DNA of 64,000 nucleotides from Brevundimonas sp. (GTDB lineage Bacteria > Pseudomonadota > Alphaproteobacteria > Caulobacterales > Caulobacteraceae), in NCBI RefSeq assembly GCF_029945885.1, contig NZ_JAQSDK010000033.1, forward strand, positions 38,822 through 102,821, read 5' to 3'. A program made the translations under genes and the position numbers. How positions within the stretch are numbered: position 1 is the first letter of the stretch; every line of letters begins with the position of its first letter. This document shows positions 1 through 64,000 of this stretch, one piece after another. The notes under the pieces are model-generated. The model did no database searches, was not told where the DNA came from, and saw only the letters and a list, made by a program, of their open reading frames with translations.

Positions 1-448
1 CGACCTTGGGTCCGTCATCGCCTGACGGCACCGGCGGATTCGGCTCGGGCTCGGCGGTCAGTTCCTCGACCGTCTCGGGGGCCTCGAACTGCAGCATGAA
101 CTGCACCGCCGGGTCATAGAACCGGGTCACGGCCGAATAGGGCACGTTCAGAACCTTGGGCATGCCGCCGAATTTCAGCATCACGCTGAACCGGTCGGCA
201 TCGACGCTCAGGTCCCAGTACTGGTGTTGCAGGATCACCGTCATCTCGTCCGGATATTTGGCGAGCGTGTCCGGCGGGATGCTGACGCCGGGGGCCCGGG
301 TCTTGAAGGTGATGTAGAAATGGTGGGCGCCGGGGATGCCGCTCGGGCCGGCCGCCAACTCGAGGGCAGAGCGGATCACGCCGCGCAGGGCGTCCTGCGC
401 GAGTTGCTCATAGTGCATCTCGTCGACCGGGGGGGTCTCGTCAGCCAT
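1..448 (-). CDS. sspB: SspB-family ClpXP adaptor (3' end runs off the window)
   Basis: Own translation from ATG at 448: MADETPPVDEMHYEQLAQDALRGV...HHFYITFKT...YPDEMTVILQHQYWDL...FYDPAVQF. Typical alphaproteobacterial SspB; lies directly downstream of ssrA. Confidence 0.9.
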   Translation of the reverse strand, partial: MADETPPVDEMHYEQLAQDALRGVIRSALELAAGPSGIPGAHHFYITFKTRAPGVSIPPDTLAKYPDEMTVILQHQYWDLSVDADRFSVMLKFGGMPKVLNVPYSAVTRFYDPAVQFMLQFEAPETVEELTAEPEPNPPVPSGDDGPKV

Positions 449-559
449 CGTCACCTCGGGTGTTCGTGTGACTGATAGCCGTGCAGACGAGGCGACGGAA
501 GACGGTGACGAAAGGAAATGTCGGAGAGACGGTCCGGACCGGGGCCCAAAACCGGAAAA

Positions 560-888
560 GTGCCAGGGGTTCTGTTGGCGGGCCCCCTGGCGGCCCCGCC
601 CCAGGAACTGATCCCTGAGGACTTAAGAGTTCGAAATCAACCGAACCGCATTACGCGGCGAGGCGGACTTCTCCAGCGAAGTTATCGTTCGCAGTTAGAA
701 AATGGCCCGATACGGTAGGCCAGGACGGGCGAAAGAAACCTTTTTACACGTCCGTCGATGCTAGTCGGCCCCATGCTCGCTCCGCCGATAACGCGGGGAA
801 GGAATGGTGGAGCCGCCGGGAATCGCACCCGGGTCCGGTCCGCTTATTACAAGCACGTTTATCGCCATATCCGGAGCAAGCCCCGGCA
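560..888 (-). ncRNA. ssrA: Circularly permuted two-piece tmRNA: acceptor piece ~888-805, intervening segment 804-773, coding piece 772-~560
   Basis: T-arm CCCGGGTGCGATTCCCGG then CGGCTCCACCA ending at 805; GGGGCCGAC 5' acceptor strand at 772; tag frame 692-651 encodes ANDNFAGEVRLAA*. Outer ends are estimates. Confidence 0.95.
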
Positions 889-893
889 ACTCC

Positions 894-922
894 AATATAG
901 GCGGTCATGCCGCCGTTTCCAA
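894..922 (-). promoter_or_regulatory. Sigma70-type promoter of ssrA
   Basis: TTGGAA-N17-TATATT just upstream of the acceptor piece. Confidence 0.7.
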
Positions 923-925
923 GGG

Positions 926-1807
926 TCAGGTGAAGCCGGGATGACGCGGCCAGTCCGGCGTCTGGTTCCTGAACCAGGTCAGCTGGCGTTTGGCATAGTT
1001 GCGGGTCGCCTGCTGCACGGCGGTGACGGCCTCATTCAGGCTGACCTCGCCGCGCAGATGGGCGGCGAAATCGCGCACGCCGACGGCCTTCATGGCCGGC
1101 AGGGTCGGGTCCAGTCGCCGGGCCACCAGGGCCCGCACCTCATCCAGCGCCCCCTGTTCGACCATGGTATCCACCCGGGCGTCGCAGGCGGCATAGAGGC
1201 GATCGCGCGGCGGTTCGACCACCACGGCCTGCCAGCTGCCCTCGGCCAGCACCGGGCGGGTGTCGGCGCGCCAGACGCTGAGCGGTTGCCCGGTGACGGT
1301 CAGCACGGCGAGGGCGCGGATCAGCCGTTGCCGGTCGCCGGGCGCGATGGCGGCCTCGGACTCGGGGTCGGCCTCGACCAGGCGGCGCCGGACCGAGCCT
1401 TCGCCGGCTGAGTCGTACAGCGCGCCGATCTCGTCGCGCACGGAATCGGGAATGTCGGGAATGTCGGCCAGTCCGCGCGTCAGGGCGTTGAAATACAGGC
1501 CGGTGCCACCGACCAGCAGGGCAGGGCGACCCTCGGCAGCCAGTTCGGTCAGCACCGGCATCACCGCCCGGCTCCAGCGGCCGACCGACCAGGCGTCGGC
1601 GGCGTCGGCGATTCCGTACAGCCGGTGTTCGGCGCGCGCCTCATCTTCGGCCGTCGGCCGGGCCGACAGGATGCGCAGGTCGGCATACAGCTGCTGGCTG
1701 TCGGCATTGAGGATGACCGCCCCCGTCCGCTCGGCCGTTTCCAGCGCCAGCCGGGACTTGCCCGAGGCGGTCGGGCCGGCGATCAGCTGGATCAGGGGGT
1801 GGGTCAA
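926..1807 (-). CDS. miaA: tRNA dimethylallyltransferase
   Basis: [22 protein letters not shown] and [15 protein letters not shown] motifs. Confidence 0.97.
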
Positions 1808-1884
1808 GATGGCAGGCTCGCGGTTTGTGTCCGGGGGCGATAGAACGCCCCGGCCCCCGCCTCAAGGTTTGTCGGAGTTTCCCC

Positions 1885-2982
1885 TTGGTTGACCGTGCCG
1901 CCGTTCTCTCTGCCCTCGAGGCCGTGATCGATCCGAAATCGGGCAAGCCCCTGTTCGAGGCGGGTCTGGTTCAGGGTCTGGTGGTAGCAGAAGACCGGGC
2001 CGGATTCGTCATCGAGGTGCCGGCCGGCGAGACCGGCCTCTATGCGCCCGTCCGCGACGCGGCCGAGGCGGCGCTGGCCGCGGTGCCCGGTATGGCCCGG
2101 GTATCGGTCATCCTGACCGCCGAGGCCGTCGCGACCCCGGCCCGGCGTACGGCCGGCCTGTCGCCCAAGGCGATGGACCAGTCGCGGGCCAAGGCCCCCG
2201 TGGCCACCGACCGCCCGGCCCATGTGCGGCGGGTCGTCGGCGTGGCCAGCGGCAAGGGCGGGGTCGGCAAGTCGACCGTGGCCGTCAACCTGGCCTGCGC
2301 CCTGGCGGCGCGCGGCCTGCGGGTCGGCCTGCTGGACGCCGATGTCTACGGCCCCTCCCTGCCGACCATGCTCGGCGTCTCGGGCAAGCCGGACTATGTC
2401 GACGGGGCCCTGATCCCGCATGAGGCCTTCGGGCTGAAGGTGATGTCCGTGGGTCTGCTGACCAAGGCCGAGGACGCGATGATCTGGCGCGGACCCATGG
2501 CCTCCCAGGCCCTGACCCAGATGCTGACCCAAACCCGCTGGGGTACCGAAGACCAGCCGCTGGATGTGCTGGTCGTCGACCTGCCACCCGGCACCGGCGA
2601 TGTGCATCTGACCCTTGTGCAGAAGACCCTGCTGGACGGGATGGTCATCGTCTCGACCCCGCAGGAGGTGGCCCTGGCCGACGCGCGCCGGGCCCATACG
2701 ATGTTCGAGAAGGTCGGAGCTCGGACCCTGGGCCTGATCGAGAACATGAGCGGCTTCCCGGATCCGGTGACCGGCAAGCTCATTCCCATCTTCGGCCATG
2801 GCGGGGCGCGCGACGAGGCCGAGCGTCTGGGGGTCAGCTTTCTCGGCGACCTGCCGCTCAGCCAGGCCCTGCGCGAGGGCGGCGACGCCGGACGCCCGCT
2901 GGTCGCGGTCGAATCCGATGGAGACATGGCGCGCCGTTTCGGGGCGGTGGCGGGGACCCTGGCGGAAAAACTCGGTTTCTGA
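1885..2982 (+). CDS. mrp: Mrp/ApbC-family P-loop ATPase (lacks the C-terminal CPxC)
   Basis: GKGGVGKST, DADVYGPS, WRGPM, VDLPPGTGD motifs; TTG start at 1885 with GGAG upstream. Confidence 0.9.
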   Translation: MVDRAAVLSALEAVIDPKSGKPLFEAGLVQGLVVAEDRAGFVIEVPAGETGLYAPVRDAAEAALAAVPGMARVSVILTAEAVATPARRTAGLSPKAMDQSRAKAPVATDRPAHVRRVVGVASGKGGVGKSTVAVNLACALAARGLRVGLLDADVYGPSLPTMLGVSGKPDYVDGALIPHEAFGLKVMSVGLLTKAEDAMIWRGPMASQALTQMLTQTRWGTEDQPLDVLVVDLPPGTGDVHLTLVQKTLLDGMVIVSTPQEVALADARRAHTMFEKVGARTLGLIENMSGFPDPVTGKLIPIFGHGGARDEAERLGVSFLGDLPLSQALREGGDAGRPLVAVESDGDMARRFGAVAGTLAEKLGF

Positions 2983-3044
2983 GGGTTTCCAAACGCAACT
3001 CTAATCGCCACCTTGTCGGTTCCAGTATCCCACGAGGAAGCCCG

Positions 3045-4142
<1,098 letters not shown>

Positions 4143-4169
4143 GCCACGGGGCGTGGCCGCTCGGCAGCC

Positions 4170-4682
4170 TCACAGCTTGCCGAAGGCCACGCCCTTCCAG
4201 CCCCAGCCGCCCTCGGCCGCAGCCTTGTGCAACGGCCCTTTGATTTCGCCGGTATTGAAATGGTAGCTGTAGATTTCGCCCCATGACCCGTCCTCGCGGA
4301 AGGCATGGACGCTCTCGTAGCTGATTTCCCATTGCTGGCCGCGGAACGCCGATCCCGCCAGGCTCAGCGTCGGCACGCCGGCGGACCATTCCACCGACCA
4401 CTCCTGGTCGGTTGAGCGGACGACGCCGAGCGTTTCGTCTAACTTCATCAGCACCTTGAAGACCCGTTTGATCCCGGCCCTGGCAAAGGTCTCGTGCCAC
4501 TGTGCGTCGACGATCTTCCATTCGGCGACCAGATCGACGCCCTCCGGCTTGCCGTTGCGGATATGGAACGGCGCGCTGTCGCGGTTCAGCGCCAGCAGCC
4601 GTTTACGCAGCGTCGCCACCGGCTCGCGCGCCACGCCTGCAGGGGCCGGTCGGCTGCCGGTCAGCCAGCTGAAGAGGCTCAT
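4170..4682 (-). CDS. Hypothetical protein, 170 aa
   Basis: Trp/aromatic-rich globular-looking ORF starting MSLFSWLTGSRP; no motif I can name. Confidence 0.75.
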   Translation of the reverse strand: MSLFSWLTGSRPAPAGVAREPVATLRKRLLALNRDSAPFHIRNGKPEGVDLVAEWKIVDAQWHETFARAGIKRVFKVLMKLDETLGVVRSTDQEWSVEWSAGVPTLSLAGSAFRGQQWEISYESVHAFREDGSWGEIYSYHFNTGEIKGPLHKAAAEGGWGWKGVAFGKL

Positions 4683-4841
4683 GTCAGTTTCCCCAACGGC
4701 CCTGTCCGCCGGGCCCCGGAGAGGTTGGCACGCCGCTGCCCGGCTCACCACTGGTCATCGTCGGAAACCGGCCGCGTGATGGCCGCCGGCCACATCTCTG
4801 ATGCCTGCCGGTAATCAGGGCCGCCCAGCCGCCCTGGCCGT

Positions 4842-5162
4842 TCAGACCGGCTCCACCACCACGGCGGTGCCATAGGCCAGGACCTCGGTGATGCCGTCCA
4901 TGATCTCGTTGGCGTCATAGCGCATGGCCAGGATGGCATTGGCCCCCTGTTCCCGGGCGTGGGTGATCAGATGGTCCAGCGCCTCCTGCCGGGCCGTCTC
5001 GGCCAGGGTGACGTAGATCGACAGCTTGCCGCCGAACACCGACTGGATCGCCCCGCCCAGATTGCCGACGATGCTGCGCGAGCGCACGGTGATGCCGCGT
5101 ACCAGCCCGACCTGTCGCACGATGCGATAGCCGGCGAGGTCGTTGGTGGTTGCCACGATCAT
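4842..5162 (-). CDS. YbjQ/UPF0145 family protein
   Basis: MIVATTNDLAGYRI...GANAILAMRYD...EVLAYGTAV signature. Confidence 0.92.
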   Translation of the reverse strand: MIVATTNDLAGYRIVRQVGLVRGITVRSRSIVGNLGGAIQSVFGGKLSIYVTLAETARQEALDHLITHAREQGANAILAMRYDANEIMDGITEVLAYGTAVVVEPV

Positions 5163-5179
5163 CGTTTCTCTCCGGATGG

Positions 5180-5707
5180 TTAGCGCCGTTTCAGGACGCG
5201 GAAGGTGAAGGCGTGGTCGTCCTTCTCGCCGGGCTCGTGGCGCTCGGAGGCGACCTCCTCGAAGGCGGATTCGTCGAAGGGCGGGAACAGGGCGTCGCCT
5301 TCGGGCTCGGCCTCGACCTCGGTGATATACAGGGTCTTCGCCCGCCCCAGCGTCGCCGCGAACAGGGCGGTGCCGCCGATCACGCAGATCTCGTCGACCT
5401 CATCCTCGGCCCCGTGCTCGCGGGCGATGTCCAGGGCCTCGTCCAGGGTGGTGCAGACCAGGGCCCCGCGCGACTTGCCGTCGGCCTCATAGCCCTCGTC
5501 GCGGGTCAGGACGATGTTGAGCCGGCCGGGCAGGGGCCGCAGCGGCAGGCTCTCCCAGGTGTTGCGACCCATGATGCAGGGCTTGCCGACGGTGATGGCC
5601 TTGAACCGCTGCAGGTCCGAGCGGAGCTTCCACGGCAGGTCACCGTCGCGGCCGATCACCCCGTTGCGACCGCGGGCAACGACGAGGGCGAGGGTGGGGA
5701 TGGGCAT
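5180..5707 (-). CDS. folA: Dihydrofolate reductase
   Basis: NGVIGRDGDLPW, IMGRNTWESL, RPLPGRLNIVLTR, VIGG, GDALFP motifs. Confidence 0.97.
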   Translation of the reverse strand: MPIPTLALVVARGRNGVIGRDGDLPWKLRSDLQRFKAITVGKPCIMGRNTWESLPLRPLPGRLNIVLTRDEGYEADGKSRGALVCTTLDEALDIAREHGAEDEVDEICVIGGTALFAATLGRAKTLYITEVEAEPEGDALFPPFDESAFEEVASERHEPGEKDDHAFTFRVLKRR

Positions 5708-6028
5708 TCAGCGCGGCTCCAGCCAGTGCAGCCATTTGCGCTGCATCGCGGTCTCGAGATCGATGCCCGCGCGGTCGCAGTATAGCAGCAACATCCCCAG
5801 CACGTCCGCCGCCTCGTCGCCGAGCGCCGATGCATCCGGCGTGCCGCGCGCCCGGCCGGTCAGGCGCAGATGCTCGGCGGTCAGCTCGCCCAGCTCCTCC
5901 TGCAGCTTCAGCAGGGCCCAGTCGCGGTCGCGGTCGATATTGTGCTCGGCGGCGTAGAGGTCGGAGATGCGCAGGACGTCGGCCGTCAACCCGGCCAGGG
6001 ACAGCGCGCGTTTGCCGTCCGTCATCAC
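5708..6028 (-). CDS. MazG-like all-alpha NTP pyrophosphatase
   Basis: KLQEELGEL...GDEAADV metal-binding pattern; overlaps the thyA stop and abuts the folA start. Confidence 0.8.
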
Positions 6029-6894
6029 ACCGCGACCGCGGCCTTGATGTGCGGCCAGGGGGCATAGTCGCTGAGCACGAAATCGGCGGGTTCATAGGCG
6101 AACAGGTCGTCGTGCGGGGTGAGGGTCATGACCGGCAGGGGCAGGGGCTGGCGCGTCAGCTGCAGCTCGGCCTGTTCGACGTGGTTCAGATACAGGTGGG
6201 CGTCGCCGAAGGTATGGACGAACTCGCCCGGCTCCAGACCGCACACCTGGGCCACCATCAGGGTCAGCAAAGCGTAGGAGGCGATGTTGAACGGCACGCC
6301 CAGGAAGACGTCGGCGCTGCGCTGGTACAGCTGGCAGCTCAGCTTTCCGTCAGCGACAAAGAACTGGAACAGACAGTGGCAGGGCGGCAGGGCCATGTCG
6401 TCGATGTCGCCCGGGTTCCAGGCGGACACGATGTGGCGACGGCTGTTGGGATTGGTCTTCAGGCCTTCGACCAGTCGCGTGATCTGGTCGATCGTCTCGC
6501 CGTTCGGCGTCGCCCACGAGCGCCACTGTTTGCCATAGACGGGGCCGAGGTCGCCGCTCGCGTCGGCCCATTCGTTCCAGATCGAACAGCCGTTCTCCTG
6601 CAGCCAGGCAATGTTGGTGTCGCCGCGCAGGAACCACAGCAGTTCGACGAGGATCGAGCGCAGGTGCAGCTTCTTGGTGGTCAGCAGCGGAAAGCCCCGC
6701 GCCAGGTCGAAACGGATCTGGCGGCCAAACACCCCCAGGGTCCCGGTGCCGGTCCGGTCGTCGCGCCTGACCCCGTTGTCGAGGATGTCGCGCAGCAGGT
6801 TCAGATACTGGAATTCGGGATGATCCGCCGACGCGGCCGGAACCGCCCCGGTGCGGGTCTGCAGGTCAGCGATCTGGGCCAGGGCGTTCATCAC
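6025..6894 (-). CDS. thyA: Thymidylate synthase
   Basis: [41 protein letters not shown] motifs. Confidence 0.98.
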
Positions 6895-6950
6895 GCCAGA
6901 TTGCCTGATTCGCGGCCCGGCGAATCATCACGAACGCGCTTTCCTGTGGA

Positions 6951-7493
6951 TCAGCCGCCGAAACCGCCGCCGTCGAGGAAAGCCTGTTCCTCCGGCGTGG
7001 TTTCCCGCCCGAGGGCGGCGTTGCGATGCGGGAATCGGCCGAAGCGGACGATGATGTCGCGATGGATACGGCCCCATTTTTCGCTGTCGGCGTCACCGGC
7101 GACCAGGGCCAGATAGCGGTCCTGATCCTCCAGCCGCTCGGAATGTTCGAACGGCAGCAGCAGGAAATTGCGCAGGGCCGGGGCGACCGCGTCATGGTGA
7201 CCGCGCGCGACCGCCGCATTGGCCAGGCTGAGGGCCAGCGGGTCGGTGGCGAAGGCGTGGCCGGTGTCGCGGAACACATTGCGCGGAAACTGGTCCAGCA
7301 GGATCAGCAGGGCCAGGGCCCCGTCCGGCGTCGCCATCCAGTCGTCCAGCTCGCGACGGGCCGCGGCGAAATGGGCGGTTTCGAAACGCTGCCGGAATTC
7401 GGCGTCGAACGCGTCATCCTTGGCGAACCATTTGCCGGGTCCGGCCTGCTGCCAGAAGGTGACGACGGTTTCGGGGGGGATGGCGCTGATCAT
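6951..7493 (-). CDS. DUF924 family protein
   Basis: WFAKDDAFD...LDQFPRNVFR...PFEHSE...IIVRFGRFPHRN pattern; start may be 7493 or 7529. Confidence 0.85.
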   Translation of the reverse strand: MISAIPPETVVTFWQQAGPGKWFAKDDAFDAEFRQRFETAHFAAARRELDDWMATPDGALALLILLDQFPRNVFRDTGHAFATDPLALSLANAAVARGHHDAVAPALRNFLLLPFEHSERLEDQDRYLALVAGDADSEKWGRIHRDIIVRFGRFPHRNAALGRETTPEEQAFLDGGGFGG

Positions 7494-7632
7494 GCCCTGA
7501 ACATGGGGGACCGCAGTGCGCGGGTCCATAGACGGGTCAGGCTGTGTGGCGGGGCGGTGAGGATTTTCAGGACGATGCGGTGGACAGAAGCCGGGCGCGT
7601 CCAAGGTCCGATCCGGGGGGAAACCGGATAAA

Positions 7633-7709
7633 TGGTCGGAGTGAGAGGATTCGAACCTCCGACCCCTGCCTCCCGAAGGCAGTGCTCTACCAGACTGAGC
7701 CACACTCCG
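7633..7709 (-). tRNA. tRNA-Pro(CGG)
   Basis: 77-nt cloverleaf CGGAGTG...CTGCC-TTCGGGA-GGCAG...GGTTCGAATCC...CCGACCA with encoded CCA. Confidence 0.97.
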
Positions 7710-7723
7710 ACTTAAGGAGGCGG

Positions 7724-7752
7724 CTTATAGCGAGGGCATTTGGCTGTCGCAA
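7724..7752 (-). promoter_or_regulatory. Sigma70-type promoter of tRNA-Pro
   Basis: TTGCGA-N17-TATAAG. Confidence 0.75.
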
Positions 7753-7794
7753 GCGGGGATATCGGCCCTGCGAAAATTGTCTGAAAAGCGGGTG

Positions 7795-7823
7795 TTGCAT
7801 CGCCCGCAACGTTCGCGTATCCC
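7795..7823 (+). promoter_or_regulatory. Sigma70-type promoter of tRNA-Gln
   Basis: TTGCAT-N17-TATCCC. Confidence 0.6.
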
Positions 7824-7865
7824 GACCGCCTCCTGACGCACTGTCGTCAGGGATGCCGGACCTGC

Positions 7866-7939
7866 TGGGGAATGGTGTAATGGTAACACAGCGGTTTTTG
7901 GTACCGTCGTTCAAGGTTCGAGTCCTTGTTCCCCAGCCA
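7866..7939 (+). tRNA. tRNA-Gln(TTG)
   Basis: 74-nt cloverleaf TGGGGAA...anticodon loop TTTTGGT...GGTTCGAGTCC...CCCCAGCCA. Confidence 0.97.
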
Positions 7940-8032
7940 TCCGTCCGCCGCGAGTGGCGGCGTCGTCCGCTCCGCGGCACCCGCGCTTTCCCACTCCGGG
8001 CTCCGATGCCGGGCCTGTATGGTCAATGAGCG

Positions 8033-8057
8033 TGAACCAATCCGCCTGACGCGCGTT
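8033..8057 (+). promoter_or_regulatory. Putative EcfG/SigT promoter
   Basis: TGAAC-N16-CGTT, one mismatch to GGAAC-N16-CGTT, upstream of a receiver-domain gene. Confidence 0.5.
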
Positions 8058-8118
8058 CAGACTGTTCGCTGTCCGACATATCTGTGCGTCGATGCGTTGT
8101 TCGAGTTGGAATCGGCTG

Positions 8119-8574
8119 TTGCCCGCAAAGCCTGACCTCCGGGTCATGATCGTTGAAGACCAGGCCCTGCTGGCCATGGAACTCGAGCTGGTCCTGGCCG
8201 ACTCAGGCTGCGCCGTCGTGGGCTGCGCCATGGACCGGGCCGGGGCTCTGGTCATCGCCGAGCGCGAACGGCCCGATCTGGCGCTGGTGGATGTGAATCT
8301 TCTCGACGGCATGACCGGCCCGCTGGTGGCCGAGACCCTCGTCAAGAAATACGGCGCGGCCGTCGTCTTCCTGACCGCGAATCCTGAACAGATCCCGGAG
8401 GGGTTTGCCGGTGCCCTCGGGGCGATGTCCAAGCCTGTCGATGAGCGGACCGTCAATGATGTCGTGGGCTTCGCCCGCGAATTCATCGACCATCACACCG
8501 TGGGTGAGATCCCGCGCCGGTTCCGGCTCGCGCCGTGGATGACGCGGCTCGAGCCCGGCAAGAGCCCCCACTGA
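8119..8574 (+). CDS. Single-domain response regulator (general-stress-response type)
   Basis: VEDQ acidic pocket, LVDVNL phospho-Asp, FLTAN, SKP; TTG start inferred. Confidence 0.88.
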   Translation: MPAKPDLRVMIVEDQALLAMELELVLADSGCAVVGCAMDRAGALVIAERERPDLALVDVNLLDGMTGPLVAETLVKKYGAAVVFLTANPEQIPEGFAGALGAMSKPVDERTVNDVVGFAREFIDHHTVGEIPRRFRLAPWMTRLEPGKSPH

Positions 8575-8581
8575 TCCGGGG

Positions 8582-10783
8582 TCAGGCCGCCTCCCAGCCC
8601 CTGTCGATGGCCCAGACGGCGAAGGCGTAGTCGTGGGCGACCTCCTTCAGATAGTCGAACCGCCCGGATGACCCGGCGTGACCGGCCTCCATGTTGATCT
8701 TAAGCAGAACCGGCCTGCCCGAGGTCGTCGCCGGGCGCAGCTTCGCCACCCATTTCTCGGGCTCCCAGTAGGTGACGCGCGGATCGGACAGGCCGCCGGT
8801 GGCCAGCACGGCCGGATAGGCCTTGGCCTCGACATTGTCGTAGGGGCTGTAGCTCATCATGTAGTCGTAGGCTTCGGGGTCCTCGATCGGATTGCCCCAT
8901 TCGGGCCATTCCGGCGGAGTCAGCGGCAGGCTGGTGTCCGACATGGTGTTGATCACATCGACGAACGGAACCTGGCCGATGACGCCGGCCCAAAGGTCGG
9001 GGCGCATATTGGTCACGGCCCCGACCAGCAGGCCGCCGGCCGACCCCCCCTGGGCGACGATATGGCCGGCCTTGCCGTGGCCGCTGCCGATCAGGTGTTC
9101 GGCCGCCGCGATGAAGTCGGTGAAGGTGTTCTTCTTGGTGAAGCGCCGGGCGTCGAGGAACCAGCCCCAACCCTTGTCCGAGCCACCGCGAATGTGGGCG
9201 ATCGCATAGATCCAGCCCCGGTCGACCAGCGACAGCCGGTTGGTCGAGAAACTGGCCGACATCGGAATGCCGTAGGAGCCGTAGCCGTACAGCAGCAGCG
9301 GGGCCGAGCCGTCAACCGGCGTCGATTTGCGGCGCACGATGGTGACCGGCACCAGCGCGCCGTCGGCGGCGGGGGCGTTCAGCCGCTCGACCACATAGTC
9401 GGCCGGGTCGTGGCCCGACGGCACCTCCTGCACCTTGCGCAGGGTCCGTTCGCGCGTGGCCAGATCATAGTCATAGGTGGAGCTGGGCGTGGACGGCGAA
9501 CTGTAGCCATAGCGCATGACCGTGGTGTCGAACTCCGACGCCCCGCGCAGTGACAGGGCATAGGCGGGTTCGTCGACGGCGATCTGGTGCTCGCTGCCCG
9601 AACGGTCGCGGATGACGATGGTGGTGTTGGCGTCGGCCCGCTCCTGACGGCCGACGAAATCCTTCACCAGGGCCACCCCCTCGATGTAACGCCCCGGCGC
9701 ATGGGCGACGAGGTCGGTCCAGTGGGCCTTGCCGGGTGTCGCGGTCGGGGCCTCGACGATCTTGAAGTCGATCGAGTCGTCGGCATTGGTGCGGATGACC
9801 CAACGGTCGCCCCAGTGGTCGGCGTCGTACAGGCGGCCGGTGTGGCGCGGTTCCAGCACGACCGGCGTGGCGGTCGGGGTCGCGGCCGGGATGACCCGGG
9901 CCTCCGACGTCTCCTGGTTGGCGATCGAGATCAGGACGAAGGCGTCGTCGGACGTCCGCCCGACGCTGATGAACATGCCCTCGTCGGCCTCCTCATCGAC
10001 CAGACTGGTCGCGCCGCCGCGGACGGGCCGACGGAAGATCTTGTCCGGCCGGCCGTTGTCGTTGCGGTTGGTCCAGAAGATCCACTGGCTGTCCGGCGAG
10101 AAGGTGAAGTCCCCGGTCGCCGAACCGATCGGGTCGGGCAGGACGTCGCCCGTGGCCAGGTCCTTCACATAGATCTGGTGGACCTCCGACCCCTGGGCGT
10201 CCTCGGCATAGGCGAACAGGGTGTGGTCGGGGCTGTGGTCCGCACTCGAGACCTGGGAATAGGCCTTGCCCTCGGCCAGGGCGTTGGTGTCGAGGAGGAG
10301 TTGGGGCTCGACGTGGTTCGGGTGGAGTTCCGTTCCATCCGGGAGCTTCAGCCTCGGCTTGCGCATGAACCGCGGGTGCTGGTCCCCCGTCTTGAATTCG
10401 GTAAAATACTCCCAGCGACCATCCGGTGACGGGACCGAGCTGTCGTCCTCCTTGATCCGCCCCTTCATCTCCTCGAACATCGCCGCCTGCAGCGGCAGGG
10501 TCGCGACCATCATCGCCTCGCGATAGGCGTTCTCGGCAGTGAGATGCTCTTTCACATCGGCCTTGATCAGGGTCGGGTCGCGCAGCACGGCCTGCCAGTT
10601 GTCGTCCTTCATCCACTGATAGTCGTCGGTCCGGACCCGGCCCAGCTGTTCGATGGTCACGGGAATCTTCTTCGCGACGGGGGCTTGCGGACGGGTCATC
10701 GAGGCTCCGGGAGTCTGGCGGGCAAGGGCAGGGCCGGCGACGGCGGTCGCGGCGGCGGTGGCGATCAGTTGACGGCGGTTCAT
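8582..10783 (-). CDS. ptrB: Oligopeptidase B (S9A) with Tat-like signal
   Basis: GGSAGG, DPRV and AGH catalytic triad; DDYQWMKD; start MNRRQLI with CAGGAG RBS. Confidence 0.93.
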   Translation of the reverse strand: MNRRQLIATAAATAVAGPALARQTPGASMTRPQAPVAKKIPVTIEQLGRVRTDDYQWMKDDNWQAVLRDPTLIKADVKEHLTAENAYREAMMVATLPLQAAMFEEMKGRIKEDDSSVPSPDGRWEYFTEFKTGDQHPRFMRKPRLKLPDGTELHPNHVEPQLLLDTNALAEGKAYSQVSSADHSPDHTLFAYAEDAQGSEVHQIYVKDLATGDVLPDPIGSATGDFTFSPDSQWIFWTNRNDNGRPDKIFRRPVRGGATSLVDEEADEGMFISVGRTSDDAFVLISIANQETSEARVIPAATPTATPVVLEPRHTGRLYDADHWGDRWVIRTNADDSIDFKIVEAPTATPGKAHWTDLVAHAPGRYIEGVALVKDFVGRQERADANTTIVIRDRSGSEHQIAVDEPAYALSLRGASEFDTTVMRYGYSSPSTPSSTYDYDLATRERTLRKVQEVPSGHDPADYVVERLNAPAADGALVPVTIVRRKSTPVDGSAPLLLYGYGSYGIPMSASFSTNRLSLVDRGWIYAIAHIRGGSDKGWGWFLDARRFTKKNTFTDFIAAAEHLIGSGHGKAGHIVAQGGSAGGLLVGAVTNMRPDLWAGVIGQVPFVDVINTMSDTSLPLTPPEWPEWGNPIEDPEAYDYMMSYSPYDNVEAKAYPAVLATGGLSDPRVTYWEPEKWVAKLRPATTSGRPVLLKINMEAGHAGSSGRFDYLKEVAHDYAFAVWAIDRGWEAA

Positions 10784-10874
10784 GGGCCAGGCTCCTGTCG
10801 GTGTCGGCCGACCTTGTGCGCGGTGCCCCCGCGCCGTCAAATGAAGTTCAGCCGCCCTGGCCGCCGGAGTGTCC

Positions 10875-11684
10875 ATGTTCGCGATCCAGATTCCGCCCGA
10901 GCCCTCGCCGGTTCCGGCCCCGGTCATGGCCCCGAGCTGGGACCTGACGCGCGGCCTGATCGACGCCACGGTGCAGCTGGACCAGCCGGACGGCAACGGG
11001 CGGCGCACGGTCGGGACCGGCTTCCTGGTCGAGGCTCCCCGGCCGGACGGCACGCCACGCACCGTGCTGGTCACCGCCGCCCATGTGTTTGAGCGTATGC
11101 CCGGTACCGAGGCGCGGATCGGCTGGCGCACGGCCCTGCCGGACGGGGCCTGGCGGTTCACGCCGGAACCGCTGCGCATCCGAGAGGCCGACCTGACACC
11201 GGACTGGACCCGGCATCCCGATCGCGACATCGCGGTGATGGAGATCGTCGCCCCCGAGACCTTCGCCCGGGCCGCCATCCCGCTGGGCTGGCTGGCCGGA
11301 TCGACGGACTTTGACACCTGGCAGGTCGGGCCGGGTGACGAACTGCTGTCGCTGGGCTTTCCGCGCGGCCTGTCGGCCAACCGGGCCGGGTTTCCGATCC
11401 TCAGGGTCGGGCGGATCGCCTCATGGCCGCTGACGCCGATCGCGGCCTTCCCGACCTTCCTGCTGGACTTCCCGGTCCATGCCGGGGACTCCGGCGGGCC
11501 GGTGTTCTGGACCCCGAGCGCGCGTCGTCTGCCGGACACGCCGATGCCGGACCACCCGTTCATCGCCGGGGTGCTGGTCCAGACCGTCGAGGTCGATGGA
11601 CAGGACCTCGGCATCGGTGTCGTCGCCCACGCCCGCTATGTGCTTGACGCCATCGCCCTGATGGACGCCGCGCCGGGGCCCTGA
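10875..11684 (+). CDS. Trypsin-like serine protease
   Basis: VTAAHV, DIAV and GDSGGPV triad; GGAG RBS before ATG 10875. Confidence 0.85.
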   Translation: MFAIQIPPEPSPVPAPVMAPSWDLTRGLIDATVQLDQPDGNGRRTVGTGFLVEAPRPDGTPRTVLVTAAHVFERMPGTEARIGWRTALPDGAWRFTPEPLRIREADLTPDWTRHPDRDIAVMEIVAPETFARAAIPLGWLAGSTDFDTWQVGPGDELLSLGFPRGLSANRAGFPILRVGRIASWPLTPIAAFPTFLLDFPVHAGDSGGPVFWTPSARRLPDTPMPDHPFIAGVLVQTVEVDGQDLGIGVVAHARYVLDAIALMDAAPGP

Positions 11685-11869
11685 GGCACCGGTCGCGACC
11701 CGTACCCGGAGCATGGGTCACCGGTCCGTCGCGGACTCTTGTCCGATCCGCAGCCGGACCGTGATGCGCTTGCCACCGACCACCCCGAGGGTCCGGCCGG
11801 GGTCGCGGGGGGCGATCCCCGGTGACGCATCACGGATGCGGTCGCCGTCATCCCGGATCGGGGGACGGG

Positions 11870-13060
11870 ATGCTCAGGATCGTCCTGATGACGCTGGCGG
11901 CGCTGCTGCTGACGGGGCTTGCGCGGGCGTCGATGCTGACGACGGCGGCCGAGTCCTTCGCCGGCCATGTCAGCACCGACGGCTATTTCGACTATACGGG
12001 GCTGGTGCACCTGCACACCGAATATTCCGGGGACGCGTCCGGCACCTATACGGCCGTGGCCCGGGACGCGGAGGCGGTCGGGGTCCGCTTCCTGATCGCC
12101 ACCGAGCATGAGAATCTGGACGCCCTGCGGGACGGGCGCGAGGGCTGGTACGGGTCGACCCTGATGCTGAGCGGGGCGGAGAGTACCCGGCCCGAGGGCT
12201 CCCTGCTGGGCCTCGATATCGACGCCTATCCGGTCACCCGGGAGGATGCGACGGCCAGCTTCCTCGACTCGGTCACGGCCCAGGGCGGCATGGTCATCCT
12301 GGCCCATGCCGACAGTCCGCGCTGGGCCTGGCAGGGGCCGCTGGACGACCGGGTCGCGGGGATGGAGATGCTGGACCTGGCCGACCTGTTCCATATGGCC
12401 AGCCTCGGCGAGAAATTGACCGCGGTGGCCCTGCTGCCGGTCAACCGGACCGCGGCCTATCTGGAACTGGGCCGTAGCGCGGGCTCGCCGTTCGACATCT
12501 GGGACGGCGTCGGGAAAAAGCGCAAATTCGTCGGTCTTTACGCGCCGGATTTCCACCAGTGCCTCGAGATCATCAATGACCGCTGTTTCGCCTTTCCCCG
12601 GGCGCGGGACATCATGGGTCTGGTGCGCAACCACATCCTGACGCGGACCCCGTTCACCGGCGACGCCGCCGTGGACCGGCAGACGGTCTATGCAGCCATC
12701 GCCGCGGGACATCTGTATGTGTCGCTCGACGTCCTGGCCGATGCGACAGGCTTCATGTTCTCGGCGGTCCAGGACGGACGCAAGGTGGTGATGGGGGACG
12801 AGCTGGACGCCCGGGCCGGGGCCCGGTTCACCGTGACCCTGCCGCCCACCGCGCGCGCGGTGAAGCCGACCGTCCATCTGATCAAGGACGGGATCCAGAT
12901 CGCCGTGCTGGAAAGCCGGGACGGCACGGTGCGGTTCTCCGACCGCGGGCCGGGGGTCTACCGGATCGAGGTCCGGACCGACATCCCCACCTTCTTCGGC
13001 CGGGATCGGAACGCGGTCTGGATCTATTCCAATCCCATCTATCTGCGGCAGCGGGGCTGA
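11870..13060 (+). CDS. Secreted PHP-fold (CehA/McbA-like) metallohydrolase
   Basis: Signal peptide MLRIVLMTLAALLLTGLARA; HLHTEYSGD, TEH, LAH, DFH; C-terminal YRIEV...YSNPIY. Confidence 0.75.
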   Translation: MLRIVLMTLAALLLTGLARASMLTTAAESFAGHVSTDGYFDYTGLVHLHTEYSGDASGTYTAVARDAEAVGVRFLIATEHENLDALRDGREGWYGSTLMLSGAESTRPEGSLLGLDIDAYPVTREDATASFLDSVTAQGGMVILAHADSPRWAWQGPLDDRVAGMEMLDLADLFHMASLGEKLTAVALLPVNRTAAYLELGRSAGSPFDIWDGVGKKRKFVGLYAPDFHQCLEIINDRCFAFPRARDIMGLVRNHILTRTPFTGDAAVDRQTVYAAIAAGHLYVSLDVLADATGFMFSAVQDGRKVVMGDELDARAGARFTVTLPPTARAVKPTVHLIKDGIQIAVLESRDGTVRFSDRGPGVYRIEVRTDIPTFFGRDRNAVWIYSNPIYLRQRG

Positions 13061-13069
13061 GGCGCGGAT

Positions 13070-14854
13070 TCAGCCGGCCAGAACCTCGGCCGACATCCGC
13101 TCCAGCAGGGCCCCGCCCTGGCCGATGGTGGCCAGACGGCTGGAGACATGGCCCAGCACATTGGCGGCATAGACCTCGTACAGGGTGATCTTGCCGTTGA
13201 GCCAGACCGTGTCGCTGTCACCGGCGTCGAGACGGGTCTTGGCAGCCAGGGCCCCCTTGGCCAGCATCCAGCCCCCGATCACATCGCCCAGCAGCTTCAG
13301 ATAGGCGTCAGCGGCGGCCAGCACATCGGCCCCGCCGTCCTCGGCGGCCTTGCGGTCCAGGATCCACAGGGTGGCGTCCTCGACGGCCTCGATGGCATTG
13401 GCGAAGCGTTCGACCGGCTTGCCCTCGAACAGACGCGGCAGGTCCAGCAGGGTGGTCTTCATGGCCAGGATCACGGCCTTGGCCGAGGCTCCGCCGTCCT
13501 GGCCCAGTTTGCGCCCGACCAGGTCGATGGCCTGGATGCCGTTGGTGCCTTCGTAGATGGGGGCGATGCGCGCGTCCCTGTAGTACTGGGCCGCGCCGGT
13601 CTCTTCGATGAAGCCCATGCCGCCGTGAATCTGCACGCCGAGTGAGGCGACCTCGCAGCCGACATCTGTCGACCAGGCCTTGGCGATCGGGGTGAACAGG
13701 TCCTCGCGACCCTTCCAGGCCTGACGCTCCTCTTCGGTGGCCGCGTGACGGGCCAGGTCGGCGGCGACGCCGGTCGCCAGGCAGATGGCCCGGGCGGCGG
13801 CGATCTTCGCCTTCATCACCGACAGGGTGCGACGCACGTCCGGATGATCAAGAATCGGGGCATTGGCCTCACCGGTCCAGATCGAGCGACCCTGCCGCCG
13901 GTCGGCGGCATAGGCGAGGGCGTGCTGATAGGCGCGTTCGGCGATCCCGACTCCTTCCACGCCGACGGCGAGGCGGGCGGCGTTCATCATCACGAACATA
14001 TGCGACAGGCCCTGGTTGGGCCGGCCCACCAGTTCGGCGGTCGCGCCCTCATAGCTCATCACACAGGTCGGCGAGGCGTGGATGCCCAGCTTGTGTTCGA
14101 TGCCGACCGGCTTGAACGCGTTGCGCGCGCCCAGCGACCCGTCGGGAGTGACCGCATATTTCGAGGCCAGGAACAGGCTGATGCCCTTGGGTCCGGCGGG
14201 CGCGTCCGGCAGGCGGGCCAGCACCAGATGGACGATGTTGTCGGTGGCGTCGTGGTCGCCCCAGGTGATGTAGATCTTCTGGCCGTTGAGGGCATAGGTG
14301 CCGTCGCCGTTGGGCGTGGCCGTGGTCGTCAGCGCCCCGAGGTCGGAGCCGGCCTGGGGCTCGGTCAGGACCATGGCCCCGGTCCATTCGCCCGAAACCA
14401 GCCGGGTCAGATAGATGGCCTTCTGGGACTCGGTACCATGCGCTTCCAGCGCCTCGATCGAGGCCAGGGACAGCATCGGGCACAGGCCGAAGGCCATATT
14501 GGCCGAGTGGACGGTCTCATAGGCCGCCAGTTCCAGCGCCTTGGGCAGGTGCTGGCCACCGGAGTCGGTCGAGGCCGTCAGGCCGGTCCAGCCGCCGGCC
14601 GCAAACTGGCGATAGGCGTCGGCGAAGCCCGGGGCGGCGGTGACGTCACCGTCGGCAAAGCTCGATCCCTGCAGGTCGCCGATGCGGTTCAGCGGGGCCA
14701 GGACCCCTTCGGAGAACTGGCCGGCGGCCTCGAGCACGGCCCGCATCAGGTCGCCGTCATAGTCCGGAAACGCCCCGCTGGCGGCGACCATATCGATGCC
14801 GGCGATGGCTTCGAGGGTAAAGGCGAGGTCGCGGACGGGCGCGCGGTAGGTCAT
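13070..14854 (-). CDS. Acyl-CoA dehydrogenase
   Basis: MTYRAPVRDL, MVLTEPQAGSDLG, GQKIYIT, IYEGTNGIQA motifs. Confidence 0.95.
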   Translation of the reverse strand: MTYRAPVRDLAFTLEAIAGIDMVAASGAFPDYDGDLMRAVLEAAGQFSEGVLAPLNRIGDLQGSSFADGDVTAAPGFADAYRQFAAGGWTGLTASTDSGGQHLPKALELAAYETVHSANMAFGLCPMLSLASIEALEAHGTESQKAIYLTRLVSGEWTGAMVLTEPQAGSDLGALTTTATPNGDGTYALNGQKIYITWGDHDATDNIVHLVLARLPDAPAGPKGISLFLASKYAVTPDGSLGARNAFKPVGIEHKLGIHASPTCVMSYEGATAELVGRPNQGLSHMFVMMNAARLAVGVEGVGIAERAYQHALAYAADRRQGRSIWTGEANAPILDHPDVRRTLSVMKAKIAAARAICLATGVAADLARHAATEEERQAWKGREDLFTPIAKAWSTDVGCEVASLGVQIHGGMGFIEETGAAQYYRDARIAPIYEGTNGIQAIDLVGRKLGQDGGASAKAVILAMKTTLLDLPRLFEGKPVERFANAIEAVEDATLWILDRKAAEDGGADVLAAADAYLKLLGDVIGGWMLAKGALAAKTRLDAGDSDTVWLNGKITLYEVYAANVLGHVSSRLATIGQGGALLERMSAEVLAG

Positions 14855-14989
14855 CGAGGGAATCCTGGACAGATATCTTCTGTATATCGGGCGGTATGTG
14901 CCGGTGTAGACAGGGACGACGCAAGCGGCTTGGCATAAACCGGCTGTTGGCTGCAATCTGAAGCCCTGCCGTTGCGGAATGGAAGAGAT

Positions 14990-15541
14990 ATGGCCGAACC
15001 CCGTCATCGCTATTCGACCGTATCCCTGACCCTGCACTGGGGCATTGCGCTTCTGGTCGCGGTCCAGGTCGGGCTGGTCACCGTCCACGAAGCGACCGAG
15101 GGGCCGATGTCGCGGGCCATGATCGACTGGCACAAGTCGGTGGGGATGACGATTCTGGTCCTGACCCTGGGGCGAATCGTCTGGCGGCTGATGAACCCGG
15201 CCCATCCCTTGCCGGTCGACGCGCCGCGCTGGCAGAACCTGCTGGCCCGCACCACCCACATCCTGTTCTACGTCCTGCTGATTGCCCTGCCGCTGGGCGG
15301 CTGGGCGGCATCGTCGGCAGGCGGCCGGGCCGTGGAATGGTTCGGCCTGTTCAGCTGGCCCGCCCTTCCGGTGCCGCTGGACAAGTCCCTGGCGCGGACC
15401 TTCATCGACCTGCACGGGGCCGGGGTGAAGGTGCTTTACGTGCTGCTGGCCCTGCACGTCGCCGGGGCGCTGAAGCACCATTTCATCGACCGCGACAACA
15501 TCCTGTACAGGATGCTGCCGATCCTGCGCCGCCGGCCGTGA
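14990..15541 (+). CDS. Cytochrome b561 (YceJ-like)
   Basis: LHW, WHKSVG, LH...LHVAGALKHH haem His pattern with TM helices. Confidence 0.92.
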   Translation: MAEPRHRYSTVSLTLHWGIALLVAVQVGLVTVHEATEGPMSRAMIDWHKSVGMTILVLTLGRIVWRLMNPAHPLPVDAPRWQNLLARTTHILFYVLLIALPLGGWAASSAGGRAVEWFGLFSWPALPVPLDKSLARTFIDLHGAGVKVLYVLLALHVAGALKHHFIDRDNILYRMLPILRRRP

Positions 15542-16101
15542 CACGGGGCGCAGTCCTGCTGGCCGGTCTGTTGGCCCTGACGACGACGGCGATGTCGCCG
15601 CCGCCGTCAGTCTGGACGGTCGCCCGGGAGACCTCGACCATTGATCTGCGGGTCCATGCCTTCGGCAGCGAACACGCCGGCCGGTTCGAGACCTGGCAGG
15701 GCGATATCCGCTTTGATCCGGCGGCACCGGTCCGGACCCGGGCCACCGTGGTGGTCCAGGCCGCCTCGTTGAAGATGCATCCGGCGATCGCCACGCGCCG
15801 GGCCACCGGCCCGGCCTTTCTTGACGCCGCCCACCATCCGCAGATCCGGTTCGAGCTGCGGTCACTCGATACCGTCGGCGCTGGGCAGTTCACCGCCCAT
15901 GCCGATGTGTCGATCAAGGACCACACCCGGGCGATCACCTTTCCGGTGCGGCTTGAGGTCGAGGGCGACACCGCCCGGATATCCGGCGACTTCAGCCTCG
16001 ACCGTGCCGATTTCGATCTCGGCACCTCGGGTCCGCTGAACCGTCTGGTCGGCCCCCGGGTCCAGGTCCGGGTCGCGCTGCGGATGCAACATGTCGTCTG
16101 A
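15538..16101 (+). CDS. YceI family lipid/polyisoprenoid-binding protein
   Basis: Signal peptide, GRFETWQGDIRFD, FLDAAHHPQIRF, LDRADFDLG; GTGA overlap with cyt b561. Confidence 0.85.
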   Translation: MTRGAVLLAGLLALTTTAMSPPPSVWTVARETSTIDLRVHAFGSEHAGRFETWQGDIRFDPAAPVRTRATVVVQAASLKMHPAIATRRATGPAFLDAAHHPQIRFELRSLDTVGAGQFTAHADVSIKDHTRAITFPVRLEVEGDTARISGDFSLDRADFDLGTSGPLNRLVGPRVQVRVALRMQHVV

Positions 16102-17014
16102 CGCGACCGACCGTGAGGCCGCCGACGCCCTGCGGGCCGGGCAGCTGGTGATCCTGCCGACCGAGACCGTCTATGGTCTGGCGGCGGATGCCGCCAGTCC
16201 GGATGCCGTGGCCGCCATTTTCGAGGCCAAGGGCCGGCCGCGCTTCAATCCCCTGATCGCCCACGTCGCCGATGCGGTCGAGGCCGAGCGGATCGGTGTG
16301 TTCGATGATCGGGCCCGGGCCCTGGCCGCGGCCTTCTGGCCCGGCCCCCTCACGCTCGTCGTGCCGGTGCGCGACCGTGACCGGGTCTGCGATCTGGCCC
16401 GGGCCGGGCTGGACAGTGTGGCGATCCGGGTCCCGGGACACCGCCGGGCCCGCGATGTGATCGCCGCCTTTGGCGGGCCGGTCGTGGCCCCCTCGGCCAA
16501 CCGCTCCGGCCGGCCCAGCCCGACCACCTATGCCGACGCCGTCGAGGAGACAGGATCGTCCGCCGCCGCCGCGATCGACGGGGGCGACTGCGCCGTCGGG
16601 GTCGAGAGTACCGTGGTCTCGGTGCTGGACGGACGGGTGGCGCTGCTGCGACCGGGGGCGGTGACCCGGGCCGAGATCGAGGCCCTGGTCGGGCCGGTCG
16701 ATACGGCCGGGGAGGGGCATCGCTCCCCGGGACGGCTGACCCTGCACTATGCGCCGGACGCCCCGGTGCGGATCGAGGCGATGCAGGCGCTCGACGGCGA
16801 GATCCTGCTCGGTTTCGGCCCGGGCAGTGGCGAGGCGCGCTGGAGTCTGAGCCCGACCGGCGACCTGCGCGAGGCGGCGGCCAATCTGTTCCGGCACCTG
16901 CGTGAAGCGGATCGCGAACACCCGGTCGGCATCGCTGTCGCCCCGGTGCCCGACCACGGATTGGGCGAGGCGATCAATGACCGGCTCAGGCGGGCGGCGG
17001 GGTTTGTCGGCTGA
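16091..17014 (+). CDS. tsaC: Threonylcarbamoyl-AMP synthase (Sua5 type)
   Basis: PTETVYGL, KGRPRFNPLI, FWPGPLT, APSANRSG; C-terminal Sua5 domain (SPG...HYAP). Confidence 0.96.
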   Translation: MSSDATDREAADALRAGQLVILPTETVYGLAADAASPDAVAAIFEAKGRPRFNPLIAHVADAVEAERIGVFDDRARALAAAFWPGPLTLVVPVRDRDRVCDLARAGLDSVAIRVPGHRRARDVIAAFGGPVVAPSANRSGRPSPTTYADAVEETGSSAAAAIDGGDCAVGVESTVVSVLDGRVALLRPGAVTRAEIEALVGPVDTAGEGHRSPGRLTLHYAPDAPVRIEAMQALDGEILLGFGPGSGEARWSLSPTGDLREAAANLFRHLREADREHPVGIAVAPVPDHGLGEAINDRLRRAAGFVG

Positions 17015-17017
17015 AGC

Positions 17018-17866
17018 CTACTGCGCCGTCCAGCCGCCGTCGATCGAGAAGCTGGCCCCGTTGGCCGAGGCCCCGAGGTCGCTGACCAGATACAGGAACA
17101 GGCCCGCCAGTTCGTCGGTGGTGACGAACCGTTTGGTCGGCTGGGAGCCGAGGATGATGTCCTTGAGGACCGCCTCTTTCGACATGCCGCGGGTGCGGGC
17201 CTGGTCGGCGATCTGCTTTTCGACGATCGGCGTCTCGACGAAGCCGGGGCAGATGGCGTTGCAGGTGATGTTGTCCTGGGCCAGTTCCAGGGCCACCGTC
17301 TTGGTGAAGCCGAGGACCCCATGCTTGGCGGCGACATAGGCCGATTTGAACGGGCTGGCGACCAGGCCGTGGGCACTGGCGATGTTGACGATCCGGCCGC
17401 GGCCCTGGGCCTTCATGATCGGGATCGCCGCCCGCGTCGCATAGAAGGTCGACGACAGGTTGATGGCGATGATCTGTTCCCATTTGTCGGACGGGAATTT
17501 CTCGACCGCCTCGACATGCTGGACGCCGGCATTGTTGACGAGAATGTCGAGCCGGCCGAGGTCATGCCGGGCAAAGGCGACCATGTCGGCCACCTCCTCG
17601 CCCTTGCGCATATCGGCCCCGTGATAGCGGACGCGCACGCCGCAGGCGGCTTCCATCTCGGACCGGGTGCGTTCGATTTCGGACGGGTCGCCGAGACCGT
17701 TCAGCACGACGTCGCCACCGCGCGCCGCGACCGACCGGGCCAGGGCCAGGCCGATGCCGGAGGTCGATCCCGAGATGACCGCTACCTGTCCCTTGAGGTC
17801 GCCGATGTCGCGAAAGGGAGCCTGTCCGGCGTCAGAGCCGTCGCCGCGTTTGGGCCACTGGAACAT
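17018..17866 (-). CDS. bdhA: 3-hydroxybutyrate dehydrogenase (SDR)
   Basis: SGSTSGIG, NNAGVQH, SAHGLVASPFKSAYVAAKHG; start uncertain. Confidence 0.9.
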   Translation of the reverse strand: MFQWPKRGDGSDAGQAPFRDIGDLKGQVAVISGSTSGIGLALARSVAARGGDVVLNGLGDPSEIERTRSEMEAACGVRVRYHGADMRKGEEVADMVAFARHDLGRLDILVNNAGVQHVEAVEKFPSDKWEQIIAINLSSTFYATRAAIPIMKAQGRGRIVNIASAHGLVASPFKSAYVAAKHGVLGFTKTVALELAQDNITCNAICPGFVETPIVEKQIADQARTRGMSKEAVLKDIILGSQPTKRFVTTDELAGLFLYLVSDLGASANGASFSIDGGWTAQ

Positions 17867-17936
17867 GGAGGTATCGTCCGTCTTGTCTCGGGAAGTCAGC
17901 CTAGCCCTTCGCGGGCGCGAAGGCGACAGGTCCGGC

Positions 17937-18713
17937 TCAGGAATTTCCTGATCGGGTGAATATCCAGTCGGTGGCGGTGGAGGCGGTCTTGTCGAAGCGG
18001 TAGCCGTCGCGGTCATAGGCCTTCAGACCCTCGCTTCGATCAATTCGTTCGTCGATCGCGAACCGGGCCATGCCGCCCCGGGCCTTCTTGGCGAAGAAGG
18101 AGATGATGCGGCTCTCGCCATCCTTTTCCTCGCGGAAATGCGGGGTCACGACCGGGATTTTCAACGCCTTGGCGTCGACCGCACCGAAATATTCCTGACT
18201 GGCCAGATTGACCAGAACCGGATCGGCCTGGCCTGCGGCATCGGCGTTCAGCTGCTGCGAGATGCGGTCGCCCCAGAAGTCATACAGGCTGCCGCCGCGC
18301 CGGGTCTTGAGCCGGGTCCCCATCTCCAGTCGATAGGGCTGGATCCGGTCCAGCGGACGCAGCAGGCCGTACAGGCCTGACAGGATGCGCAACCGGTCCT
18401 GGGCCCAGGCCAGTCCCACGGCGTCGAGGTCGCGGGCGGCCAGCCCCTCATAGGTGTCGCCGGCGAAGGCCAGGGCGGCCTGAACCCCCAGGTCGTCGGC
18501 GGGTTCGGGATCGAAGGCCTGGAAACGGTCGTGGTTCAGGTCGGCCAGCTTGTCCGAGATCGACATCATCCGGCGCAGGTCGGCCCGGGTCAGGCGGCGG
18601 GTGGTCTTCGACAGGGTGGCCGTGTCCTCGGCGAATCGCGGCGTCGTGGCGGGCAGGGACGGGTCGGCTTCGGTGAAATCCAGCCGCTTGGCCGGGGACA
18701 GGACGATCAGCAA
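17937..18713 (-). CDS. yaaA: Peroxide stress protein YaaA (UPF0246)
   Basis: SPAKRLD, ILSGLYGLLRPLD, YRLEMG, NLASQEY, AKKARG motifs. Confidence 0.96.
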   Translation of the reverse strand: MLIVLSPAKRLDFTEADPSLPATTPRFAEDTATLSKTTRRLTRADLRRMMSISDKLADLNHDRFQAFDPEPADDLGVQAALAFAGDTYEGLAARDLDAVGLAWAQDRLRILSGLYGLLRPLDRIQPYRLEMGTRLKTRRGGSLYDFWGDRISQQLNADAAGQADPVLVNLASQEYFGAVDAKALKIPVVTPHFREEKDGESRIISFFAKKARGGMARFAIDERIDRSEGLKAYDRDGYRFDKTASTATDWIFTRSGNS

Positions 18714-18793
18714 GGCGAGGCTCCGGGCGGCGTGCGCCGTCTCTTAGGCGGGTTTGATGACGAATTGAACCGGGTGTGCGACGTCACAGCGCC

Positions 18794-18818
18794 GGAACGC
18801 CCGGGGACGCAGGGGGTT
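18794..18818 (+). promoter_or_regulatory. Putative EcfG/SigT promoter
   Basis: GGAAC-N17-GTT, 33 bp upstream of ATG 18852. Confidence 0.6.
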
Positions 18819-18851
18819 GGTTATGTATCCCCGCAGCAAGGAGCACGTTCC

Positions 18852-19085
18852 ATGACCAGCGAGACAAACACCCCGGACACGACCCAGCCCGACACGACCC
18901 AGAAGGATCTGGCGCAAAAGGCGATGGACCTGAAGTCCAGGGCCGCTGACGTCCCGCATCCGCAGTCCGGCCGCACGGCGGACGACGGCATGAATCCGAC
19001 GCCGCGGGCGGGCATCGCCCCCTCCGGCGCGTTCGGGGCCGAGGGGCAGCGCCCGGTGCTGGAACGGTCGCGCAAGGTGCGCTGA
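18852..19085 (+). CDS. Small hydrophilic hypothetical protein, 77 aa
   Basis: AAGGAG RBS then MTSETNTPDTTQPDTTQKD...LERSRKVR. Confidence 0.7.
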   Translation: MTSETNTPDTTQPDTTQKDLAQKAMDLKSRAADVPHPQSGRTADDGMNPTPRAGIAPSGAFGAEGQRPVLERSRKVR

Positions 19086-19137
19086 ACCGGCCCGATTCCG
19101 CCCAGACCAACCCACGCTCAACACCGACGGAGACTTC

Positions 19138-19461
19138 ATGCAGGTCCAGATCAACACGGCCAATAATATCGACGGGCGCGAAGCCCTTGTGTCCGCCATG
19201 GAGACGGACGTCCGCACCGGCCTGTCCCGCTTTGACGGTCGGCTGACCCGCGTCGAGGTTCATCTCGGCGACGAGGCCAATGTCCAGCACGGCGGGGCGG
19301 AAACCCGCTGCATGATGGAGGCGCGTCCCCAGGGGCTGGATCCGATGACCGTCACCGACCATGCCGCCACCCCCGACCTGGCCCTCAGCGGGGCCCTGCG
19401 CAAAATGACGACGGCGCTTGATCGGGAGTTCGGCAAGCTGGATGCCCACCGGGGCCGCTGA
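19138..19461 (+). CDS. HPF/RaiA-family ribosome-associated protein (short variant)
   Basis: MQVQINT...RLTRVEVHLGDE...RCMMEARPQG pattern; GGAG RBS. Confidence 0.85.
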   Translation: MQVQINTANNIDGREALVSAMETDVRTGLSRFDGRLTRVEVHLGDEANVQHGGAETRCMMEARPQGLDPMTVTDHAATPDLALSGALRKMTTALDREFGKLDAHRGR

Positions 19462-19470
19462 GCCCCGGTT

Positions 19471-19494
19471 CCGGCCCGGCCCCCGGGCCGGTTT
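19471..19494 (+). terminator. Putative intrinsic terminator
   Basis: CCGGCCCG-gcccc-CGGGCCGG followed by TTT. Confidence 0.55.
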
Positions 19495-19566
19495 GATGGG
19501 CAATTGAATCGGTACCGGGATTGTTGCTTACTGCCTTCGGGCCCGGCCGGCCCGGGAGTCGTGACG

Positions 19567-20376
19567 ATGACGCAGAGGCGCCTGGCGCGCGGGGATTTTC
19601 TCGGGGCGCTGCGGAAGTCCGTCTCGGGTGGCGGATTTTGCGTCGAGCTGCGCATCGCCACCCTGCCGCCCGAGGCCGTGGTCGAACACGCTCATGACGA
19701 GGCCCATTTCATCCTGCCCCTGGATGAGGGTTATCGCAGCCTCGCCGACGGCGACCGGTCCGGGCGAGGGGGGGCGGTCCGGGCCGGTGCGCTGATCTAC
19801 AATCCGCCGGGTACGACCCATCAGGACTGTTTCGACGAGGCGGGCGGCCGGTTTCTGTCGGTCTCGACCCCGGCGTCGGCAGCGATCGGCGGCGACCGGC
19901 CGGTCCTGCTGGACGATGCCGTGTCGACGGCGGCGGTGCGGCGGCTGGTCGGGGGCTGTATCCGCTTCGAACCCGGCGATGACCTGGCGCTGGAGGACCA
20001 GGCCCTGGCCATGGTGGCGGTCGCCGGGCAGCGCGGGGCGGGAAAATCGACGGGCACGCCCGACTGGCTCGAAACCGCCCGGGACATGATCGCCGACCTC
20101 GCCTGCCGGCAGGGGTTGGAGGTGCGCGGCATCGCGGCGGCGGTCGGTGTGCACCCGGTGCATCTCGCCCGCACCTATCGGCAGTGTTTCGGTATCAGTC
20201 CGGGGGATGCGATCCGCCGCCGTCGGGCCGATATCGCCATGGCAGCCCTGGCGCGCGGCCTGCGCCCGATCGAGGCGGCGCAGGCCGCGGGCTATGCGGA
20301 CCAGAGCCATATGACCCGCGAACATGGACGTATCTATGGGGTCAGCCCGACGGTCAGCGCGGCCGCCCTCGTCTGA
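19567..20376 (+). CDS. AraC-family transcriptional regulator with cupin sensor
   Basis: EHAHDEAHF cupin; VHPVHLARTYR and GYADQSHMTR HTH motifs; start uncertain (19561 or 19567). Confidence 0.92.
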   Translation: MTQRRLARGDFLGALRKSVSGGGFCVELRIATLPPEAVVEHAHDEAHFILPLDEGYRSLADGDRSGRGGAVRAGALIYNPPGTTHQDCFDEAGGRFLSVSTPASAAIGGDRPVLLDDAVSTAAVRRLVGGCIRFEPGDDLALEDQALAMVAVAGQRGAGKSTGTPDWLETARDMIADLACRQGLEVRGIAAAVGVHPVHLARTYRQCFGISPGDAIRRRRADIAMAALARGLRPIEAAQAAGYADQSHMTREHGRIYGVSPTVSAAALV

Positions 20377-20445
20377 AAATGTTGCACCGGTTCAAGACAG
20401 TGGGTGATGAACCGGGTCATTGGTCCGGTGAAACCGGAGTGTCCC

Positions 20446-21546
20446 ATGCGTAATCTCGTCCTCGCCGCCTGCCTGTCCCTGCTCGCCGCCGCGCCCGCCC
20501 TGGCGCAACAGACGGATGACTGGCCGATTGTCGTTCCGGCCGCGGGGTCAGCGACCGCCGAGGCCTTCACCCGGTTGGACACGGCGGTGCGCGCCGGCGA
20601 ATTCCAGAAGGTGACCAGTGTGCTGGTCGCCCGGCACGGCCGGGTCATCCACGAGAGCTATTTCGATGATGCCGGGGCCGAGGGACGGCGCAACACCCGT
20701 TCGGTCACCAAGACCGTGACCGCCATGCTGGTCGGGGCCGCCATCGCACGGGGGTCGATCAGCAGCGTCCAGGCCCCGGTTCTGCCGTTCATCGCCGACC
20801 ATGGCCCGTTCGACAATCCGGACCCCCGCAAGGCGCGGATCACGATCGAGGACCTGCTGACGATGAGTTCGCTGCTGGAGTGCGACGACGACAACCAGTT
20901 CTCGCGCGGCAACGAGGAGCGGATGTATCTGATCGAGGACTGGGTGAAATTCGCCTTTGATCTGCCGATCCGCGGATTCGCTGCCTGGGTGCCCAAGCCG
21001 GAAGACGCCCCCTACGGCCGGTCGTTCAGCTATTGCACGACCGGGGTGACCACCCTGGGGGCCGTGGTGCAGTCGGCGACCCACGAGGCTCTGCCCGACT
21101 TCGCCCGTGAGGTTCTGTTCACGCCGCTGGGCATCACCGGTGAGGAATGGCAGTTCTCACCGACCGGGCTGGCCCAGGGCGGCGGCGGCCTGGGGTTGCG
21201 CAGTCGTGACCTGCTCAAACTGGGCGAGATGCTGCTGGACGGCGGGCGCTGGCATGGGCGTCAGGTGCTGCCGGAGGCCTTTGTCACGGCGATGACCACA
21301 CCCCACGCCTCGGCCGGCGAGGGGCGCGGCGACTATGGTTACCTGACCTGGCTGCCGTCCTACACGGTCAAGGGCGTGAGCTATCCGGCCTGGGCCATGG
21401 CCGGGACGGGTGGCAACAAGGTCGTGATCATTCCGGCCCTGCAGGCTGTCGTGGTGGTGACGACCGAGAACTACAATGTCCGCAATCCCCACGGCATCGC
21501 CGACCGCCTGATCAGCGAGCACGCGCTGGCGGCGCTGGTGCCCTAG
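20446..21546 (+). CDS. Secreted serine hydrolase (beta-lactamase/NylB-like family)
   Basis: Signal peptide; RSVTK (SxxK), FSYCT, AGTGG; GGAG RBS. Confidence 0.9.
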   Translation: MRNLVLAACLSLLAAAPALAQQTDDWPIVVPAAGSATAEAFTRLDTAVRAGEFQKVTSVLVARHGRVIHESYFDDAGAEGRRNTRSVTKTVTAMLVGAAIARGSISSVQAPVLPFIADHGPFDNPDPRKARITIEDLLTMSSLLECDDDNQFSRGNEERMYLIEDWVKFAFDLPIRGFAAWVPKPEDAPYGRSFSYCTTGVTTLGAVVQSATHEALPDFAREVLFTPLGITGEEWQFSPTGLAQGGGGLGLRSRDLLKLGEMLLDGGRWHGRQVLPEAFVTAMTTPHASAGEGRGDYGYLTWLPSYTVKGVSYPAWAMAGTGGNKVVIIPALQAVVVVTTENYNVRNPHGIADRLISEHALAALVP

Positions 21547-22948
21547 AACAGGACCGCCGGGTTCATGATCCGCTGCGGGTCGATGGCGGCCCGAATGGCC
21601 TGCATGGTGCTGATCTCCAGCGGCGACTTGTAGCGGCGCGCCTCGTCGGTCTTCAGCCGGCCCAGACCGTGTTCGGCGCTGATCGAGCCGTCATAGCGGG
21701 CCACGATGTCGTGGACGATCTGCGAGCCTTCCTCCCAGCGGGCGAGGAAGGCTTTCAGGTCCCCGCCCTTCGGGCACAGCACATCGTAGTGCAGATTGCC
21801 GTCACCGACATGGCCGAAGGCGCTGACCCGGGCCCCGGGGTGGAAGCGTTCGACCGCGGCCGTGGCCTCTTCGAGAAACGCGGCGATGCGTGAGACGGGG
21901 ACGGAGACGTCGTGTTTCCAGCCGCCACCCTCGGGCTTCTGGGCCGCCGACTGTTCCTCGCGCACCTTCCAGAAGGCGGCGCGCTGGGCGTCGTTCTGGG
22001 CGATGGCGGCGTCGGTGATCAGCCCGGTCTCGAAGGCGTGGGTCAGCAGCCGCTCCATCGCCGCATCGGCCGCGCCCGGCTCGCCGGACACCAGTTCGAT
22101 CAGCACAGACCAGGGCGGGGTGCTGTCCAGCGGCTCGCGGGTGTCGGGGATGTTGGCCAGCACGAATTCCATGCCGATCCGCTTCATCAGCTCGAAGGCC
22201 TCGACCCCGCCGCCGGTCTCGGCCTTGGCCCGGGCCAGCAGCTGGATGGCGGCGGCCGGATCGTCGAGGCCAACCACGGCCGTGGCCCGGCTGCGCATGA
22301 CCGGGAACAGTTTCAGCGTCGCCGCCGTGATCACGCCCAGCGTGCCCTCGGCCCCGATCAGCAGCTGTTTCAGATCATAGCCGGTGTTGTCCTTGCGCAG
22401 CCGTTTCAGGCCGTTGAACATCTGGCCGTCGGGCATGACCGCCTCGATCCCCAGCACCAGATCGCGCATCACGCCGTAGCGCAGCACGGCCGTGCCGCCG
22501 GCATTGGTCGAGATCACCCCGCCGATCGTGGCACTGCCCTCGGCGGCGAGGCTGAGCGGGAACATCCGGTCGACCGCGGCGGCGGCCTGCTGCGCCTCCA
22601 GCAATGTGACCCCGGCCTCGACCGTCATCGCGTCGTCCAGCGGGGTCACGTCACGCACGGTGCGCAGCCGACGGGTCGACAGCAGCACCTCGCCGAACGG
22701 GATCTGACCCCCGACCAGACCCGTGTCCCCGCCCTGGGGCACGACGGCGACGCCGTGTTCGGCACAGACGGCCACGGCCCGGGCCACCTCGGCCGTCGAG
22801 CGTGGCATCAACATCAGCGGGGTGTGGCCGTTCCAGCGGCTGCGCCATTCGGTCAGCCAGGGGGCGATCTCGGACGGATCATCGGTCCAGCCGCCATCGC
22901 CGACGGCGGATTTCAGGGCGGCGAGGGCGGCGGGCGAGGGGAGGGGCA
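21543..22948 (-). CDS. FAD-linked oxidase (D-2-hydroxyacid dehydrogenase family)
   Basis: PQGGDTGLVGG, TNAGG, RKDNTGYDL, GHVGDGNLH, SAEHGLG motifs. Confidence 0.92.
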
Positions 22949-23037
22949 TGGCCTGTTGTGCCAAGGCCCGGCGGCTTGCGCCAGTCCGCAGAGCGATCGG
23001 GGCGACAGGGCCGGGGACGCCGCGCTAGAGGGAGGGG

Positions 23038-23481
23038 ATGAGCCAGCCCCTGCCAGCCCCCGTGCCCGCCGTCGGCGTCGTCTGCCTGAAGGGTGACCAG
23101 GTGCTGTTGATTCGCCGTGGCACCCCGCCGATGCGAGGCAGCTGGAGTCTGCCGGGCGGCCGCATCGAGCCGGGCGAGCGGGCCGTGGACGCGGCCCTGC
23201 GCGAGCTCCGTGAGGAGACCGGGGTCGTGGCGGAGCTGACCGGTCTGATCGATGTGGTCGACGGGCTCTTTCCCGGCTCCGGCCGCCACTATGTTCTGAT
23301 CGACTATGCCGCGCGCTGGCTTTCCGGCGAGCCGGTCGCCGGGGATGATGCCCTGGACGCGCGCTTCGTGGCCCTGTCCGAGGTCGAGGGCCTGGTCGAC
23401 TGGTCCGAGACCCGGCGCGTTATCGCCGAGGCGGTGCGGCGGGCGGTGATCGCCGTCCAGGCCGATCCGCGCCACATATAA
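23038..23481 (+). CDS. NUDIX hydrolase
   Basis: Intact Nudix box GGRIEPGERAVDAALRELREETGV. Confidence 0.93.
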   Translation: MSQPLPAPVPAVGVVCLKGDQVLLIRRGTPPMRGSWSLPGGRIEPGERAVDAALRELREETGVVAELTGLIDVVDGLFPGSGRHYVLIDYAARWLSGEPVAGDDALDARFVALSEVEGLVDWSETRRVIAEAVRRAVIAVQADPRHI

Positions 23482-23564
23482 CGGCGATGTCATCCGGAAG
23501 AATTCCGGTTTCGGTGGCGTGGGAACCGCCCGGGGGATACCCTTGGTCGTAACTGGAGGACGAC

Positions 23565-24590
23565 ATGAGTTATTTCGCTATTGCCTTGGTGGTTCTGGCC
23601 TTTGTGCTGCTGTTCAGTGTGGTCAAGATCGTGCCGCAAGGCCGTGAATTCACAATCGAACGCTTCGGTCGCTACACCCGGACCTTGAAGCCCGGCATCA
23701 CCTTCCTGGCCCCGTTCATCGAGCGCACGGGCCGCCGCATGAACATGATGGAGCAGGTCCTGGACGTGCCCCAGCAGGAGGTCATCACCAAGGACAACGC
23801 CATGGTGAAGGTCGACGCCATCGTCTTCATCCAGGTGATGGACGCCGCCGCCGCGGCCTACCGGGTCGAGAACCTGCCCTATGCCATCACCCAGCTGTGC
23901 TCGACCAATCTGCGGACCGTGGTCGGCTCGATGGACCTGGATGAGGTGCTGTTCCAGCGCGACAACATCAACTCGCGCCTGCTGACCGTGATCGACGCCG
24001 CCACCGAGCCGTGGGGCGTCAAGGTCAACCGGATCGAGATCAAGGACCTGACCCCGCCCGTCGACATCACCAATGCCATGGCCCGCCAGATGAAGGCCGA
24101 GCGCGAACGCCGGGCCGTGATCACCGAGGCCGAGGGCGAGAAACAGGCCGCCATCGCCCGCGCCGAGGGGGCCAAACAGTCGGCCATCCTGCAGGCCGAG
24201 GGCCGCAAGGAGGCCGCCTCGCGCGACGCCGAGGCGCGTGAGCGTCTGGCCCAGGCCGAGGCCAAGGCGACGGAAATGGTGTCCAACGCCATCGCCGCCG
24301 GTGACGTCAACGCCATCAACTATTTCGTGGCCCAGAAATACGTCGAGGCCTTCGGCGAACTGGCCCGCAACCCGACGGCCAAGACGGTCATCGTTCCCGC
24401 CGAAATGGGGGCCCTGGTCGGCTCCATCGCCGGTATCGGCGAGCTGGTCGGCATGGCCCGTGGCCAGCAGGCGTCCCGGGTCGAGGCCCGCCGTGAGCCG
24501 GCACCGGCACCGACCACCACCCGGTCGGCCCCGCCGGCCCAGACCCGTGCCCCGCGCCGCCCCGGCGGTTCCGTGCCGACAACGGAGTAG
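23565..24590 (+). CDS. SPFH/stomatin-like protein (QmcA/YbbK type)
   Basis: N-terminal [38 protein letters not shown]. Confidence 0.93.
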
Positions 24591-24593
24591 GAC

Positions 24594-25052
24594 ATGACCC
24601 CGATCGTGGACCTGTATGTCGCCCAGCCGTTCTGGATCTGGCTGGGCGTCGGCGTGCTGCTGCTGGCCGTCGAGGCGGCCTTTTCGACCGAATGGCTGTT
24701 GTGGCCGGCGGTCTCGGCCGGGGTTGTGGCCGTGCTGACGGCCCTGGGTCTGCGCTTCGGCTTCGGCGTCGAGCTGGGCATCTTCGCCGGCCTGACCCTG
24801 GTCTCGACCCTGTTGTCGCGGCAGCTGATCCAGCGGGTCAATCCGACCGATTCGCCGGACATCAATGACCGCGACCTGCGTCTGGTCGGACTGAAGGCCC
24901 AGGTCGTCGAGGCCTTCGTGGGCGGGCGCGGGCGGGTCTTCATCTCGGGGGCCGAATGGCCGGCCATGATCGAGGGCAGCCAGCCCCTGGCCGGCGAAAC
25001 GGTCATCGTCGAATCGGTGGCGGGTCCGATGCTGAAGGTGCGGGCGGTCTAG
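24594..25052 (+). CDS. NfeD-family membrane protein
   Basis: Three TM helices plus OB-fold [12 protein letters not shown]; partner of SPFH. Confidence 0.88.
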
Positions 25053-25501
25053 CCCCGCTTCGCCGCCAGCACCTCATCGACGCCCCGGTTGGCCAGGGCG
25101 TCGGCGCGGTCGTTGAGCACGTGGCCCGAGTGGCCCTTGACCCAGCGCCAGTGGACATTGTGCCGCTCGCGGGCGGTGTCGAGCCGCTTCCACAGATCCT
25201 CGTTTTTGACCGGCTTCTTGTCGGCCGTCTTCCAGCCGCGGGCCTTCCAGCCGTGGATCCACTGGTCGATGCCCTGCATCACATATTTGCTGTCGGTATG
25301 CAGCTCGACCTTGCAGGGGCGGGACAGGGCCTCCAGCGCCATGATGGCGGCGGTCAGCTCCATCCGGTTGTTGGTCGTCAGGGCCTCGCCGCCCCACAGG
25401 GTTTTCTCGTGACCCTGGCCGGTCTGCAGGATCGCGCCCCAGCCGCCGGGGCCGGGATTGCCCTTGCAGGCACCGTCGGTGTGGATGATCACGTGACTCA
25501 T
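25049..25501 (-). CDS. rnhA: Ribonuclease HI
   Basis: [35 protein letters not shown] motifs. Confidence 0.98.
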
Positions 25502-25604
25502 GACCGCGTCCCTACAGGGTCCCTTGGCGCGGCGCCATCAGGTGGCCTATATGGCGGGACAGATTTGACGCGGACCGGGTTGGTCCGTCTGAGGAGAGCG
25601 TTAC

Positions 25605-25823
25605 GTGGGCAGTTTGAGCATCTGGCACTGGGCCATCGTGATTATCGTCGTGGCCCTGCTGTTCGGCGGGCGCGGCAAATTGTCGGGCCTGATGGGCGAC
25701 GCCGCCAAGGGCGTGAAGGCGTTCAAGGACGGCCTCAAGGACGACGACAGCAAGGACGGCCCGTCGGGCGGCACCAGTTCGCTGCCGCGGACCGATGCCG
25801 AAAAAGAAGACCTGAAAAACTAG
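25605..25823 (+). CDS. tatA: Tat translocase subunit A
   Basis: MGSLSIWHW...LFGG...FKDG; GAGGAG RBS. Confidence 0.96.
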
Positions 25824-25848
25824 CCCCCTGAACGTCGGAGTCTGACGC

Positions 25849-26418
25849 ATGGGTGGTCTCGGCCCCGGTCTCGGTGGCACGGAAATCCTGGTAATTGGCC
25901 TGGTGGCCCTGCTTGTGGTGGGGCCCAAGGATTTGCCTGTGCTGATGCGAAAGCTGGGCAAGCTGATGGGCAAGGCCCGCGGCATGGCCAATGAGTTCCG
26001 GGCCAGCTTTGATGAAATGGCCCGCCAGTCGGAGCTCGACGAGCTGCGCAAGGAGGTCGAGGCACTGCGCTCCAACCAGGGCATCCATGCCCTCGGAGCC
26101 GATGCCGACGCGGCCTTCCGCGAAATCGGCAGGGATCTCGACTCCGGACTGGCCCCGAGCCCGGTACCGACGATGACTCCCGCCCCCGATGAATGGCCCG
26201 ACGCCGGACCGGCGATGATGCCGCTGGCGGCCCCGGCAGAGCCAGACAGCGCCCCCCCGATCAAAACCGGTGCCAAGGCCAAGGCCCCGGTCAAGGCGCG
26301 CGTTTCCAAGGCAAGCAAACCTGCGGCATCCAAGGCCGCAGCCAAGCCGACCGCGGCCTCGAGGGCCAGGGCTGCTGCCCGCCCCCGGGCGGTGCGTACC
26401 AAGAAGGCTGAACTGTGA
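25849..26418 (+). CDS. tatB: Tat translocase subunit B
   Basis: EILVIGLVALLVVGPKDLP; Ala/Lys-rich tail. Confidence 0.95.
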   Translation: MGGLGPGLGGTEILVIGLVALLVVGPKDLPVLMRKLGKLMGKARGMANEFRASFDEMARQSELDELRKEVEALRSNQGIHALGADADAAFREIGRDLDSGLAPSPVPTMTPAPDEWPDAGPAMMPLAAPAEPDSAPPIKTGAKAKAPVKARVSKASKPAASKAAAKPTAASRARAAARPRAVRTKKAEL

Positions 26419-27299
26419 GCGCCCCCGACCGCGACGAGGCCGAGATCGAGGCCTCGCGCGCCCCGCTGATGGATCACCTGATCGAGCTGCGCGGGCGGCT
26501 GCTGATCTGCGTCATCGCCTTCATCCTCGGCTTCATCCTGTGCTTCGCTTTCGCCGAGCCGCTCTACATCTTCCTGGTCAAGCCGTTCGCCGTGGCCGCG
26601 GCCTTCCACCAGAGTCTGGCCCCGGGCACCCATGTCTCGCCGATCGACCTGATCCTCGGCACCGCGGGCCTCAAGGCCCTGCCGTTCGTCGACGGGCAGA
26701 CGGTCGAGTTGATCTATACGGCCCCGCTGGAAATCCTGTTCACCAAGATGAAACTGGCCGGTTTCGGGGCCTTCATCGTCTCCTTCCCGATCCTGGCCTG
26801 GCAGATGTACCGGTTCGTGGCCCCGGGCCTGTACCGCAACGAGAAGGGGGCCTTCCTGCCCTTCCTGTTCGCGGCACCGCTGCTGTTCCTGCTGGGCACG
26901 GCGCTGGTCTATTTCGTCATGCTGCCGTTCGTCATGTGGTTCTCGCTGAGCCAGCAGATCGCCGGGGGCGGCGTCTCGGCCCAGCTGCTGCCCAAGGTGT
27001 CGGACTATCTCAGCCTGGTCACGGCCCTGCTGCTGGCCTTCGGCCTGTGTTTCCAGCTGCCGGTCGTGATGACGCTGCTGGGGCTGGCCGGGATCGTCAA
27101 TTCGAAGATGATGGCCCAGGGCCGGCGCTATGCGATCGTCGCCGTGGTGGTCGTGGCCGCCGTGGTGACCCCGCCCGATCCGGTCAGCCAGCTGATGCTG
27201 GCCGTGCCCCTGGTGCTGCTCTACGAGATCAGCATCTGGTGCGTGCGGCTGATCGAACTGGGCAAGCGCAGGCGGGACCCTGTCGAAGGGCGCCCCTGA
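26415..27299 (+). CDS. tatC: Tat translocase subunit C
   Basis: PLMDHLIELR, APGLYRNEK, FQLPV, TPPDPVSQ motifs. Confidence 0.97.
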   Translation: MSAPDRDEAEIEASRAPLMDHLIELRGRLLICVIAFILGFILCFAFAEPLYIFLVKPFAVAAAFHQSLAPGTHVSPIDLILGTAGLKALPFVDGQTVELIYTAPLEILFTKMKLAGFGAFIVSFPILAWQMYRFVAPGLYRNEKGAFLPFLFAAPLLFLLGTALVYFVMLPFVMWFSLSQQIAGGGVSAQLLPKVSDYLSLVTALLLAFGLCFQLPVVMTLLGLAGIVNSKMMAQGRRYAIVAVVVVAAVVTPPDPVSQLMLAVPLVLLYEISIWCVRLIELGKRRRDPVEGRP

Positions 27300-27301
27300 C
27301 C

Positions 27302-27326
27302 GGAACCGACGTCGAGCGTAGCCGTT
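27302..27326 (+). promoter_or_regulatory. EcfG/SigT promoter
   Basis: Perfect GGAAC-N16-CGTT, 32 bp upstream of ATG 27359. Confidence 0.75.
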
Positions 27327-27358
27327 TGGGCTGGACACCATCCCCCAGGAGCCTACCC

Positions 27359-27625
27359 ATGAACCCTCGCCATTTCGCGATCGTCGCCGCCGCGCTCGCC
27401 GCCGTTGCCCTCGGAGCCGGAGCCTGCACCCAGCCGGCCGAAACCCAGCCCGACACCGTCACCCACACGGTCGTTGAAACCCGTGAAGTCCCCGGCCCGC
27501 CCGTCGTCATCGAGCGCCAGGGCCCGCCGGTCGTGATCGTCGACGGCAACGGCCGCCCGGCCGACCAGGACTCGACCACCATCCGCGCCGACCAGAACGG
27601 CATCTCGGTCGAAACCAGGCGCTGA
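27359..27625 (+). CDS. Small putative lipoprotein, 88 aa
   Basis: CAGGAG RBS; hydrophobic leader ending GAGA-C; PPVVI repeated twice. Confidence 0.75.
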   Translation: MNPRHFAIVAAALAAVALGAGACTQPAETQPDTVTHTVVETREVPGPPVVIERQGPPVVIVDGNGRPADQDSTTIRADQNGISVETRR

Positions 27626-27652
27626 CCGCCCGACCGGTCCTGAACGGAATTG

Positions 27653-27687
27653 AAAAGGCCCCGGACGGTTTCCCGTCCGGGGCCTTT
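27653..27687. terminator. Bidirectional intrinsic terminator
   Basis: AAAGGCCCCGGACGG-tttc-CCGTCCGGGGCCTTT between convergent genes. Confidence 0.9.
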
Positions 27688-27708
27688 CTCGTTGGTCTCG
27701 GCCGTCGA

Positions 27709-29115
<1,407 letters not shown>

Positions 29116-29180
29116 GATCTGGGTCCTGTTCGTTCGGGGAGGAGGGGAGGACGCCGTCCGGTCGGGCGGCGCGGGACGGC

Positions 29181-29552
<372 letters not shown>

Positions 29553-29638
29553 TCACTCGGGCACCAAAGGGACATTGCATTGCACAATAAGGCAAGCCTC
29601 TTTTCGATTTTGTCGTCATCCGTGAACAGAGGAAGCCG

Positions 29639-30466
29639 ATGACCGGTGATCAGAAGCCCCACGACTGGCGGACCGCGATGCCCTGGCCGGGCCCGGAGAC
29701 GCACAAACACGCCCGCGGCCGGCTGGGGGTTGTCAGTGGTCGATCCAGCCAGACCGGGGCGGCCCGGCTGGCGGCCCGCGGCGGTCTGAGGATCGGGGCC
29801 GGGGTGGTCAGTCTGCTCTGCCCGGTCGAGGCGGTGGCGGTCCTGGCCCCGGCGGTCGAGGCGGTGATGCTGAAGCCGTTCGGCGATCCCGAGGTGCTGG
29901 CCGAACTGGCCGAGGGCCTGGACGCGGTCGTGATCGGCCCGGCGGCCGGCATCAATGACGCGACAGTGGCCCACGTCCAGGCCCTGGCCGGGACCGGGGC
30001 GGCCCTCGTCATCGACGCGGACGGACTGACGGTATTCGCGGGATGGCCGACGGATCTGTTCGCCGTTCTGGACCGCGATGACGTCCTGACCCCGCATGAG
30101 GGTGAATTCCGCCGGCTGTTTCCCGATCTGCTGGCGCTGGGGCGGGAGCAGGCGGCGACCGAGGCCGCGGTCCGGGCCGGGGCTGTCATCGTGCTGAAGG
30201 GGCCCCGGACGGTCATCGCCGCCCCGGACGGGCGCAGGGTCATCAATGACAATGGAACGCCCTGGCTGGCCACCGCAGGCAGCGGGGACGTACTGGCCGG
30301 GATGATCGGCGGCCTGCTGGCCCAGCGGATGGACAGTTTCGACGCGGCCTGCGCCGCGGTGTGGATCCATGCCGAGGCCGCCGCCGGGTTCGGCCCCGGC
30401 CTGATCGCCGAAGATCTGCCCGACCGGCTGCCCGCGGTCCTGGCCCGGCTGTGGCCGGGCCAGTGA
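29639..30466 (+). CDS. nnrD: ADP-dependent NAD(P)H-hydrate dehydratase (YjeF C-terminal domain only)
   Basis: HKHARG, VIDADGL, LTPHEGEF, LATAGSGDVLAG motifs. Confidence 0.92.
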   Translation: MTGDQKPHDWRTAMPWPGPETHKHARGRLGVVSGRSSQTGAARLAARGGLRIGAGVVSLLCPVEAVAVLAPAVEAVMLKPFGDPEVLAELAEGLDAVVIGPAAGINDATVAHVQALAGTGAALVIDADGLTVFAGWPTDLFAVLDRDDVLTPHEGEFRRLFPDLLALGREQAATEAAVRAGAVIVLKGPRTVIAAPDGRRVINDNGTPWLATAGSGDVLAGMIGGLLAQRMDSFDAACAAVWIHAEAAAGFGPGLIAEDLPDRLPAVLARLWPGQ

Positions 30467-30473
30467 GGCGAAT

Positions 30474-33119
30474 CTAGTCGGCGGCCGCGGCCTTTTTCGC
30501 CGCCGGTTTCTTCGTGGCCGGCTTCTTGGTTGTCGCAGCCTTGGCGGCCGGCTTCTTCGCCGCGGGTTTCTTGGCAGCGGCCTTCTTGGCCGGAGCCTTC
30601 TTCTTCGGCGCGGCCCCGGCCTTGGCGGCCAGCAGGGGCAGGGCCTGTTCCATCGTCAGGTCCTCGGGCGTGGTGCCCTTGGGCAGGGTGGCGTTGATCT
30701 TGCCCGATTTGACATAGGGGCCGAAGCGCCCGGCCATCACATGCACTGGATCGCCCGTTTCCGGGTGTGCGCCCAGGTCCTTCAGCGGGGCCACGGCAGC
30801 CCCGCGTCCGCCGAACTTGCCCGCCCGTTTCTCGGCCAGCAGGACCACGGCGCGGTTCAGCCCGACCTCGAACACCTCATCGATGTCGGCGACATTGGCA
30901 TAGGTGCCGGCGTGCAGGACGAACGGCCCGTAGCGGCCCAGGCCGGCGGTGATCATCTTGCCGTCCTCGGGGTGTTCCCCGACCTCGCGCGGCAGGGCCA
31001 GCAGGCGCAGGGCCTGCTCCAGCGTCAGGGACGCCGGCGACCAGCCCTTGGGCAGGGACGAGCGTTTCGGCTTCTCCTCGCCCGGCGGGGTGGTTTCGAC
31101 ATAGGGGCCGAAACGGCCGATCTTCAGATTGACCGGCTGACCCGTGACCGGGTCGACACCCAGGTCGCGATCGCCGCCGTCCGCGCCGCCACCGTCAGCG
31201 TCGGGTGACGCCACCGGCCGGGTGAATTTGCAGTCGGGATAGCGTGAACAGCCGACGAAGGCCCCGAAGCGGCTGGTCTTCAGGGACAGTTGCCCCTGTT
31301 TGCACAGCGGGCATTCGCGCGGATCGCCGCCGTCCTCGCGGGCCGGGAAGATGTGCGGGCCCAGCGACTCATTGAGGGCGTCGAGGATGGCCGTGGTGCG
31401 CAGCTCGCCGGCGGCCTGGGCCGCGACATGGAAGTCGGACCAGAATTCCCGCAGCAGGACCTTCCAGTCCAGCTTGCCGGCCGAGACCTCGTCGAGCCGG
31501 GTCTCCAGCGCGGCGGTGAAATCGTATTCGACCCATTTGGCGAAGAACTGTTCGAGGAAGGCCGTGACCAGCCGTCCCTTGTCCTCGGGATAGAAGCGGT
31601 TCTTGTCGGTGCGGACATATTCGCGGTCGCGCAGGGTGGTCAGGATCGAGGCATAGGTCGACGGACGGCCGATGCCGAGCTCTTCCAGCTTCTTGACCAG
31701 GGTGGCTTCCGAGAAACGCGGCGGCGGCTCGGTGAAATGCTGATCGGCGCGCACAGCCTCGACCCTGGCTGTGGCCCCTTCCTTCAGGGTCGGCAGACGG
31801 GTGGAGTCGTCGTCCTCCTCGGTCTCGGTGCCCTTCTGGCGTTCGTCGCGGCCTTCCTCATAGACGGCGAGGAAGCCGTCGAAGGTCACCACCTGGCCGG
31901 TGGCGCGCAGGCCGGTCTGGCCGTCGGGCGTCTCGACCTCGACCGTGGTCCGGTCGATGCGGGCCGATTCCATCTGCGAGGCGACCATCCGTTTCCAGAT
32001 CAGCTCGTACAGCCGCTGCAGGTCGCCATCCAGGCGCAGGGACTCCGGCGCGCGGGCGATGTTGGTCGGGCGGATGGCCTCGTGGGCCTCCTGGGCGTTC
32101 TTGGCCTTGGTCTTGTAGTAGCGCGGCTCCGACGGGACGAAGGCCGGACCGAAGCGGTCGGCGATGACCTCGCGGGCCTGGGCGATCCCCTCGGGACTGA
32201 CGAACAGGCCGTCGGTCCGCATATAGGTGATCAGACCGCCGGTCTCATCGACGCCCTCATACAGTTTCTGGGCGGCCTGCATGGTGCGCTGGGCGGTGAA
32301 GCCCAGCTTGCGGCTGGCCTCCTGCTGCAGGGTCGAGGTGGTGAAGGGCGGGGCCGGGCTGCGCTTGATCGGCTTCTTCTCGATCGATTTGATCGTGAAC
32401 TGGCCGCTGTTGATCGCGTCGCGGGCGGCGAAGGCCACGGCCTCCGACGGGATGTCGAGACGCTGGATCCGCTTGCCCAGATGTTTGACCAGCCGGGTGG
32501 TGAAGGGCGGGCTGTCGGCGGCCAGATCGGCCTCGACCGACCAGTATTCCTGGGCCTTGAACTTCTCGATCTCCATCTCGCGATCGACGACGATGCGCAG
32601 GGCGACCGACTGGACCCGACCGGCCGAGCGGGCACCGGGCAGCTTGCGCCACAGGACCGGCGACAGGGTGAATCCGACCAGATAGTCCAGCGCGCGGCGG
32701 GCCAGGTAGGCGTCGACCAGTTCCATGTCGATCTGACGCGGGGCGGCCATGGCCTCGAGCACGGCGGCCTTGGTGATGGCGTTGAAGGTGACCCGTTCGA
32801 CCGGGGTGTCCTTCAGGGCCTTCTTCTTGGTCAGCACCTCGAGCACGTGCCAGCTGATCGCCTCACCCTCGCGGTCGGGGTCGGTCGCCAGAATGACGCG
32901 GCTGGCGCGTTTGGCGGCCTCGGCGATCTCGGACATCCGCTTGGCGGCGCGGGCGTCGATCTCCCACGACATGGCGAAATCGTCGTCCGGCAGCACCGAA
33001 CCGTCCTTCGACGGCAGGTCGCGAATGTGGCCGTAGGAGGCCAGGACCTCGAAGTCGGACCCCAGATATTTGTTGATGGTCTTGGCCTTTGCGGGGCTTT
33101 CGACAATGACGAGATTCAT
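30474..33119 (-). CDS. topA: DNA topoisomerase I
   Basis: IVESPAKA, ATDPDREGE, SAGRVQS, ITYMRTD catalytic Tyr, one Zn ribbon, Lys/Ala tail. Confidence 0.99.
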   Translation of the reverse strand: MNLVIVESPAKAKTINKYLGSDFEVLASYGHIRDLPSKDGSVLPDDDFAMSWEIDARAAKRMSEIAEAAKRASRVILATDPDREGEAISWHVLEVLTKKKALKDTPVERVTFNAITKAAVLEAMAAPRQIDMELVDAYLARRALDYLVGFTLSPVLWRKLPGARSAGRVQSVALRIVVDREMEIEKFKAQEYWSVEADLAADSPPFTTRLVKHLGKRIQRLDIPSEAVAFAARDAINSGQFTIKSIEKKPIKRSPAPPFTTSTLQQEASRKLGFTAQRTMQAAQKLYEGVDETGGLITYMRTDGLFVSPEGIAQAREVIADRFGPAFVPSEPRYYKTKAKNAQEAHEAIRPTNIARAPESLRLDGDLQRLYELIWKRMVASQMESARIDRTTVEVETPDGQTGLRATGQVVTFDGFLAVYEEGRDERQKGTETEEDDDSTRLPTLKEGATARVEAVRADQHFTEPPPRFSEATLVKKLEELGIGRPSTYASILTTLRDREYVRTDKNRFYPEDKGRLVTAFLEQFFAKWVEYDFTAALETRLDEVSAGKLDWKVLLREFWSDFHVAAQAAGELRTTAILDALNESLGPHIFPAREDGGDPRECPLCKQGQLSLKTSRFGAFVGCSRYPDCKFTRPVASPDADGGGADGGDRDLGVDPVTGQPVNLKIGRFGPYVETTPPGEEKPKRSSLPKGWSPASLTLEQALRLLALPREVGEHPEDGKMITAGLGRYGPFVLHAGTYANVADIDEVFEVGLNRAVVLLAEKRAGKFGGRGAAVAPLKDLGAHPETGDPVHVMAGRFGPYVKSGKINATLPKGTTPEDLTMEQALPLLAAKAGAAPKKKAPAKKAAAKKPAAKKPAAKAATTKKPATKKPAAKKAAAAD

Positions 33120-33220
33120 GATGGACGGGTTCTCGGAAAGGGGCCGGGAACGTGGTTGGCCGGACGGCCCGTGTCAATCGACCATCTGAAACCAGCGCCC
33201 GGACAGGGGGGGGGGACGGA

Positions 33221-34306
33221 TCAGAGCGAGGCCAGGCCTCCCGGCAGCAGGGTGGCGCGCCCGACCAGACTCAGCTCCAGAAGGGCGGCGGCGACGGCCC
33301 CGACCGGGGCGTTCAGGGCCCGCGCCAGCTCGTCACGCGGGGTCGGGGTCGGCGACAGCAGCGCCGCGACCCGCTCGATCAGGGCCGTATCGACATCCTC
33401 TGCCCCGTCGCCGAACGGGTTGTCGACCGGCGGCTCGCCCAGCGACCTCAGGGTCTCGAAGGCGCGTTCGATGTCCTCGATCCCCTCACACAGGATGGCC
33501 CCCTGACGCAGCAGTTCATTGGGGCCGCGCGAGCGGGGATCCAGCGGCGATCCCGGTACGGCGAACACGTCGCGCCCCTGTTCCGCCGCCAGCCGGGCGG
33601 TGATCAGCGAGCCCGAGCGCAGTTCGGCCTCGACCACCACCACCCCGCGCGACAGGCCCGAGATGATGCGGTTGCGGCGGGGAAAGTCCCGCGCCTGGGC
33701 CCGGGCCCCCATCGGACTCTCCGAGACGACACAGCCGTCGGCGACGATCTGTTCGTAGAGTTCAGCATTGTCGGGCGGATAGACGTCATCGACCCCGCCG
33801 CCCAGCACGGCCACGGTCCCGGTCGGCAGGGCCCCGGCGTGGGCGGCACCGTCGATGCCCCGGGCCAGGCCCGAGACCACCACATGGCCGGCTGCCCCCA
33901 GCTGGGCCGCCAGACCCCGCGCGATCCTCTGCCCCCCGGCCGAGGCGATGCGGGCCCCGACCACGGCGACACAGGGCCGCGACAGCAGGGTCGGGTCACC
34001 GCGCGTCCACAGCACCGGTGGCGGCGGATCGACGGCGGCCAGTCGTGGCGGATAGTCCGGATCGCCGATCACCATCAGCCGCGCGCCCACGGCTTCGCCG
34101 GCGGCCATCTCGGCCTCGATCCGCGCGGCGGGGGGAGGGGTGAAGCCGGTGCCGCCGGCCCGGCGGGCCAGGGCGGGCAGGGCCTCCAGCGCGGCGGCGG
34201 CGCGGCCGAACCGTTCGAGCAGTTGCCGGAACGTGACGGGACCGACGCGCTCGGCGCGGGCGAGCCGCAGCCGGGCGAACCGTTCCGCCGCGTCCGGCGC
34301 GCTCAC
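33221..34306 (-). CDS. dprA: DNA-processing protein DprA
   Basis: [35 protein letters not shown]; GTG start overlaps the plsY stop. Confidence 0.96.
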
Positions 34307-34944
34307 GTCTTCTTGGCGCCCAGCCGGGGTTCGGTCCCCTTCAGCAGCCGGGCGATGTTCTGATGGTGACGGATCCAGATCAGCGCGGCGGTGCCGGCCG
34401 ACAGCAGCAGGATCGGGGTCGGGGCCGGAAGGTGCAGGGCCGGAACGGTCAACATGGCCAGGATCGGGGCCATGGCCGCCGCGACCAGGGCCGCCAGTGA
34501 CGAATAGCGCAGGGTGAAGGCGACGATCAGCCAGCAGGCCCCGGCCATCAGGCCCAGCGGCCACCAGGCCGCCAGCAGCAGGCCAAAGAAGGTCGCCACC
34601 CCCTTGCCGCCCTTGAAACCCAGCCAGACCGGGAACAGGTGGCCGATGAAGGCTGCGCCCCCGGCGATGGCGGCCAGCGACGGCACGCCCGGAAACAGGG
34701 CCTGAACGATCAGATAGGCCGCGGCCCCCTTGCCGGCGTCCAGCAACAGGGTGGCCAGGGCCAGGTCCTTGCGGCCCGTGCGCAGCACATTGGTCGCGCC
34801 GATATTGCCCGAACCGATGGTCCGCACGTCACCGGCCCCGGCGGCGCGGGTGATGACCACGCCGAACGGGATGGAGCCCAGCAGATAACCACCCGTCGCC
34901 ACGAGGGCGAGGGTCAAAAGGGCCGGGGCAACCAGATCCTGCAC
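34303..34944 (-). CDS. plsY: Glycerol-3-phosphate acyltransferase
   Basis: [30 protein letters not shown] motifs. Confidence 0.97.
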
Positions 34945-34959
34945 GTTTGAGTCTCCCGT

Positions 34960-36246
34960 TTAGCGCGCGTCATGGACGATGCGTCCACCGACGAGGGTGA
35001 GCAAGACCCGACCTTGCAGACGGCGGCCATCGAACGGCGAGTTGCGGGATTTGGACTTCAGGGTCGCCGCGTCGACCACGATCGGGGCCCCGGGATCAAA
35101 CAGCACCAGATCGGCCGGGGCGTCGGCTTCCAGCACGCCCGACTCGAGGTCCAGCAGGGTGGCCGGGCCGTGGGTCAGGGGACGCAGCACGTCCAGCAGG
35201 TCCAGTCCGTCCTCATGGTGCAGGCTCAGGGCGGCGGCCAGCAGGGTCTCCAGACCCACGGCACCCGGCGCGGCCTCGGCAAACGGGCGACGCTTGTCCT
35301 CGGCCGGGGCCGGAGCATGGGCCGAGGTGATCACATCGATCAGGCCGTCGCGCACCGCCTCGATCAGGGCCAGCCGGTCGCTCTCGGCCCGCAGCGGCGG
35401 GTCCAGCCGGTAGAAGGTGCGGTAGTCGCCGATGTCGAGCTCGTTGAAGCACAGATGGTTGATCGACACCGAGGCGGCGACCTCCAGCCCCTTGGCGCGG
35501 GCGCGGGCCAGACTGTCCAGCGCGCCCTCGGTCGAGATCTGGTCGACGAGGAACCGCACCCCGGTCTGTTCGACCAGGGCCAGGTCCCGTTCCAGCTGGA
35601 TACGTTCGCCGATGGCCGGCGATCCCGACAGGCCCAGCCGGGTGGCCAGTTCGCCCGAGGTCGCCACCGTGCCCTCGCTGAGCCAGGGCTCGCTGGGGCG
35701 GCAGGCGATCAGGGCGTTGAAGGCGACCGCATAGCTCATCACCCGCTGCAGGGTGCGGCTGTTGGTGATGACCCGGTCACCGTCGGTGAAATACAGGGCC
35801 CCGGCCTCGGTCATCAGGCCGATCTCGGCCATGCGCTGACCGTCCAGCGCGCGGGTCGCGGCCCCGGCGGCCCGGACATTGACCAGGTTCAGCGCAGCCC
35901 CGCGCCGCTGGATGAAATCGACCATGGCCGGGTCATCAACAGCGGGATCGGTGTCAGGCTGGATGACGATGGTGGTCACCCCGCCGGCCGCGGCCGACAG
36001 GCTGGCCGACTTCAGCGTCTCCTTGGGCTCGGCCCCGGGCTCGCCGGTCTTGACCCGGATGTCGATCAGGCCGGGGGCCAGGCACAGGCCGTCGACGTCA
36101 ATGACCTCGGCCCCGGACGACAGGGGCGCGGCCGTGCCGCGGATCACCTCGATGATGCGGCCGTTCTCGATCAGCAGGGCCCCCGGACCGTCATAGTCGC
36201 TGGCCGGGTCCAGCAGCCGGGCATTGACCAGGGCGAGGACGCTCAT
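34960..36246 (-). CDS. pyrC: Dihydroorotase-like protein, probably the inactive ATCase partner PyrC'
   Basis: DHOase fold with EPG and NPPLR-like LDPPLR, but HxH reads RVK and the catalytic Asp reads SAHAP. Confidence 0.85.
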
Positions 36247-37226
36247 CGGGCATCTCCGTCGAGGCGGGCGGACAGGGCGGCGAGCACCGCCATGCGCGCG
36301 GCGACACCCATTTCGACCTGGTCCTGGATCAGGGAGATGGTCAGGTCGTCAGCCACGTCGGAATCGATCTCGACGCCGCGGTTCATCGGGCCGGGGTGCA
36401 TGACCTTCGCTCCCGGATTGGCCCAGGACAATTTCTCACGGTCCAGACCCCAGAAGCGGAAATATTCACGGGTCGACGGCACCAGCGCCCCCTCCATCCG
36501 CTCCAGCTGCAGGCGCAGCATCATGACCACGTCGCAGCCTTTCAGCCCCTCGCGCATGTCGTGGAACACTTCGCAGCCCCAGCGGTCGGCGTCGCCCGGC
36601 ACCAGGGTGGGCGGCCCGATCAGCCGCACCCGGGCCCCCATCATCGACAGCAGGGCCACGTTCGAGCGGGCCACGCGGCTGTGGGCCACGTCGCCGCAGA
36701 TGGCCACGGTCAGGCTGGTGACGTCGCCGAAGGCGCGGCGCAGGCTCAGCAGGTCCAGCAGGGCCTGGGTCGGATGTTCATGACGGCCGTCCCCGGCATT
36801 GACCACGGCGCAGCCGACCTTCTGCGACAGCAGGTCGGCGGCCCCCGAGGCCCCGTGGCGCACCACCAGGATGTCGGGCTTCATCGCGTTCAGGGTGACG
36901 GCGGTGTCGATCAGGGTCTCGCCCTTGGCCACCGAGGAGGTGCGCGGGCTCATGGTCACCACATCGGCCCCCAGCCGGCGGGCGGCGATCTCGAACGAGG
37001 CGCTGGTGCGCGTGGAGTTCTCGAAGAAGACGTTCATGACCGTGCGGCCGCGCATCAGGTCCAGCGTCTTGGCCGAGGAGCGGTTCAGCGCGACGAAGGC
37101 GTCGGCCAGATCCAGCAGATCGCGGGCGGTCTGGGCGTTGAGATCGCCGGCGGACAGGAAATGCGATCGGGGGAACGGCACCATCCGTTCGGAGATCAAA
37201 TCGGTGACGGCGTTGGGCTGGGTCAT
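36243..37226 (-). CDS. pyrB: Aspartate carbamoyltransferase
   Basis: [32 protein letters not shown] motifs. Confidence 0.98.
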
Positions 37227-37249
37227 CGAGGCCCGCCTATACGGCTGAG

Positions 37250-38170
37250 TCAGAGGAAATGGAACAGGCCGAGCAGGATCGGGATGGTTATCGCACTGCC
37301 GACCGTGGTGAAGGCCACCACACCGGCCATCAGCGGGGCGTCGCCGCCCATCTGCCGCGCCAGCACATAGGAGGCCGCCGCCCCGGGGGCCGAACCGGCC
37401 AGCAGGGCCACGCCCTGGGCCAGCCGGTCACCGCCCAGCAGACCCGCCGCATAATACATCCCGACCGGCAGCAGGATCAGCTTGATCGCCGAGATGGTCA
37501 CGATCAGCAGCGGCCGGGCGGCGGCATAGCGGAAGCTGAGCCCGGCCCCGGCCGTGATCAGGCCCAGCGCGATGGCCCCGGGTCCCATCAGGTCGAAGAC
37601 CCGGGTCAGCAGGGGCGGGGGTGCCAGCCCCGTCAGGTTCAGGGCGGCACCCAGACCGCAGGCCCAGATGATCGGGTTGCGCGACAGCGAACGCAGGGCC
37701 AGCCGCCAGCCGCCGCCCTGGCCGGCCCCCCAGCGCGACAGCACCAGCACGCAGATGACATTGAGGGCCGGGGCCAGCACGCCGAAGGCCATGGCCGCGG
37801 TGCCCAGGCCCGCCGGTCCGAACACGGCTCCGGCCACCGGCAGGAAGACGAAGCCGTTCCAGCGGATTACGCCCTGGAAGACGCTGGTGAAGCCCGGATC
37901 GCTGACCGGCAGCCACGGCCGGGCCAGCAGCGTCAGCCCGGCGACGGCAAAGGAGACACCGATGGTGGCGGCCGCGACCGGTCCGGCGGTGCCCGCCCCG
38001 AAATCCGCGCCCCAGACGGCCGGCACCAGGAAGGCCGGATAGAAGATGAAATAGGTCAGCCGTTCGACCGCGCGCCAGCCATCGTCGGCCAGGAAGCTGC
38101 GCATCTTCAGCCCCCAGCCGAGGGCGATCATGGCGAAGACCGGCACGATGCCGGTGAGCAGGGCGCTCAC
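37250..38170 (-). CDS. AEC family transporter
   Basis: About 10 TM helices; [20 protein letters not shown]. Confidence 0.88.
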
Positions 38171-38643
38171 CTCTGTTCGGCGACGCGGAGGCGGTCCAGC
38201 GCCCCCTGCAGGATCCAGGCGGCGGCGGTGCGGTCGACGACGTCGGCGCGGCGCTTGCGGGTCAGGTCCAGCTCACCGATCAGGAAGCGTTCGACCGCGC
38301 TGGTCGACAGCCGCTCGTCCCAGAAGGCGATCGGGATGTCGCGCAGCCGCAGCAGGTTGCGGGCGAAGGCGCGGCAGGACTGGGCCCGCGGCCCCTCGGT
38401 GCCGTCCATATTGGTCGGCAGGCCGATGACCAGGCCGCTGACCTTGCGATGCCCCATCAGCTTGAACAGATGCTCGGCCTCGATTGTGAATTTGGATTTG
38501 CGGATCAACTCCAGCGGGCTGGCGATCATCCGGGTCACGTCCGAAACGGCGACGCCGATCGTCTTTTCGCCGAGGTCCAGACCCATCCACGCAGTTTGCG
38601 GCGGACAGGCGGCAGGCAGGTCGAGGAGCGGAACGATTGACAC
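38167..38643 (-). CDS. ruvX: YqgF/RuvX pre-16S rRNA nuclease
   Basis: LDLGEKTIGVA, GLP, WDERLST, VDRTAA; GTG start inferred. Confidence 0.95.
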   Translation of the reverse strand: MSIVPLLDLPAACPPQTAWMGLDLGEKTIGVAVSDVTRMIASPLELIRKSKFTIEAEHLFKLMGHRKVSGLVIGLPTNMDGTEGPRAQSCRAFARNLLRLRDIPIAFWDERLSTSAVERFLIGELDLTRKRRADVVDRTAAAWILQGALDRLRVAEQR

Positions 38644-38716
38644 ACTGTGGCGGTAGGGCTGGCGTCGCCGCGTGTCAAAGGACAAGATGGCGCAACGTCA
38701 AAGGGGGAGTTTTGAC

Positions 38717-39250
38717 ATGATCAGACATCCGTTGCTGCTTCTGGCCATCGCCGGGACCGTCACCGCCTGTGATTCCGGGGTGGAAACCCGCAAGAATGCC
38801 TTGCCGGAAGCGGGCTCCGCCACGGCCACCGCCGCCGCGACCACCCCGGCCACGGCCTCCGGACCGGCCCAGTCCGTCCAGGCCCAGTCTGACGACTATC
38901 TGCAATCGGCCGCCTCGGTCGTGGCCGTGACGCCGCTGACCGCTCCGGGGACCGATGCCAAGCTGTTCGGCCTGGCCGGGGGCGATCCGGCCCTGAACGG
39001 CGACCATGCCTATCTGGCCTTCTTCATCGATCCGTCCGAGGGCTGGCGCGTCTTCCCCCTCGGCGATTTCGAACGCTGGAGCGTGGGCGAACAGGGCCCC
39101 GGCCGGTTCGTTCTGGAGACGACCCAGGGCCGGATGGGCGACGACGGCGAGATGGTCACCGGCGAGGTCAAACGCTTCATCATCACCTGGGAGTCGGGCG
39201 GCCCGGACGCCCCGGCACCGTCGACGATTACCGTCACCCCCGCGACCTGA
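38717..39250 (+). CDS. Putative lipoprotein
   Basis: Leader [18 protein letters not shown], Ala/Thr linker, GGDPALNG motif. Confidence 0.75.
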
Positions 39251-39272
39251 ACGCCAAAGCGGGCTCTCCACC

Positions 39273-39301
39273 TTGTGAAAGGCCCGCCGGGCGGCTAATC
39301 C
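39273..39301 (+). promoter_or_regulatory. Sigma70-type promoter of gatCAB
   Basis: TTGTGA-N17-TAATCC. Confidence 0.55.
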
Positions 39302-39333
39302 GCCCGCTTGACCTGTCACGTCTGGAGAGCCGC

Positions 39334-39621
39334 ATGGCCATCGACGCTGCGACGGTGCGCAAGGTCGCGCACCTCGCCCGTATCAAGACCCCGGAAGACC
39401 GGCTGGAGCCCCTGGCCGGGGAGCTGAACGGCATCCTCGCCTGGATCGAGCAGCTGAACGAGGTCGACGTCGACGGCGTGGAGCCGATGACCTCGAACGT
39501 GGCCCAGGCCCTGCGCCTGCGCGATGACGTGGTCACGGACGGCAACAAGGTCGCCGATGTGCTGGGCAATGCCCCGCAGTCGACCGACGGCTTCTTCGTC
39601 GTGCCCAAGGTGGTCGAATAG
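39334..39621 (+). CDS. gatC: Asp/Glu-tRNA amidotransferase subunit C
   Basis: KVAHLARI...LRDDVV...FFVVPKVVE. Confidence 0.97.
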
Positions 39622-39623
39622 AT

Positions 39624-41102
39624 ATGAGCGATCTGACCAAACTCACCCTCAAGGCCGCTGTCGATGGCCTCAAGGCCAAGCAGTTCTCCTCGGAAGAGAT
39701 CACCACGGCCTTCCTGACCGCCATCGAGTCCGCCAACCCGACCCTGAACGCCTTCGTCACCGTCACCGCCGACAAGGCGATGGACATGGCCCGCGTCGCC
39801 GACGCCCGGCTCGCGAAGGGCGAGGGCGGCACCCTCGAGGGCGCGCCGCTGGGCATCAAGGACCTGTTCTGCACCGACGGGGTCCAGACCACGGCCGGCT
39901 CCAACATGCTGCGCGGCTTCGTGCCGCCGTATGAATCGACCGTCAGCGCCAACCTGTGGCGCGACGGGGCGGTCATGCTGGGCAAGCTGAACATGGACGA
40001 GTTCGCCATGGGCTCGTCGAACGAGACCAGCGCCTTCGGTCCCGTGGTCAATCCCTGGAAATCAACCGGTTCCAACGCCGACCTGACACCCGGTGGCAGC
40101 TCGGGCGGCTCGGCCGCCTCGGTTGCCGCCGACCTGTGCCTGGCCGCCACGGCCTCGGACACCGGCGGCTCGATCCGCCAGCCCGCCGCCTTCACCGGCA
40201 CGGTCGGCATCAAACCCACCTACGGCCGGGCCAGCCGCTTCGGCATGGTCGCCTTCGCCAGTTCGCTGGACCAGGCCGGACCGATCACCAGGACCGTCGC
40301 CGACGCCGCCCTGATGCTGAAGTCGATGTGCTCGTTCGACGTGAAGGATTCCACCAGCCTCGACGTCCCGATCCCGGACTGGACCGCCTCGGTCGGCCAG
40401 TCGATCAAGGGCCTGCGTATCGGCGTGCCGAAGGAATATGTCGTCGACGGCATGCCGGCCGAGATCCAGAATCTGTGGGATCAGGGTATCGCCTGGCTCA
40501 AGGACGCCGGCTGCGAGATCGTGCCGATCAGCCTGCCGCACACCAAATACGCCCTGCCAGCCTATTACATCATCGCCCCGGCCGAGGCCTCGTCCAACCT
40601 GGCCCGTTATGACGGCATGCGGTTCGGCCACCGCGCCGAGGGCACGACCAGCCTGACCGACCTGTACGAGACCAGCCGCGCCGAGGGCTTCGGCGGCGAG
40701 GTCAAACGCCGTTTGATCATCGGGGCCTATGTGCTGTCGGCCGGATTCTATGACGCCTACTATGTCCGCGCCCTGAAGGTCCGCCGTCGCATCGCCGAGG
40801 ATTTCGACAAGGTCTGGGGCCAGGTCGACGCCATCCTGACGCCCTCGACCCCGTCGGCCGCCTTCGCTCTCGGCGACAAACAGATCGATCCGCTGCAGAT
40901 GTATCTGAACGACATCTTCACCGTCACCGCCAACCTCGCCGGCCTGCCGGGCATCTCGGTCCCCGCCGGCCTCGACAGCGGCGGCCTGCCGCTGGGCCTC
41001 CAGGTCATCGGCAAGGCGCTGGACGAGGCGACCGTGTTCCAGGTCGCCAGCGCGCTGGAAGGCGCGGCCGGTTTTGTGGCGAAGCCGGAGAAGTGGTGGT
41101 GA
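39624..41102 (+). CDS. gatA: Asp/Glu-tRNA amidotransferase subunit A
   Basis: [22 protein letters not shown] amidase signature. Confidence 0.98.
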
Positions 41103-41105
41103 TCC

Positions 41106-41501
41106 ATGCCGTTCCCGGTTGATCCTGATCGCATCGACACAGCCGAACGCAGCCTCGCGTTTCGATTCCCGCCCGCTTGGAGACGCGCGCTCCAGCAGCG
41201 GAACGGCGGCGAGTTCGTCCTGAATGGAGAGGACTGGAGCATCCACCCCGTCTGGGACGATTCCGACCGGAAGCGGGCGGGTCGCACGGCGAACCATGTC
41301 GCACGCGAGACTGAGCAGGCGCGGAAATGGCATGGCTTTCCGGCCGCTGCGATCGCCTTGGCCAACAATGGTCACGGCGACCTGTTGATTGTCCTTCCGG
41401 GCTCGAGTTCAGTTTGCCGGTGGGACCACGAAGAAGCACTCATAGAAGAGCAGGGCGACCTCGACCCCTTAACGCTCGCGGACAACGACACTGATGACTG
41501 A
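41106..41501 (+). CDS. SMI1/KNR4 family protein
   Basis: [10 protein letters not shown]...NGG...[10 protein letters not shown]...WDHE pattern. Confidence 0.85.
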
Positions 41502-42990
41502 CGCCTCCAATCTCATCCAGGGCCGCACCGGCCCGTGGGAAATCGTCATGGGCCTCGAGATCCACGCCCAGGTCGCCTCGAAGGCCAAGCTGTTCTCCGG
41601 CGCCGCCGTCGGCTTCGGCGCGGGTCCGAACGAGCAGGTGTCGCTGGTCGACGCCGGCTTCCCCGGCATGTTGCCGACCCTGAACGGTCACTGTGTCGAA
41701 CAGGCGGTGCGCACCGGCCTCGGCCTGAAGGCGCAGATCAACAAACGCAGCCAGTTCGACCGCAAGAACTATTTCTACCCCGACCTGCCGCAGGGCTATC
41801 AGATCAGCCAGCTGTATTTCCCCATCGTCGGGGAGGGCGAGGTCGAGGTCGAGGCCGAGGACGGCACCTTCTTCACCGTCGGCGTCGAACGCCTGCACCT
41901 GGAACAGGATGCGGGCAAGCTGATCCACGACCTGTCGCCCAGCGAATCCTATGTCGATCTGAACCGGGCCGGCACGGCCCTGATGGAGATCGTCTCCAAG
42001 CCGCACATGCGCTCGCCGGAAGAGGCGGTCGCCTACGTCAAGAAGATCAGGACCATCCTCGTCTATCTCGGCACCTGCGACGGCGACATGGAAAAGGGCA
42101 ATCTGCGCGCCGACGTCAACGTCTCGGTCTGCCGCGTGGGGGGCTACGAGAAATTCCGCGCCACCGGCGACTTCAGCCATCTGGGCACGCGCTGCGAGAT
42201 CAAGAACGTCAACTCGTTCCGCTTCATCAGCCAGGCCATCAACTACGAAGCCCGCCGCCAGATCGAGATTCTCGAGGACGGCGGCAAGATCGATCAGGAG
42301 ACCCGCCTCTACGATCCGACGGCCGGCGAGACCCGCTCGATGCGCTCCAAGGAAGAGGCCAACGACTATCGCTACTTCCCCGACCCCGACCTGCTGCCGC
42401 TGGAGCTGGAACAGGCCTGGATCGACACCATCAGGGCGTCGCTGCCGGAACTGCCCGATGAGAAGCGCAAACGGCTGATGAGCCAGTACGGCCTGTCGCA
42501 GTACGACGCCGTGGTGCTGATCTCGGAACAGGCCAAGGCCGACTATTTCGAGGAAGCCGCCAAAGGCAGGGATGCAAAGCTGGTGTCCAACTGGGTCACC
42601 AACGAACTGTCGGCCCGTCTGGCCGCCGATCACCTCGACTTCTCGCAGAGCCCCCTGCCGGCCGCCCATGTCGCCGAACTGGTCGCCCTGATCGAGGAGG
42701 GGGTCATTTCCTCCAGGATCGCCAAGGAGGTGTTCGACCACGTCTGGGCCGGCGAGGGCTCGCCGCGTCAGGTGGTCGAGGCCCGCGGTCTGGTCCAGGT
42801 CAATGACACCGGCGCCATCGAAAAGGCCGTCGACGAGATCATCGCCGCCAACCCCGACAAGGCCGCCGCCGTCGCCGACAAGCCCCAGGCCATCGGCTGG
42901 TTCGTCGGCCAAGTGATGAAGGCCACCGGCGGCAAGGCCAACCCGGCCTCGGTCAACGACATCCTGAAGGCCAGGCTGGGGATTTCCTGA
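41494..42990 (+). CDS. gatB: Asp/Glu-tRNA amidotransferase subunit B
   Basis: [34 protein letters not shown] motifs. Confidence 0.99.
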
Positions 42991-43036
42991 GCCCCGCCAA
43001 CGCTCGACGCGCGGCGCCCCGGCGTCCGGGCGCATG

Positions 43037-43069
43037 AAAAAGGCCCCGCGGAGCGATCCGCGGGGCCTT
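43037..43069 (-). terminator. Intrinsic terminator
   Basis: AAGGCCCCGCGGA-gcga-TCCGCGGGGCCTT with a T-run on the minus strand. Confidence 0.88.
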
Positions 43070-43086
43070 CGTTCATTCCGCCGGGC

Positions 43087-44019
43087 CTACCAGTTCCAGG
43101 CGTCGTGGATGACGTCGATGATGTAGCCGTCATACTGGTCGATCAGATAGATCTGGTTGTCGACCACGACCCAGCGGGTTCCCGGCGGCGGATAGCCGAG
43201 GCCGAAGGTGCGCCAGTCGTCCAGCTGGTAGCGCCAGAACATCGACGGCAGATAGTCACCGACCGTCCATCGCTGGCCCCAGTAGGAGCGCGGCACGCTG
43301 TAGTAGCCGTGGCCGGGGGCGAAATAGAAGCCGATCCGCAAGCCCGTATAGCTGCGGAAGCGCCGGTCGTTCCGCCACCAGTCGGAGCGGTGGCTCCGGT
43401 TCCAGTTCTGGTGCCACTGGCTGCTGTTGAAGCGGTTGCGGAACTCGCGGTACTCGCGGCGATCGTGGCGCTGGTCACCGCGGTGATCGCGCCGGTCGTC
43501 CCGGCGGTCGTCCCGGCGATGATCGCGCCGGTCATCCCGACGATCGTCGCGGCGGTCCTGTCGCCGGTCATAGCCATTCCCGCCCCGATGGTCCTGACGG
43601 TCGTCCCGACGGGTGTCGGGGCGGCTGGGTCGTTGATCCGGTGTGGGACCGGAACGATCGTAGCGGTTCCCGCGATCCTGCGAGGTCGGACGGTTCGGCG
43701 CGTCCGGCTGGGCCGGGCGATCGGGCCGGTTGGGGCGCTGCGGCTCGGGCGGACGCTGGGGACGGTCAGGGCGTTCCTGGCGGTCCTCGCGGCGCTCCTC
43801 GCGGCGCTCCTGGCGACGCTCGGGCTGCTGCGCGGGCGGCGCGCTGTCCCGCTCGCGCTGGGCCTGGGCGGCGCGACGCTGCACGGCGGTCTGGCTCGGA
43901 CGGCCTTCGCCCTCGCGCTGCGCCTGCCGGCCGCGGTCCTGGGCCTGGACGGCGATCGGGGCCGCCAGCGGCAGGAGGAGGGCGGTGATCGCGGTGAACA
44001 CCATCAGATTGCGTTTCAT
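43087..44019 (-). CDS. Secreted RcnB-family protein with R/D/Q/P-rich repeats
   Basis: Signal peptide; RDDR/RDHR tandem repeats; C-terminal WTVGDYLP...LGYPPPGTRWV domain. Confidence 0.85.
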   Translation of the reverse strand: MKRNLMVFTAITALLLPLAAPIAVQAQDRGRQAQREGEGRPSQTAVQRRAAQAQRERDSAPPAQQPERRQERREERREDRQERPDRPQRPPEPQRPNRPDRPAQPDAPNRPTSQDRGNRYDRSGPTPDQRPSRPDTRRDDRQDHRGGNGYDRRQDRRDDRRDDRRDHRRDDRRDDRRDHRGDQRHDRREYREFRNRFNSSQWHQNWNRSHRSDWWRNDRRFRSYTGLRIGFYFAPGHGYYSVPRSYWGQRWTVGDYLPSMFWRYQLDDWRTFGLGYPPPGTRWVVVDNQIYLIDQYDGYIIDVIHDAWNW

Positions 44020-44078
44020 GGTCTCTTTCCCCGCACGCCCGTATCGGGCGGCTCGATGACAGGATCGCGCCCCGCGCA

Positions 44079-44094
44079 TGAACCTTAACTGAAC
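44079..44094. promoter_or_regulatory. TGAAC-N6-TGAAC direct repeat (OmpR-family box candidate)
   Basis: 59 bp upstream of the RcnB-like ATG at 44019. Confidence 0.55.
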
Positions 44095-44129
44095 GATAAC
44101 GACGGGTCACGGTTCGCTCGCCGGTCATG

Positions 44130-44164
44130 AAAAAGCCCCCGCCGACACGCCGTCAGCGGGGGCT
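44130..44164 (-). terminator. Intrinsic terminator between the RcnB paralogs
   Basis: AGCCCCCGC..GAC/GTC..GCGGGGGCT stem with a T-run on the minus strand. Confidence 0.85.
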
Positions 44165-44184
44165 GTTCCGGAAGCCGGTCCGGT

Positions 44185-44742
44185 CTAGTAGGTGCCGGAC
44201 AGGACGCTGACGATCAGGCCGGTGGCCACGGCCATCAGCACGATGTCATTGCCGGCGTGGACATAGCGATAGCCGCGCGGGGCCTGGCGCAGGCCGTAGA
44301 CATAGGGGTCACGGACATAATAGCCGCGATAGGCGACGGGCAGGGTGTGGCCCCGCTGCCAGCGATGACGATTGTAGCGCGGGTTGACCCGATAGTAGCC
44401 GTAGCTCGGCGCATACCAGTAGCCGTTGCGGGCACCGCGATAGTCATTGAAGTCACTGCGGCCGCGGTACCAGTCGCGATTGTTGCGGTCATAACGCTGG
44501 CTGGACCGGTAGTCGCGGTGGTCATCGCGGCGGTCGGCCCGGTAGTCACGATGGTCGCTGCGCCGGTCCTGGCGATCGTCGCGACGGTCCTCGCGGCGGT
44601 CCTGCCGGTGATCGCGGCGGTCGTCACGCCGGTCCTGGCGCTGTTCGTGGCGGTCGCCGCGGCTCTGGGCCTGGGCGGCGAGGGGGGCGGCCGTGGTCGC
44701 CAGTGCGACAGCGATAACGGCGGCCCGGGTCAGGCGGTTCAT
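44185..44742 (-). CDS. Secreted RcnB-family protein
   Basis: Signal peptide; RDDR repeats; WQRGHTLP...YGLRQAPRGYRYV...LMAVATGLI domain. Confidence 0.9.
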   Translation of the reverse strand: MNRLTRAAVIAVALATTAAPLAAQAQSRGDRHEQRQDRRDDRRDHRQDRREDRRDDRQDRRSDHRDYRADRRDDHRDYRSSQRYDRNNRDWYRGRSDFNDYRGARNGYWYAPSYGYYRVNPRYNRHRWQRGHTLPVAYRGYYVRDPYVYGLRQAPRGYRYVHAGNDIVLMAVATGLIVSVLSGTY

Positions 44743-44819
44743 GAGGAGTCTCCCGTGGCGGGCCGGCGGCGGGTTGGGTGTCCGGCCCCTGAATGTCCCG
44801 CACGGTGACGCCGCCCGGA

Positions 44820-44835
44820 TGAACTCGTCCTGAAT
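44820..44835. promoter_or_regulatory. TGAAC-N6-TGAAT direct repeat (OmpR-family box candidate)
   Basis: 77 bp upstream of the RcnB-like ATG at 44742. Confidence 0.5.
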
Positions 44836-44917
44836 GCCTTCGTCAGCTTTGCCCGCCGGCCCGGTTGCGCCGGCCCCGTCGGTGCCCCAGATCAGGGGGC
44901 CGTTTCAGGACCCTCTC

Positions 44918-45637
44918 ATGACCCAACCGATCGCACTCTGGTACTGGCCGACGCCGAACGGCTGGAAGGTCTCCATCGCCCTCGAGGAAATGGGAATCCC
45001 CTATGAGGTCCGGCCGGTGAACATCGGGGCCGGGGAACAGTTCGAGCCCGCCTTCCAGGCGATCAGCCCCAACGGCCGGATGCCGGCCATCGTCGATCCC
45101 GACGGTCCGGACGGCGAACCGCTGTCGATCTTCGAGTCCGGGGCCATCCTGCAATATCTCGGCAACAAGTCCGGCCAATTCTATCCGGCCGATGTGCGCA
45201 CGCGGGTCGAGATCGACCAGTGGCTGTTCTGGCAGGTCGGCGGTCTCGGCCCGATGGCCGGCCAGACCCATCATTTCCGCCAGTATGCCCCGGCCATCAT
45301 CCGCGACCAGCGCCAGATCGCCTATGGCGTCCGCCGCTATACGGATGAGACCCACCGCCTGTACGGGGTCATGGACCGCCGTCTGGCCGATCGCGACTAT
45401 CTGGCCGGCGACTATTCGATCGCCGACATGGCCGCCTGGCCCTGGATCCTGCCGGAGTATCAGGGCCAGACGCTGGAGGAGTTCCCCAACCTCAAGGCCT
45501 GGATGGTCCGGGTCGGGGAACGGCCGGCCGTGATCGCGGGCCGCGCGGTCGGGGAGGCGATGCGGCGCAATCTGGCCGCCTCGGGCCAGTCGGCCGAGGC
45601 GGCGCGCAAGGTCCTGTTCGGCCAGCGCGGACGTTAA
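44918..45637 (+). CDS. Glutathione S-transferase (YfcG/YghU-like)
   Basis: WPTPNG, SPNGRMPAI, FESGAIL, YSIADMA motifs. Confidence 0.93.
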   Translation: MTQPIALWYWPTPNGWKVSIALEEMGIPYEVRPVNIGAGEQFEPAFQAISPNGRMPAIVDPDGPDGEPLSIFESGAILQYLGNKSGQFYPADVRTRVEIDQWLFWQVGGLGPMAGQTHHFRQYAPAIIRDQRQIAYGVRRYTDETHRLYGVMDRRLADRDYLAGDYSIADMAAWPWILPEYQGQTLEEFPNLKAWMVRVGERPAVIAGRAVGEAMRRNLAASGQSAEAARKVLFGQRGR

Positions 45638-45828
45638 CCTTCCGGCAAGGTGTAACCACAAGATTTCCAGGACATTTCCGAGGTGTGAACTGCCACGCCA
45701 GTATTCATTATTGCTTTACTGAAAAGATCGAATCGGCCCGCCGCTGTTAACTTTAACTTCAAACCGCGGGTATTTGATCAGGCCTCAGAAGACGGGGCCA
45801 GAACGGCCTCCGTTCGGAGGATACGGTA

Positions 45829-46137
45829 ATGAACGCGCAAGAACTGGCGCCGGAAATCGGGATCGAAGCCGAGGCTGCCCTGCCTCTGCCGACCGCGGAC
45901 ATGGACGGCGATGCCCTGTTTCGTCTGGGCATGATGTACTCGACCGGCCAGGCCGGCTGCCCGATGGATCGGGTCTCGGCCCATATGATCTTCAACCTGG
46001 CGGCCATGAAGGGGTCCGTCGAGGCCCGGGTCTATCGTCGCGAGATGTCGCTGGAGATGGAACGGGACGAGATCGCCGACGCCCAGCGCGCCGCCCGCCG
46101 CTGGATCGACGCCGGGGTCGTTACCCTCGCAGCCTGA
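45829..46137 (+). CDS. Small Sel1-like repeat protein
   Basis: ALFRLGMMYSTG...AHMIFNLAA...EIADAQRAARRW; GGAGG RBS. Confidence 0.85.
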   Translation: MNAQELAPEIGIEAEAALPLPTADMDGDALFRLGMMYSTGQAGCPMDRVSAHMIFNLAAMKGSVEARVYRREMSLEMERDEIADAQRAARRWIDAGVVTLAA

Positions 46138-46188
46138 CGCAAACCCGGACTGGATGCGCCTGCGTCCAGTCCCCGGAATGCCGACGCC

Positions 46189-46938
46189 CTAGAACGACTG
46201 GTACTGCCCGTTGAGCGCATAGGTGAAGCCGACGGGCAGGGCGTTGCGGATCTGGGTGACGAAATTGGCCACCTCGCCCAGGGTCGTCCGCGGCACGAAC
46301 AATATGTCCCCGCGGCGCAGGGCGATGACCTCGCCGCGACGGGGCCTGAGATCGGCGGCCCGCATCATGCGCACGCCGCCCGGCCCGCGCCGGATCAGCG
46401 CCACCTCCTGCTGGCGGGCGGTCGGCAGGAACCCCCCGGCCATGATGATGGCCTGATAGGCGTCGATATCGCCCGGCATGTCATAGACACCCGGCGTGCG
46501 GACCTCGCCGTCCACCCAGATTTTCAGCGGCCCCGCCTGTTTGAGGGTGATCTCGACCACGGGCCGCAGCAGCTGTGAGGCATAGGCACCGGCCACATCC
46601 GACTCCAGCTCGGCGATCGTCCGGTCGGCAGCCATGACCTGACCAATCAGGGGCAGGGCGACCCGCCCGTCCGGGCCGATCTTCTGGGTCCGGGTCAGTT
46701 CCGCCGCCGTCGGCGTCGCCACCTCGATCTCGTCGCCCGGATACAGCAGATATTCCGGCTCGGCCTCGGTCCAGTCGGCGAAGGCGATCTCGGGGAAGCC
46801 GGTCTGGCCGACCGGCTGGACCCGGCCGCCGGCGGCTCCGGCCGCGGGCAGGGGCATGCGGCCGGCGTTCTCGCTGGCGCAGCCACTGAGGGCGGCGGCA
46901 CCGAGGGACAGCAGGAGCAGGCGGCGGTCGATGGGCAT
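46189..46938 (-). CDS. hfsD: Holdfast polysaccharide export lipoprotein (OPX/Wza)
   Basis: Lipobox LSGC; YLLYPGD, GPDGRVALPLIG, VDGEVRTPG; divergent from hfsAB. Confidence 0.9.
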   Translation of the reverse strand: MPIDRRLLLLSLGAAALSGCASENAGRMPLPAAGAAGGRVQPVGQTGFPEIAFADWTEAEPEYLLYPGDEIEVATPTAAELTRTQKIGPDGRVALPLIGQVMAADRTIAELESDVAGAYASQLLRPVVEITLKQAGPLKIWVDGEVRTPGVYDMPGDIDAYQAIIMAGGFLPTARQQEVALIRRGPGGVRMMRAADLRPRRGEVIALRRGDILFVPRTTLGEVANFVTQIRNALPVGFTYALNGQYQSF

Positions 46939-46992
46939 GGGGCGGGAATCCGTGGCGGACGGGTGCGTTCGACACAGGGTCTCTGCTTATGG

Positions 46993-47008
46993 GTAACCAG
47001 TGGTTAAC
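46993..47008. promoter_or_regulatory. CtrA-like binding site in the hfsD/hfsA divergent promoter
   Basis: GTAA-N7-TTAAC, one mismatch to TTAA-N7-TTAAC. Confidence 0.7.
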
Positions 47009-47066
47009 GCCGGTGAGCCAAGTCTGGACCATCAGTCACCGCGTTCAATGGAATCACCTGCCGCCC

Positions 47067-48512
47067 ATGAGTTCGACGGCCTACGCCACAGCCCGCCCGC
47101 GCTACGGCCTCCTCGATATCGTGGGGCTGCTGTTCCGCGAGCTGCTGCCGATGATTCTGGTGTTCGTGCTGATCTTCGCGCTCGGCACGGCCGCGGTCCT
47201 GACCCTGAAGAAGACCTATACGGCCACCGGCAAGGTCTATGCCGGGGTCGGTCAGGAATATGTCTACCAGCCCCGGGTCGGCTCGGCCGAACGCGGCCAG
47301 GCCCCCGACGCCGACGCGGTGGCCGGGTCCGAGGCGGCCATCCTGAACAGCCTCGAGGTCAAACAGCGCACGGTCGCGGCCCTCGGCGTGGAGAGCTTCC
47401 TCGGGAACAGGCCGTCCAGCGAGACTGCGGCCAAGCGCCAGACCGACGCCCTGAAGGTTCTGGATGCGGGCCTCGGCGTCGGCACCACGCCGGGCAGCGC
47501 CATCATCGGCATCAGCTACGAGAGCGACAATCCCCAGACCGCGGCCCGGGTGCTGAATGCCGTCATCGCCGAATATCTCACCTATCGTCGCGAGGTGTTC
47601 CAGGACAACAAGACCCCGGCCATCGAACAGCAGCGCCAGGTGTTCGAGGACGAACTGGCCACCGCCGATTCGGCCTATGAGACGTTTCTGGCCTCGAACG
47701 ACATCGGCGATTTTGCCACCCTGAAGGCGACCCTGGCGGCGACCTATCAGACGGTCTTCACCGAACGACTCTCGGTTCAGGCCCAGCTGGATCAGGCGCG
47801 GCAGCGGCTGGCGACCCTGGTGGCCCAGCAGGCGGCGATCCCGGCCCAGGTCACCCTGCAGCAGGATCTGAACATCTCGGCCCAGGACCAGGTGCTGCAG
47901 TTGCGCACCCAGCGCGAACAGCTGCTGTCGCGCTACCGGCCCGACGCCCAGCCGGTCAGGGACATCGAGGAACAGATCGCCCAGCTGCAGGCCTATGTCG
48001 GCACCGGCACCGCCGTGGGGGCCAAGGAGGTCCGCACCGGGCCCAATCCGGTCTGGATCCAGACCGAGAGCGACCGGATCGCCGCCGCGGCCGAGGCCGC
48101 GTCCCTGGGCGCGCGGCTGGCGGTGCTGGATCGTCAGGTTGGTGAACTGCGCTCGCGACAGGCTCTGCTGACCCAGATTGAATCGACCAACGCCACCCTG
48201 GCCGGCGACCGCGAGGTCCTGACCGCCAACATCCGCGACTTCCAGGAACGCGCCACCCAGAGCCGGGCCGACAGCGCCCTGGTCATGGCCGGGGCCGACA
48301 ATGTCACCGTCATCGAACGGGCCCAGGCCCCGACCCGCGGCAAGAGCCTGAAGGCCCCGCTGCTGATCGTCGTCTTCCTGTTTGCGGGCTTCACCGCCCT
48401 CTGTGTCGGCCTGCTGCGGATCTTCACCCGGCGTCGGTTCGCCACCGCCGGCTCGGTCGGGCGGACGCTGGAAATGCCCGTGCTGGCCGTCGCGCCGATG
48501 AAGGCGCGGTGA
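47067..48512 (+). CDS. hfsA: Holdfast polysaccharide co-polymerase (Wzc/GumC-like)
   Basis: Two TM helices flanking a long coiled coil; NVTVIERA..P; position in the cluster. Confidence 0.88.
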   Translation: MSSTAYATARPRYGLLDIVGLLFRELLPMILVFVLIFALGTAAVLTLKKTYTATGKVYAGVGQEYVYQPRVGSAERGQAPDADAVAGSEAAILNSLEVKQRTVAALGVESFLGNRPSSETAAKRQTDALKVLDAGLGVGTTPGSAIIGISYESDNPQTAARVLNAVIAEYLTYRREVFQDNKTPAIEQQRQVFEDELATADSAYETFLASNDIGDFATLKATLAATYQTVFTERLSVQAQLDQARQRLATLVAQQAAIPAQVTLQQDLNISAQDQVLQLRTQREQLLSRYRPDAQPVRDIEEQIAQLQAYVGTGTAVGAKEVRTGPNPVWIQTESDRIAAAAEAASLGARLAVLDRQVGELRSRQALLTQIESTNATLAGDREVLTANIRDFQERATQSRADSALVMAGADNVTVIERAQAPTRGKSLKAPLLIVVFLFAGFTALCVGLLRIFTRRRFATAGSVGRTLEMPVLAVAPMKAR

Positions 48513-48528
48513 GCCCTCATGGCAGTTT

Positions 48529-49260
48529 GTGGCCTGGCGAGTTAGGTGCGTAATCGAGTCGATGGTCGATCTTACCTCTGAAATGGCCGGCCTCTGGGCG
48601 GCACTGGGCCCGGCCCCGTCCCATCGCGGACGGGTGATCCAGGTCGTCGCCGCCAATTCCGGTGAGGGGGCCTCGACGGTCGCGCGCGAATACGCCCGCC
48701 TGGCCGCGGTGCGCGCCCGGCGTCCTGTCTGGCTGATCGACGGCGACCTGGCGCAGCAGGGGCAGCTGGAATCCATCGCCGGTGAGCCGGACCGCTTCGG
48801 CCAGATCGGTCGCCCGGCCCAGGCCTCGCCCGACGGGTCCTGCTTCTTCGCGGTGACGCCGCGCGTCACGGGCCCGGACGGCCGGCCGATCTCTCCGGCC
48901 CGGCTGTTGACGGCCCGGTCCTGCCTGGGCGGTCGTTTGTGGGTCAGCCGGTTCAACACCACGCGGCTGCGCTCGGGACAGCGGGCCGAAGCGGTGGCCG
49001 ATTCCCGCTACTGGGACGCGCTGCGCAAACACGCCGACACCGTCGTCATCGATGCGCCGTCGACGGATCGCAGCGACATGGCCCTGACCCTGGCCCCGTT
49101 TGTCGATGCGACCATTCTGGTGGTTTCAGAATCGACCCGGGCTGCGGATCCGATGATCCTGCGCGACGAGATCGAGGCCGTGGGCGGACGGATCGCCGGC
49201 GTGGTGGTCAACCGCTCGACCTATCGCCTGCCGGGATTCCTCGCCCGTCTGGCCGGCTGA
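48529..49260 (+). CDS. hfsB: CapB/Wzc-C-like cytoplasmic partner with degenerate Walker A
   Basis: SGEGAST, LIDGDL, VVIDAP; follows hfsA. Confidence 0.85.
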   Translation: MAWRVRCVIESMVDLTSEMAGLWAALGPAPSHRGRVIQVVAANSGEGASTVAREYARLAAVRARRPVWLIDGDLAQQGQLESIAGEPDRFGQIGRPAQASPDGSCFFAVTPRVTGPDGRPISPARLLTARSCLGGRLWVSRFNTTRLRSGQRAEAVADSRYWDALRKHADTVVIDAPSTDRSDMALTLAPFVDATILVVSESTRAADPMILRDEIEAVGGRIAGVVVNRSTYRLPGFLARLAG

Positions 49261-49269
49261 CCGGCGGGC

Positions 49270-50220
49270 TCAGCGGGCGGCGGTGTTCAGCCTGACCAGT
49301 TCGTGTGATCCATAAAAATGGGGCTCCAGCCCCTTCATCCAGAACAGTTTTCCGAGGCCGCGCGCGATCCTGTCCAGGGCCCAGGCCCGGCGGGGACTGC
49401 GTACGATCAGATAGGGGACGGCGGCACAGGTCCACAGCATCATCTGCACGGCTCCGACCAACATCCAGCGCACCACGGCGATCCAGTCGCGTCGGGCCGC
49501 CGCCGTCTGGCTGGGCCCCTGGCCGAAGGCGAAGGCCCGCGACAGGGCATAGGTCAGGGTGGCCCGGTGGGCCGGGGCGATCTCGTCGACATGGGCCCCG
49601 GCGGCCCAGCCGAACCGCCCGCCTCGATCCGCCAGGGCGGCGAACAGGGCGTCATCCTCGCCGCCGGCCTGATCGGCGCCGACATCGAACGGCGCGGGGC
49701 CGGGCAGGGCGGTCCGGCGCACCATCAGGGAATTGCCGCAGCCATGGGGCTGGTCGATCAGCCGGGTGCGGGCCGGGCCGCTCCGGCCGAAAAAGTCCTC
49801 GAGATAGGGTTTGAGCCAGTCGGCGGCGTCGGGAGCCCGGCCCCGGATCGGGCCGAACACCACATCGGCCCCGGTCTCCACCTGGCCCGCCAGCAACTGG
49901 GCCAGCCAGTCGGGGGCCGCGACCTCGTCATCGTCCAGAAAGGCGATCAGCGGCGCATCGGTGGCCTGGAGGCCGACATTCCGCGCCGTGGCCACACCCG
50001 GCACCGGGGCGTGGCAATAGACCAGGGGCCAGGGCGACCGCCCGCGCAGGGACTCGATCGTGGCCGCGGCGGTTCCGGCCGGATCGTTGTCGACCACCAC
50101 GATCTCGCGCAGACGGTCGGCGACCTCGGTCTGAAGGAACAGGGACTCCAGCGCCCGGGCCAGGCCTTCGGGCCGACGCAGGGTGGGAATGATGACGGCG
50201 ACGGGCTCGGGGGGCGTCAT
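49270..50220 (-). CDS. GT2 glycosyltransferase (HfsL-like by inference)
   Basis: VIIPTLRR, VVVDND, FLDDDE, GGED; ATGA overlap with hfsH. Confidence 0.85.
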   Translation of the reverse strand: MTPPEPVAVIIPTLRRPEGLARALESLFLQTEVADRLREIVVVDNDPAGTAAATIESLRGRSPWPLVYCHAPVPGVATARNVGLQATDAPLIAFLDDDEVAAPDWLAQLLAGQVETGADVVFGPIRGRAPDAADWLKPYLEDFFGRSGPARTRLIDQPHGCGNSLMVRRTALPGPAPFDVGADQAGGEDDALFAALADRGGRFGWAAGAHVDEIAPAHRATLTYALSRAFAFGQGPSQTAAARRDWIAVVRWMLVGAVQMMLWTCAAVPYLIVRSPRRAWALDRIARGLGKLFWMKGLEPHFYGSHELVRLNTAAR

Positions 50221-50960
50221 CGGTCCAGCACCTCGCCGACGGTCTTCAGCGCGCATCCGGCGGCCCGGGCATGGGCGGCGAGCCGGTCCAGCGCCCCCGG
50301 CGTACAGCCCCAGGGTGACGGGCTGTCGCTCACATCATGGGTGAAGAGAATTAGCCAGCCCGCTGTTTTAACGGCGCGGTCGATCCACAGGCGTGCCACG
50401 GCCTCGCCGTCATCGCCCTCGATGCCGACCGCCGGCAACTGGTTCAGGTCCGCCCCGTCCCGGACCAGCCCCGCATGGACTCCCCGCAGCGAACCATAGC
50501 GATCCGCCAGTCGGGCCTTGGCCGCCGGCGAGACCTCGCCATAGGGAAAGGCGAAATGCCGGGCGCTGCCGCCGAGCGCGGTCAGGGCTGCGGTATTGCG
50601 GTCGCTGTCGGCCAGAAGCGCTGCGCCGTCGGTGCGGTGGGCGTCGACATGGCCATGGCTGTGGCAGGCGATCTCGTGCCCCCGCGCGGCCAGGTCGGCG
50701 GTCTCGGTCGCATCGATATAGCGACCCATATGGCCGGTCTCGCCGAACAGGCCGGCACACAGATAATAGGTGCCCCGGGCCTGATGGCGTTCGAGGATGG
50801 CGGCCGCTACGGCCGCGCTGGCCGGGGCATCGTCGAAGGTGAAGCTGACGGTCGGTCCGGTAAGGTCCAGCCGCGCGGGACGCCGGTGCACCAGTCGCGC
50901 ATAGCGGCGGCGCAGCTTGGCCCGGAGTCCGGCGTCGGCGCTGTAGGGCTGGGGCATCAT
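50217..50960 (-). CDS. hfsH: Holdfast polysaccharide deacetylase (CE4/NodB)
   Basis: TFDDAP, HSHGH, FAFPYG, LFTHDV motifs. Confidence 0.9.
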   Translation of the reverse strand: MMPQPYSADAGLRAKLRRRYARLVHRRPARLDLTGPTVSFTFDDAPASAAVAAAILERHQARGTYYLCAGLFGETGHMGRYIDATETADLAARGHEIACHSHGHVDAHRTDGAALLADSDRNTAALTALGGSARHFAFPYGEVSPAAKARLADRYGSLRGVHAGLVRDGADLNQLPAVGIEGDDGEAVARLWIDRAVKTAGWLILFTHDVSDSPSPWGCTPGALDRLAAHARAAGCALKTVGEVLDR

Positions 50961-51898
50961 GCGATCGCCCCGGCATAGAGGGCCGCCCGGTACAGGCGCA
51001 GCGAAAAGGCCCGCGTCGGGACCGGCAGCCACTCGGTCTCGGCCGCCCGCCGCAGCAGGGGTCGCAGCTGGTCGATTCCGGGCAGACGCTTTAGCAACCG
51101 GGCGGCGCGATAGCTGGGATAGGTGCTGACGATGGCCGGATGGCGATCGACGACCCGGGCGAAATTGGGGGCCGACTGTTCGTATTTCCCGGCCAGGGCC
51201 GCGACGGTGTCCAGCCCCATATGGGTGGCCGGATTGTCGACGTGCAGGACCCGGAACCGGCCCGACACCCGCATCGCCCATTCCACATCCTCCCAGCCCC
51301 AGCCGCTGAAGCCGGGATCGAAACTCTCGGCCGCGAACACGTCGCGCCGCACCAGCAGGTTGGAGGTGTAGACATATTTCTCGGGCTGACGGGCGCGCAC
51401 CGTATAGGCCACGCACTCCGACTTGGTGGCCATCGCCCGGTGCACGGCAAAGCGCGGCTCGACCGGGGCCTGCAGCAGGGAGATGCCGCCAAACGCCACC
51501 GGCGGATCCTCGCGCGCCACCAGATCGGCCCAGTCGCGCAGGAAGCGCCGGTAGTCGGGCCGCATGTCACTGTCCAGGAACAGCAGGCTGCCGCCCCGGG
51601 CCGCCGTCGCCAGCCGGTTGCGCCCGATCGAGCGGCCCTCGTTGCGGGGCAGGGTGATCAGCCGCGCCGGCAGGGTCATGGCCTTGATTACCGCCGTCAG
51701 CCGTTTGGTCAGCTCCGGATCGCGGGTGCCGTCATCCAGCACGACGATCTCGACCGAGCCGTCGACGGCCCCGGCCTCCTCATCCAGCAGTTTCAGCAGG
51801 ACTGAGGGATCATCGCCGAGAAAGGGAATCAGCACCGAGACGACCGGGCTGGCGACCTTCCACGTCGGATTGGCAAAGACGCGGCCTTTGGCGGTCAT
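50957..51898 (-). CDS. hfsG: Holdfast GT2 glycosyltransferase
   Basis: VSVLIPF, LDDGT, FLDSDM, GWGWED; lies between flippase and deacetylase. Confidence 0.88.
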   Translation of the reverse strand: MTAKGRVFANPTWKVASPVVSVLIPFLGDDPSVLLKLLDEEAGAVDGSVEIVVLDDGTRDPELTKRLTAVIKAMTLPARLITLPRNEGRSIGRNRLATAARGGSLLFLDSDMRPDYRRFLRDWADLVAREDPPVAFGGISLLQAPVEPRFAVHRAMATKSECVAYTVRARQPEKYVYTSNLLVRRDVFAAESFDPGFSGWGWEDVEWAMRVSGRFRVLHVDNPATHMGLDTVAALAGKYEQSAPNFARVVDRHPAIVSTYPSYRAARLLKRLPGIDQLRPLLRRAAETEWLPVPTRAFSLRLYRAALYAGAIA

Positions 51899-53346
51899 GA
51901 CAGGGCTCTCCGGGTTCGGGCCGTGGCGAGGAGTCGCCCGGCCACATCGCGGACGCCTGCCGCATTCAGGGTCAGGGCGACGACCGCATAGACCAGCGCC
52001 CCGACCGTCGCCTGCAGCATCAGCTCGACCAGCCCGCCGAGGCGGGGCAGGACCGAGACCGCCAGGGCCATGGCCGCCGTGGCCAGACCGCAGCGCGCCA
52101 GGGTCTCCCACGGCACCGGCATGACCAGCACCCGGCGACCGATGGCGATCGAGGCGATCAGCCCGAGTCCGAAACTGATCGCGGTGGACCAGGCCGCGCC
52201 CATCACACCATGACCGGGGATCAGCAGCAGGTTCAGCACGATATTGGCCAGGGCCGGCACCGCCATCGCGGCCAGCAACAGGCCGGTGCGCCGGCCCAGG
52301 GTGAAGGCCTGGTGGAAATAGTAGGTGGTCAGGCCCGACAGCAGGGCCGACAGGGCGATCCACGGCGTGATCGATGCCGCGACCCGGCGCAGGTCCTCGC
52401 CGATCATCACCTCGGTCAGTGGCCCGGCCACCAGGGCGACCCCGGCGGCGGCGGGCAGGCCGATCAGCAGGAAGGTCGAGGCCTGTTCGCGGGCCGCCGT
52501 CTGCAGGCGTTCGCCGCCGCCGCGCTCCAGCGCCATCACCAGGGCCGGGGTCCCCGCCGCCCCCAGCCAGATGAACAGCACGTCCAGCGTCCGGTTCGCG
52601 AGGCTGTAGCCCGCGTGATAGGCCCCGACCGCCGCCTCGTTCATGAAGGCCGCCAGCAGGAATCGGTCGGTCGAGGACAGAACGACCGCCAGGGCCAGCG
52701 AGGCGGCGATCGGATAGCCATAGACGGCATAGGTCCGCAGTCGGGTGCGGTCGACGCGTGCCCCGCGCCCCTGTTTCAGCTCGCCCGGCAGGATGAAGGG
52801 CAGGGTCAGCAGCGGGGCCAGCATCAGCCCGATCAGCGGCGCGGAGCCTCCGGCCCCGGCCAGGGCCACGGCCACCCCGATGGCCAGGCCGCCGATGGCG
52901 GTGATCATGTCGATGCGCGCGGCCCGGCCGACCTCACCGGCGGCGCGGAACCGCTCCATGGCCAGTTTGGCGAAACAGCGCACGGGAATGCCGCCGACCC
53001 CGACGGCCACGGCGATGCGGAAGGCCATATCCATCGGCCACAGGGCGATCAGGACCGCCGCGACCGGCAGGAAGACCAGGCCGAGCCGGAAGGCCGTCCG
53101 GTACAGGCTGGCGAAATGACGGGCCAGGCCCTCGGCGGTCTGTTCGGCGGCCCAGAACCGGGCCATGGCCGCCTCCAGCCAGCTGAACACCGCCACATGG
53201 GCCAGGGTCATGACCGAAAAGGCCAGGGCATAGCGGCCGAAATCCGCCGGGCTCAGCACCCGGGTGAAGATGACGATGGCCAGGAAGCCGACCACCCCCT
53301 GGACGATATTGGCCGGCAGATAGCCCCAGACCCCGCGCCAGAACAT
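51895..53346 (-). CDS. hfsF: Polysaccharide flippase (Wzx)
   Basis: About 12 TM helices; DFGRYAL, TDRFLL, VGAYHAG. Confidence 0.88.
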   Translation of the reverse strand: MFWRGVWGYLPANIVQGVVGFLAIVIFTRVLSPADFGRYALAFSVMTLAHVAVFSWLEAAMARFWAAEQTAEGLARHFASLYRTAFRLGLVFLPVAAVLIALWPMDMAFRIAVAVGVGGIPVRCFAKLAMERFRAAGEVGRAARIDMITAIGGLAIGVAVALAGAGGSAPLIGLMLAPLLTLPFILPGELKQGRGARVDRTRLRTYAVYGYPIAASLALAVVLSSTDRFLLAAFMNEAAVGAYHAGYSLANRTLDVLFIWLGAAGTPALVMALERGGGERLQTAAREQASTFLLIGLPAAAGVALVAGPLTEVMIGEDLRRVAASITPWIALSALLSGLTTYYFHQAFTLGRRTGLLLAAMAVPALANIVLNLLLIPGHGVMGAAWSTAISFGLGLIASIAIGRRVLVMPVPWETLARCGLATAAMALAVSVLPRLGGLVELMLQATVGALVYAVVALTLNAAGVRDVAGRLLATARTRRALS

Positions 53347-53359
53347 CAGTGTGCTCCGC

Positions 53360-54961
53360 TCAACGAATGGCCTGCCGGTCGCCCAGCAGAACGGGGATGG
53401 TGACCAGCATCACCCACAGGTCCAGCCACAGCGACTGGCGTTCGATATAGTCGATGTCCAGCTGCACGCGGCGGCGCACGTCCTGGGCCGAATGCAGCGG
53501 TCCGCGCGAGCCGTGGATGGCGGCCCAGCCGGTCATGCCCGGCTTGATGCGGTGACGATGGGCGTATTCCGCCACCAGTCGCGCCGATTCGATATGGCCG
53601 GTCTTCATGCCGATCGCATGGGGGCGGGGCCCGACCAGCGACATCTCGCCCTTCAGCACATTCAGCAGCTGCGGCAGTTCGTCGAGACTGGTGGACCGCA
53701 GGATGCGGCCGATCCGCGTGACCCGGTCGTCATCGGCCGTGACCTGGCGCGACGCGGTGGCGTCGGCGGTCTCGGGCCGCATCGAGCGGAATTTCCACAC
53801 CACGATCTCTTCCTGGTTGAAGCCGTGGCGGCGCTGGCGGAACAGGATCGGGCCCGGGCTGTCGAGCCGGATGGCCAGGGCGACCAGCGCCATCACCGGG
53901 GCCAGCAGCACCGTGGCCGTCAGGCCGACGATCAGGTCCTGCAGTCGCTTGTGAAAAGCGCGGCGCTCGTCGTCGACCGGCCCGTCCAGCTGGGCCAGCG
54001 AGGTCCGGGCCAGCCGGTCGACCGCCTTGCCCCAGTCGGCATCGGCCGGTTCGACCAGCAGGGTCACCTCATTGGGCAGGGTCCGCAGCCGGGTGGTCAG
54101 ATCGCGCACCCGCGCCTCGGCCTTGGGATCGATGGCCAGCACGATCCGGTCGACATAGGGGGTCATGTGATGGGTCAGCAGGTCGTCGGCCCGGCCCAGC
54201 ACCGGCACGCCGGCGATGGCGCGCGGCGACCGGGCCAGCCGGTCGTCGAAAATGCCCAGCACATTGAGGTCACGCCGCGTCAGGGCCTCGCGGATCAGGC
54301 CTTCGGCGTGGCGGGTGGCCCCGACCAGGACGATGCTGGGCGTCAGGGCCCCCGAGGCGCGCCAACGGCCGACCAGATCGCTCCAGCCGATATGCAGGCC
54401 GTTCAGACTGATCAGGATCAGGCCGGTCCAGACCAGATAGGCTGACCAGGGGGCGGCGGCCCCGCGCATCAGGGCCCCGACGCCGATCGTGGCGGCGGCC
54501 CCGGCCAGGGTGATTGCGGCCACCGCGGCCAGGTGCAGGCCGACGCGATGACTGCGGGTGAACCGGTACAGGCCCAGCGACCGCATCATGGCCAGCACGG
54601 CCATGCCGCCGGCCACGAAGGGCAGGACCTGCCACAGCCGGGCCTCGGCCAGGGATCCGGGCACGGCGGCCCAGGCACACAGCAGGCTGACCGCGATCAC
54701 CGCCAGCACGTCGAAGGCGCGGAAATAGTGGACCGCCAGCCGGGCCGTGTGCCGCTGGCGGGCATTCAGCCAGACCCCGGGCCGGAACGGGCCGCGCCGG
54801 GCAGCCCCGTCGGCGTCGATGCCGGCATCGCCGTCCCCGTCACCGTCGGGGGTCAGGGCGGCTCCGGCCAGGGCCTGGAGACCGGCCGCGTCCAGCGTCG
54901 CCGGCTCGCCGGACGGCGAGGACGATCGGGCCGGCGAACGGCTGCGGACGGCTTGGGTCAT
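53360..54961 (-). CDS. hfsE: Priming undecaprenyl-phosphate sugar transferase
   Basis: KFRSM, DDDRVTRIG, SLDELPQL, VGPRPH, KPGMTGWA motifs. Confidence 0.92.
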   Translation of the reverse strand: MTQAVRSRSPARSSSPSGEPATLDAAGLQALAGAALTPDGDGDGDAGIDADGAARRGPFRPGVWLNARQRHTARLAVHYFRAFDVLAVIAVSLLCAWAAVPGSLAEARLWQVLPFVAGGMAVLAMMRSLGLYRFTRSHRVGLHLAAVAAITLAGAAATIGVGALMRGAAAPWSAYLVWTGLILISLNGLHIGWSDLVGRWRASGALTPSIVLVGATRHAEGLIREALTRRDLNVLGIFDDRLARSPRAIAGVPVLGRADDLLTHHMTPYVDRIVLAIDPKAEARVRDLTTRLRTLPNEVTLLVEPADADWGKAVDRLARTSLAQLDGPVDDERRAFHKRLQDLIVGLTATVLLAPVMALVALAIRLDSPGPILFRQRRHGFNQEEIVVWKFRSMRPETADATASRQVTADDDRVTRIGRILRSTSLDELPQLLNVLKGEMSLVGPRPHAIGMKTGHIESARLVAEYAHRHRIKPGMTGWAAIHGSRGPLHSAQDVRRRVQLDIDYIERQSLWLDLWVMLVTIPVLLGDRQAIR

Positions 54962-55049
54962 GGAACTCCTGCAATCGGGTAGCGGTGATCATGCACAGCG
55001 CCCCTCACTGTCCCGTTAACGGTGCCGCTGTTGCCCGCACCAAACCCGG

Positions 55050-55078
55050 TTGCGCCGCGCCCCGCCCTCGGCTATCTG
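55050..55078 (+). promoter_or_regulatory. Sigma70-type promoter of tRNA-Ser
   Basis: TTGCGC-N17-TATCTG. Confidence 0.65.
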
Positions 55079-55089
55079 CCGTGCCTGCT

Positions 55090-55181
55090 GGAGACGTGGC
55101 CGAGTGGCTTAAGGCAACGGTTTGCTAAATCGTCGTACCCTGTAAGGGGTACCCAGGGTTCGAATCCCTGCGTCTCCGCCA
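55090..55181 (+). tRNA. tRNA-Ser(GCT)
   Basis: 92-nt class II cloverleaf GGAGACG...TTGCTAA...long variable arm...GGTTCGAATCC...CTCCGCCA. Confidence 0.97.
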
Positions 55182-55406
55182 GAACCCTATAAAAAGGGGT
55201 TTCATAACAACATCTTGCTTGTTGCGGGTGGTAACCTCCCTAAATATGACCCTAAAGATGGGTCGGCTGGTAGTCGTAGCGACCCACCGCTCGATACGCG
55301 CCTGCGTCGCACCCGACTGGCCTCGCACTGGACATCGATCTCGTCACGCTTCGCCCGGTGGGGCGGTCAAACGATAACTTGTCTCCACCGAAGCGGGGCG
55401 CTGCTG

Positions 55407-56765
55407 TCAGACTGCCGCGCTGTGGCGCTTCGGGGCGGTGATGGAGCGGTTGTCGAAACAGGCGGCGACGACCCGGACGAGCCGACCCATGGCGTGCGGT
55501 ATGCGGAGACGGCGGCCATCGATCCGGCACAGGCCGTCGGCCTGCAGGGCCCGGGCGGCCTTGATGGCCGGGTCGAGCGCCGAGACTTCGCGGCCGTGGT
55601 CCAGGCATACGGCCCCCACATCGACCTGGAGATCGCACATCAGTCGCTCGATCACGGCCCGGCGCAGGCGGTCGTCTGACGTCGTTTCCAGCTGGCGGCC
55701 GACAGGCAGCTGCCCTGCCGCGATGTCGGCCGTCCAGTCGTCGACCCGCAGTCTGTTCTGGGCATAGGCATAGGGCAGGCTGCTGATCGCCGACGGGCCC
55801 AGCCCGATCAGCACCGCGGACGGATCGTCCGTATAGCCCTGGAAGTTCCGATGCAGGCTGCCCTCGGCCAGGCGGGCGGCCATGGAGTCACCCGGGCGGG
55901 CATAGTGGTCCATGCCGATACGGACATAGCCGTGCGCCGCCAGCACCGCCTCGGCGGCCTCGGCCTGGGTCCAGCGACCCGATCCATCGGCCAGGTCCGC
56001 GTCGCGGATGACCGCCTGGTGCTTCTTCATCCACGGCACATGGGCATAGCCGAACAGGGCGACCCGATCGGGTTCCAGCGTGAGTGCGGTCTCCATGCTG
56101 GCCGTGACATTCTCCGGGGTCTGGCCCGGCAGGCCGTACATCATGTCGAAATTGATCGCATCGATCCCGCCGCCGCGCAGGGCCTGGACGGCCGTGGCGA
56201 CCTGTTCAGAGGGCTGTATCCGGTTGACCAGGCGCTGGACCTCCAGATCGAAGGTCTGCACGCCCAGGCTGGCCCGGGTCACCCCTGCCGCGCCCAGACC
56301 CCGGGCGAAGTCGCCGTCCAGGGTGCCGGGATCCAGTTCCACGGCGACCTCGGCACCGGGACGCAGGCGGAAGCGTCCGGCGAGGAGGGCCAGCAGTCCG
56401 GTGAAGTCGTCGGTGTTGAGGCTGTTCGGACTGCCGCCGCCGAAATGCAGATGAGCCGTGCCGGCATGGGCGGGCAGGGCGTCGCCCCACAGGTCGATCT
56501 CGCGTTTCAGCTGGTCGAGGAACCGGGCGACCCGCGCATAGCCATTGGGCACGCTGGTATGGCAGCCGCAGTACCAGCACAGCCGCTCACAGAACGGGAT
56601 GTGGACATAGATCGACAGGGTGTCGTGCGACTGGATATCGCCCAGCCAGCGGCGGAGGTCCGCGTCATCCGTTGCCGGCTGGAATGCCAGGGCCGTGGGA
56701 TAGCTGGTGTAGCGTGGCAGGGCGCGGGTCGCGTGGCCCAGCAGACGGTCGGACAGGGGAGTCAT
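55407..56765 (-). CDS. hemN: Oxygen-independent coproporphyrinogen III oxidase
   Basis: PRYTSYPT, CERLCWYCGC radical SAM motif, RNFQGYT. Confidence 0.95.
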   Translation of the reverse strand: MTPLSDRLLGHATRALPRYTSYPTALAFQPATDDADLRRWLGDIQSHDTLSIYVHIPFCERLCWYCGCHTSVPNGYARVARFLDQLKREIDLWGDALPAHAGTAHLHFGGGSPNSLNTDDFTGLLALLAGRFRLRPGAEVAVELDPGTLDGDFARGLGAAGVTRASLGVQTFDLEVQRLVNRIQPSEQVATAVQALRGGGIDAINFDMMYGLPGQTPENVTASMETALTLEPDRVALFGYAHVPWMKKHQAVIRDADLADGSGRWTQAEAAEAVLAAHGYVRIGMDHYARPGDSMAARLAEGSLHRNFQGYTDDPSAVLIGLGPSAISSLPYAYAQNRLRVDDWTADIAAGQLPVGRQLETTSDDRLRRAVIERLMCDLQVDVGAVCLDHGREVSALDPAIKAARALQADGLCRIDGRRLRIPHAMGRLVRVVAACFDNRSITAPKRHSAAV

Positions 56766-57343
56766 AGCGTCATCGCCTCCGCATGAGCGAGGTCATCAGG
56801 CGTGTTGATGTTGAGGAAGGGATCCCGCGGGTCGATCGGCCAGTCGACGATGACGCGGCCGGCCGCCTCGCTTAGACCGTTCAGGGACAGCCGTCCGTTC
56901 CCGGCGCGCTGGACGAGAACGGGCAGGGTGGTGGTGCGCCACAGGGCACATATCGGATGCAGTCGCCCGCCGCTGGCGGCGACGGCGACCGCGACGTCAT
57001 CCTTCAGGGCCTGATCGAGCCGGGCCAGAAGGTCAGGGGGCAGGAATGGCATGTCGCACGGGATAGTGAGCACGCGATCGGTGCCGTTGAGGTCAGCCCA
57101 TGCCAGAGCCGAGGCCAGACCGCCAAGGGGGCCGGGAATGTCGGGGTCGTCAAGGATCACCGGCGCCAGCACATTGCTGACCTGTGTCGGGTTGCGCAGG
57201 ACCAGGACCACCGGGGCAGCCCATCCGTGGGCTGCTTTCAGCGAATGGGTCAAAAGGCGGCTCCCGGCGAGGGGCCTGTCCGGCTTGGCCCCGCCGATCC
57301 GCTGCCCGTCCCCGCCGGCCAAAACTGCCGTGACGATACTCAT
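56762..57343 (-). CDS. mobA: Molybdenum cofactor guanylyltransferase
   Basis: LAGGDGQRIGG, GPLGGL, PCDMPFL, FLNINTPDDL. Confidence 0.93.
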   Translation of the reverse strand: MSIVTAVLAGGDGQRIGGAKPDRPLAGSRLLTHSLKAAHGWAAPVVLVLRNPTQVSNVLAPVILDDPDIPGPLGGLASALAWADLNGTDRVLTIPCDMPFLPPDLLARLDQALKDDVAVAVAASGGRLHPICALWRTTTLPVLVQRAGNGRLSLNGLSEAAGRVIVDWPIDPRDPFLNINTPDDLAHAEAMTL

Positions 57344-58011
57344 GATGGCCGACCCTTGCCCGCGGCTCGCGACCGCGATCGCGGTTTGGGGCAGACAGGC
57401 TCAAGACGGCTGACGTCGTCGGGACCCGTGACCGTGGTCTCCATGTCCCGGACCAGACCGTCGCGAATGGAGTAGATCCAGCCATGGATCGACAGGGGCT
57501 GACCCCGTTTCCAGGCGTCGGTGATAAAGGGGTTGCGGGACAGGGCGCGGACCTGGGCCAGCACGTTCTTCTCGCAGATGAAATTGATCCGCGCCTCATG
57601 ATCCTGGATGGCCGCGAGTTCGTCGTCATGGTCCTCGCACAGCCGTTGAACGCGCTGCATCCAGTGGTCGAGGATCCCGTGGCGCTGCCCGTCGAGCACG
57701 GCCCGGACGCCGCCACAGCCATAGTGGCCGCAGACGATGATGTGGCGAACCTTCAGCGACTCGAGGGCGAACTGCAGGACGGCCAGCAGGTTCATGTCCT
57801 GGGCGGGGGCCAGGTTGGCGACGTTGCGATGGACGAACAGTTCGCCGGGTTCCAGACCGACGATCTCATTGGCGGGAACGCGACTGTCCGAACAGCCGAT
57901 CCAGAGATATTCGGGCGACTGCTGCGCCGATAGCCTTCGGAAAAACTCCGGATCGATCCGGGCCTTGGCCGATGCCCATTTGAGATTGTTTCGAAGGAGG
58001 TCCTCGATCAC
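57340..58011 (-). CDS. can: Beta-carbonic anhydrase
   Basis: CSDSRV, HRNVAN, HYGCGG motifs. Confidence 0.95.
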   Translation of the reverse strand: MIEDLLRNNLKWASAKARIDPEFFRRLSAQQSPEYLWIGCSDSRVPANEIVGLEPGELFVHRNVANLAPAQDMNLLAVLQFALESLKVRHIIVCGHYGCGGVRAVLDGQRHGILDHWMQRVQRLCEDHDDELAAIQDHEARINFICEKNVLAQVRALSRNPFITDAWKRGQPLSIHGWIYSIRDGLVRDMETTVTGPDDVSRLEPVCPKPRSRSRAAGKGRPS

Positions 58012-58598
58012 GGCGTCGCTCCCGCCGATCCGGGGCCATCCGGTGGGAACGCAGGATCAGGGCTGTCCAGGAATACCCCCCGTCGGGCCGCCATCCGGGT
58101 GCTGAGGGCGTGCAGGTCCCGGGGTGTCAGGCGCAGGCGCGCGATCGGCAGGATGACCGCATTTTCCAGCGCGATATGGCGACGCTCGTGCAGGGCGAAA
58201 TCCGTGAACAGGCGGCGCGTTTCCAGATCATGACCCGGTGGTTGCCCCGCGATCAGCGCCCGTTCCAGCAGGGTGCCCAGGGTCCGGGTCTGCTCCATGT
58301 CGTCGCGATGCTCGGCCGACAGCGCGCCCAGCAGGGGGCCGAGTTCATCTTCCGGCAGGCAGCGACGGCGCAGCAGGGGGAACAGGTCCTCTTCCTCGTC
58401 GATGACGTGAAGGGCCATGTCGTGGCGCAGGAAGGTCAGAATTTCCTCCGCCTCCTCGCGCAGCAGCACGGTCGCGGTGCCGACGCGCTCGATCAGGCGG
58501 CACAGCTGACGGTGGCGATAGTGTTCAGCGAACAGCCAGTTCAGCGGTTCGTGAGCAAGGCCCGCGGGCAGGGGCTCGATCTGAGGTGTCTGGCTCAT
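58008..58598 (-). CDS. Hemerythrin-domain protein
   Basis: EH...HVIDEEEDLFP...EH...HERRHIALEN di-iron pattern. Confidence 0.88.
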   Translation of the reverse strand: MSQTPQIEPLPAGLAHEPLNWLFAEHYRHRQLCRLIERVGTATVLLREEAEEILTFLRHDMALHVIDEEEDLFPLLRRRCLPEDELGPLLGALSAEHRDDMEQTRTLGTLLERALIAGQPPGHDLETRRLFTDFALHERRHIALENAVILPIARLRLTPRDLHALSTRMAARRGVFLDSPDPAFPPDGPGSAGATP

Positions 58599-58629
58599 CC
58601 GGAATGACCTTGTTGCCCCGCCATGACAT

Positions 58630-59856
58630 CTAGAACCGGTATTCCGCAGCGACCCAGACCTTGGTGCGATCGGGGAAGGCGACCTGGGCACCGTCGAAGC
58701 GGGCGGCCTTGATCTCGATGGCCCGACGCGGGTCCAGAACCAGCCGGCCCGACAGGTCGAGCTCCTGGCCGTATCGGCTCGATCCGTCGGCGTCGCGAAT
58801 ATCGTGCCAGGAGGCGGTCAGCGTGGCGCTGGTTCCGACGGGCGGGTGGGCGATGGCATGGCTGACCGTGGCGGACACATCGCGCAGCCCGTCCCCGGGC
58901 GTATTCAGGAACACATCCGCCCAGCCCTGGAAGGCGTGCAGGGTCGCCAGCGGGGTCTGGAAGGCCCGGGTTCCGTTGCCGTCCATCCGCTCTACGGCCA
59001 GGGTGCCTGTCAGAGACCCGCGCTTCAGGCCCGCGGAGACCAGTCCGTAGTCCAGGTCGAAGCTGGCGGGATTGCTGCCGTAGTCAGACTGGCGCGCATA
59101 GTCGACGGCATACAGGGCCGACCAGTCGGCAGACAGGGCGTGGCTGCCCTCCAGTCGCGCGCCCCAGGTCGCCGAGGATTGGGCCGGAGCATTGGAGAAA
59201 TCGAGCAGATAGCCATAGGCCGTCAGCTTTCCGACCGGAGTCGGGGCCTCGACATTGATCAGGTGACTGTCGGAATTCCATTCCCCGACGGGGCTGTCGT
59301 TCCCGAAGATCCGGTGGACCCGATCGATCCAGACATAGGTCACCGTCATCGGCTTCAGGGTGCGGGTCGTCACCTTGACGGCGTCGAACGTCTGCTCGTT
59401 CTGACGGAAGCCGACATTGCCGACGAAGCGGGCGTTGCCGAGAATGATGCGCTGGCGGCCCAGGACGACCTCGGTGTCCGGGAGGCCGGTCCAGGTCAGC
59501 TGCAGGCGGTTCAGTTCAATCCCTTCCGGGTCGGCCACCACCGGATAACTGGCCGGACCGTGGATGGTGTCATTGTAGTCGTCGACCAGGGCCACGACCC
59601 CCTCACCCTCGACCAGCAGTTTGAACCCTGACCAGTCCGGGCTCTGCCAGCCAAGGCGCGCGCGGAGTGTTACGGCCGTGGCATCGTCAAGCCCGTCCTG
59701 ACTGACCCCCTCGTAGCGCAGGCGGCTGTCGAACAGGATGTCGCCCGCTTGCGTCGAGGCGACTGCGGGGCCGGTGGCCGGGGTCTGGGCATGGGCCATG
59801 GCGGGGGCTGCCGCCAGGGCCAGGGCCAGCAGGGCGGGGCGGGAAAGGGTCTTCAT
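58630..59856 (-). CDS. Outer-membrane beta-barrel (alginate-export/AlgE-like family)
   Basis: Signal peptide; GRQRI, RFVGNVGFRQNEQTFDA; C-terminal EYRF beta-signal. Confidence 0.8.
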   Translation of the reverse strand: MKTLSRPALLALALAAAPAMAHAQTPATGPAVASTQAGDILFDSRLRYEGVSQDGLDDATAVTLRARLGWQSPDWSGFKLLVEGEGVVALVDDYNDTIHGPASYPVVADPEGIELNRLQLTWTGLPDTEVVLGRQRIILGNARFVGNVGFRQNEQTFDAVKVTTRTLKPMTVTYVWIDRVHRIFGNDSPVGEWNSDSHLINVEAPTPVGKLTAYGYLLDFSNAPAQSSATWGARLEGSHALSADWSALYAVDYARQSDYGSNPASFDLDYGLVSAGLKRGSLTGTLAVERMDGNGTRAFQTPLATLHAFQGWADVFLNTPGDGLRDVSATVSHAIAHPPVGTSATLTASWHDIRDADGSSRYGQELDLSGRLVLDPRRAIEIKAARFDGAQVAFPDRTKVWVAAEYRF

Positions 59857-59857
59857 C

Positions 59858-60970
59858 TCAATTTCTCCGGATGAGGGTGAAGGTCTTCACCGGCACCGTC
59901 AGTTTTGATTTCAGGATCGCCCGCACGCAGGCCAGCGCCGGATCACCGGAGCCCTGGGCAGCCGAGATCAGTCGGGTCCAGCTTTCGTCGCCGGCACCCT
60001 GGGCAAAGTTGGAAATCTCTCGCTGAACAAAGGTCGCGAATCCGATCCCGGCCGCTTCAGCGACTTCACGGGCCCGGGTGGCCAGGGCCGGATCGGCCTC
60101 GTCCAGCCAGGTCTCGAGTCGGGCCGCGACGGCCGCCTGGTCGTTCAGGAGGTCCCCGAGGGACAGGGCCCCGTTGGACACGGTGCCGTCGATGGTGACG
60201 CTGAGCGCCACGCCGCGTTCCCGGGCTTCGGCCGCAAGTCCGGACACATAGCGGGTCGCCGCTGCGGTCCAGGCGCGGCTTTCCAGATGGAGGGAGATCT
60301 GGGGCTGGACGTGTTCGAACGGCAGCCGTTGGCCATCGATCCGCCGGTCGAGGCGCAGGATGTGCCAGCCGAAGCGGGACTGGACCGGTTCGGTCGCTGT
60401 CTCGCCGGCCAGGAGCCTGTCCAGTCCGGCCTCGACCTCGGGGGCGAGATCCCCGGGCGAGAGTTGGCCGAGAGAGCCTCCGACTCCCTTGGACGGGCAG
60501 TCCGAGAGTGAGGCCGCCAGGGCCGCGAACCGCGACGGATGTTCAGCCAGTTCGGCAATGGCCGCCAGCGCGATCTCCCGGGCATCGGCCCAGGCGGCGT
60601 CGTCGGCACCCTTGGGCGCGCACAGGATGTGGGAGGCCTGGGTCAGCCGGGGTGTCCGGAACCTGTCCGGCGCGCCGTCATAGACCCGGCGACATTCGCT
60701 TTCGTCGGGGCGCTCGACCGTGATCTCGGCGTCGAGAACGGCGCGGACGAGGGCTTCTTCCGGCGTCTCTTCCCGACCGTCATCGTCCAGCTCTGCCTCG
60801 GCCTGCAGACCCAGTTGATGCGCCCGATCCAGCAGCAGGGCCTTGATGGCCAGGGCATGAGCGGCCGCGTTCCGGGCCGCCTCAGCCGTGGCGGCCGGGT
60901 GGTTCTGGGCCTCCTCGGCGACGAGACGCTCGGGGAGTTCCACCCCGTCGACAACGATGACGGCGTTCAT
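59858..60970 (-). CDS. PpiC-type peptidyl-prolyl isomerase (NarM/NifM-like) with extra C-terminal domain
   Basis: ASHIL, SDCPSKGVGGSLG, SRFGWHI; ATGA overlap with narI. Confidence 0.88.
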   Translation of the reverse strand: MNAVIVVDGVELPERLVAEEAQNHPAATAEAARNAAAHALAIKALLLDRAHQLGLQAEAELDDDGREETPEEALVRAVLDAEITVERPDESECRRVYDGAPDRFRTPRLTQASHILCAPKGADDAAWADAREIALAAIAELAEHPSRFAALAASLSDCPSKGVGGSLGQLSPGDLAPEVEAGLDRLLAGETATEPVQSRFGWHILRLDRRIDGQRLPFEHVQPQISLHLESRAWTAAATRYVSGLAAEARERGVALSVTIDGTVSNGALSLGDLLNDQAAVAARLETWLDEADPALATRAREVAEAAGIGFATFVQREISNFAQGAGDESWTRLISAAQGSGDPALACVRAILKSKLTVPVKTFTLIRRN

Positions 60971-61686
60971 TTGATGCGCTCCGCGGTACGGCGGGTCACC
61001 GGCATCGGGCGCTTGCTGCGCACCAGCTGCCAGCCCCGGCGGTTGAGGTACCAGACCGGTGCCGACAACATGTGGACCAGCCGGGTGAACGGGAAGACCA
61101 GCAGGATAGTCAGGCCGAGGGTGATGTGGGTCTTGAACACCCAACTGACGTCGGCAACGAAGCCGGCGCTGTAGGGGTTGAAGGTGAAAATGCCTTGGGC
61201 CCAGCTCATGAATTTGATCATTTCAGAGCCGTCCCGGTGTCCCAGCGACAGCGGTATGGTCGCCAGTCCCAGGCACAGCTGCACCATCAGGATCACCAGG
61301 ATGGCGATGTCGCCGAAGCTGGAGGTGTTGCGGATTCGCGGATCAAACAATCTCCGGTGCAGCAGCAGCAGGCCTCCGGCCAGGCAGAAGACCCCGGCGA
61401 CACCGCCCGCGACGATGGCCAGCATCTGTTTGAAACTGTGGGTGACCCCGAGGAAGTCCCATACGGCGACCGGCGTCAGCAGGCCGACGAAATGGCCGCC
61501 GAAGATAGCCAGGATGCCGAGGTGAAACAGCACCGAGCCGAGCATCAATTGCTTGCGCCGAAGCAGCTGGGACGATCCGGTGCGCCAGGTGTATTGCTCA
61601 CGGTCGAACCGCAATACCGATCCGATCGCCAGCACAGCCATGGCGACATAGGGGTAAACCCCGAACGCGATGAAATTCAGGTCCAT
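60967..61686 (-). CDS. narI: Respiratory nitrate reductase gamma subunit
   Basis: YPY, WRTGSSQLL, LFHLG, PFTRLVH motifs. Confidence 0.97.
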   Translation of the reverse strand: MDLNFIAFGVYPYVAMAVLAIGSVLRFDREQYTWRTGSSQLLRRKQLMLGSVLFHLGILAIFGGHFVGLLTPVAVWDFLGVTHSFKQMLAIVAGGVAGVFCLAGGLLLLHRRLFDPRIRNTSSFGDIAILVILMVQLCLGLATIPLSLGHRDGSEMIKFMSWAQGIFTFNPYSAGFVADVSWVFKTHITLGLTILLVFPFTRLVHMLSAPVWYLNRRGWQLVRSKRPMPVTRRTAERIK

Positions 61687-61697
61687 GACGGAAATCC

Positions 61698-62414
61698 TCA
61701 GGCAGCCGCGCCGGAACGGCGGCTCTTTTCTGGCGGTGGGGCGGCGTTCATCGCGGACAGGATGGAATCGGCCTTCGGACAGCCGACCTCTCCAGGTCCG
61801 AAGCTGACGGCCGTTTCTTCCCAGGACTTGTCGAGCGCCTCGAGGTCGTCTGGGTCCTCGTCCGGCTCCTGCATCAGGGCCGCTACGGCGTCGGTGTCGG
61901 GCACCGCATCGGCCAGATTCGACAAGGCTCCGAAGACGGCGCGATAGGGACTATCCCGCTTGTGCAGCCGCTCGGTCAGGGCGGCCAGCACGTGGGCCCC
62001 TTCACCAAGCAGGGAGGCCGCTTCAGCGTCCGGCAGGGTGGACAGGAAGTCCAGGAAGACCGGTAGGTGATCCGGCAGTTCCTTGGCCGACAGCTCGAGC
62101 CCGTAGGAGGCGTAGAGCTCGACCAGGGCGGCCATGGCCTGACCCCGGTCGCGGCTTTCACCGTGGATGTGTTCGTACAGGTTCAGAGACAGCGACCGGG
62201 TGCGGTCGAACAGCTGCACGAACCCCTCCTGCAGATCATAGAGATCGTCGTGTTCCAGCATCCCGGCCAGTTTCTCCAGCGACCGGACGATCGGATCGGG
62301 GACCAGGCCTTCGTTGCGGATGGCGTCGATGGCCTCGGGGGCGGCGGCCTGGATCTCAGCGGTCGGATAGCTGAGCATGAGCGCGAGGGCGCGATAGGTC
62401 AGGGCCATGATCAA
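61698..62414 (-). CDS. narJ: Nitrate reductase chaperone
   Basis: LFDRTRSLSL, GESRDRGQAM, ELPDHLP; start TTG 62414 or ATG 62408. Confidence 0.96.
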   Translation of the reverse strand: MIMALTYRALALMLSYPTAEIQAAAPEAIDAIRNEGLVPDPIVRSLEKLAGMLEHDDLYDLQEGFVQLFDRTRSLSLNLYEHIHGESRDRGQAMAALVELYASYGLELSAKELPDHLPVFLDFLSTLPDAEAASLLGEGAHVLAALTERLHKRDSPYRAVFGALSNLADAVPDTDAVAALMQEPDEDPDDLEALDKSWEETAVSFGPGEVGCPKADSILSAMNAAPPPEKSRRSGAAA

Positions 62415-63934
62415 GCCACCTCTGCTGTGGGTTTGGCGCGTGAGCGCTTGTCAGGCCCGAACAGGCCCAGCTCGGTGCGGCCGCCGGAGCAGCCGTTGCC
62501 GAAGGTGAAGCCGCAGCCGCCCCGGATGTCGAAGGAGTCCTCGGCGGTCTCTCGGTGGGTCGAGGGGATGACGAAGCGGTCCTCGTAATCGGCGATGGCC
62601 ATGATCTTGAACATGTCGTCGATCTGCGCCGCGGTCAGACCGACCTTGGCCGCGAGGGTGTGGTCGATACGACCGTCGATGGTCTTGGCCCGCATGTAGG
62701 CCCGCATGGCCAGCATCCGCTGAAGCGCCAGCGTCACCGGGGCCTCGACGCCCGCCGTCAACAGGTTGGCGAGGTATTTGACCGGGATGCGCAGCTTGTT
62801 CACGTCCGGCATTTCGCCGTCCATCTCAAGCGCCCCGACGGCCGCCGCGTTCTGGATCGGCGACAGCGGCGGCACGTACCAGACCATCGGCAGGGTCCGG
62901 TATTCGGGGTGGAGCGGGAAGGCGATCTTCCAGTCCATGGCCATCTTGTAGACCGGGCTGCGTTTGGCCCCCTCGATCCAGGCATCGGGCACGCCGTCAG
63001 CCCTGGCCTGGGCGATCACCGCCGGATCGTGCGGATCGAGGAAGACGTCGAGTTGGGCCTGGTAGAGGTCTTTCTCGTCGACGCTCGCGGCCTCGCTGAT
63101 GCGATCGGCGTCATAGAGCAGCACCCCCAGATAGCGGATGCGTCCGACGCAGGTTTCGGAACAGACGGTCGGCTGGCCGACCTCGATGCGCGGGAAGCAG
63201 AAGGTGCATTTCTCGGATTTGCCCGAGTCCCAGTTGTAGTAGATTTTCTTGTAGGGGCAGGCCGAGACGCACATGCGCCAGCCACGGCATTTGTCCTGGT
63301 CGATCAGGACGATACCGTCTTCTTCCCGTTTGTAGATCGCGCCTGAGGGACAGGCCGCGACGCAGGTCGGATTCAGGCAGTGCTCACACAGCCTGGGCAG
63401 GTACATCATGAAGGTGTTTTCGAACTCGCCGTACATCTCCTTTTCGATGTCGGCGAAATTGTAGTCCTTGGACCGCTTTGCGAACTCGCCGCCAAGGATT
63501 TCCTCCCAGTTTGGACCCCATTCGATCTTCTCCATCCGCTGGCCGGTGATGGCCGAGCGCGGACGAGCGGTGGGGAAATGCTTCATCTCCGGCGCGGTCT
63601 GGAGATGAGCGTAGTCGAAGTCGAACGGCTCGTAATAGTCGTCGATCTCGGGCAGGTCCGGGTTGGCGAAAATCTTGGCCAGGATGCGCCATTTCGGGCC
63701 CATCCGCGGCTCGATGTCGCCGTTCTTCTTGCGCCGCCAGCCGCCGTTCCAGCGTTTCTGGTTTTCCCAGTCCTTGGGATAGCCGATGCCGGGCTTGGTC
63801 TCGACGTTGTTGAACCAGGCGTATTCAACGCCCTTTCGGCTGGTCCAGACGTTCTTGCAGGTGACGGAGCAGGTGTGACAGCCGATACATTTATCGAGGT
63901 TCAGCACCATGCCGATCTGGGCGCGGACCTTCAT
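62411..63934 (-). CDS. narH: Respiratory nitrate reductase beta subunit
   Basis: LDKCIGCHTC, CEHCLNPTC, CRGWRMC, CTFCFP Fe-S motifs. Confidence 0.99.
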   Translation of the reverse strand: MKVRAQIGMVLNLDKCIGCHTCSVTCKNVWTSRKGVEYAWFNNVETKPGIGYPKDWENQKRWNGGWRRKKNGDIEPRMGPKWRILAKIFANPDLPEIDDYYEPFDFDYAHLQTAPEMKHFPTARPRSAITGQRMEKIEWGPNWEEILGGEFAKRSKDYNFADIEKEMYGEFENTFMMYLPRLCEHCLNPTCVAACPSGAIYKREEDGIVLIDQDKCRGWRMCVSACPYKKIYYNWDSGKSEKCTFCFPRIEVGQPTVCSETCVGRIRYLGVLLYDADRISEAASVDEKDLYQAQLDVFLDPHDPAVIAQARADGVPDAWIEGAKRSPVYKMAMDWKIAFPLHPEYRTLPMVWYVPPLSPIQNAAAVGALEMDGEMPDVNKLRIPVKYLANLLTAGVEAPVTLALQRMLAMRAYMRAKTIDGRIDHTLAAKVGLTAAQIDDMFKIMAIADYEDRFVIPSTHRETAEDSFDIRGGCGFTFGNGCSGGRTELGLFGPDKRSRAKPTAEVA

Positions 63935-63999
63935 TGGGCTGGCTCCTTGGCCTGAGAAAAGTCGCCGAGCGGCTCGTCGAGCCAGTCGACCTTGGTCAT
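63931..63999 (-). CDS. narG: Respiratory nitrate reductase alpha subunit, 3' end only
   Basis: ...MTKVDWLDEPLGDFSQAKEPAQ* with ATGA overlap onto narH. Confidence 0.85.
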   Translation of the reverse strand: MTKVDWLDEPLGDFSQAKEPAQ

Positions 64000-64000
64000 C

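Follow-up and report, generated by a model that had tools for sequence, protein, structure and literature searches.

A MazG-like pyrophosphohydrolase gene coupled between thyA and folA in Brevundimonas and other Caulobacteraceae

The window analyzed in this work, a stretch of 64,000 nucleotides from Brevundimonas sp., carries on its minus strand a small gene placed between two genes of thymidylate metabolism. The first of these, thyA (6894..6025), encodes a thymidylate synthase of 289 aa (PF00303, E 6.2e-122; NF002497 equivalog, 462.6 bits, above the cut-off). It is followed by an ORF encoding a 105-aa MazG-like all-alpha NTP pyrophosphohydrolase (6025..5708), and then by folA (5707..5180), which encodes a dihydrofolate reductase of 175 aa (PF00186, E 2.9e-51). 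A ybjQ-family gene (4842..5162, minus strand; PF01906, E 9.3e-31) is located 17 nt downstream of folA, and a gene of this family is also present 3' of folA in the relatives L003, L005, L007-L009 and L144; it is probably the last member of the thyA–ORF–folA transcription unit. A promoter scan returned no promoters, and a terminator scan returned one terminator-like site that was not above the shuffled controls.

Both junctions of the ORF are very tight. The thyA/ORF junction reads GCG GTG TGA TGA CGG on the minus strand, and the stop codon of thyA (TGA, 6027-6025) and the start codon of the ORF (ATG, 6025-6023) have one base in common, the A of the ATG being provided by the thyA stop (TGATG). 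The sequence-only reading, an earlier note made from the letters of this DNA, had described this overlap as ATGA; an overlap does exist, but its actual form is TGATG, the TGA of the literal ATGA being another stop in tandem with that of thyA. The ORF has an alternative start in the same frame, a GTG at 6028, which would generate a GTGA overlap. At the ORF/folA junction (CGC TGA ATG CCC, minus strand) the stop of the ORF (TGA, 5710-5708) lies directly against the folA ATG (5707-5705) with a spacer of 0 nt (TGAATG), just as the sequence-only reading had stated, and a GGAG is found 9 nt 5' of this ATG.

The 105-aa ORF is a genuine gene under selection, with a constraint like that of ThyA and FolA. 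A total of 1081 homologues were found at E<=1e-3, the nearest of which were all from Brevundimonas. When the three genes were compared with 74-80 Brevundimonas orthologues each, dN/dS was 0.226 for the ORF, 0.235 for ThyA and 0.275 for FolA, and the median identities were 81.8%, 81.7% and 75.4%, respectively. The AF2 model of the protein, built on a 21-sequence alignment, was all-helical and had a pLDDT of 92.8, with helices at residues 10-28, 34-55, 65-85 and 90-102. The existence of homologues, the low dN/dS and the confident AF2 model led us to conclude that this is a real gene and not a chance ORF in GC-rich DNA.

MazG, MazG-like, HisE and dimeric dUTPase proteins make up the all-alpha NTP pyrophosphohydrolase superfamily, in which the acidic metal-binding motifs EExxE and ExxD lie on the two long helices. 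Its hallmark is a conserved helical bundle, which bears the metal site and makes up the active site (PMC2954211). The ORF protein contains the motifs QEELGEL (E43, E44, E47) and DEAADV (E71, D74). They provide the putative first metal-binding motif, EExxE (codons E43-E44-L-G-E47, gag gag ctg ggc gag, 5889..5903, minus strand), and the putative second one, ExxD (codons E71-A-A-D74, gag gcg gcg gac, 5808..5819, minus strand), both read from the sequence and in agreement with the ExxE...ExxD pattern noticed earlier. Among 65 diverse members, E43, E44, E47, E71, Y24, K40 and K97 were invariant, D74 was conserved in at least 90%, and W36, R60, D89 and W98 were near-invariant; the EExxE motif was invariant in both alignments, A1 and A2. 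These motifs aligned with the EExGEL/ExxDV motifs of solved MazG proteins (5ie9, 2gta, 1vmg and 2q73).

Searches of Pfam, NCBIfam and the PDB with the single sequence gave sub-threshold matches only, and the significant ones came from homologue profiles. On its own, the ORF protein scored 17.7 bits with PF12643, against a gathering cut-off of 27, with no other Pfam match and no NCBIfam model matched; membership in the curated families PF12643 (MazG-like) or PF03819 (MazG) was rejected on account of this score. About two thirds of the members (41-43 of 65) match PF12643, PF03819 or PF01503, about equally and weakly (best E 6e-10). With the homologue profile A2, matches were obtained to 5ie9 (E 2.6e-8), 2gta (E 1.2e-7), 1vmg (E 9e-7), iMazG 2q73 (E 1.7e-6), RS21-C6/DCTPP1 2oie (E 2.6e-5) and phage MazZ (E 2e-3). 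Foldseek matched the AF2 model to MazG-type structures with a probability of 1.0, the top matches being DCTPP1 chains, and VIA-align gave Z values of 9.4-10.1 over 83-100 residues for DCTPP1, BcMazG 5ie9, SSO3215 1vmg, YpjD 2gta and MazZ 7ody. Lower Z values were obtained for HisE structures (8-8.9) and for DR2231 chains (7.0-7.2). These fold matches do not discriminate the substrate, as DCTPP1, BcMazG, SSO3215 and MazZ are tied at a Z of about 10.

Since both the helical bundle and the acidic metal-site motifs are present, the membership of the ORF protein in the all-alpha MazG-like NTP pyrophosphohydrolase superfamily can be considered established; the MazG-like pyrophosphatase proposed by the sequence-only reading is upheld by the conserved acidic motifs, by the fold and by the profile matches to small MazG proteins of solved structure. 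Within the superfamily the protein represents a separate, uncharacterized subfamily, with 264 clusters (50% identity) when the threshold is E<=1e-10 and 1208 when it is E<=1e-3.

An analysis of the distribution of this gene in a sampled set of Caulobacteraceae identified a homologue in 36 of 151 genomes and in 12 of 27 genera. It was present in 10 of the 11 Brevundimonas genomes sampled, excluding the window's own, and its presence within genera was patchy (g4 3/9, g12 1/10, g10 1/5). The 23 homologues of the family that reach ~50% identity, which come from at least nine genera, all adjoin thyA and/or folA; 22 of them are located directly after or near thyA, and in 18 folA comes next. Among the 12 non-Brevundimonas loci, the spacer from thyA to the ORF was <30 nt in all 11 that include thyA, and that from the ORF to folA was <60 nt in nine, a 4-nt overlap being frequent; one further locus has folA 557 nt downstream of the ORF. 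As for Brevundimonas, the order thyA > MazG-like > folA on one strand was found at 77 of 80 loci, taken from genomes of named species. Spacing was tight on both sides at only 22 of these 80 loci, the others containing unrelated inserts: next to folA, on the ORF side, a gene of aquaporin-Z type; on the thyA side of the ORF, a gene for a secreted protein of alpha/beta-hydrolase type; and assorted additional ORFs. As the thyA–folA interval of Brevundimonas accepts unrelated inserts, strict co-translation is dispensable.

Outside the family, homologues were scarce (8 of 401 Alphaproteobacteria and 18 of 401 Pseudomonadota sampled), and none of the non-Caulobacteraceae homologues in these two samples was found near thyA or folA. 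Thus thyA-ORF-folA is a conserved three-gene unit of a Caulobacteraceae sub-lineage and not a sporadic linkage, which was a point on which the sequence-only reading had made its proposal depend. In ORF-less genomes of the family thyA overlaps or abuts folA, as in L144 (a Brevundimonas), L146 and L147; the two genes are likewise joined in L148, from the unpublished genome G025, although the conclusion is independent of this locus. On the simplest account, the gene entered an ancestral thyA-folA operon once or a few times and was then retained, with looser spacing arising later in Brevundimonas and with some losses. In the tree of 125 sequences (109 columns), which was poorly resolved, the thyA-linked rows fell in two neighbouring groups, and a single origin of the thyA-linked copies is unproven by this tree.

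Relatives of the gene were found in other settings. The Asticcacaulis homologues (45-52% identity) form a separate clade (support 97 in the same tree) located upstream of nth, the gene for endonuclease III, at seven of seven loci, directly in five and with one gene between in two; in the Asticcacaulis locus L026 the homologue overlaps the nth start (nth TIGR01083, 250 bits). In a Phaeobacter-type clade the homologue comes after ruvB at three of three loci. The Rhizobium homologue is flanked by genes for a D-Ala-D-Ala carboxypeptidase (dacC) and a GNAT protein, that of the Aminobacter plasmid pSR4 is cargo between Tn3 transposases, and that of a Rhodococcus plasmid has unrelated gene surroundings, the contexts beyond Pseudomonadota being based on few plasmid records. 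A search for homologues in phages gave none at E<=1e-3. Three independent contexts therefore touch DNA-precursor or DNA-repair genes and the remainder looks mobile or random; the nth- and ruvB-linked copies, which belong to separate clades, could have other substrates.

The complement of nucleotide enzymes bears directly on what the protein might do. The genome encodes a trimeric Dut (PF00692, 110 bits, C4:67928-68326) and a long-form dCTP deaminase Dcd (PF06559, 245 bits), the two genes whose presence the sequence-only reading had singled out as worth checking, which implies that the canonical dCTP -> dUTP -> dUMP route is complete; a tandem-domain MazG is encoded elsewhere. Dut was found in 144 of 151 Caulobacteraceae genomes (116 of the 118 of good quality), independently of the MazG-like gene. 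A dCMP deaminase was not found in the genome, the PF00383 matches corresponding only to TadA and to a RibD-like ORF, and so the product of a dCTPase could not directly feed ThyA. The ORF was discarded as a trimeric dUTPase, as the protein is all-alpha and the Dut of this genome is found at another locus, and also as a stand-in for a missing Dut or Dcd; the route dCTP -> dCMP -> dUMP was discarded for want of the deaminase. With Dut and Dcd present, Dut family-wide and no dCMP deaminase found, the MazG-like gene is neither a replacement of Dut or Dcd nor a required source of dUMP. With regard to folate, HPPK was found, so the de novo pathway is present, and no NudB above the cut-off was detected in the genome, the best match reaching 26.5 bits where 103 are required.

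Together, these data led us to propose that the protein is a sanitizer of deoxypyrimidine triphosphates, co-expressed with the dTMP cycle and acting as a second line beside Dut, a proposal that draws on superfamily chemistry and gene context and to which we assign an even chance. The protein would be a single-domain all-alpha enzyme catalyzing the putative reaction NTP -> NMP + PPi, with the metal presumably bound by E43/E44/E47 and E71/D74, and, by analogy with DCTPP1, BcMazG and SSO3215, two or four subunits would be expected to build the active site together. The gene would have been inserted into a directly coupled thyA-folA operon in an ancestor of Brevundimonas and of several other Caulobacteraceae genera, and because its translation is coupled stop-start to both thyA and folA, the dose of the enzyme would track the dTMP cycle. 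The substrate would be a deoxypyrimidine triphosphate that is dangerous or wasteful while the thymidylate cycle runs, the candidates being dUTP or an oxidized or 5-substituted dUTP or dCTP, and the enzyme would act as a guard or backup beside the canonical Dut and not as the main supply of dUMP. Pool sanitation by the putative enzyme is plausible, and the nth and ruvB neighbours of its relatives fit sanitation better than dUMP supply. Against this proposal, the fold matches leave the substrate undiscriminated, the dUTP-specific DR2231 scoring lower; the Brevundimonas interval tolerates inserts, with close spacing at both junctions in only 22 of 80 loci; only 36 of 151 family genomes carry the gene, and it is rare beyond them; and the unrelated contexts in Rhizobium and Aminobacter imply that the thyA/folA site could be historical.

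Another idea is that the gene is a hitch-hiker: a house-cleaning NTP pyrophosphatase of a generic kind, without a functional tie to dTMP synthesis, would have entered a permissive site between thyA and folA a single time and been inherited there ever since. The aquaporin, the alpha/beta-hydrolase and the other unrelated genes of the Brevundimonas interval, the unrelated surroundings of members elsewhere, including the Tn3 transposases of pSR4, and the patchy presence within genera are all in its favour. However, the gene has been retained in at least nine genera, with stop-start overlaps with both neighbours in most non-Brevundimonas loci, its constraint equals in strength that of ThyA and FolA, and despite the inserts it is still found between thyA and folA at 77 of 80 loci; we consider this explanation possible but rather unlikely. 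A supply of dUMP to ThyA by a dUTPase, or by a dCTPase feeding dUMP, in a three-gene dTMP module was suggested by the sequence-only reading. All-alpha NTP-PPases include dUTPases (DR2231 and the dimeric dUTPases) and dCTPases, the best fold matches are DCTPP1 chains, and the gene is co-translated with thyA, but the trimeric Dut and Dcd are already encoded in the genome, Dut is near-universal in the family with or without the MazG-like gene, a dCMP deaminase was not found (the PF00383 matches being TadA and the RibD-like ORF), DR2231 comes out behind the remaining MazG proteins in VIA-align, and most relatives have thyA-folA without the gene. Our data thus do not sustain that claim, and such a supply role seems improbable.

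The proximity to folA also admits a non-orthologous dihydroneopterin-triphosphate pyrophosphatase (DHNTPase) fulfilling the missing FolQ/NudB step. In most bacteria the DHNTPase gene is reportedly missing, and unrelated phosphohydrolases are found in clusters with folate genes (PMC1971073); the conversion of a triphosphate to a monophosphate and PPi fits this chemistry, as does the finding of HPPK with no NudB above the cut-off. This explanation nevertheless seems very unlikely: the gene occurs in only 36 of 151 family genomes, even though folate is presumably made in all 151, the thyA-folA pair is a unit of the dTMP cycle and not a pterin-branch cluster, the sister clades adjoin nth and ruvB and not folate genes, and a MazG-type DHNTPase was not reported in the literature searched. 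Similarly, we see only a slim chance that the protein represents either a third DHNTPase solution, after the Nudix FolQ/NudB and the HDIG FolQ2, recruited beside folA, or a physical partner of ThyA and DHFR in a thymidylate metabolon. Finally, in NCBI and UniRef the protein is named "phosphoribosyl-ATP pyrophosphohydrolase" or plain "pyrophosphatase", and the former name would make it HisE, in line with the weak PF01503 matches (41 of 65 members) and the Z values of the HisE structures. This name is doubtful, because the proper PRA-PH match of the genome is located elsewhere (71.5 bits, C13:97958-98212), and we regard it as a mis-annotation; a genome search with PF01503 at E<=0.001 retrieved this C13 locus and the tandem MazG and not the window ORF, on which basis the HisE identity was rejected. 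Moreover, there is no his-gene context and most relatives lack the gene, so that a HisE function is hardly credible.

Small MazG-like enzymes are widespread and their known substrates are few. The gene contexts described here (thyA/folA, endonuclease III and ruvB) are leads on one uncharacterized subfamily of ~264 clusters at 50% identity, and the propagated annotation "phosphoribosyl-ATP pyrophosphohydrolase" is corrected. If the sanitizer proposed above removes dUTP or oxidized pyrimidine dNTPs, it would represent a second protective layer against the incorporation of uracil or damaged bases, tied to the dTMP cycle, and, if true, this would bear on how these bacteria undergo thymineless death and tolerate antifolates.

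A directly coupled thyA-folA operon is a common bacterial arrangement. The flanking genes of the Brevundimonas locus and their order are alike, and the difference is that a third, translationally coupled gene intervenes. Literature searches on the thyA–MazG-like–folA arrangement returned only phage genome papers; this setting is lineage-specific and well conserved, and no earlier description of it was found in the literature searched. Regarding the protein itself, DR2231, the MazG-like dUTPase of Deinococcus (5hva, 5i0m), and the dimeric dUTPases (PF08761) share its superfamily and fold; by whole-fold score, however, DR2231 (Z 7.0-7.2) lies under the other MazG proteins, and the host genome of the ORF already has a trimeric Dut. 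With the mammalian dCTP pyrophosphatase 1 (DCTPP1/RS21-C6; 2oie, 6sqw, 7mu5) the ORF protein has in common a single MazG-like helical domain of ~100 residues and the same EExxE...ExxD metal site, DCTPP1 being the top match in Foldseek and VIA-align (Z 9.2-10.1, 21-28% identity; profile E 2.6e-5), with a high rmsd (about 5 Å) in this whole-fold comparison. In contrast to DCTPP1, the ORF is bacterial and operonic, and no dCMP deaminase that could use dCMP was found in its genome. The integron-encoded iMazG of Vibrio DAT722 (2q73, 2q5z) and phage MazZ (7ody), both small MazG-like enzymes that stand alone and travel as mobile cargo, also match (E 1.7e-6; Z 8.8-9.4), and one member of the subfamily is likewise transposon/plasmid cargo, whereas the ORF is fixed in a core-metabolism operon and none of its homologues was found in phages (E<=1e-3). 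The best profile matches of the ORF family are BcMazG 5ie9 and B. subtilis YpjD 2gta (E 2.6e-8 and 1.2e-7), which are of similar length and superimpose on the model with Z values of 9.9 and 9.7, respectively, and an rmsd of 2.5-2.6 Å over 86-90 residues. Their identity to the ORF protein is only about 23% and their gene context differs, and with respect to them the ORF subfamily has conserved residues of its own, namely Y24, W36, the G-R-x-R loop (R58/R60) and K97-W98.

The thyA-MazG-like-folA interval is an insertion hot spot in Brevundimonas, where the genes inserted among the three vary by species and the gene order is retained. The inserts comprise an aquaporin-Z-like gene, a secreted alpha/beta-hydrolase-like gene and further unrelated ORFs, as exemplified by loci L053 (4397-5095), L069 (5247-5918), L110 (4417-5091), L062 (~3130-3996), L051 (3324-4022) and L064 (3495-4004). 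In many relatives the unit is preceded by a DUF924 gene, before thyA, and followed by ybjQ, after folA. The DUF924 ORF of the window, as listed (6951-7703, minus strand), overlaps the tRNA-Pro(CGG) gene (7633-7709, minus strand); since its Pfam match runs only from residue 80 onward, the true start lies further in than listed. A tRNA-Gln(TTG) gene is found at 7866-7939 on the plus strand.

Other members of the MazG-like subfamily occupy different neighborhoods. The Asticcacaulis copies form a paralogous clade within the same subfamily, with nth, encoding endonuclease III, located downstream in 7/7 loci (L025-L031) and directly so in five of these; in L026 the MazG-like gene (1456-1812) overlaps the start of nth (1805-2443). 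In all three loci of Phaeobacter-type Rhodobacteraceae (L137, L138 and L139) ruvB is followed by an adjacent MazG-like member on the same strand (L137: ruvB, 1826-2860; MazG-like, 1495-1860). Plasmid pSR4 of Aminobacter sp. SR38 carries a copy annotated as "hypothetical protein" (L153:3980-4333; 51.5% identity), which is flanked by two Tn3-family transposase/recombinase pairs and adjoined by a group II intron RT, implying that the subfamily is occasionally mobile cargo.

Two cases point to possible rearrangements. In the metagenomic representative P0123 (109 aa), the N-terminal ~35 residues resemble a DHFR fragment (GRKTFQSLPGGALPGRTNIVLT) and are joined to the C-terminal two-thirds of the MazG-like protein; P0123 may stem from a gene rearrangement or a chimera in a relative of L018/L019. 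Locus L018 of genome G007 shows, upstream of the MazG-like gene, no more of ThyA than its final ~90 residues (1809-2075), so that this genome may carry a truncated or rearranged thyA.

In public records the window protein (5708-6025) is named "phosphoribosyl-ATP pyrophosphohydrolase". As the same genome contains a separate and far better match to this enzyme (PRA-PH, HisE) at C13:97958-98212, this naming appears to be an annotation error passed on from record to record.

Follow-up and report, generated by a model that had tools for sequence, protein, structure and literature searches.

Among genomic islands of the P4/CP4-57 type, CP4-57 of Escherichia coli is located at ssrA and carries IntA and AlpA, the Yersinia HPI is located at an asn-tRNA gene, and ICEMlSymR7A of Mesorhizobium at a phe-tRNA gene; in the textbook examples of tRNA islands the integrase gene mostly lies beside the intact tRNA gene. 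In Caulobacter crescentus NA1000, Marks et al. reportedly described in 2010 a mobile element of 26 kb that is located at a serine tRNA gene, has the end of this tRNA as a direct repeat, and carries capsule and buoyancy genes. The NCE of Thermus thermophilus is a mobile nar operon with its own oxygen and nitrate regulators and transporters, which has a patchy occurrence among strains, enables an aerobe to respire nitrate, and has been described as part of a transferable megaplasmid region (PMC5748679, PMC7694296). The tycheposons of Prochlorococcus are cargo elements found at a few tRNA genes, where they form composite islands with niche-defining nutrient genes (10.1101/2020.12.28.424599).

The DNA considered here is a stretch of 64,000 nucleotides (the window; contig C33:38822-102821) from a Brevundimonas draft genome (G000; 3.13 Mb, 67.8% GC, 37 contigs), and its positions 55159 to about 55361 can be assigned with considerable confidence as the attL of a tyrosine-integrase genomic island in the 3' end of the single tRNA-Ser(GCT) gene. 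The island resembles those of the P4/CP4-57 type in having a tyrosine integrase with a DUF4102-type arm-binding N terminus and an AlpA-family partner, in having integrated into the 3' part of a tRNA gene so that the tRNA is regenerated and its end recurs as a short direct repeat at the far border, and in its arm-type repeats and metabolic cargo. It differs from most of the textbook cases in that the integrase gene occupies the far end, at attR, where it adjoins the displaced tRNA fragment and is read toward the interior of the island, and from the cited P4/CP4-57 examples in that the cargo serves anaerobic respiration and no conjugation genes were seen in the ORFs scanned. The mechanism matches that of the known P4/CP4-57 class and no new mechanism is revealed. 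With the NA1000 element, as reportedly described, it shares the bacterial order, a serine tRNA gene, and a direct repeat of the tRNA end, but nitrate respiration takes the place of the capsule and buoyancy cargo. As in the NCE, a nar module is present on horizontally mobile DNA and is patchily distributed; however, the Brevundimonas island is integrated at a tRNA gene with a P4-type integrase, its host is of a different phylum, and the module bundles in addition Moco synthesis, mod transport, UbiTUV, NrdJ, HemN, and RIC. Compared by description only, the tycheposons are likewise cargo-carrying, tRNA-integrated, and built up as composites, but they have other recombinase and replication modules, are much smaller, and carry nutrient-acquisition genes as opposed to a respiratory chain (10.1101/2020.12.28.424599). 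A literature search found no description of this Brevundimonas island.

The tRNA-Ser(GCT) gene at 55090–55181 (plus strand; ARAGORN; Rfam RF00005, 56.4 bits) is intact and constitutes the bacterial part of attL together with the regenerated 3' end. It is the only credible tRNA-Ser(GCT) gene in the genome; a second ARAGORN call (C2:78538-78629) corresponds to GC-rich, coding-like sequence with no similarity to the real gene and is probably a false positive. To its left, the minus-strand gene for a Bac_transf sugar transferase (53360–54961; Pfam PF02397, E = 7e-61) is the end of a holdfast/polysaccharide cluster. A homolog of this gene adjoins tRNA-Ser(GCT), itself 92–99% identical in 18 genus genomes, in 16 of the 18 same-genus genomes examined, and the sugar-transferase side is therefore conserved chromosome. 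To the right of the tRNA, all window genes are on the minus strand, beginning with hemN (55407–56765), so that positions 55182–55406 are a spacer between the 3' ends of the two genes. As a separate observation, genomes G009 (C158:1-3167) and G007 (C11:29465-41556) have tRNA-Ser(GCT) in inverted orientation with respect to the conserved flank with the sugar transferase gene, and in G007 a 5.5-kb insert separates the two, which suggests integrase-mediated or repeat-mediated inversions at this locus.

An earlier note on the window, made from its sequence, had taken the spacer for the border of an integrative element on account of an abrupt AT-richer tract after the CCA and a pair of CCCTAAA motifs. 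Both features hold: the GC content of the first 80 nt past the CCA is 42.5%, compared with 67.8% for the genome, and CCCTAAA-N5-CCCTAAA is present at exactly 55238–55256. The pair extends to an 11-nt repeat, CCCTAAA[T/G]ATG, which occurs twice at a spacing of 12; with two mismatches allowed, 0.02 such patterns are expected per window. CCCTAAA itself has these two copies only in the 64-kb window and 30 in the whole genome, both strands included. The two tandem arm-type repeats, CCCTAAATATG and CCCTAAAGATG (55238–55260, plus strand), are marked by their rarity, by a twin on contig C15, and by equivalents in a related element, and are putative sites for the N-terminal arm-binding domain of the integrase. 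The interval that had been proposed as the border, 55182–55406, is composed of two parts: the att arm, which is the AT-richer, element-derived P' arm of attL, accounts for about 175 nt (55187 to approximately 55361) and has no match in relatives, but the last ~45 nt (55362–55406, minus strand), past the hemN stop codon, are shared with other genomes and are already part of the cargo module, at its hemN terminator end.

The same note had proposed a search beyond position 64,000 for a duplicate of the tRNA-Ser 3' end, matching repeats, and an integrase. All three exist, but on contig C15 (23.3 kb, 63.8% GC), and the two halves of the island are joined by inference; neither a PF00589 match nor a second att copy was found on C33, the part beyond position 64,000 included. 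The att core or direct repeat TTCGAATCCCTGCGTCTCCGCCAGAACC (55159–55186, plus strand; C33:93980-94007), which consists of the 3' end of tRNA-Ser(GCT) and GAACC, recurs as TTCGAACCCCTGCGTCTCCGCCAGAACC at C15:21984-22011. The two agree at 27 of 28 nt, the last 21 (55166–55186) being exact, and an exact 15-mer is common to the tRNA 3' end and the C15 copy. At ≤6 mismatches the 28-nt repeat has exactly two copies genome-wide, in the window and on C15. An arrangement of tandem islands was considered and set aside, as the assembly contains no third, internal att copy at this threshold.

The integrase gene on C15 (C15:20619-21803, minus strand) is intact, encodes 394 aa, and has its start codon 180 bp from the C15 repeat. 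The protein has Pfam domains Arm-DNA-bind_3 (PF13356), Phage_int_M (PF22022), and Phage_integrase (PF00589), an NCBIfam PRK09692-type integrase domain, and PDB matches to CP4-like integrase domains; the catalytic residues R..K..HxxR..W..Y are complete, and the motifs TACRTGE, MKGKTEHRVPL, HGFRSTFRDW, and RAYRR are found in its translation. It is a tyrosine integrase of the P4/CP4-57 type that has an arm-binding domain. The twin of the window repeats, CCCTCAAATTGACCCTAAA, lies at C15:21844-21862, between the start of the integrase gene and the core, and matches CCCTAAATATGACCCTAAA of the window at 16 of 19 positions on the same strand; GACCCTAAA occurs in the 3.1-Mb genome only in the window repeat and in this twin. 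An AlpA-family gene (C15:17085-17294; Phage_AlpA PF05930, E = 2.3e-12), which is adjoined by a gene for an HTH_17 protein, likely encodes an excision or directionality factor. The part of the P arm from the arm repeats to the core (C15:21880-21985) also contains five or six same-strand TGGAC/TAGAC motifs, at positions that are kept in the P arm of the related element in G053 (L073:10690-10795); these may be sites for a host factor, AlpA, or the core-binding domain of the integrase.

Comparison with relatives identifies the bacterial side of each junction. In same-genus genomes, the bases past the CCA are mostly of the type GAA(C)CTTCCC (GAACCTTCCC..., for example GAACCTTCCCG in G017). In G000, this native type follows the C15 copy (GAACCTTCCCGAAC...; GAACCTTCCCG), and tRNA-Ser(GCT) is followed by GAACCCTATAAAAAGGGG..., which is not the native flank. 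Integration predicts this arrangement, with attL composed of the tRNA and an element arm and attR of an element arm and native downstream DNA. Sequence other than that of the window is present past tRNA-Ser in the 18 genus genomes, and blastn of window 55182–55800 against 276 genus genomes returned no match to the first ~175 nt, the matches beginning only at hemN or its immediate 3' flank. The earlier note would have taken its reading as refuted if relatives without nar had the same spacer and no second att site or integrase were found; the spacer was found in 0 of the 276, and it is not a conserved feature of the tRNA locus. A search of the same 276 genomes with the P' arm for the same island found none. 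The second tRNA 3' end, the twin arm repeats, the intact integrase, and the native flank at attR thus bear out the island end that had been proposed at tRNA-Ser.

The right-hand flank is less simple. In G014, G001, and G005, a region of the type at the start of contig C20 is found within ~1–6 kb past tRNA-Ser, from which the C20 start is judged to be the conserved right flank, separated from the tRNA in G000. OmpW, which lies to the right of attR, was considered as the ancestral neighbor of tRNA-Ser; it is located elsewhere in relatives, the C20 start being found instead, and the right flank therefore has its own history.

In the mechanism proposed, the P4/CP4-57-type integrase would have recombined attP with the T-loop/acceptor 3' segment of the tRNA gene, so that a complete tRNA was regenerated at attL and the native 3' end came to lie at attR (C15:21984-22011). 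Contact with the core would be made by the catalytic and core-binding domains of the integrase, and its N-terminal arm-binding domain would bind both the tandem CCCTAAA-type repeats of the P' arm, ~57–75 nt past the CCA on its 3' side, and the P-arm repeats on C15, ~120–140 nt 5' of the core. The AlpA-family protein (C15:17085-17294) would act as the excision or directionality factor, and the island may still be mobile. Its order would be the attL arm, the 32-kb nar module, a ~5-kb CsgG-like cluster, ~16 kb of lower-GC cargo, the remnant integrase, AlpA, and two recombinases, the integrase, and attR.

This order requires that C33, with attL, be connected to C15, with attR. There is no direct 55-mer overlap between the end of C33 and the start of C15, and the connection is made through a collapsed repeat. 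C33:126673-128756 and the reverse of C8:1-2087 are 94.9% identical, and the 55-mer at the terminus of C8 is the same as C33:128702-128756; the collapsed repeat therefore begins there and has two entries, the body of C33 and reversed C8. Contigs C15 and C33 have their first 55 nt in common, and in G115 and G201 the homolog of this shared 55-mer is located ~1.1 kb past that of the C33 end, indicating that the repeat ends there with two exits, into C15 and into the start of C33. Because reversed C8 is directly upstream of the C33 start in the three closest genomes (G253, G254, and G256), the chromosomal path is C8, repeat, C33 start, which leaves C33 tail, repeat, C15 for the island. This suggests one composite island of ~60 kb (~59.7 kb), made up of C33:94008-130633, ~1.1 kb of unassembled sequence, and C15:1-21983, an extent that assumes exactly two copies of the collapsed repeat.

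The repeat responsible for the contig break is a ~5-kb cluster encoding a CsgG-like lipoprotein, an SdrD_B-like protein, and proteins without assignment, which occurs twice in G000, at C33:126673-130633 and from C8 to the C33 start. One copy is in the island; the two are 95% identical over the first 2 kb and the rest is collapsed in the assembly. As a direct repeat with copies ~130 kb apart, it could lead to deletion of the intervening DNA. The cargo on C15 comprises ~16 kb of lower GC content with a MacAB-like ABC export system and a TonB receptor; adjoining the TonB-dependent receptor gene is an ORF for a 392-aa protein (C15:13949-15127, plus strand) in which an N-terminal HTH_17 domain of the excisionase type is fused to a citrate-synthase-like domain. 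A frameshifted and N-terminally truncated remnant of a second P4-type integrase (C15:16094-16649, plus strand), 47–65% identical in protein sequence to the G053 integrase, is followed by AlpA and then by an HTH_17 Xis-like gene (L002:6288-6488), suggesting that an older element was fused into the island. Between the AlpA/Xis genes and the island integrase are two tandem tyrosine recombinase genes (C15:17585-20385, plus strand; 585 and 348 aa, with a 4-nt overlap) that resemble a "recombinase in trio" with two members only. The integrase remnant and the extra recombinases are signs of accretion.

Among ~60 ORFs scanned on the assembled C33 tail and C15, Pfam searches found no genes for conjugation, a relaxase, a coupling protein, or virion components, several ORFs being without a match. 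Type IV secretion and relaxase genes are therefore probably absent, and the element is classed as a genomic island or possibly a mobilizable element, as opposed to an ICE or a prophage. At the end of C15 (L002:11867-12336) and at C4:283618-284800 there are small genes for GIY-YIG nucleases, enclosed by the REP-like repeat CTGTCGTCATCCTTCGGCGAGCGCC...; such units are found again at several contig ends and, in G053, ahead of the C20-like flank, and form a family of dispersed repeats by which the assembly is fragmented.

The cargo adjoining attL is a module for nitrate respiration. Its first gene beside the border, hemN (55407–56765, minus strand; Pfam Radical_SAM and HemN_C), encodes an oxygen-independent coproporphyrinogen III oxidase (NCBIfam TIGR00538 equivalog, 365 bits against a cut-off of 325) and is the last gene of the nar transcription unit. 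The earlier statement that the cargo begins with the nar operon needs correction, as transcription runs toward the tRNA and it is the last gene that abuts the border. Further along the minus strand, 56762–64000 contains mobA and genes for a β-carbonic anhydrase, a hemerythrin-domain protein, a β-barrel porin-like protein, and a PpiC PPIase, followed by narI, narJ, and narH (Pfam), the last being cut by the window end. Past the window, as far as C33:126158, are narG, two copies of narK, ftrB (an FtrB-type CRP/FNR regulator), moaA, modABC, nnrS, a chorismate mutase gene, ubiV, ubiU, ubiT, nrdJ, ytfE/ScdA, moeA, mog/moaB, moaE, and a PLP-decarboxylase-like gene. The narG ORF encodes 1273 aa and has relatives at 83–86%; the two NarK-like genes are of the MFS type, and narG, narH, narJ, and narI occur together with a nitrate/nitrite transporter, the composition of a Nar cluster.

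The module measures 32 kb (C33:94183/94226-126158) and starts at about 55362 in the window. Other genomes have nar modules with which homology starts no earlier than C33:94183-94226 (window 55362–55405), that with G253 and G252 reaching C33:94183 and 94198 and that with G256 and G254 stopping at the hemN stop codon. The ends of the module are identical but its flanks different in G256, G252, G254, G253, and G008, with other flanks also in G180, and it occupies at least five other genomic contexts within the genus. G256 has a block 87% identical to the G000 module; on one side of it is an aldehyde-dehydrogenase-like gene that matches G000 C35:20188 and on the other the 3' end of tRNA-Ser(CGA), and the orientation of the block relative to the tRNA is the opposite one. 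In G008, it is contained in a 33-kb insert flanked by the 15-nt direct repeat TTCAGAATGTCGAAT (C1:121107-121121 and 154416-154430), a site that is single and uninterrupted in G000 (C2:~345075-345089). In G008 the insertion falls at the stop codon of the gene that lies upstream of gmk. Beside the left copy of TTCAGAATGTCGAAT is a stretch that is AT-rich and arm-like, and no integrase was seen inside the insert.

Presence of narG in 9 of 41 sampled genus genomes, and the location of the nar region elsewhere in relatives, accord with the view of it as island cargo, and the island explains the patchy occurrence of nitrate respiration in Brevundimonas. The GC content of the module is 66.2%, against 67.8% for the genome, and its 87% identity to the G256 block resembles that of flanking core DNA; its composition is therefore not foreign, and it may have been moved about inside the lineage. 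Circulation within the genus is more probable than a distant origin, and from the comparison of its ends the module appears to be a discrete promoter-to-terminator unit that has been repeatedly relocated. A tentative proposal, for which the case is suggestive but falls short of even, is that this 32-kb module is a portable "anaerobiosis cassette," combining Nar, NarK, FtrB, Moco synthesis, Mod transport, UbiTUV for O2-independent ubiquinone synthesis, a B12-dependent RNR, HemN, RIC, and NnrS, which moves as one unit among Brevundimonas in different integrative elements and converts a strict aerobe into a nitrate respirer by a single acquisition. Its carriers would be the tRNA-Ser(GCT) island, the G008 insert with the 15-nt repeat by gmk, and, in G256, the hotspot at tRNA-Ser(CGA). 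The island provides a concrete vehicle for a whole anaerobic-lifestyle gene set, with a mapped att site, an integrase, and candidate arm sites.

The mobility of the module bears on the most serious alternative, according to which attL is genuine but the nar module was not brought by this integrase. It would have arrived separately, by nested insertion or by intragenomic rearrangement between island-rich tRNA-Ser loci, and the island would now be a fixed, non-excisable relic. The module has sharp ends of its own that are identical in six genomes, the island integrase does not accompany it in relatives, it adjoins tRNA-Ser(CGA) in the sister genome G256, and its divergence is about that of the core; the presence in G000 of another island of the same integrase family at tRNA-Ser(CGA), described below, and the signs of accretion on C15 fit the same history. 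However, if the contigs have been joined correctly, the module now lies between attL and attR, and its first nucleotides come immediately after the ~175-nt arm, where cargo is usually found. An intact integrase and AlpA, with 21-nt core copies that are identical, are likewise a poor match to long decay. Separate arrival is accordingly regarded as unlikely, though it deserves serious attention, and delivery of the module as cargo of the tRNA-Ser(GCT) island is preferred.

An alternative that discards the island altogether takes 55182–55406 as an ordinary spacer between convergent genes, containing the terminators of the tRNA and hemN together with chance repeats and hairpins. The interval does separate the 3' ends of the tRNA and hemN, its final ~45 nt are indeed hemN 3' sequence, and small hairpins are present: GACCC/GGGTC at 55248–55264, which had been listed among the border features in the earlier note, and GAACCCT/GGGGTTT directly past the CCA. 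The spacer nevertheless folds no better than shuffled sequences (z = −1.16), no canonical terminator or promoter was called in it, and the tRNA was the sole match in an Rfam scan, so that the hairpins are real but carry no statistical weight. Further, an ordinary spacer would hardly be absent from 276 of 276 genus genomes or contain so rare a repeat pair with its twin beside an integrase and a tRNA fragment, and this reading is judged very improbable. It is just as improbable that C33 is chimeric at the tRNA and the adjacency of tRNA and nar an assembly artifact, for although the 37-contig draft has repeat-induced breaks and the two tRNA-Ser genes share stretches of 13 and 9 nt, these are far below the 55-nt assembly overlap, and P' arm repeats that match the C15 P arm, in a layout that matches the attL of G053, are not expected of a chimera.

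The interpretation of the locus as one end of a tRNA-Ser(GCT) island is aided by a related element that is contained whole on a single contig. Relatives of the integrase place G000 in Brevundimonas. The closest of them, at 86% identity, is encoded in the Brevundimonas MAG G053, where tRNA-Ser(GCT) (228–320) is followed by GAACC, arm repeats AACCCTACGAGTGACCCTAAAAGG at approximately +57 to +80, and 23.5 kb of unrelated cargo; to the right are the minus-strand integrase gene, arm repeats AACCCTCAATTGAACCCTAAAGAG, ~130 nt, and a core copy at 23794. A homolog of G000 C20:131-1327 is found ~3 kb past this core copy. The arm repeats of the two elements are at equivalent distances in both attL and attR, and the single T/C difference between the repeat copies (window 55165) is the same in the G053 element, from which strand exchange is inferred to occur 3' of 55165. 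In both elements GGATACGCA precedes the attR core, and this 9-mer is a near-perfect inverted copy of TGCGTCTCC, which suggests that GGATACGCA and TGCGTCTCC are the core half-sites, with the exchange point 3' of the T/C position. G053 has two tRNA-Ser(GCT) genes that are 80% identical (L072:228-320 and L074:224-315). The divergent copy is the attL of its island, and the canonical copy is beside the sugar transferase gene and is followed by AT-rich, foreign-looking DNA at the contig end; G053 may thus contain a tandem island array with a spare tRNA.

Relatives of the integrase at 43–86% identity have the same arrangement, in which the integrase start is followed by tandem short repeats, ~150 nt, and a short tRNA 3' fragment, so that location of the integrase gene at the attR end is general for this subfamily; this should be useful for island-finding software. 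The attL and attR sites, Int, and AlpA of the present island form a clean, testable system in the Caulobacterales. A second island with an integrase of the same subfamily is present in G000 at tRNA-Ser(CGA): it measures 13.9 kb (C35:58544-72555), its integrase (C35:58705-59889) is 46% identical to that of the tRNA-Ser(GCT) island, and it has two tandem copies of the arm repeat CACACCCAT and a 16-nt repeat of the tRNA end at C35:58544. With a length of ~16 nt, this tRNA-end repeat was missed in a search with 28-mers and found with 12-mers. An IS3-like fragment lies beyond it.

Follow-up and report, generated by a model that had tools for sequence, protein, structure and literature searches.

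The window analysed here, a 64,000-nucleotide stretch of a Brevundimonas chromosome, ends in a minus-strand run of genes for respiratory nitrate reduction (Table 1). This run comprises the distal two-thirds of a 12-gene nar operon, which starts 6.5 kb past the window with narK1-narK2-narG. The two narK genes lie upstream of narG at positions 106498-109260 of contig C33, and narG itself encodes 1273 aa at C33 102752-106573. The initial annotation listed narG to hemN at 55407-63999; narH through hemN do lie there, but of narG only the last 70 nt fall within the window. The junctions from narG to hemN range from -4 to +31 nt. ATGA or GTGA overlaps occur at five of the nine (narG/narH and the narI stop/ppi start, both ATGA, plus hemerythrin/can, can/mobA and mobA/hemN), and the other four are gaps of 2 (narH/narJ), 11, 1 and 31 nt, so that the earlier description of nearly all genes as joined by 4-nt overlaps was generous. 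Within the operon, no internal promoter-like or terminator-like signals rose above chance. The arrangement points to a single transcription unit of ~15 kb: narK1-narK2-narGHJI-ppiC-omp-hemerythrin-can-mobA-hemN.

Table 1. Features in the last part of the window, from tRNA-Ser(GCT) to narG, with window positions and supporting profile matches.
Feature	Position	Strand	Evidence or remark
narG 3' end, last 23 codons	63931..64000	minus	TIGR01580, 2113 bits (cut-off 1084)
narH, respiratory nitrate reductase iron-sulfur subunit, 507 aa	62411..63934	minus	TIGR01660, 977 bits (cut-off 524)
narJ, Nar assembly chaperone, 236 aa counted from ATG	61698..62408	minus	TIGR00684, 99 bits (cut-off 59)
narI, dihaem b membrane subunit / quinol oxidase, 239 aa	60967..61686	minus	TIGR00351, 255 bits (cut-off 106)
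PpiC-type, NifM-like peptidyl-prolyl isomerase (PPIase), 370 aa	59858..60970	minus	Rotamase, 65 bits
Exported outer-membrane beta-barrel, 408 aa	58630..59856	minus	Pfam Alginate_exp, 19 bits, below its cut-off
Hemerythrin-like di-iron protein, 196 aa	58008..58598	minus	PF01814, 47 bits
Beta-class carbonic anhydrase, Can-like, 223 aa	57340..58011	minus	Pro_CA, 180 bits
mobA, Moco guanylyltransferase	56762..57343	minus	NTP_transf_3, 104.6 bits (cut-off 27)
hemN, oxygen-independent coproporphyrinogen III oxidase, final operon gene	55407..56765	minus	TIGR00538, 365 bits (cut-off 325)
Island-side spacer, tRNA to hemN	55182..55406		
tRNA-Ser(GCT)	55090..55181	plus	3' end marks the island's left boundary

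All reading frames are intact, and the catalytic motifs are kept: HxxxCxxxC in NarG, CxxxCxxC in HemN, two HxxxE motifs in the hemerythrin, and C40-D42-R44/H96/C99 in the carbonic anhydrase, whose zinc ligands are intact. A profile search resolved NarH into the Pfam domains Fer4_11 and Nitr_red_bet_C. Two of the proteins fall short of a more specific model, MobA with 120 bits against TIGR02665 (equivalog cut-off 151.85) and the carbonic anhydrase with 234 bits against PRK10437 (cut-off 251).

The operon was initially credited with three accessory genes having no established Nar role. This does not apply to the PPIase, whose association with nar operons is already known: among 80 nar loci from alpha- and betaproteobacteria, nearly all have a homologue after narI, and PA3871 of Pseudomonas aeruginosa holds the same slot. 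Its true ATG is at 60970, it lacks a signal peptide, and its C-terminal extension of ~100 aa has no assigned function; a cytoplasmic PPIase would probably aid Nar maturation beside NarJ. The barrel, the hemerythrin and the carbonic anhydrase do recur in nar loci as uncharacterised components. Of 17 Caulobacterales-type loci, 15 have the barrel linked to nar, though its position varies. The protein carries invariant arginine pairs (R45/R47, R65/R67 and R134/R136). It has no sequence match among solved structures. Its AF2 model (pLDDT 77, 18 strands) resembles the 18-strand monomeric fold of the P. aeruginosa Occ/OprD channels and AlgE (Foldseek TM 0.63-0.68), but identity to these is just 10-17%, the Alginate_exp score is below cut-off, and, unlike them, the barrel gene lies inside nar operons. 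The barrel is a candidate anion channel of an uncharacterised family, probably letting nitrate or nitrite through the outer membrane, for which OpdQ, whose expression is nitrate-responsive through NarXL (PMC4694141), offers a precedent as a nitrate-linked channel. The hemerythrin-domain protein, with its true ATG at 58598, bears a distant likeness to the C-terminal domain of YtfE (E = 0.013 against YtfE chains), and the hemerythrin-carbonic anhydrase pair follows ppi in ~15 other alphaproteobacterial nar loci. Judging by family membership, the former probably acts against nitrosative stress together with NnrS and YtfE, and the latter probably serves cytoplasmic proton buffering or bicarbonate supply.

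The nar operon is the left arm of an accessory block of ~32 kb, the remainder of which holds ftrB, moaA, modABC and nnrS, then nrdJ-ubiTUV and ytfE, then moaD-E-B-C and moeA. Matches exceed their cut-offs for UbiU (481 bits; cut-off 440), UbiV (323; 275), UbiT (53; 47), NrdJ_Z (553; 400) and FtrB (350; 211). Every Moco, nar, ubiTUV, nnrS, ytfE and ftrB gene is single-copy in the genome, mobA included, and the only other HemN match is 26% identical. The block would thus bring functions that the host otherwise lacks: the entire Moco pathway (moaA, B, C, D, E, moeA and mobA, MobA making the bis-MGD form that NarG requires), molybdate uptake by ModABC, and oxygen-independent substitutes for three oxygen-requiring biosyntheses, those of haem (HemN), ubiquinone (UbiT/U/V) and deoxynucleotides (NrdJ). 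The self-sufficiency proposed in the initial annotation is consequently stronger than was claimed, and the wider genus lends it further support: MoaC is present in eight of 37 Brevundimonas genomes, seven of them nar-bearing, and moaC sits within the island wherever contigs allow the check. One species, G033, has a second, different nar type, likewise with a full Moco set. Self-sufficiency is not absolute, since moeB was not found within the island and NrdJ requires cobalamin; nor is the oxygen-independent set fixed in the package, since some relatives have islands that lack hemN and ubiTUV.

Three divergent promoter regions of the block (narK1/ftrB, moaA/modA and nrdJ/ytfE) contain all four of its TTGA-N6-TCAA boxes, against 0.33 expected. 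FtrB is a Crp/Fnr protein in which the N-terminal Cys cluster (Fe-S) is absent, and two further Crp/Fnr regulators are encoded elsewhere in the genome. From these family assignments we infer that, at low oxygen, FixK-type regulators of the host and FtrB of the island may act on the boxes. NarK1 and NarK2 would import nitrate and export nitrite, and NarGHI would oxidise ubiquinol and reduce nitrate at its cytoplasmic Mo-bisMGD site, generating a proton-motive force. Neither nirK nor nirS was found; nitrite would therefore be the end product, and its build-up would limit growth.

Parts of this system are familiar from other bacteria. The P. aeruginosa locus narK1K2GHJI-PA3871-moaA1 (PA3877-PA3870) also has two NarK proteins, narGHJI followed directly by a PpiC-type PPIase, and an adjacent, co-regulated moaA paralogue (PMC3568122), and denitrification in that species requires UbiTUV (bioRxiv 10.1101/2020.03.22.002311). 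It differs in lacking the barrel, hemerythrin, carbonic anhydrase, mobA and hemN, in carrying its Moco genes elsewhere in the chromosome, and in belonging to the core genome, under NarXL/Anr/Dnr control and as part of full denitrification. Escherichia coli narK / narGHJI provides NarG, H, J and I equivalogs of the same topology and quinol-to-nitrate chemistry. In contrast, its operon has no PPIase, barrel, hemerythrin, carbonic anhydrase, mobA or hemN, is controlled by the Fe-S protein FNR and NarXL, and works with menaquinone besides ubiquinone.

A very similar case has already been published. With nitrate, Sphingopyxis granuli TFA can grow in the absence of oxygen, and it has a strain-exclusive nar/ftrB cluster, SGRAN_3845-3862, composed of a narU...moeA operon, ubiTUV, fixK, nrdZ and a divergent ftrB (PMC4741004, PMC7713065). 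Both organisms are alphaproteobacteria of genera described as strictly aerobic. In TFA, too, the nar cluster is limited to the strain, ftrB is divergent, and ubiTUV, an Fnr/FixK-type regulator and a class II ribonucleotide reductase are adjacent, with Fnr boxes in these promoters and reduction of nitrate to nitrite only. The Brevundimonas block adds its genus's only complete Moco pathway, modABC, hemN, nnrS, ytfE, the barrel and the hemerythrin-carbonic anhydrase pair; it also adjoins a tRNA hotspot, and its transfer within the genus is shown through tree incongruence. Growth and regulation were demonstrated experimentally for TFA, whereas for the Brevundimonas block they are predicted from sequence.

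Synteny with five nar-less relatives, which lack the block at this site, ends no more than 6 nt from the 3' end (CCA) of tRNA-Ser(GCT). The site is empty in G003 and G018 and holds other inserts in G023 and G031, making this tRNA 3' end an insertion hotspot in the genus. The spacer between tRNA and hemN is homologous neither to relatives' DNA at the site nor to the DNA found downstream of hemN in other nar islands. At its right end the island runs into an assembly gap. Composition differs only mildly from that of the host (GC 0.661 versus 0.678 ± 0.012; GC3 0.82 versus 0.858, p = 4e-5).

The operon was presumed to sit in a Caulobacteraceae background as a portable package, and both ideas are upheld by its distribution. 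The nearest NarH loci are from Brevundimonas; within the genus eight of 37 species have narG, as do 19 of 201 genomes (6 of 27 genera) across the family, and the Caulobacter vibrioides control lacks it. The five narA-bearing species are scattered over the RpoBC tree, with a nar-less sister next to each, and require five changes on it, equal to shuffled labels. The comparison with core genes that had been suggested at the outset, on the view that genes tracking the species tree would speak against acquisition, revealed incongruence in both directions: with the Nar data, AU tests rejected the species grouping (p = 2.5e-5 and 6e-47), and with the RpoBC data they rejected the Nar grouping (p = 2.5e-117 and 8e-5). 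The block appears to belong to a Caulobacterales-specific nar lineage and to have passed horizontally between Brevundimonas species instead of following the species tree. Since the NarGHI proteins group as a clade of Caulobacterales, the donors would be close relatives and not distant phyla.

Gene content, anatomy, distribution, incongruent phylogeny and insertion boundary are together best explained, in our judgement with good probability, by a transferable nitrate-respiration island of ~32 kb that carries its own cofactor and oxygen-independent biosynthesis genes in a normally aerobic genus. Vertical descent from an ancestor of Caulobacterales or Brevundimonas, with many losses and the window copy as a survivor rather than an acquisition, is improbable. 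It would account for the agreement of the NarGHI tree with order and family taxonomy (Brevundimonas nested within Caulobacteraceae, within Hyphomonadaceae), for gene order conserved across Caulobacterales, for the host-like composition, and for the lack of integrase, transposase or conjugation genes on contig C33 and near the island in G008, G015 and G022. Against it stand the mutual rejection of the trees inside the genus and the ~15 or more losses required, given that each of the five narA-bearing species has a sister without nar. G008 and G022 are also far closer in NarGHI (distance ~0.07) than in RpoBC (~0.18), the island occupies other chromosomal sites in G008, G015, G022 and G005, and the break here falls exactly at a tRNA end used by other inserts.

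That the island was carried in by a larger P4-type integrase element in tRNA-Ser(GCT), which would extend from C33 across the assembly gap to C15 and have its integrase and attR repeat there, is possible but doubtful. At C15 21984-22011 lies a 28-nt copy (27/28 identical) of the tRNA-Ser 3' end and 5-nt flank in the same orientation, ~130 nt from the 5' end of a P4-like integrase frame (C15 20622-21857, minus; the extent is that of the open frame, its start codon not being fixed). C15 has a GC content of 0.638, among the lowest of all contigs, and the insert at this tRNA in G031 is a 7-kb islet bounded by a 21-nt repeat. However, no contig overlap joins the right end of C33 to C15, the 1.3 kb past the C15 repeat is unlike the ancestral right neighbour (C20 145-1830), the integrase adjoins the tRNA fragment, whereas in P4-type islands it usually lies beside the intact tRNA, and the same block occurs in other nar-bearing species with no integrase nearby. 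As to function, we regard it as rather unlikely that the operon is used to survive hypoxia, to balance redox or to produce nitrite in oxygen gradients instead of for true anoxic growth. Nitrite build-up with no nitrite reductase is consistent with such a role, as are the toxicity that nitrite acquires in S. granuli TFA (PMC4741004), control of an FtrB/FixK type that answers micro-oxia and not strict anoxia, and relatives' islands without hemN and ubiTUV. Yet the analogous TFA cluster supports anaerobic growth (PMC4741004), and the block studied here encodes oxygen-independent routes to haem, ubiquinone and dNTPs, for which a cell has no need unless oxygen is truly absent.

By sequence, NarGHJI of the window's genome would be a respiratory membrane-bound nitrate reductase. 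All four proteins scored above the cut-offs of their equivalog models, at 2113 versus 1084 bits for NarG (TIGR01580), 977 versus 524 for NarH, 99 versus 59 for NarJ and 255 versus 106 for NarI. The N-terminal part of NarG carries the FS0 cluster motif HxxxCxxxC as HGVNCTGSC, and inspection by eye found no twin-arginine signal with hydrophobic core there, as expected of an enzyme with a cytoplasmic active site. Family searches identified NarH, NarJ, NarI, a PpiC-type PPIase, a hemerythrin-domain protein, a beta carbonic anhydrase, MobA and HemN in a single minus-strand run, which also encodes a 408-aa exported protein (omp, the barrel) whose one match, to Alginate_exp, was sub-threshold. The initial annotation had counted narG within this stretch; the window holds just the last 70 nt of the gene, which encodes 1273 aa, and its remainder and two narK genes lie past the window end. 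The 4-nt overlaps described for nearly all junctions are present at five of nine, as ATGA or GTGA, whereas the others are gaps of 2, 11, 1 and 31 nt. A scan of the operon for promoter-like or terminator-like signals found none above chance. All reading frames are intact and all diagnostic motifs present, which rules out a decaying remnant. The PPIase continues past its rotamase domain into a C-terminal extension that matches no family.

The operon is one part of a much larger nitrate-respiration block, an island that begins at a tRNA gene and continues beyond the window (see table). UbiT, UbiU and UbiV reached 53.4, 481 and 323 bits against equivalog cut-offs of 46.9, 440 and 275, and their genes lie side by side and overlap the stop codon of nrdJ, in keeping with an oxygen-independent ubiquinone pathway. 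NrdJ, an enzyme that requires cobalamin, exceeded its NCBIfam equivalog cut-off, as did FtrB, and MoaB was likewise over its own; YtfE fell slightly under its two. This version of nar is also accompanied by oxygen-independent haem, quinone and dNTP synthesis. The PLP-dependent decarboxylase gene at the end of the block keeps its position next to moaD in the islands of two other Brevundimonas genomes, G005 and G015.

Location, order and strand of the features discussed (C15, C20 and C33 are contigs of the window's genome; L-numbers are comparison loci)
Feature	Location	Strand	Remarks
Window	C33 38822-102821	forward	genome of 3.13 Mb in 37 contigs
Nitrate-respiration block	C33 94003-126117		about 32 kb
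tRNA-Ser(GCT)	first in gene order of the block, on C33		
hemN-mobA-can-hemerythrin-omp-ppi-narIJHG-narK2-narK1	after tRNA-Ser(GCT)	-	
Gene run, narG 3' end to hemN	window 55407-64000	-	
PPIase start	window ATG 60970	-	370 aa, signal peptide absent
PPIase C-terminal extension	window 59858-60200	-	about 100 aa
Hemerythrin start	window ATG 58598	-	196 aa
ftrB, moaA, modABC, nnrS	after narK1 on C33	+, -, +, -	
ubiV-ubiU-ubiT-nrdJ, ytfE	after nnrS on C33	-, +	
moeA-moaC-moaB-moaE-moaD, with PLP-dependent decarboxylase upstream	after ytfE on C33	-	
PLP-dependent decarboxylase	C33 124252-126117 (window-equivalent 85431-87296)	-	621 aa, outside window; ends 1 nt ahead of moaD
Recombinase and integrase genes	C15 16100-21860		three adjacent tyrosine-recombinase genes (recombinase-in-trio-like), then P4-type integrase, then tRNA-Ser copy
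Copy of tRNA-Ser(GCT) 3' end	C15 21984-22011		27/28 nt
REP-like repeats	C20 1-144, C15 23037-23336, others		45-76 nt
Islet at tRNA-Ser, G031	L098 (G031:C22:141700-161699) 1-7106		7 kb
Decarboxylase-moaD island end, G005	L147 (G005:C74) 233-14497		
Moco cluster moaA-E-B-C-moeA, G028	L145 (G028:C131:19400-39399) 18300-22240		
Second nar type, G033	L144 (G033:C181:1-20000)		moaE-moaB-(moaC)-moeA / mobA / moaA / narK1K2GHJI-ppi
Barrel gene in narGHJI, Hyphomonas	L018-L020, about 12250-13500		between narJ and narI

The initial annotation had viewed the operon as self-sufficient on account of mobA and hemN, and the block goes well beyond these two genes, for nar occurs in the genus only with a complete cofactor pathway. 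MoaC was found in 8 of 37 Brevundimonas genomes, seven of them nar-bearing, and as far as the contigs show, moaC lies within the nar island. The eighth genome, G028, is a sister species of the window's that lacks nar, and its unrelated Moco cluster (37-57% identity) presumably serves some other molybdoenzyme. From this restriction of MoaC, and from nar being found with a full cofactor set, the genus appears to be essentially Moco-free, and the 29 genomes that lack MoaC are by inference unable to make the molybdenum cofactor. Such an inability would explain why both nar versions of the genus travel with the full pathway: the second type, in G033, is accompanied by moaE-B-(C)-moeA, mobA and moaA. 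The NarG of G033 is 69% identical to that of the window's genome and is of an unrelated type, on a long branch outside the Caulobacterales Nar clade. In the window's genome, the Moco, nar, ubiTUV, nnrS, ytfE and ftrB genes are all single-copy. Self-sufficiency is qualified by the cobalamin requirement of NrdJ and by moeB, which was not found in the block; moreover, the islands of some relatives are without hemN and ubiTUV.

The distribution of nar is patchy. Eight of 37 species of the genus have narG, five of them with the type of the window's genome (83-100% identity) and three with a type at 68-70%; across the family, 19 of the 201 genomes have the gene, in 6 of the 27 genera, and the control, Caulobacter vibrioides, does not have it. 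The NarH loci nearest to the window's are from Brevundimonas MAGs (91-92% identity), followed by Phenylobacterium and other Caulobacteraceae, then by Hyphomonas and other Hyphomonadaceae, and after these by other Alphaproteobacteria at about 80%.

Had the genes simply been inherited with the genome, they would track the species tree, and this they do not. On a tree of RpoB and RpoC, the five species that share one nar type are dispersed and each stands beside a nar-less sister; their distribution requires five changes, and shuffled labels need no more. The tree of NarG, NarH and NarI is ((G000,G015),(G008,G022)), where G000 is the window's genome, and the species tree arranges these taxa otherwise. 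AU tests rejected the species groupings with the Nar data (p = 2.5e-5 and 6e-47) and the Nar groupings with the RpoBC data (p = 2.5e-117 and 8e-5), so the proposal that the genes are portable withstands the refuting test that the initial annotation had set for it. Patchy occurrence and incongruence with core genes are features of a genomic island. The same block, of about 30 kb, is syntenic in G008, G015, G022 and G005 but sits at other chromosomal places. Its base composition is mildly atypical, with a GC content of 0.661 versus 0.678 +/- 0.012 (9th percentile of genome windows) and a GC3 of 0.82 versus 0.858 (p = 4e-5); the deviation is real and small. A recent import from a distant phylum is ruled out by the nesting of NarGHI in a Caulobacterales clade. 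Moreover, the higher-level Nar tree agrees with taxonomy, which argues that the nar genes circulated within the Caulobacterales and did not come from afar. One contig labelled as a Bordetella sp. MAG (L017, JAFKFS010000176.1) has nar genes nested in the Brevundimonas clade beside the window's copy and carries the same accessory genes; it is probably mis-binned.

Comparison with relatives locates the left boundary of the island directly at the 3' end of tRNA-Ser(GCT). The left flank is common to five nar-less relatives as far as this tRNA, their homology ending within 6 nt of its CCA, and at the tRNA-Ser site all five lack every gene that C33 carries from 94228 on. In two genomes, G003 and G018, the genes that open contig C20 of the window's genome begin within about 430 nt after the tRNA, which identifies an empty site. 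Insertion at a tRNA 3' end, opposite an empty site in relatives, is a further island feature. The same tRNA-Ser is occupied by a different, 12-kb insert in G023 (L092), and by a 7-kb islet in G031, its edge marked 7.0 kb downstream of the tRNA by a 21-nt stretch that repeats the tRNA-Ser 3' end. In the window's genome, a near-perfect copy of the tRNA-Ser(GCT) 3' end lies on C15 beside a P4-like integrase, and the GC content of this contig (0.638) is among the lowest of all contigs. No such repeat was found on C33 itself. No contig-end overlap could join C33 to C15 or C20, the overlaps being limited to short REP-like repeats and a 55-mer shared by left ends; C15 and C33 start with an identical 55 nt. 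REP-like repeats are found at many contig ends and likely cause assembly breaks. The right end of the island falls in an assembly gap.

Searches for the machinery of transfer were negative: there is no integrase or transfer gene on C33, none near the island in relatives (G008, G015, G022 and G005 for integrases), and no homologue of the C15 integrase beside tRNA-Ser in relatives. No tRNA gene adjoins the island in relatives or in Brevundimonas MAG loci, except for a tRNA-Thr 8 kb off in G008, and the 225-nt spacer between the tRNA and hemN has no homology to DNA downstream of hemN in other islands. In G005, the decarboxylase-moaD end is some 5 kb away from hfsA/hfsB, so that the island there flanks the holdfast cluster on the side opposite to the site occupied in the window's genome.

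The block also encodes a candidate regulator of its own genes. FtrB exceeded two equivalog cut-offs (350 versus 211 and 320 versus 300 bits), and four TTGA-N6-TCAA boxes were found where the genome-wide density predicts 0.33. Every box lies in a divergent promoter region: two at narK1/ftrB and one each at moaA/modA and nrdJ/ytfE. A Crp/Fnr regulator together with boxes in target promoters points to a putative FNR/FixK-type regulon. FtrB has no N-terminal cysteine cluster, with zero cysteines in its first 130 residues, which places it with FixK/FtrB-type proteins rather than with Fe-S FNR; oxygen sensing must accordingly have another source. Two more Crp/Fnr regulators are encoded elsewhere in the genome. 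Both nirK and nirS are absent, so that full denitrification is excluded and the predicted end product is nitrite.

Brevundimonas are usually considered strict aerobes. The gene content predicts that some respire nitrate to nitrite, which would affect the interpretation of finding them in subsurface, wastewater and clinical samples. The block also offers a natural example of a complex, cofactor-dependent respiratory pathway crossing between species. We found no paper dedicated to nar genes or islands of Brevundimonas. The closest published case is Sphingopyxis granuli TFA, also from an aerobic alphaproteobacterial genus, in which ftrB is divergent from a narUGHJI cluster that is exclusive to the strain (PMC4741004). 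Its 12-gene nar operon, with moeA last, lies beside ubiTUV, fixK and nrdZ, all of which have Fnr boxes and are anaerobically induced (PMC7713065), and anaerobic growth on nitrate was demonstrated, with nitrite accumulating. What the Brevundimonas block has beyond that system is a complete Moco pathway, in a genus otherwise essentially Moco-free, a boundary at a tRNA hotspot, and direct evidence from phylogeny for within-genus transfer.

Among the accessory genes, the PPIase is an already known nar companion. Of the 80 alpha- and betaproteobacterial loci retrieved, nearly all have one after narI, and its P. aeruginosa counterpart, PA3871, is co-regulated with nar. The remaining three, encoding the barrel, the hemerythrin-like protein and the carbonic anhydrase, are conserved, uncharacterised nar companions that are tractable for deletion studies, and they are the most novel points left by the block. 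That they function in Nar respiration rather than being passengers, both in Caulobacterales and in other Alphaproteobacteria, is a tentative proposal that we regard as possible if somewhat doubtful. The barrel belongs to a large family annotated solely as hypothetical. Its sequence scored 19 bits against PF13372 (Alginate_exp; gathering score 25.2), short of membership in Occ/OprD or AlgE, and matched nothing in the PDB or NCBIfam. Its AlphaFold model, however, has 18 strands (pLDDT 77, pTM 0.77) and TM scores of 0.63-0.68 to OpdQ, OpdL, OccAB4 and AlgE, so that the predicted fold, together with a signal peptide, is as expected of Occ/OprD or AlgE channels. Invariant arginine pairs, at i and i+2 on three strands, suggest an anion-selective lumen. 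The nitrate-regulated channel OpdQ of P. aeruginosa, which shares the fold, provides a precedent (PMC4694141).

Of 17 Caulobacterales-type nar loci, 15 contain the barrel gene, and its place in them varies. One Hyphomicrobiaceae locus has it in a separate narK1-narK2-omp unit, an arrangement that favours a transport function connected with nitrate or nitrite. The barrel might serve as an outer-membrane channel dedicated to nitrate/nitrite, its pore lined by arginines. Its gene has kept a linkage to nar or narK genes while its position was shuffled, so that it may follow ppi, mobA or narK2 or lie between narJ and narI. To our knowledge, none of the outer-membrane channels characterised in bacteria is specific for nitrate. 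Downstream of ppi, the hemerythrin-carbonic anhydrase pair recurs in Brevundimonas, in Hyphomonas and in roughly six Hyphomicrobiales loci, and the hemerythrin has a distant likeness to the YtfE di-iron domain. As a guess, the hemerythrin may serve in NO or oxygen damage control and the carbonic anhydrase in proton or bicarbonate buffering; the pair could then shield NarG and NarH against NO, and buffer what the cytoplasmic active site consumes in protons or bicarbonate. A search of the literature joining narGHJI to carbonic anhydrase or hemerythrin found nothing relevant. In Hyphomonas (L018-L020), the barrel gene lies inside the core narGHJI operon.

Follow-up and report, generated by a model that had tools for sequence, protein, structure and literature searches.

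An outer-membrane barrel encoded within a nar operon of Brevundimonas is a candidate channel for nitrate and nitrite

In models of nitrate respiration and assimilation, NarK and NrtABC, both of the inner membrane, take the first step, and the locus described here raises the question of what an outer-membrane barrel does inside a nitrate reductase operon. The words 'porin' and 'outer membrane' are absent from a 2021 review on the control of nitrate respiration, and no porin is listed in a 2005 comparative reconstruction of N-oxide regulons (PMC1274295). We found no published characterization of such a nitrate porin in a search that covered few subscription journals, an earlier report being possible. 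The window analyzed in this study is a stretch of 64,000 nt from Brevundimonas sp., and the barrel, of 408 aa, is encoded on its minus strand at 58630..59856. It probably provides the gate through the outer membrane that has been missing for nitrate and nitrite, because members of its large family adjoin nitrate genes of four kinds in many bacteria.

The barrel gene is located inside an operon with the order narK1-narK2-narGHJI-ppi-barrel-hemerythrin-CA-mobA-hemN, all genes of which within the window are on the minus strand. narH (62411..63934) was recognized from its translation, which is 72-99% identical in relatives, and narG, narK2 and narK1 are the next genes upstream of it, past the window end. 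It is followed by narJ (61698..62414; Pfam Nitrate_red_del, 1.7e-18), narI (60967..61686; Nitrate_red_gam, 5e-77) and the gene of a NifM-like, PpiC-type peptidyl-prolyl isomerase (PPIase) without signal peptide (59858..60973; Rotamase, 8.7e-18), which matches the NifM model TIGR02933 at 4e-16, under the cut-off of that model. A hemerythrin-domain protein of DnrN/RIC-like type (58008..58598; Hemerythrin, 4.8e-12, with a weak FeS_repair_RIC match) is encoded 31 nt past the barrel stop. Beyond it are a beta-class carbonic anhydrase (57340..58011; Pro_CA, 6e-53), the molybdenum cofactor guanylyltransferase gene mobA (56762..57343; NTP_transf_3, 7.8e-30) and, as the final gene of the operon, hemN for an oxygen-independent coproporphyrinogen oxidase (55407..56765; Radical_SAM and HemN_C). 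A tRNA-Ser(GCT), found by ARAGORN on the plus strand (55090..55181), lies between this nar block and a set of polysaccharide genes. nirK was not found in the host genome, and a search for nirS gave no match there, with control genomes equally silent.

The stop codon TGA of the PPIase gene occupies 59860-59858 and is separated by one base, G (59857), from the barrel ATG at 59856, with a GGAG about 10 nt 5' of this ATG, within the 3' end of the PPIase gene. The barrel gene is probably coupled in translation to the PPIase gene. A Sec signal peptide is predicted at residues 1-23 (59788..59856, minus strand) with cleavage between AHA and Q; the N-terminus, MKTLSRPALLALALAAAPAMAHA followed by QTP, reads as a standard Sec signal without lipobox. 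The C-terminus, ...VAAEYRF, has an aromatic last residue, as is usual for outer-membrane barrels. An AlphaFold2 model (mean pLDDT 93.3, pTM 0.86) displays 18 strands by DSSP, with a helix at residues 6-19 and then a disordered stretch at 19-34 ahead of strand 1. ORF, signals, junction and model together confirm what had been read earlier from the sequence, an exported beta-barrel one nucleotide past the PPIase stop. The closest homologs are 90% identical along 100% of the length (E=6e-248), and the family comprises 2931 clusters at 50% identity and occurs in about 12% of sampled Pseudomonadota and in about 40% of Caulobacterales.

No TTGA-N6-TCAA box of the FNR/Dnr type is present within the 64-kb window, and a terminator and promoter scan of 55000-64000 found nothing above chance between narH and hemN. 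Two such boxes are located upstream of narK1 in the host genome. Since the barrel gene lacks its own promoter-like FNR box and is probably coupled to the PPIase gene, its transcription probably starts at the FNR-box promoter ahead of narK1 and spans the whole nar operon. By such co-transcription the barrel would be made together with the nitrate reductase.

Which known channels does this protein resemble? The best Foldseek matches of the model belong to the OprD/Occ proteins (OccD2, OpdL, OccAB2-4 and OpdQ; E about 7e-15, TM 0.61-0.76). These are likewise 18-strand barrels, and act as monomeric specific channels that are constricted by L3 and L7 and steer anionic substrates along a basic ladder; L3 and L7 are also the long conserved loops of the window barrel. 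However, identity is 12-16% in the structural alignments, with no significant sequence relationship, and the Pfam model PF03573 (OprD) does not match the window protein and matches one of 83 relatives, at 3.5e-6. Occ substrates also differ in being carboxylate-bearing organics. To our knowledge nitrate conduction by OpdQ has never been demonstrated, and the opdQ gene, in contrast to the barrel gene, lies outside any nitrate operon. Transcription of OpdQ (OccK6) does rise with nitrate, via NarXL (PMC4694141). The major outer-membrane protein MOMP (PorA) of Campylobacter jejuni, another 18-strand barrel, is a top-3 Foldseek match, but it serves as a trimeric major porin of general type and is not known to be tied to nitrate genes. 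Direct sequence search of the PDB with the barrel gave no match, and a profile search gave weak matches to MOMP and OccAB and nothing more, the best being MOMP at E=2.7e-4 over the N-terminal 130 residues. No relevant family for the barrel was found in NCBIfam.

The alginate exporter AlgE is longer than the window protein by about 80 residues, and its chains 4azl, 4afk and 8q2o match the model with E about 1e-12 and TM 0.6-0.67. Both proteins are 18-strand outer-membrane barrels with many conserved lumen arginines, and the motif of strand 5, L3 and strand 6 fits the Pfam model PF13372 (Alginate_exp). The window protein scores 19.0 bits against this model (E=6.8e-4, residues 128-165), below the gathering cut-off of 25.2 bits, whereas 77 of the 83 relatives match at E<=0.01 (best 1.8e-13). 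Because the relatives outscore it, the barrel family can be placed as a distant branch of PF13372. AlgE possesses a ten-residue electropositive ring, passes small anions such as iodide, and is gated by a long periplasmic T8 (the P-gate) together with L2 (the E-gate) (PMC4118822). In the model of the window barrel, T8, the turn that joins strands 16 and 17, comprises only 4 residues (374-377), which argues that there is no P-gate, and L2 has 18 residues. The label 'AlgE-like' given by the sequence-only reading thus holds for the 18-strand fold and is marginal as a closer kinship, with the Pfam score below cut-off, the long T8 gate loop absent, and OprD/Occ and MOMP equally close.

The weak Alginate_exp match would suit an AlgE-type exporter of acidic polysaccharide, and the nearest polysaccharide genes, for a sugar transferase, a flippase and a deacetylase (50217-54961), begin 3.7 kb downstream and could be what it serves. 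We regard this as scarcely credible, the least probable of the alternatives. The short T8 turn in the model stands against the long T8 gate loop of AlgE (PMC4118822), and no AlgK-like partner turned up in general neighbor surveys of homolog loci. Genes of alginate or other polysaccharide synthesis and secretion (alg8, alg44, algK, algX and others) were absent from the recurrent neighbors of 80, 20 and 40 such loci. Four more nar-accessory genes, an intergenic gap and the tRNA-Ser intervene between the barrel and the polysaccharide genes. The operon contains no alginate or polysaccharide genes and none recurs near about 180 homolog loci, so that the exporter was rejected and the earlier remark that no alginate genes are nearby is correct. 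Whereas AlgE handles a polymer, the window barrel adjoins nitrate genes and presumably passes a small inorganic anion.

The association with nitrate genes was surveyed at several taxonomic depths. Among 201 Caulobacterales species genomes, 51 of the 52 NarH-positive ones carry the barrel, in 47 cases on the narH contig at a distance of 0.7-2.7 kb, and so do 14 of the 15 NrtA/NasS-positive genomes, mostly with the two genes adjacent. Presence of either gene is associated with the barrel at p=6e-33 (Fisher test), a value that treats genomes as independent and ignores kinship and en-bloc transfer of nar islands. A wider scan of 185,579 species genomes gave roughly 600 or more genome hits, and among the best 80 loci 49 adjoin nar, narK, nrtABC/nasT/nirB/nasA or NIT-domain chemoreceptor genes: 31 lie in nar operons, 13 beside nrtABC/nasT/nirB/nasA, three beside narK and two beside chemoreceptors with the nitrate/nitrite-sensing NIT domain. 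No such gene occurs within 10 kb in 24 of these 80. In an even phylum sample outside Caulobacterales, nar, nas or nrt genes were present within 8 kb at 20 of 40 barrel loci, compared with one of 20 control regions that were taken from these genomes at a distance of 200 kb (p=5e-4). Independent annotations display the same pattern: barrel-nirBD-cobA in Pseudoalteromonas, ANTAR-nrtA-narK-'porin'-nirBD-nitrate reductase in Blastomonas, nrtABD-barrel in Sphingobium, and nnrS/barrel/nrdD/napAGH in Sulfuricurvum (Campylobacterota). The position within nar operons is not constant, since the barrel gene can follow the PPIase gene, stand between narJ and narI, or come directly after narI; the linkage was therefore kept through rearrangement, and not only inherited. 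Moreover, nar-linked and nas-linked barrels interleave in the phylogenetic tree, whose well-supported branches require the nar label to change at least four times and the nas label at least seven times. Regulation also speaks for the nitrate reading: TTGA-N6-TCAA boxes occur in the 350 nt upstream of the barrel at 21 of 139 loci, where 0.019 are expected per 360 nt (binomial 3e-13), loci without nitrate genes nearby among them. Homologs unlinked to N-oxide respiration had been named in advance as evidence against the proposal; what was found is strong and repeated linkage to nar, nas/nrt, nap and NIT-domain chemoreceptor genes. On the other side, between about one third and one half of the family lacks a nitrate gene within 8-10 kb, and two deep Caulobacterales clades are wholly unlinked to nitrate genes.

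An ion as small as nitrate can pass general porins, and cells could therefore do without a dedicated channel. The family might consist of general or weakly anion-preferring porins induced by anoxia or nitrogen limitation, raising permeability to small solutes without specificity for nitrate or nitrite. Some members indeed adjoin only fnr, hemN or anaerobic ribonucleotide reductase genes, FNR-type boxes also precede stand-alone copies of the barrel, and the fold class takes in broad-specificity channels such as MOMP. Against this, the linkage reaches aerobic assimilatory nas/nrt operons and NIT-domain chemoreceptors, so that the common feature is nitrate/nitrite and not anoxia, and many lumen residues are invariant family-wide, as is typical of specific channels. 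We hold the general porin to be unlikely, though it is the strongest of the competing readings.

The genes after the barrel direct attention to other small solutes tied to Nar physiology in this lineage, namely bicarbonate/CO2, formate or NO. In many Caulobacterales loci the barrel is followed by genes for hemerythrin and beta-carbonic anhydrase, the carbonic anhydrase gene being the second one downstream in the window, and NnrS is adjacent in a few loci. The NrtA family, furthermore, also includes the bicarbonate-binding CmpA, which counts for bicarbonate. Most loci outside Caulobacterales nevertheless have no carbonic anhydrase, whereas nitrate genes recur there, and the ABC systems adjacent to barrels are taken as nitrate systems because nasA, nirBD and nasT accompany them. 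A channel for one of these solutes seems quite improbable, with bicarbonate kept in view for the Caulobacterales sub-clade because beta-carbonic anhydrase is a frequent neighbor there.

The sequence-only reading had proposed a dedicated oxyanion channel for nitrate, nitrite or molybdate. As a molybdate channel the barrel would feed the molybdenum cofactor of Nar and Nas: mobA is part of its operon, moaA and modABC are located about 13 kb away in the host genome with one FNR-type box on the modA start, and Nar, Nas and Nap are all molybdoenzymes. However, barrels are coupled directly to nrtABC/narK transporters and NIT sensors, none of which handles molybdate. In 100 homolog loci neither modA nor modB came closer to the barrel than 10 kb, and molybdate was rejected as a very remote prospect. 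The neighborhood linkage supports the nitrate/nitrite part of the proposal.

We consider it likely that the barrel is an 18-strand outer-membrane channel that admits nitrate to the periplasm and most likely passes nitrite as well, the substrate being deduced from the company its gene keeps. Nitrate would enter the periplasm through the barrel and then be carried over the inner membrane by NarK1/NarK2, and periplasmic nitrite may exit by the same barrel, the direction of flux being conjectural. Dedicated outer-membrane channels for small inorganic oxyanions have a precedent in OprP/OprO, the anion porins for phosphate and polyphosphate, which have an arginine-lined path and are co-regulated with the matching inner-membrane uptake system. 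These differ in being 16-strand trimers of Pfam Porin_O_P, to which no member of the barrel family has a sequence match. Linkage of the barrel to narK/narGHJI, nrtABC/nasA/nirBD/nasT and napAGH follows the same logic as OprP-pst and LamB-mal. The NosA/OprC copper channel, which serves N2O reductase and is found in denitrification regulons (PMC1274295), is also an outer-membrane component dedicated to a pathway of N-oxide respiration, but it is a TonB-dependent 22-strand receptor and carries a metal cofactor instead of the respiratory substrate. Somewhat more cautiously, and with only slightly better than even confidence, we suggest that the window barrel is the founding example of widespread dedicated nitrate/nitrite outer-membrane channels, repeatedly recruited into respiratory nar/nap, assimilatory nas/nrt and chemosensory NIT-domain modules. 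If so, a step absent from current nitrogen-cycle models would be added to the pathway, and the barrel would set whole-cell nitrate affinity in bacteria with low-permeability outer membranes, which would help to explain differences between taxa in this affinity and in nitrite release. Thousands of genes annotated as 'alginate export family protein', 'porin' or 'hypothetical protein' would gain a better name, and outer-membrane limits on denitrification at low nitrate would have a simple genetic target.

Conserved residues suggest how such a channel might pass anions. Extracellular loop L3 (residues 136-155, RIILGNARFVGNVGFRQNEQ, 20 aa; 59392..59451, minus strand) contains the invariant residues R143, R151 and Q152. 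It is the most conserved motif of the family, overlaps the peptide pattern used for the related-locus scan, and falls within the sole stretch matching Alginate_exp. The long, highly conserved extracellular loop L7 (residues 292-323, 32 aa; 58888..58983, minus strand) has near-invariant T301, P302, H307, G311, D314, F316, T319, P320 and G323. L3 is a likely constriction loop and L7 a likely second one, both of which would fold into the barrel lumen and narrow it. The anion path would be formed by the invariant lumen-facing R45, R47, R65, R134, R143, R151 and R182 opposite conserved acidic and amide residues, an arrangement reminiscent of the AlgE arginine ring or the OprD/Occ basic ladder. Conserved residues concentrate in L3, in L7 and at those strand positions that face the lumen, and they are conserved to the same degree in nitrate-linked and unlinked family members. 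About ten conserved arginines face the lumen, with about equally many conserved acidic residues, and, as a point against the proposal, the whole mature protein is net acidic, with 33 basic and 46 acidic residues.

The open reading frame at 58630-59856 on the minus strand encodes a 408-aa predicted outer-membrane beta-barrel protein (the barrel). The TGA of the upstream PpiC-type isomerase gene (PPIase, 59858-60973, minus strand) occupies 59860-59858 and is followed by one base and then by the barrel ATG at 59856, with GGAG about 10 nt upstream of this ATG. The N-terminus carries a standard Sec signal peptide (…APAMAHA/QTP) without a lipobox cysteine, and the C-terminus, …EYRF, has the aromatic end usual in outer-membrane barrels. 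Open reading frame, junction, signal peptide and C-terminus all agree with the sequence-only reading of an exported barrel one nucleotide past the PPIase stop. The closest homologs, of which the named ones are from Brevundimonas, share 90% identity across its entire length (E=6e-248), and an exhaustive HMMER scan (E<=1e-3) found relatives in 2931 clusters at 50% identity. Judged by sequence, the barrel is a real, conserved gene; public records label the genes of its family variously as 'alginate export family protein', 'porin' and 'hypothetical protein'.

The AlphaFold2 model, built from an 83-sequence alignment, displays 18 beta-strands with a mean pLDDT of 93.3 and pTM of 0.86. Foldseek ranked OprD/Occ channels (OccD2, OpdL, OccAB2-4, OpdQ) and Campylobacter MOMP at the top (E ~1e-14, TM 0.61-0.76), with AlgE appearing from rank 38 (E ~2e-12, TM 0.63-0.67). 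The model thus assigns the barrel to the 18-strand specific-channel fold class. The only Pfam match was Alginate_exp at residues 128-165, with 19.0 bits against a cut-off of 25.2 bits; the same domain was matched by 77 of 83 relatives at E<=0.01 (best 1.8e-13), which makes the family, by sequence, a distant offshoot of the Pfam 'alginate export' family. No NCBIfam model was found for the family, and no solved structure was detectably related to the barrel by sequence. The earlier term 'AlgE-like' holds only loosely, for the fold and for distant Pfam kinship, and it is no more apt than 'OprD-like', because Foldseek puts OprD/Occ and MOMP ahead. Moreover, the periplasmic turn T8 of AlgE is a long P-gate (PMC4118822), whereas T8 of the barrel model has 4 residues.

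According to the model topology, the protein is most conserved in L3 (136-155) and L7 (292-323), the two long loops on the extracellular side. Invariant or nearly invariant residues include the arginines R45, R47, R65, R134, R143, R151 and R182 and the acidic residues E49, E83, D109, D158, E289, D314, D326 and E365, and the mature chain is net acidic. R45, R47, E49, R65 and E83 are predicted to face the lumen from strands 1-3, R134 lies at the end of strand 5, and R143 and R151 are within L3.

Co-occurrence was analyzed in 201 Caulobacterales species genomes. The barrel is present in 51 of 52 genomes with NarH (in 47 of them the two genes share a contig and lie 0.7-2.7 kb apart), in 14 of 15 with NrtA/NasS (mostly adjacent), and in 63 of the 65 with either marker, against 18 of 136 with neither (Fisher test, p=6e-33, without phylogenetic correction). 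Several loci in these 18 genomes are still nitrate-linked, including nasA-nirB-narK (L084), a narHJI cluster cut by the contig end (L096) and a NIT-domain protein (L097); in others the barrel has fnr or hemN nearby.

A locus scan of 185,579 species, each represented by a single genome, gave at least 600 loci, and the neighbours of the best 80 were called by tblastn with the window's proteins and by Pfam identification. Among these 80, narGHJI was found within 10 kb in 31, nrtABC, the ANTAR regulator nasT, nirB or nasA in 13, a narK-type transporter alone in 3, and a chemoreceptor with the nitrate/nitrite-sensing NIT domain immediately beside the barrel in 2. The barrel occupies three slots in nar operons: it follows the PPIase gene in Caulobacteraceae, separates narJ from narI in Hyphomonadaceae, and comes directly after narI in Parvularculaceae and other groups. 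The 24 loci without any such gene have mixed neighbours such as chemoreceptors, hemN and ribonucleotide reductases. No polysaccharide system was found among the neighbours of these 24, and polysaccharide export is a barely conceivable function for the barrel, its Pfam kinship notwithstanding. Key lumen residues are equally conserved in 61 unlinked and 68 nitrate-linked barrels, so the unlinked ones probably have the same function despite their different location in the genome.

Outside the order, nar/nas/nrt genes lie within 8 kb in 20 of 40 barrel loci drawn evenly from the phylum, compared with 1 of 20 control regions taken from these genomes at a distance of 200 kb (p=5e-4), the sole control match being weakly NirB-like. 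Independently annotated records concur: 'alginate export family protein'-nirB-nirD-cobA with a nitrate regulatory protein and a formate/nitrite transporter alongside in Pseudoalteromonas donghaensis, ANTAR-NrtA-nitrate/nitrite transporter-'porin'-nirBD-nitrate reductase-cobA in Blastomonas sp. RAC04, nrtA-nrtB-nrtD-'hypothetical protein' in Sphingobium, and, in Sulfuricurvum kujiense (Campylobacterota), a barrel that diverges from nnrS and has nrdD and napAGH downstream of it. Homologs are therefore linked to nar, nap and nas/nrt genes, where unlinked homologs would have counted against the sequence-only reading. Barrels linked to nar and to nas are intermixed in a maximum-likelihood tree built from 103 sequences; its well-supported branches require the nar label to have changed at least 4 times and the nas label at least 7 times, which indicates that the nitrate association was gained or kept many times.

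Membrane-bound Nar paired with NarK, periplasmic Nap, assimilatory Nas served by NrtABC or NarK, NirBD accompanied by a nitrite transporter, and NIT chemoreceptors have a single need in common, namely nitrate or nitrite in the periplasm. Gene context and predicted fold therefore suggest that the barrel is probably a dedicated outer-membrane nitrate/nitrite channel. Caulobacterales, Pseudomonas and sphingomonads are known for low-permeability outer membranes dependent on specific channels, and a dedicated channel fits the presence of such groups among the carriers. Molybdate, also proposed earlier as a substrate, is highly improbable since modA/modB were near the barrel in 0 of 100 loci. A channel for some other small solute (bicarbonate, formate or NO, for example) seems quite improbable. 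An unspecific porin induced by anoxia or nitrogen limitation is an unlikely explanation. Of 139 loci, 21 have an FNR/Dnr-type box in the 350 nt preceding the barrel, several of them with no nitrate gene in the vicinity; chance predicts 0.019 per 360 nt (binomial 3e-13). Substrate-specific porins encoded with an uptake system, such as OprP and LamB, are of a known kind. The nearest functional parallel as regards nitrate is OpdQ, a porin of the OprD family: nitrate acts on its transcription via NarXL (PMC4694141) but is not known to be what it transports. Our literature search, with subscription journals mostly outside it, found neither a nitrate porin nor a link between the alginate-export family and nitrate genes, and porins are unmentioned in two wide-ranging accounts of the nitrate and N-oxide regulons.

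The minus-strand order in the window is narH, narJ, narI, PPIase, barrel, hemerythrin-domain protein, beta-carbonic anhydrase, mobA and hemN. Four junctions (narH/narJ, hemerythrin/carbonic anhydrase, carbonic anhydrase/mobA, mobA/hemN) are 4-nt overlaps; at the remaining ones 1 to 31 nt separate the genes, most widely between the barrel and hemerythrin genes; no interrupting terminator-like site above chance was found in this run. Past the window end, the contig continues with narG, narK2, narK1, a divergent Crp/Fnr regulator, moaA and modABC, and farther along nnrS, a U32 peptidase and a class II ribonucleotide reductase. This region (L102, G000:C33:102000-120000) has three TTGA-N6-TCAA boxes against 0.07 expected by chance, two between narK1 and the divergent fnr-like gene (7324-7337, 7438-7451) and one on the modA start (9499-9512). 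Since none occurs across the 64-kb window, the simplest reading is that the barrel lies inside a single long operon under FNR control.

The nar block (55407-64000) ends at hemN beside tRNA-Ser(GCT) (55090-55181). Genes for a sugar transferase (Bac_transf), a Wzx-type flippase and a polysaccharide deacetylase (50217-54961) lie beyond this tRNA, outside the operon; they are the only polysaccharide genes near the barrel and unrelated to it, in keeping with the earlier remark that alginate genes are absent nearby. NarH was found in 6 and the barrel in 8 of 21 genomes sampled from the genus, so that, with tRNA-Ser at its edge, the nar-barrel block looks accessory and is possibly island-borne. No nirK was found in this genome, and a nirS search gave no match with its control likewise silent. 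The organism may reduce nitrate to nitrite only, in which case nitrite must exit the cell.

The 371-aa PPIase has a rotamase domain only at about residues 89-223, a NifM-like N-terminal part and ~140 C-terminal residues without a family match. The hemerythrin protein (58008-58598) shows a weak RIC/DnrN-like match; its pairing with beta-carbonic anhydrase (57340-58011) recurs downstream of the barrel in many Caulobacterales nar operons. In five Hyphomonadaceae-type loci (L010, L012, L014, L047, L057) the barrel (~10001-11110) splits narJ from narI in an otherwise canonical narGHJI, with PPIase and hemerythrin genes downstream of narI. One locus (L095, G165:C2:22076-39254) retains PPIase-barrel-hemerythrin-carbonic anhydrase-mobA (6159-9850) with hemN nearby and narGHJI absent; NarH had no match in that genome at E<=1e-120, and the locus may be a nar-operon remnant retaining the accessory half. 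L024 is nearly identical at the barrel to L025 and L036 (branch lengths 0.009 and 0.028), with the same layout; these alphaproteobacterial-type nar/narK/fnr/barrel loci bear conflicting labels ('Alphaproteobacteria bacterium' and 'uncultured Flavobacteriaceae'), probably through mis-binning. Tandem duplicate barrels occur in three genomes of one larger-genome genus of the same family (G118:C31:38691-41612, G148:C7:8625-11403, G163:C74:42122-45045); no NrtA match was found on the G148 contig, and the duplicates in G118 and G163 directly adjoin an NrtA-like gene.
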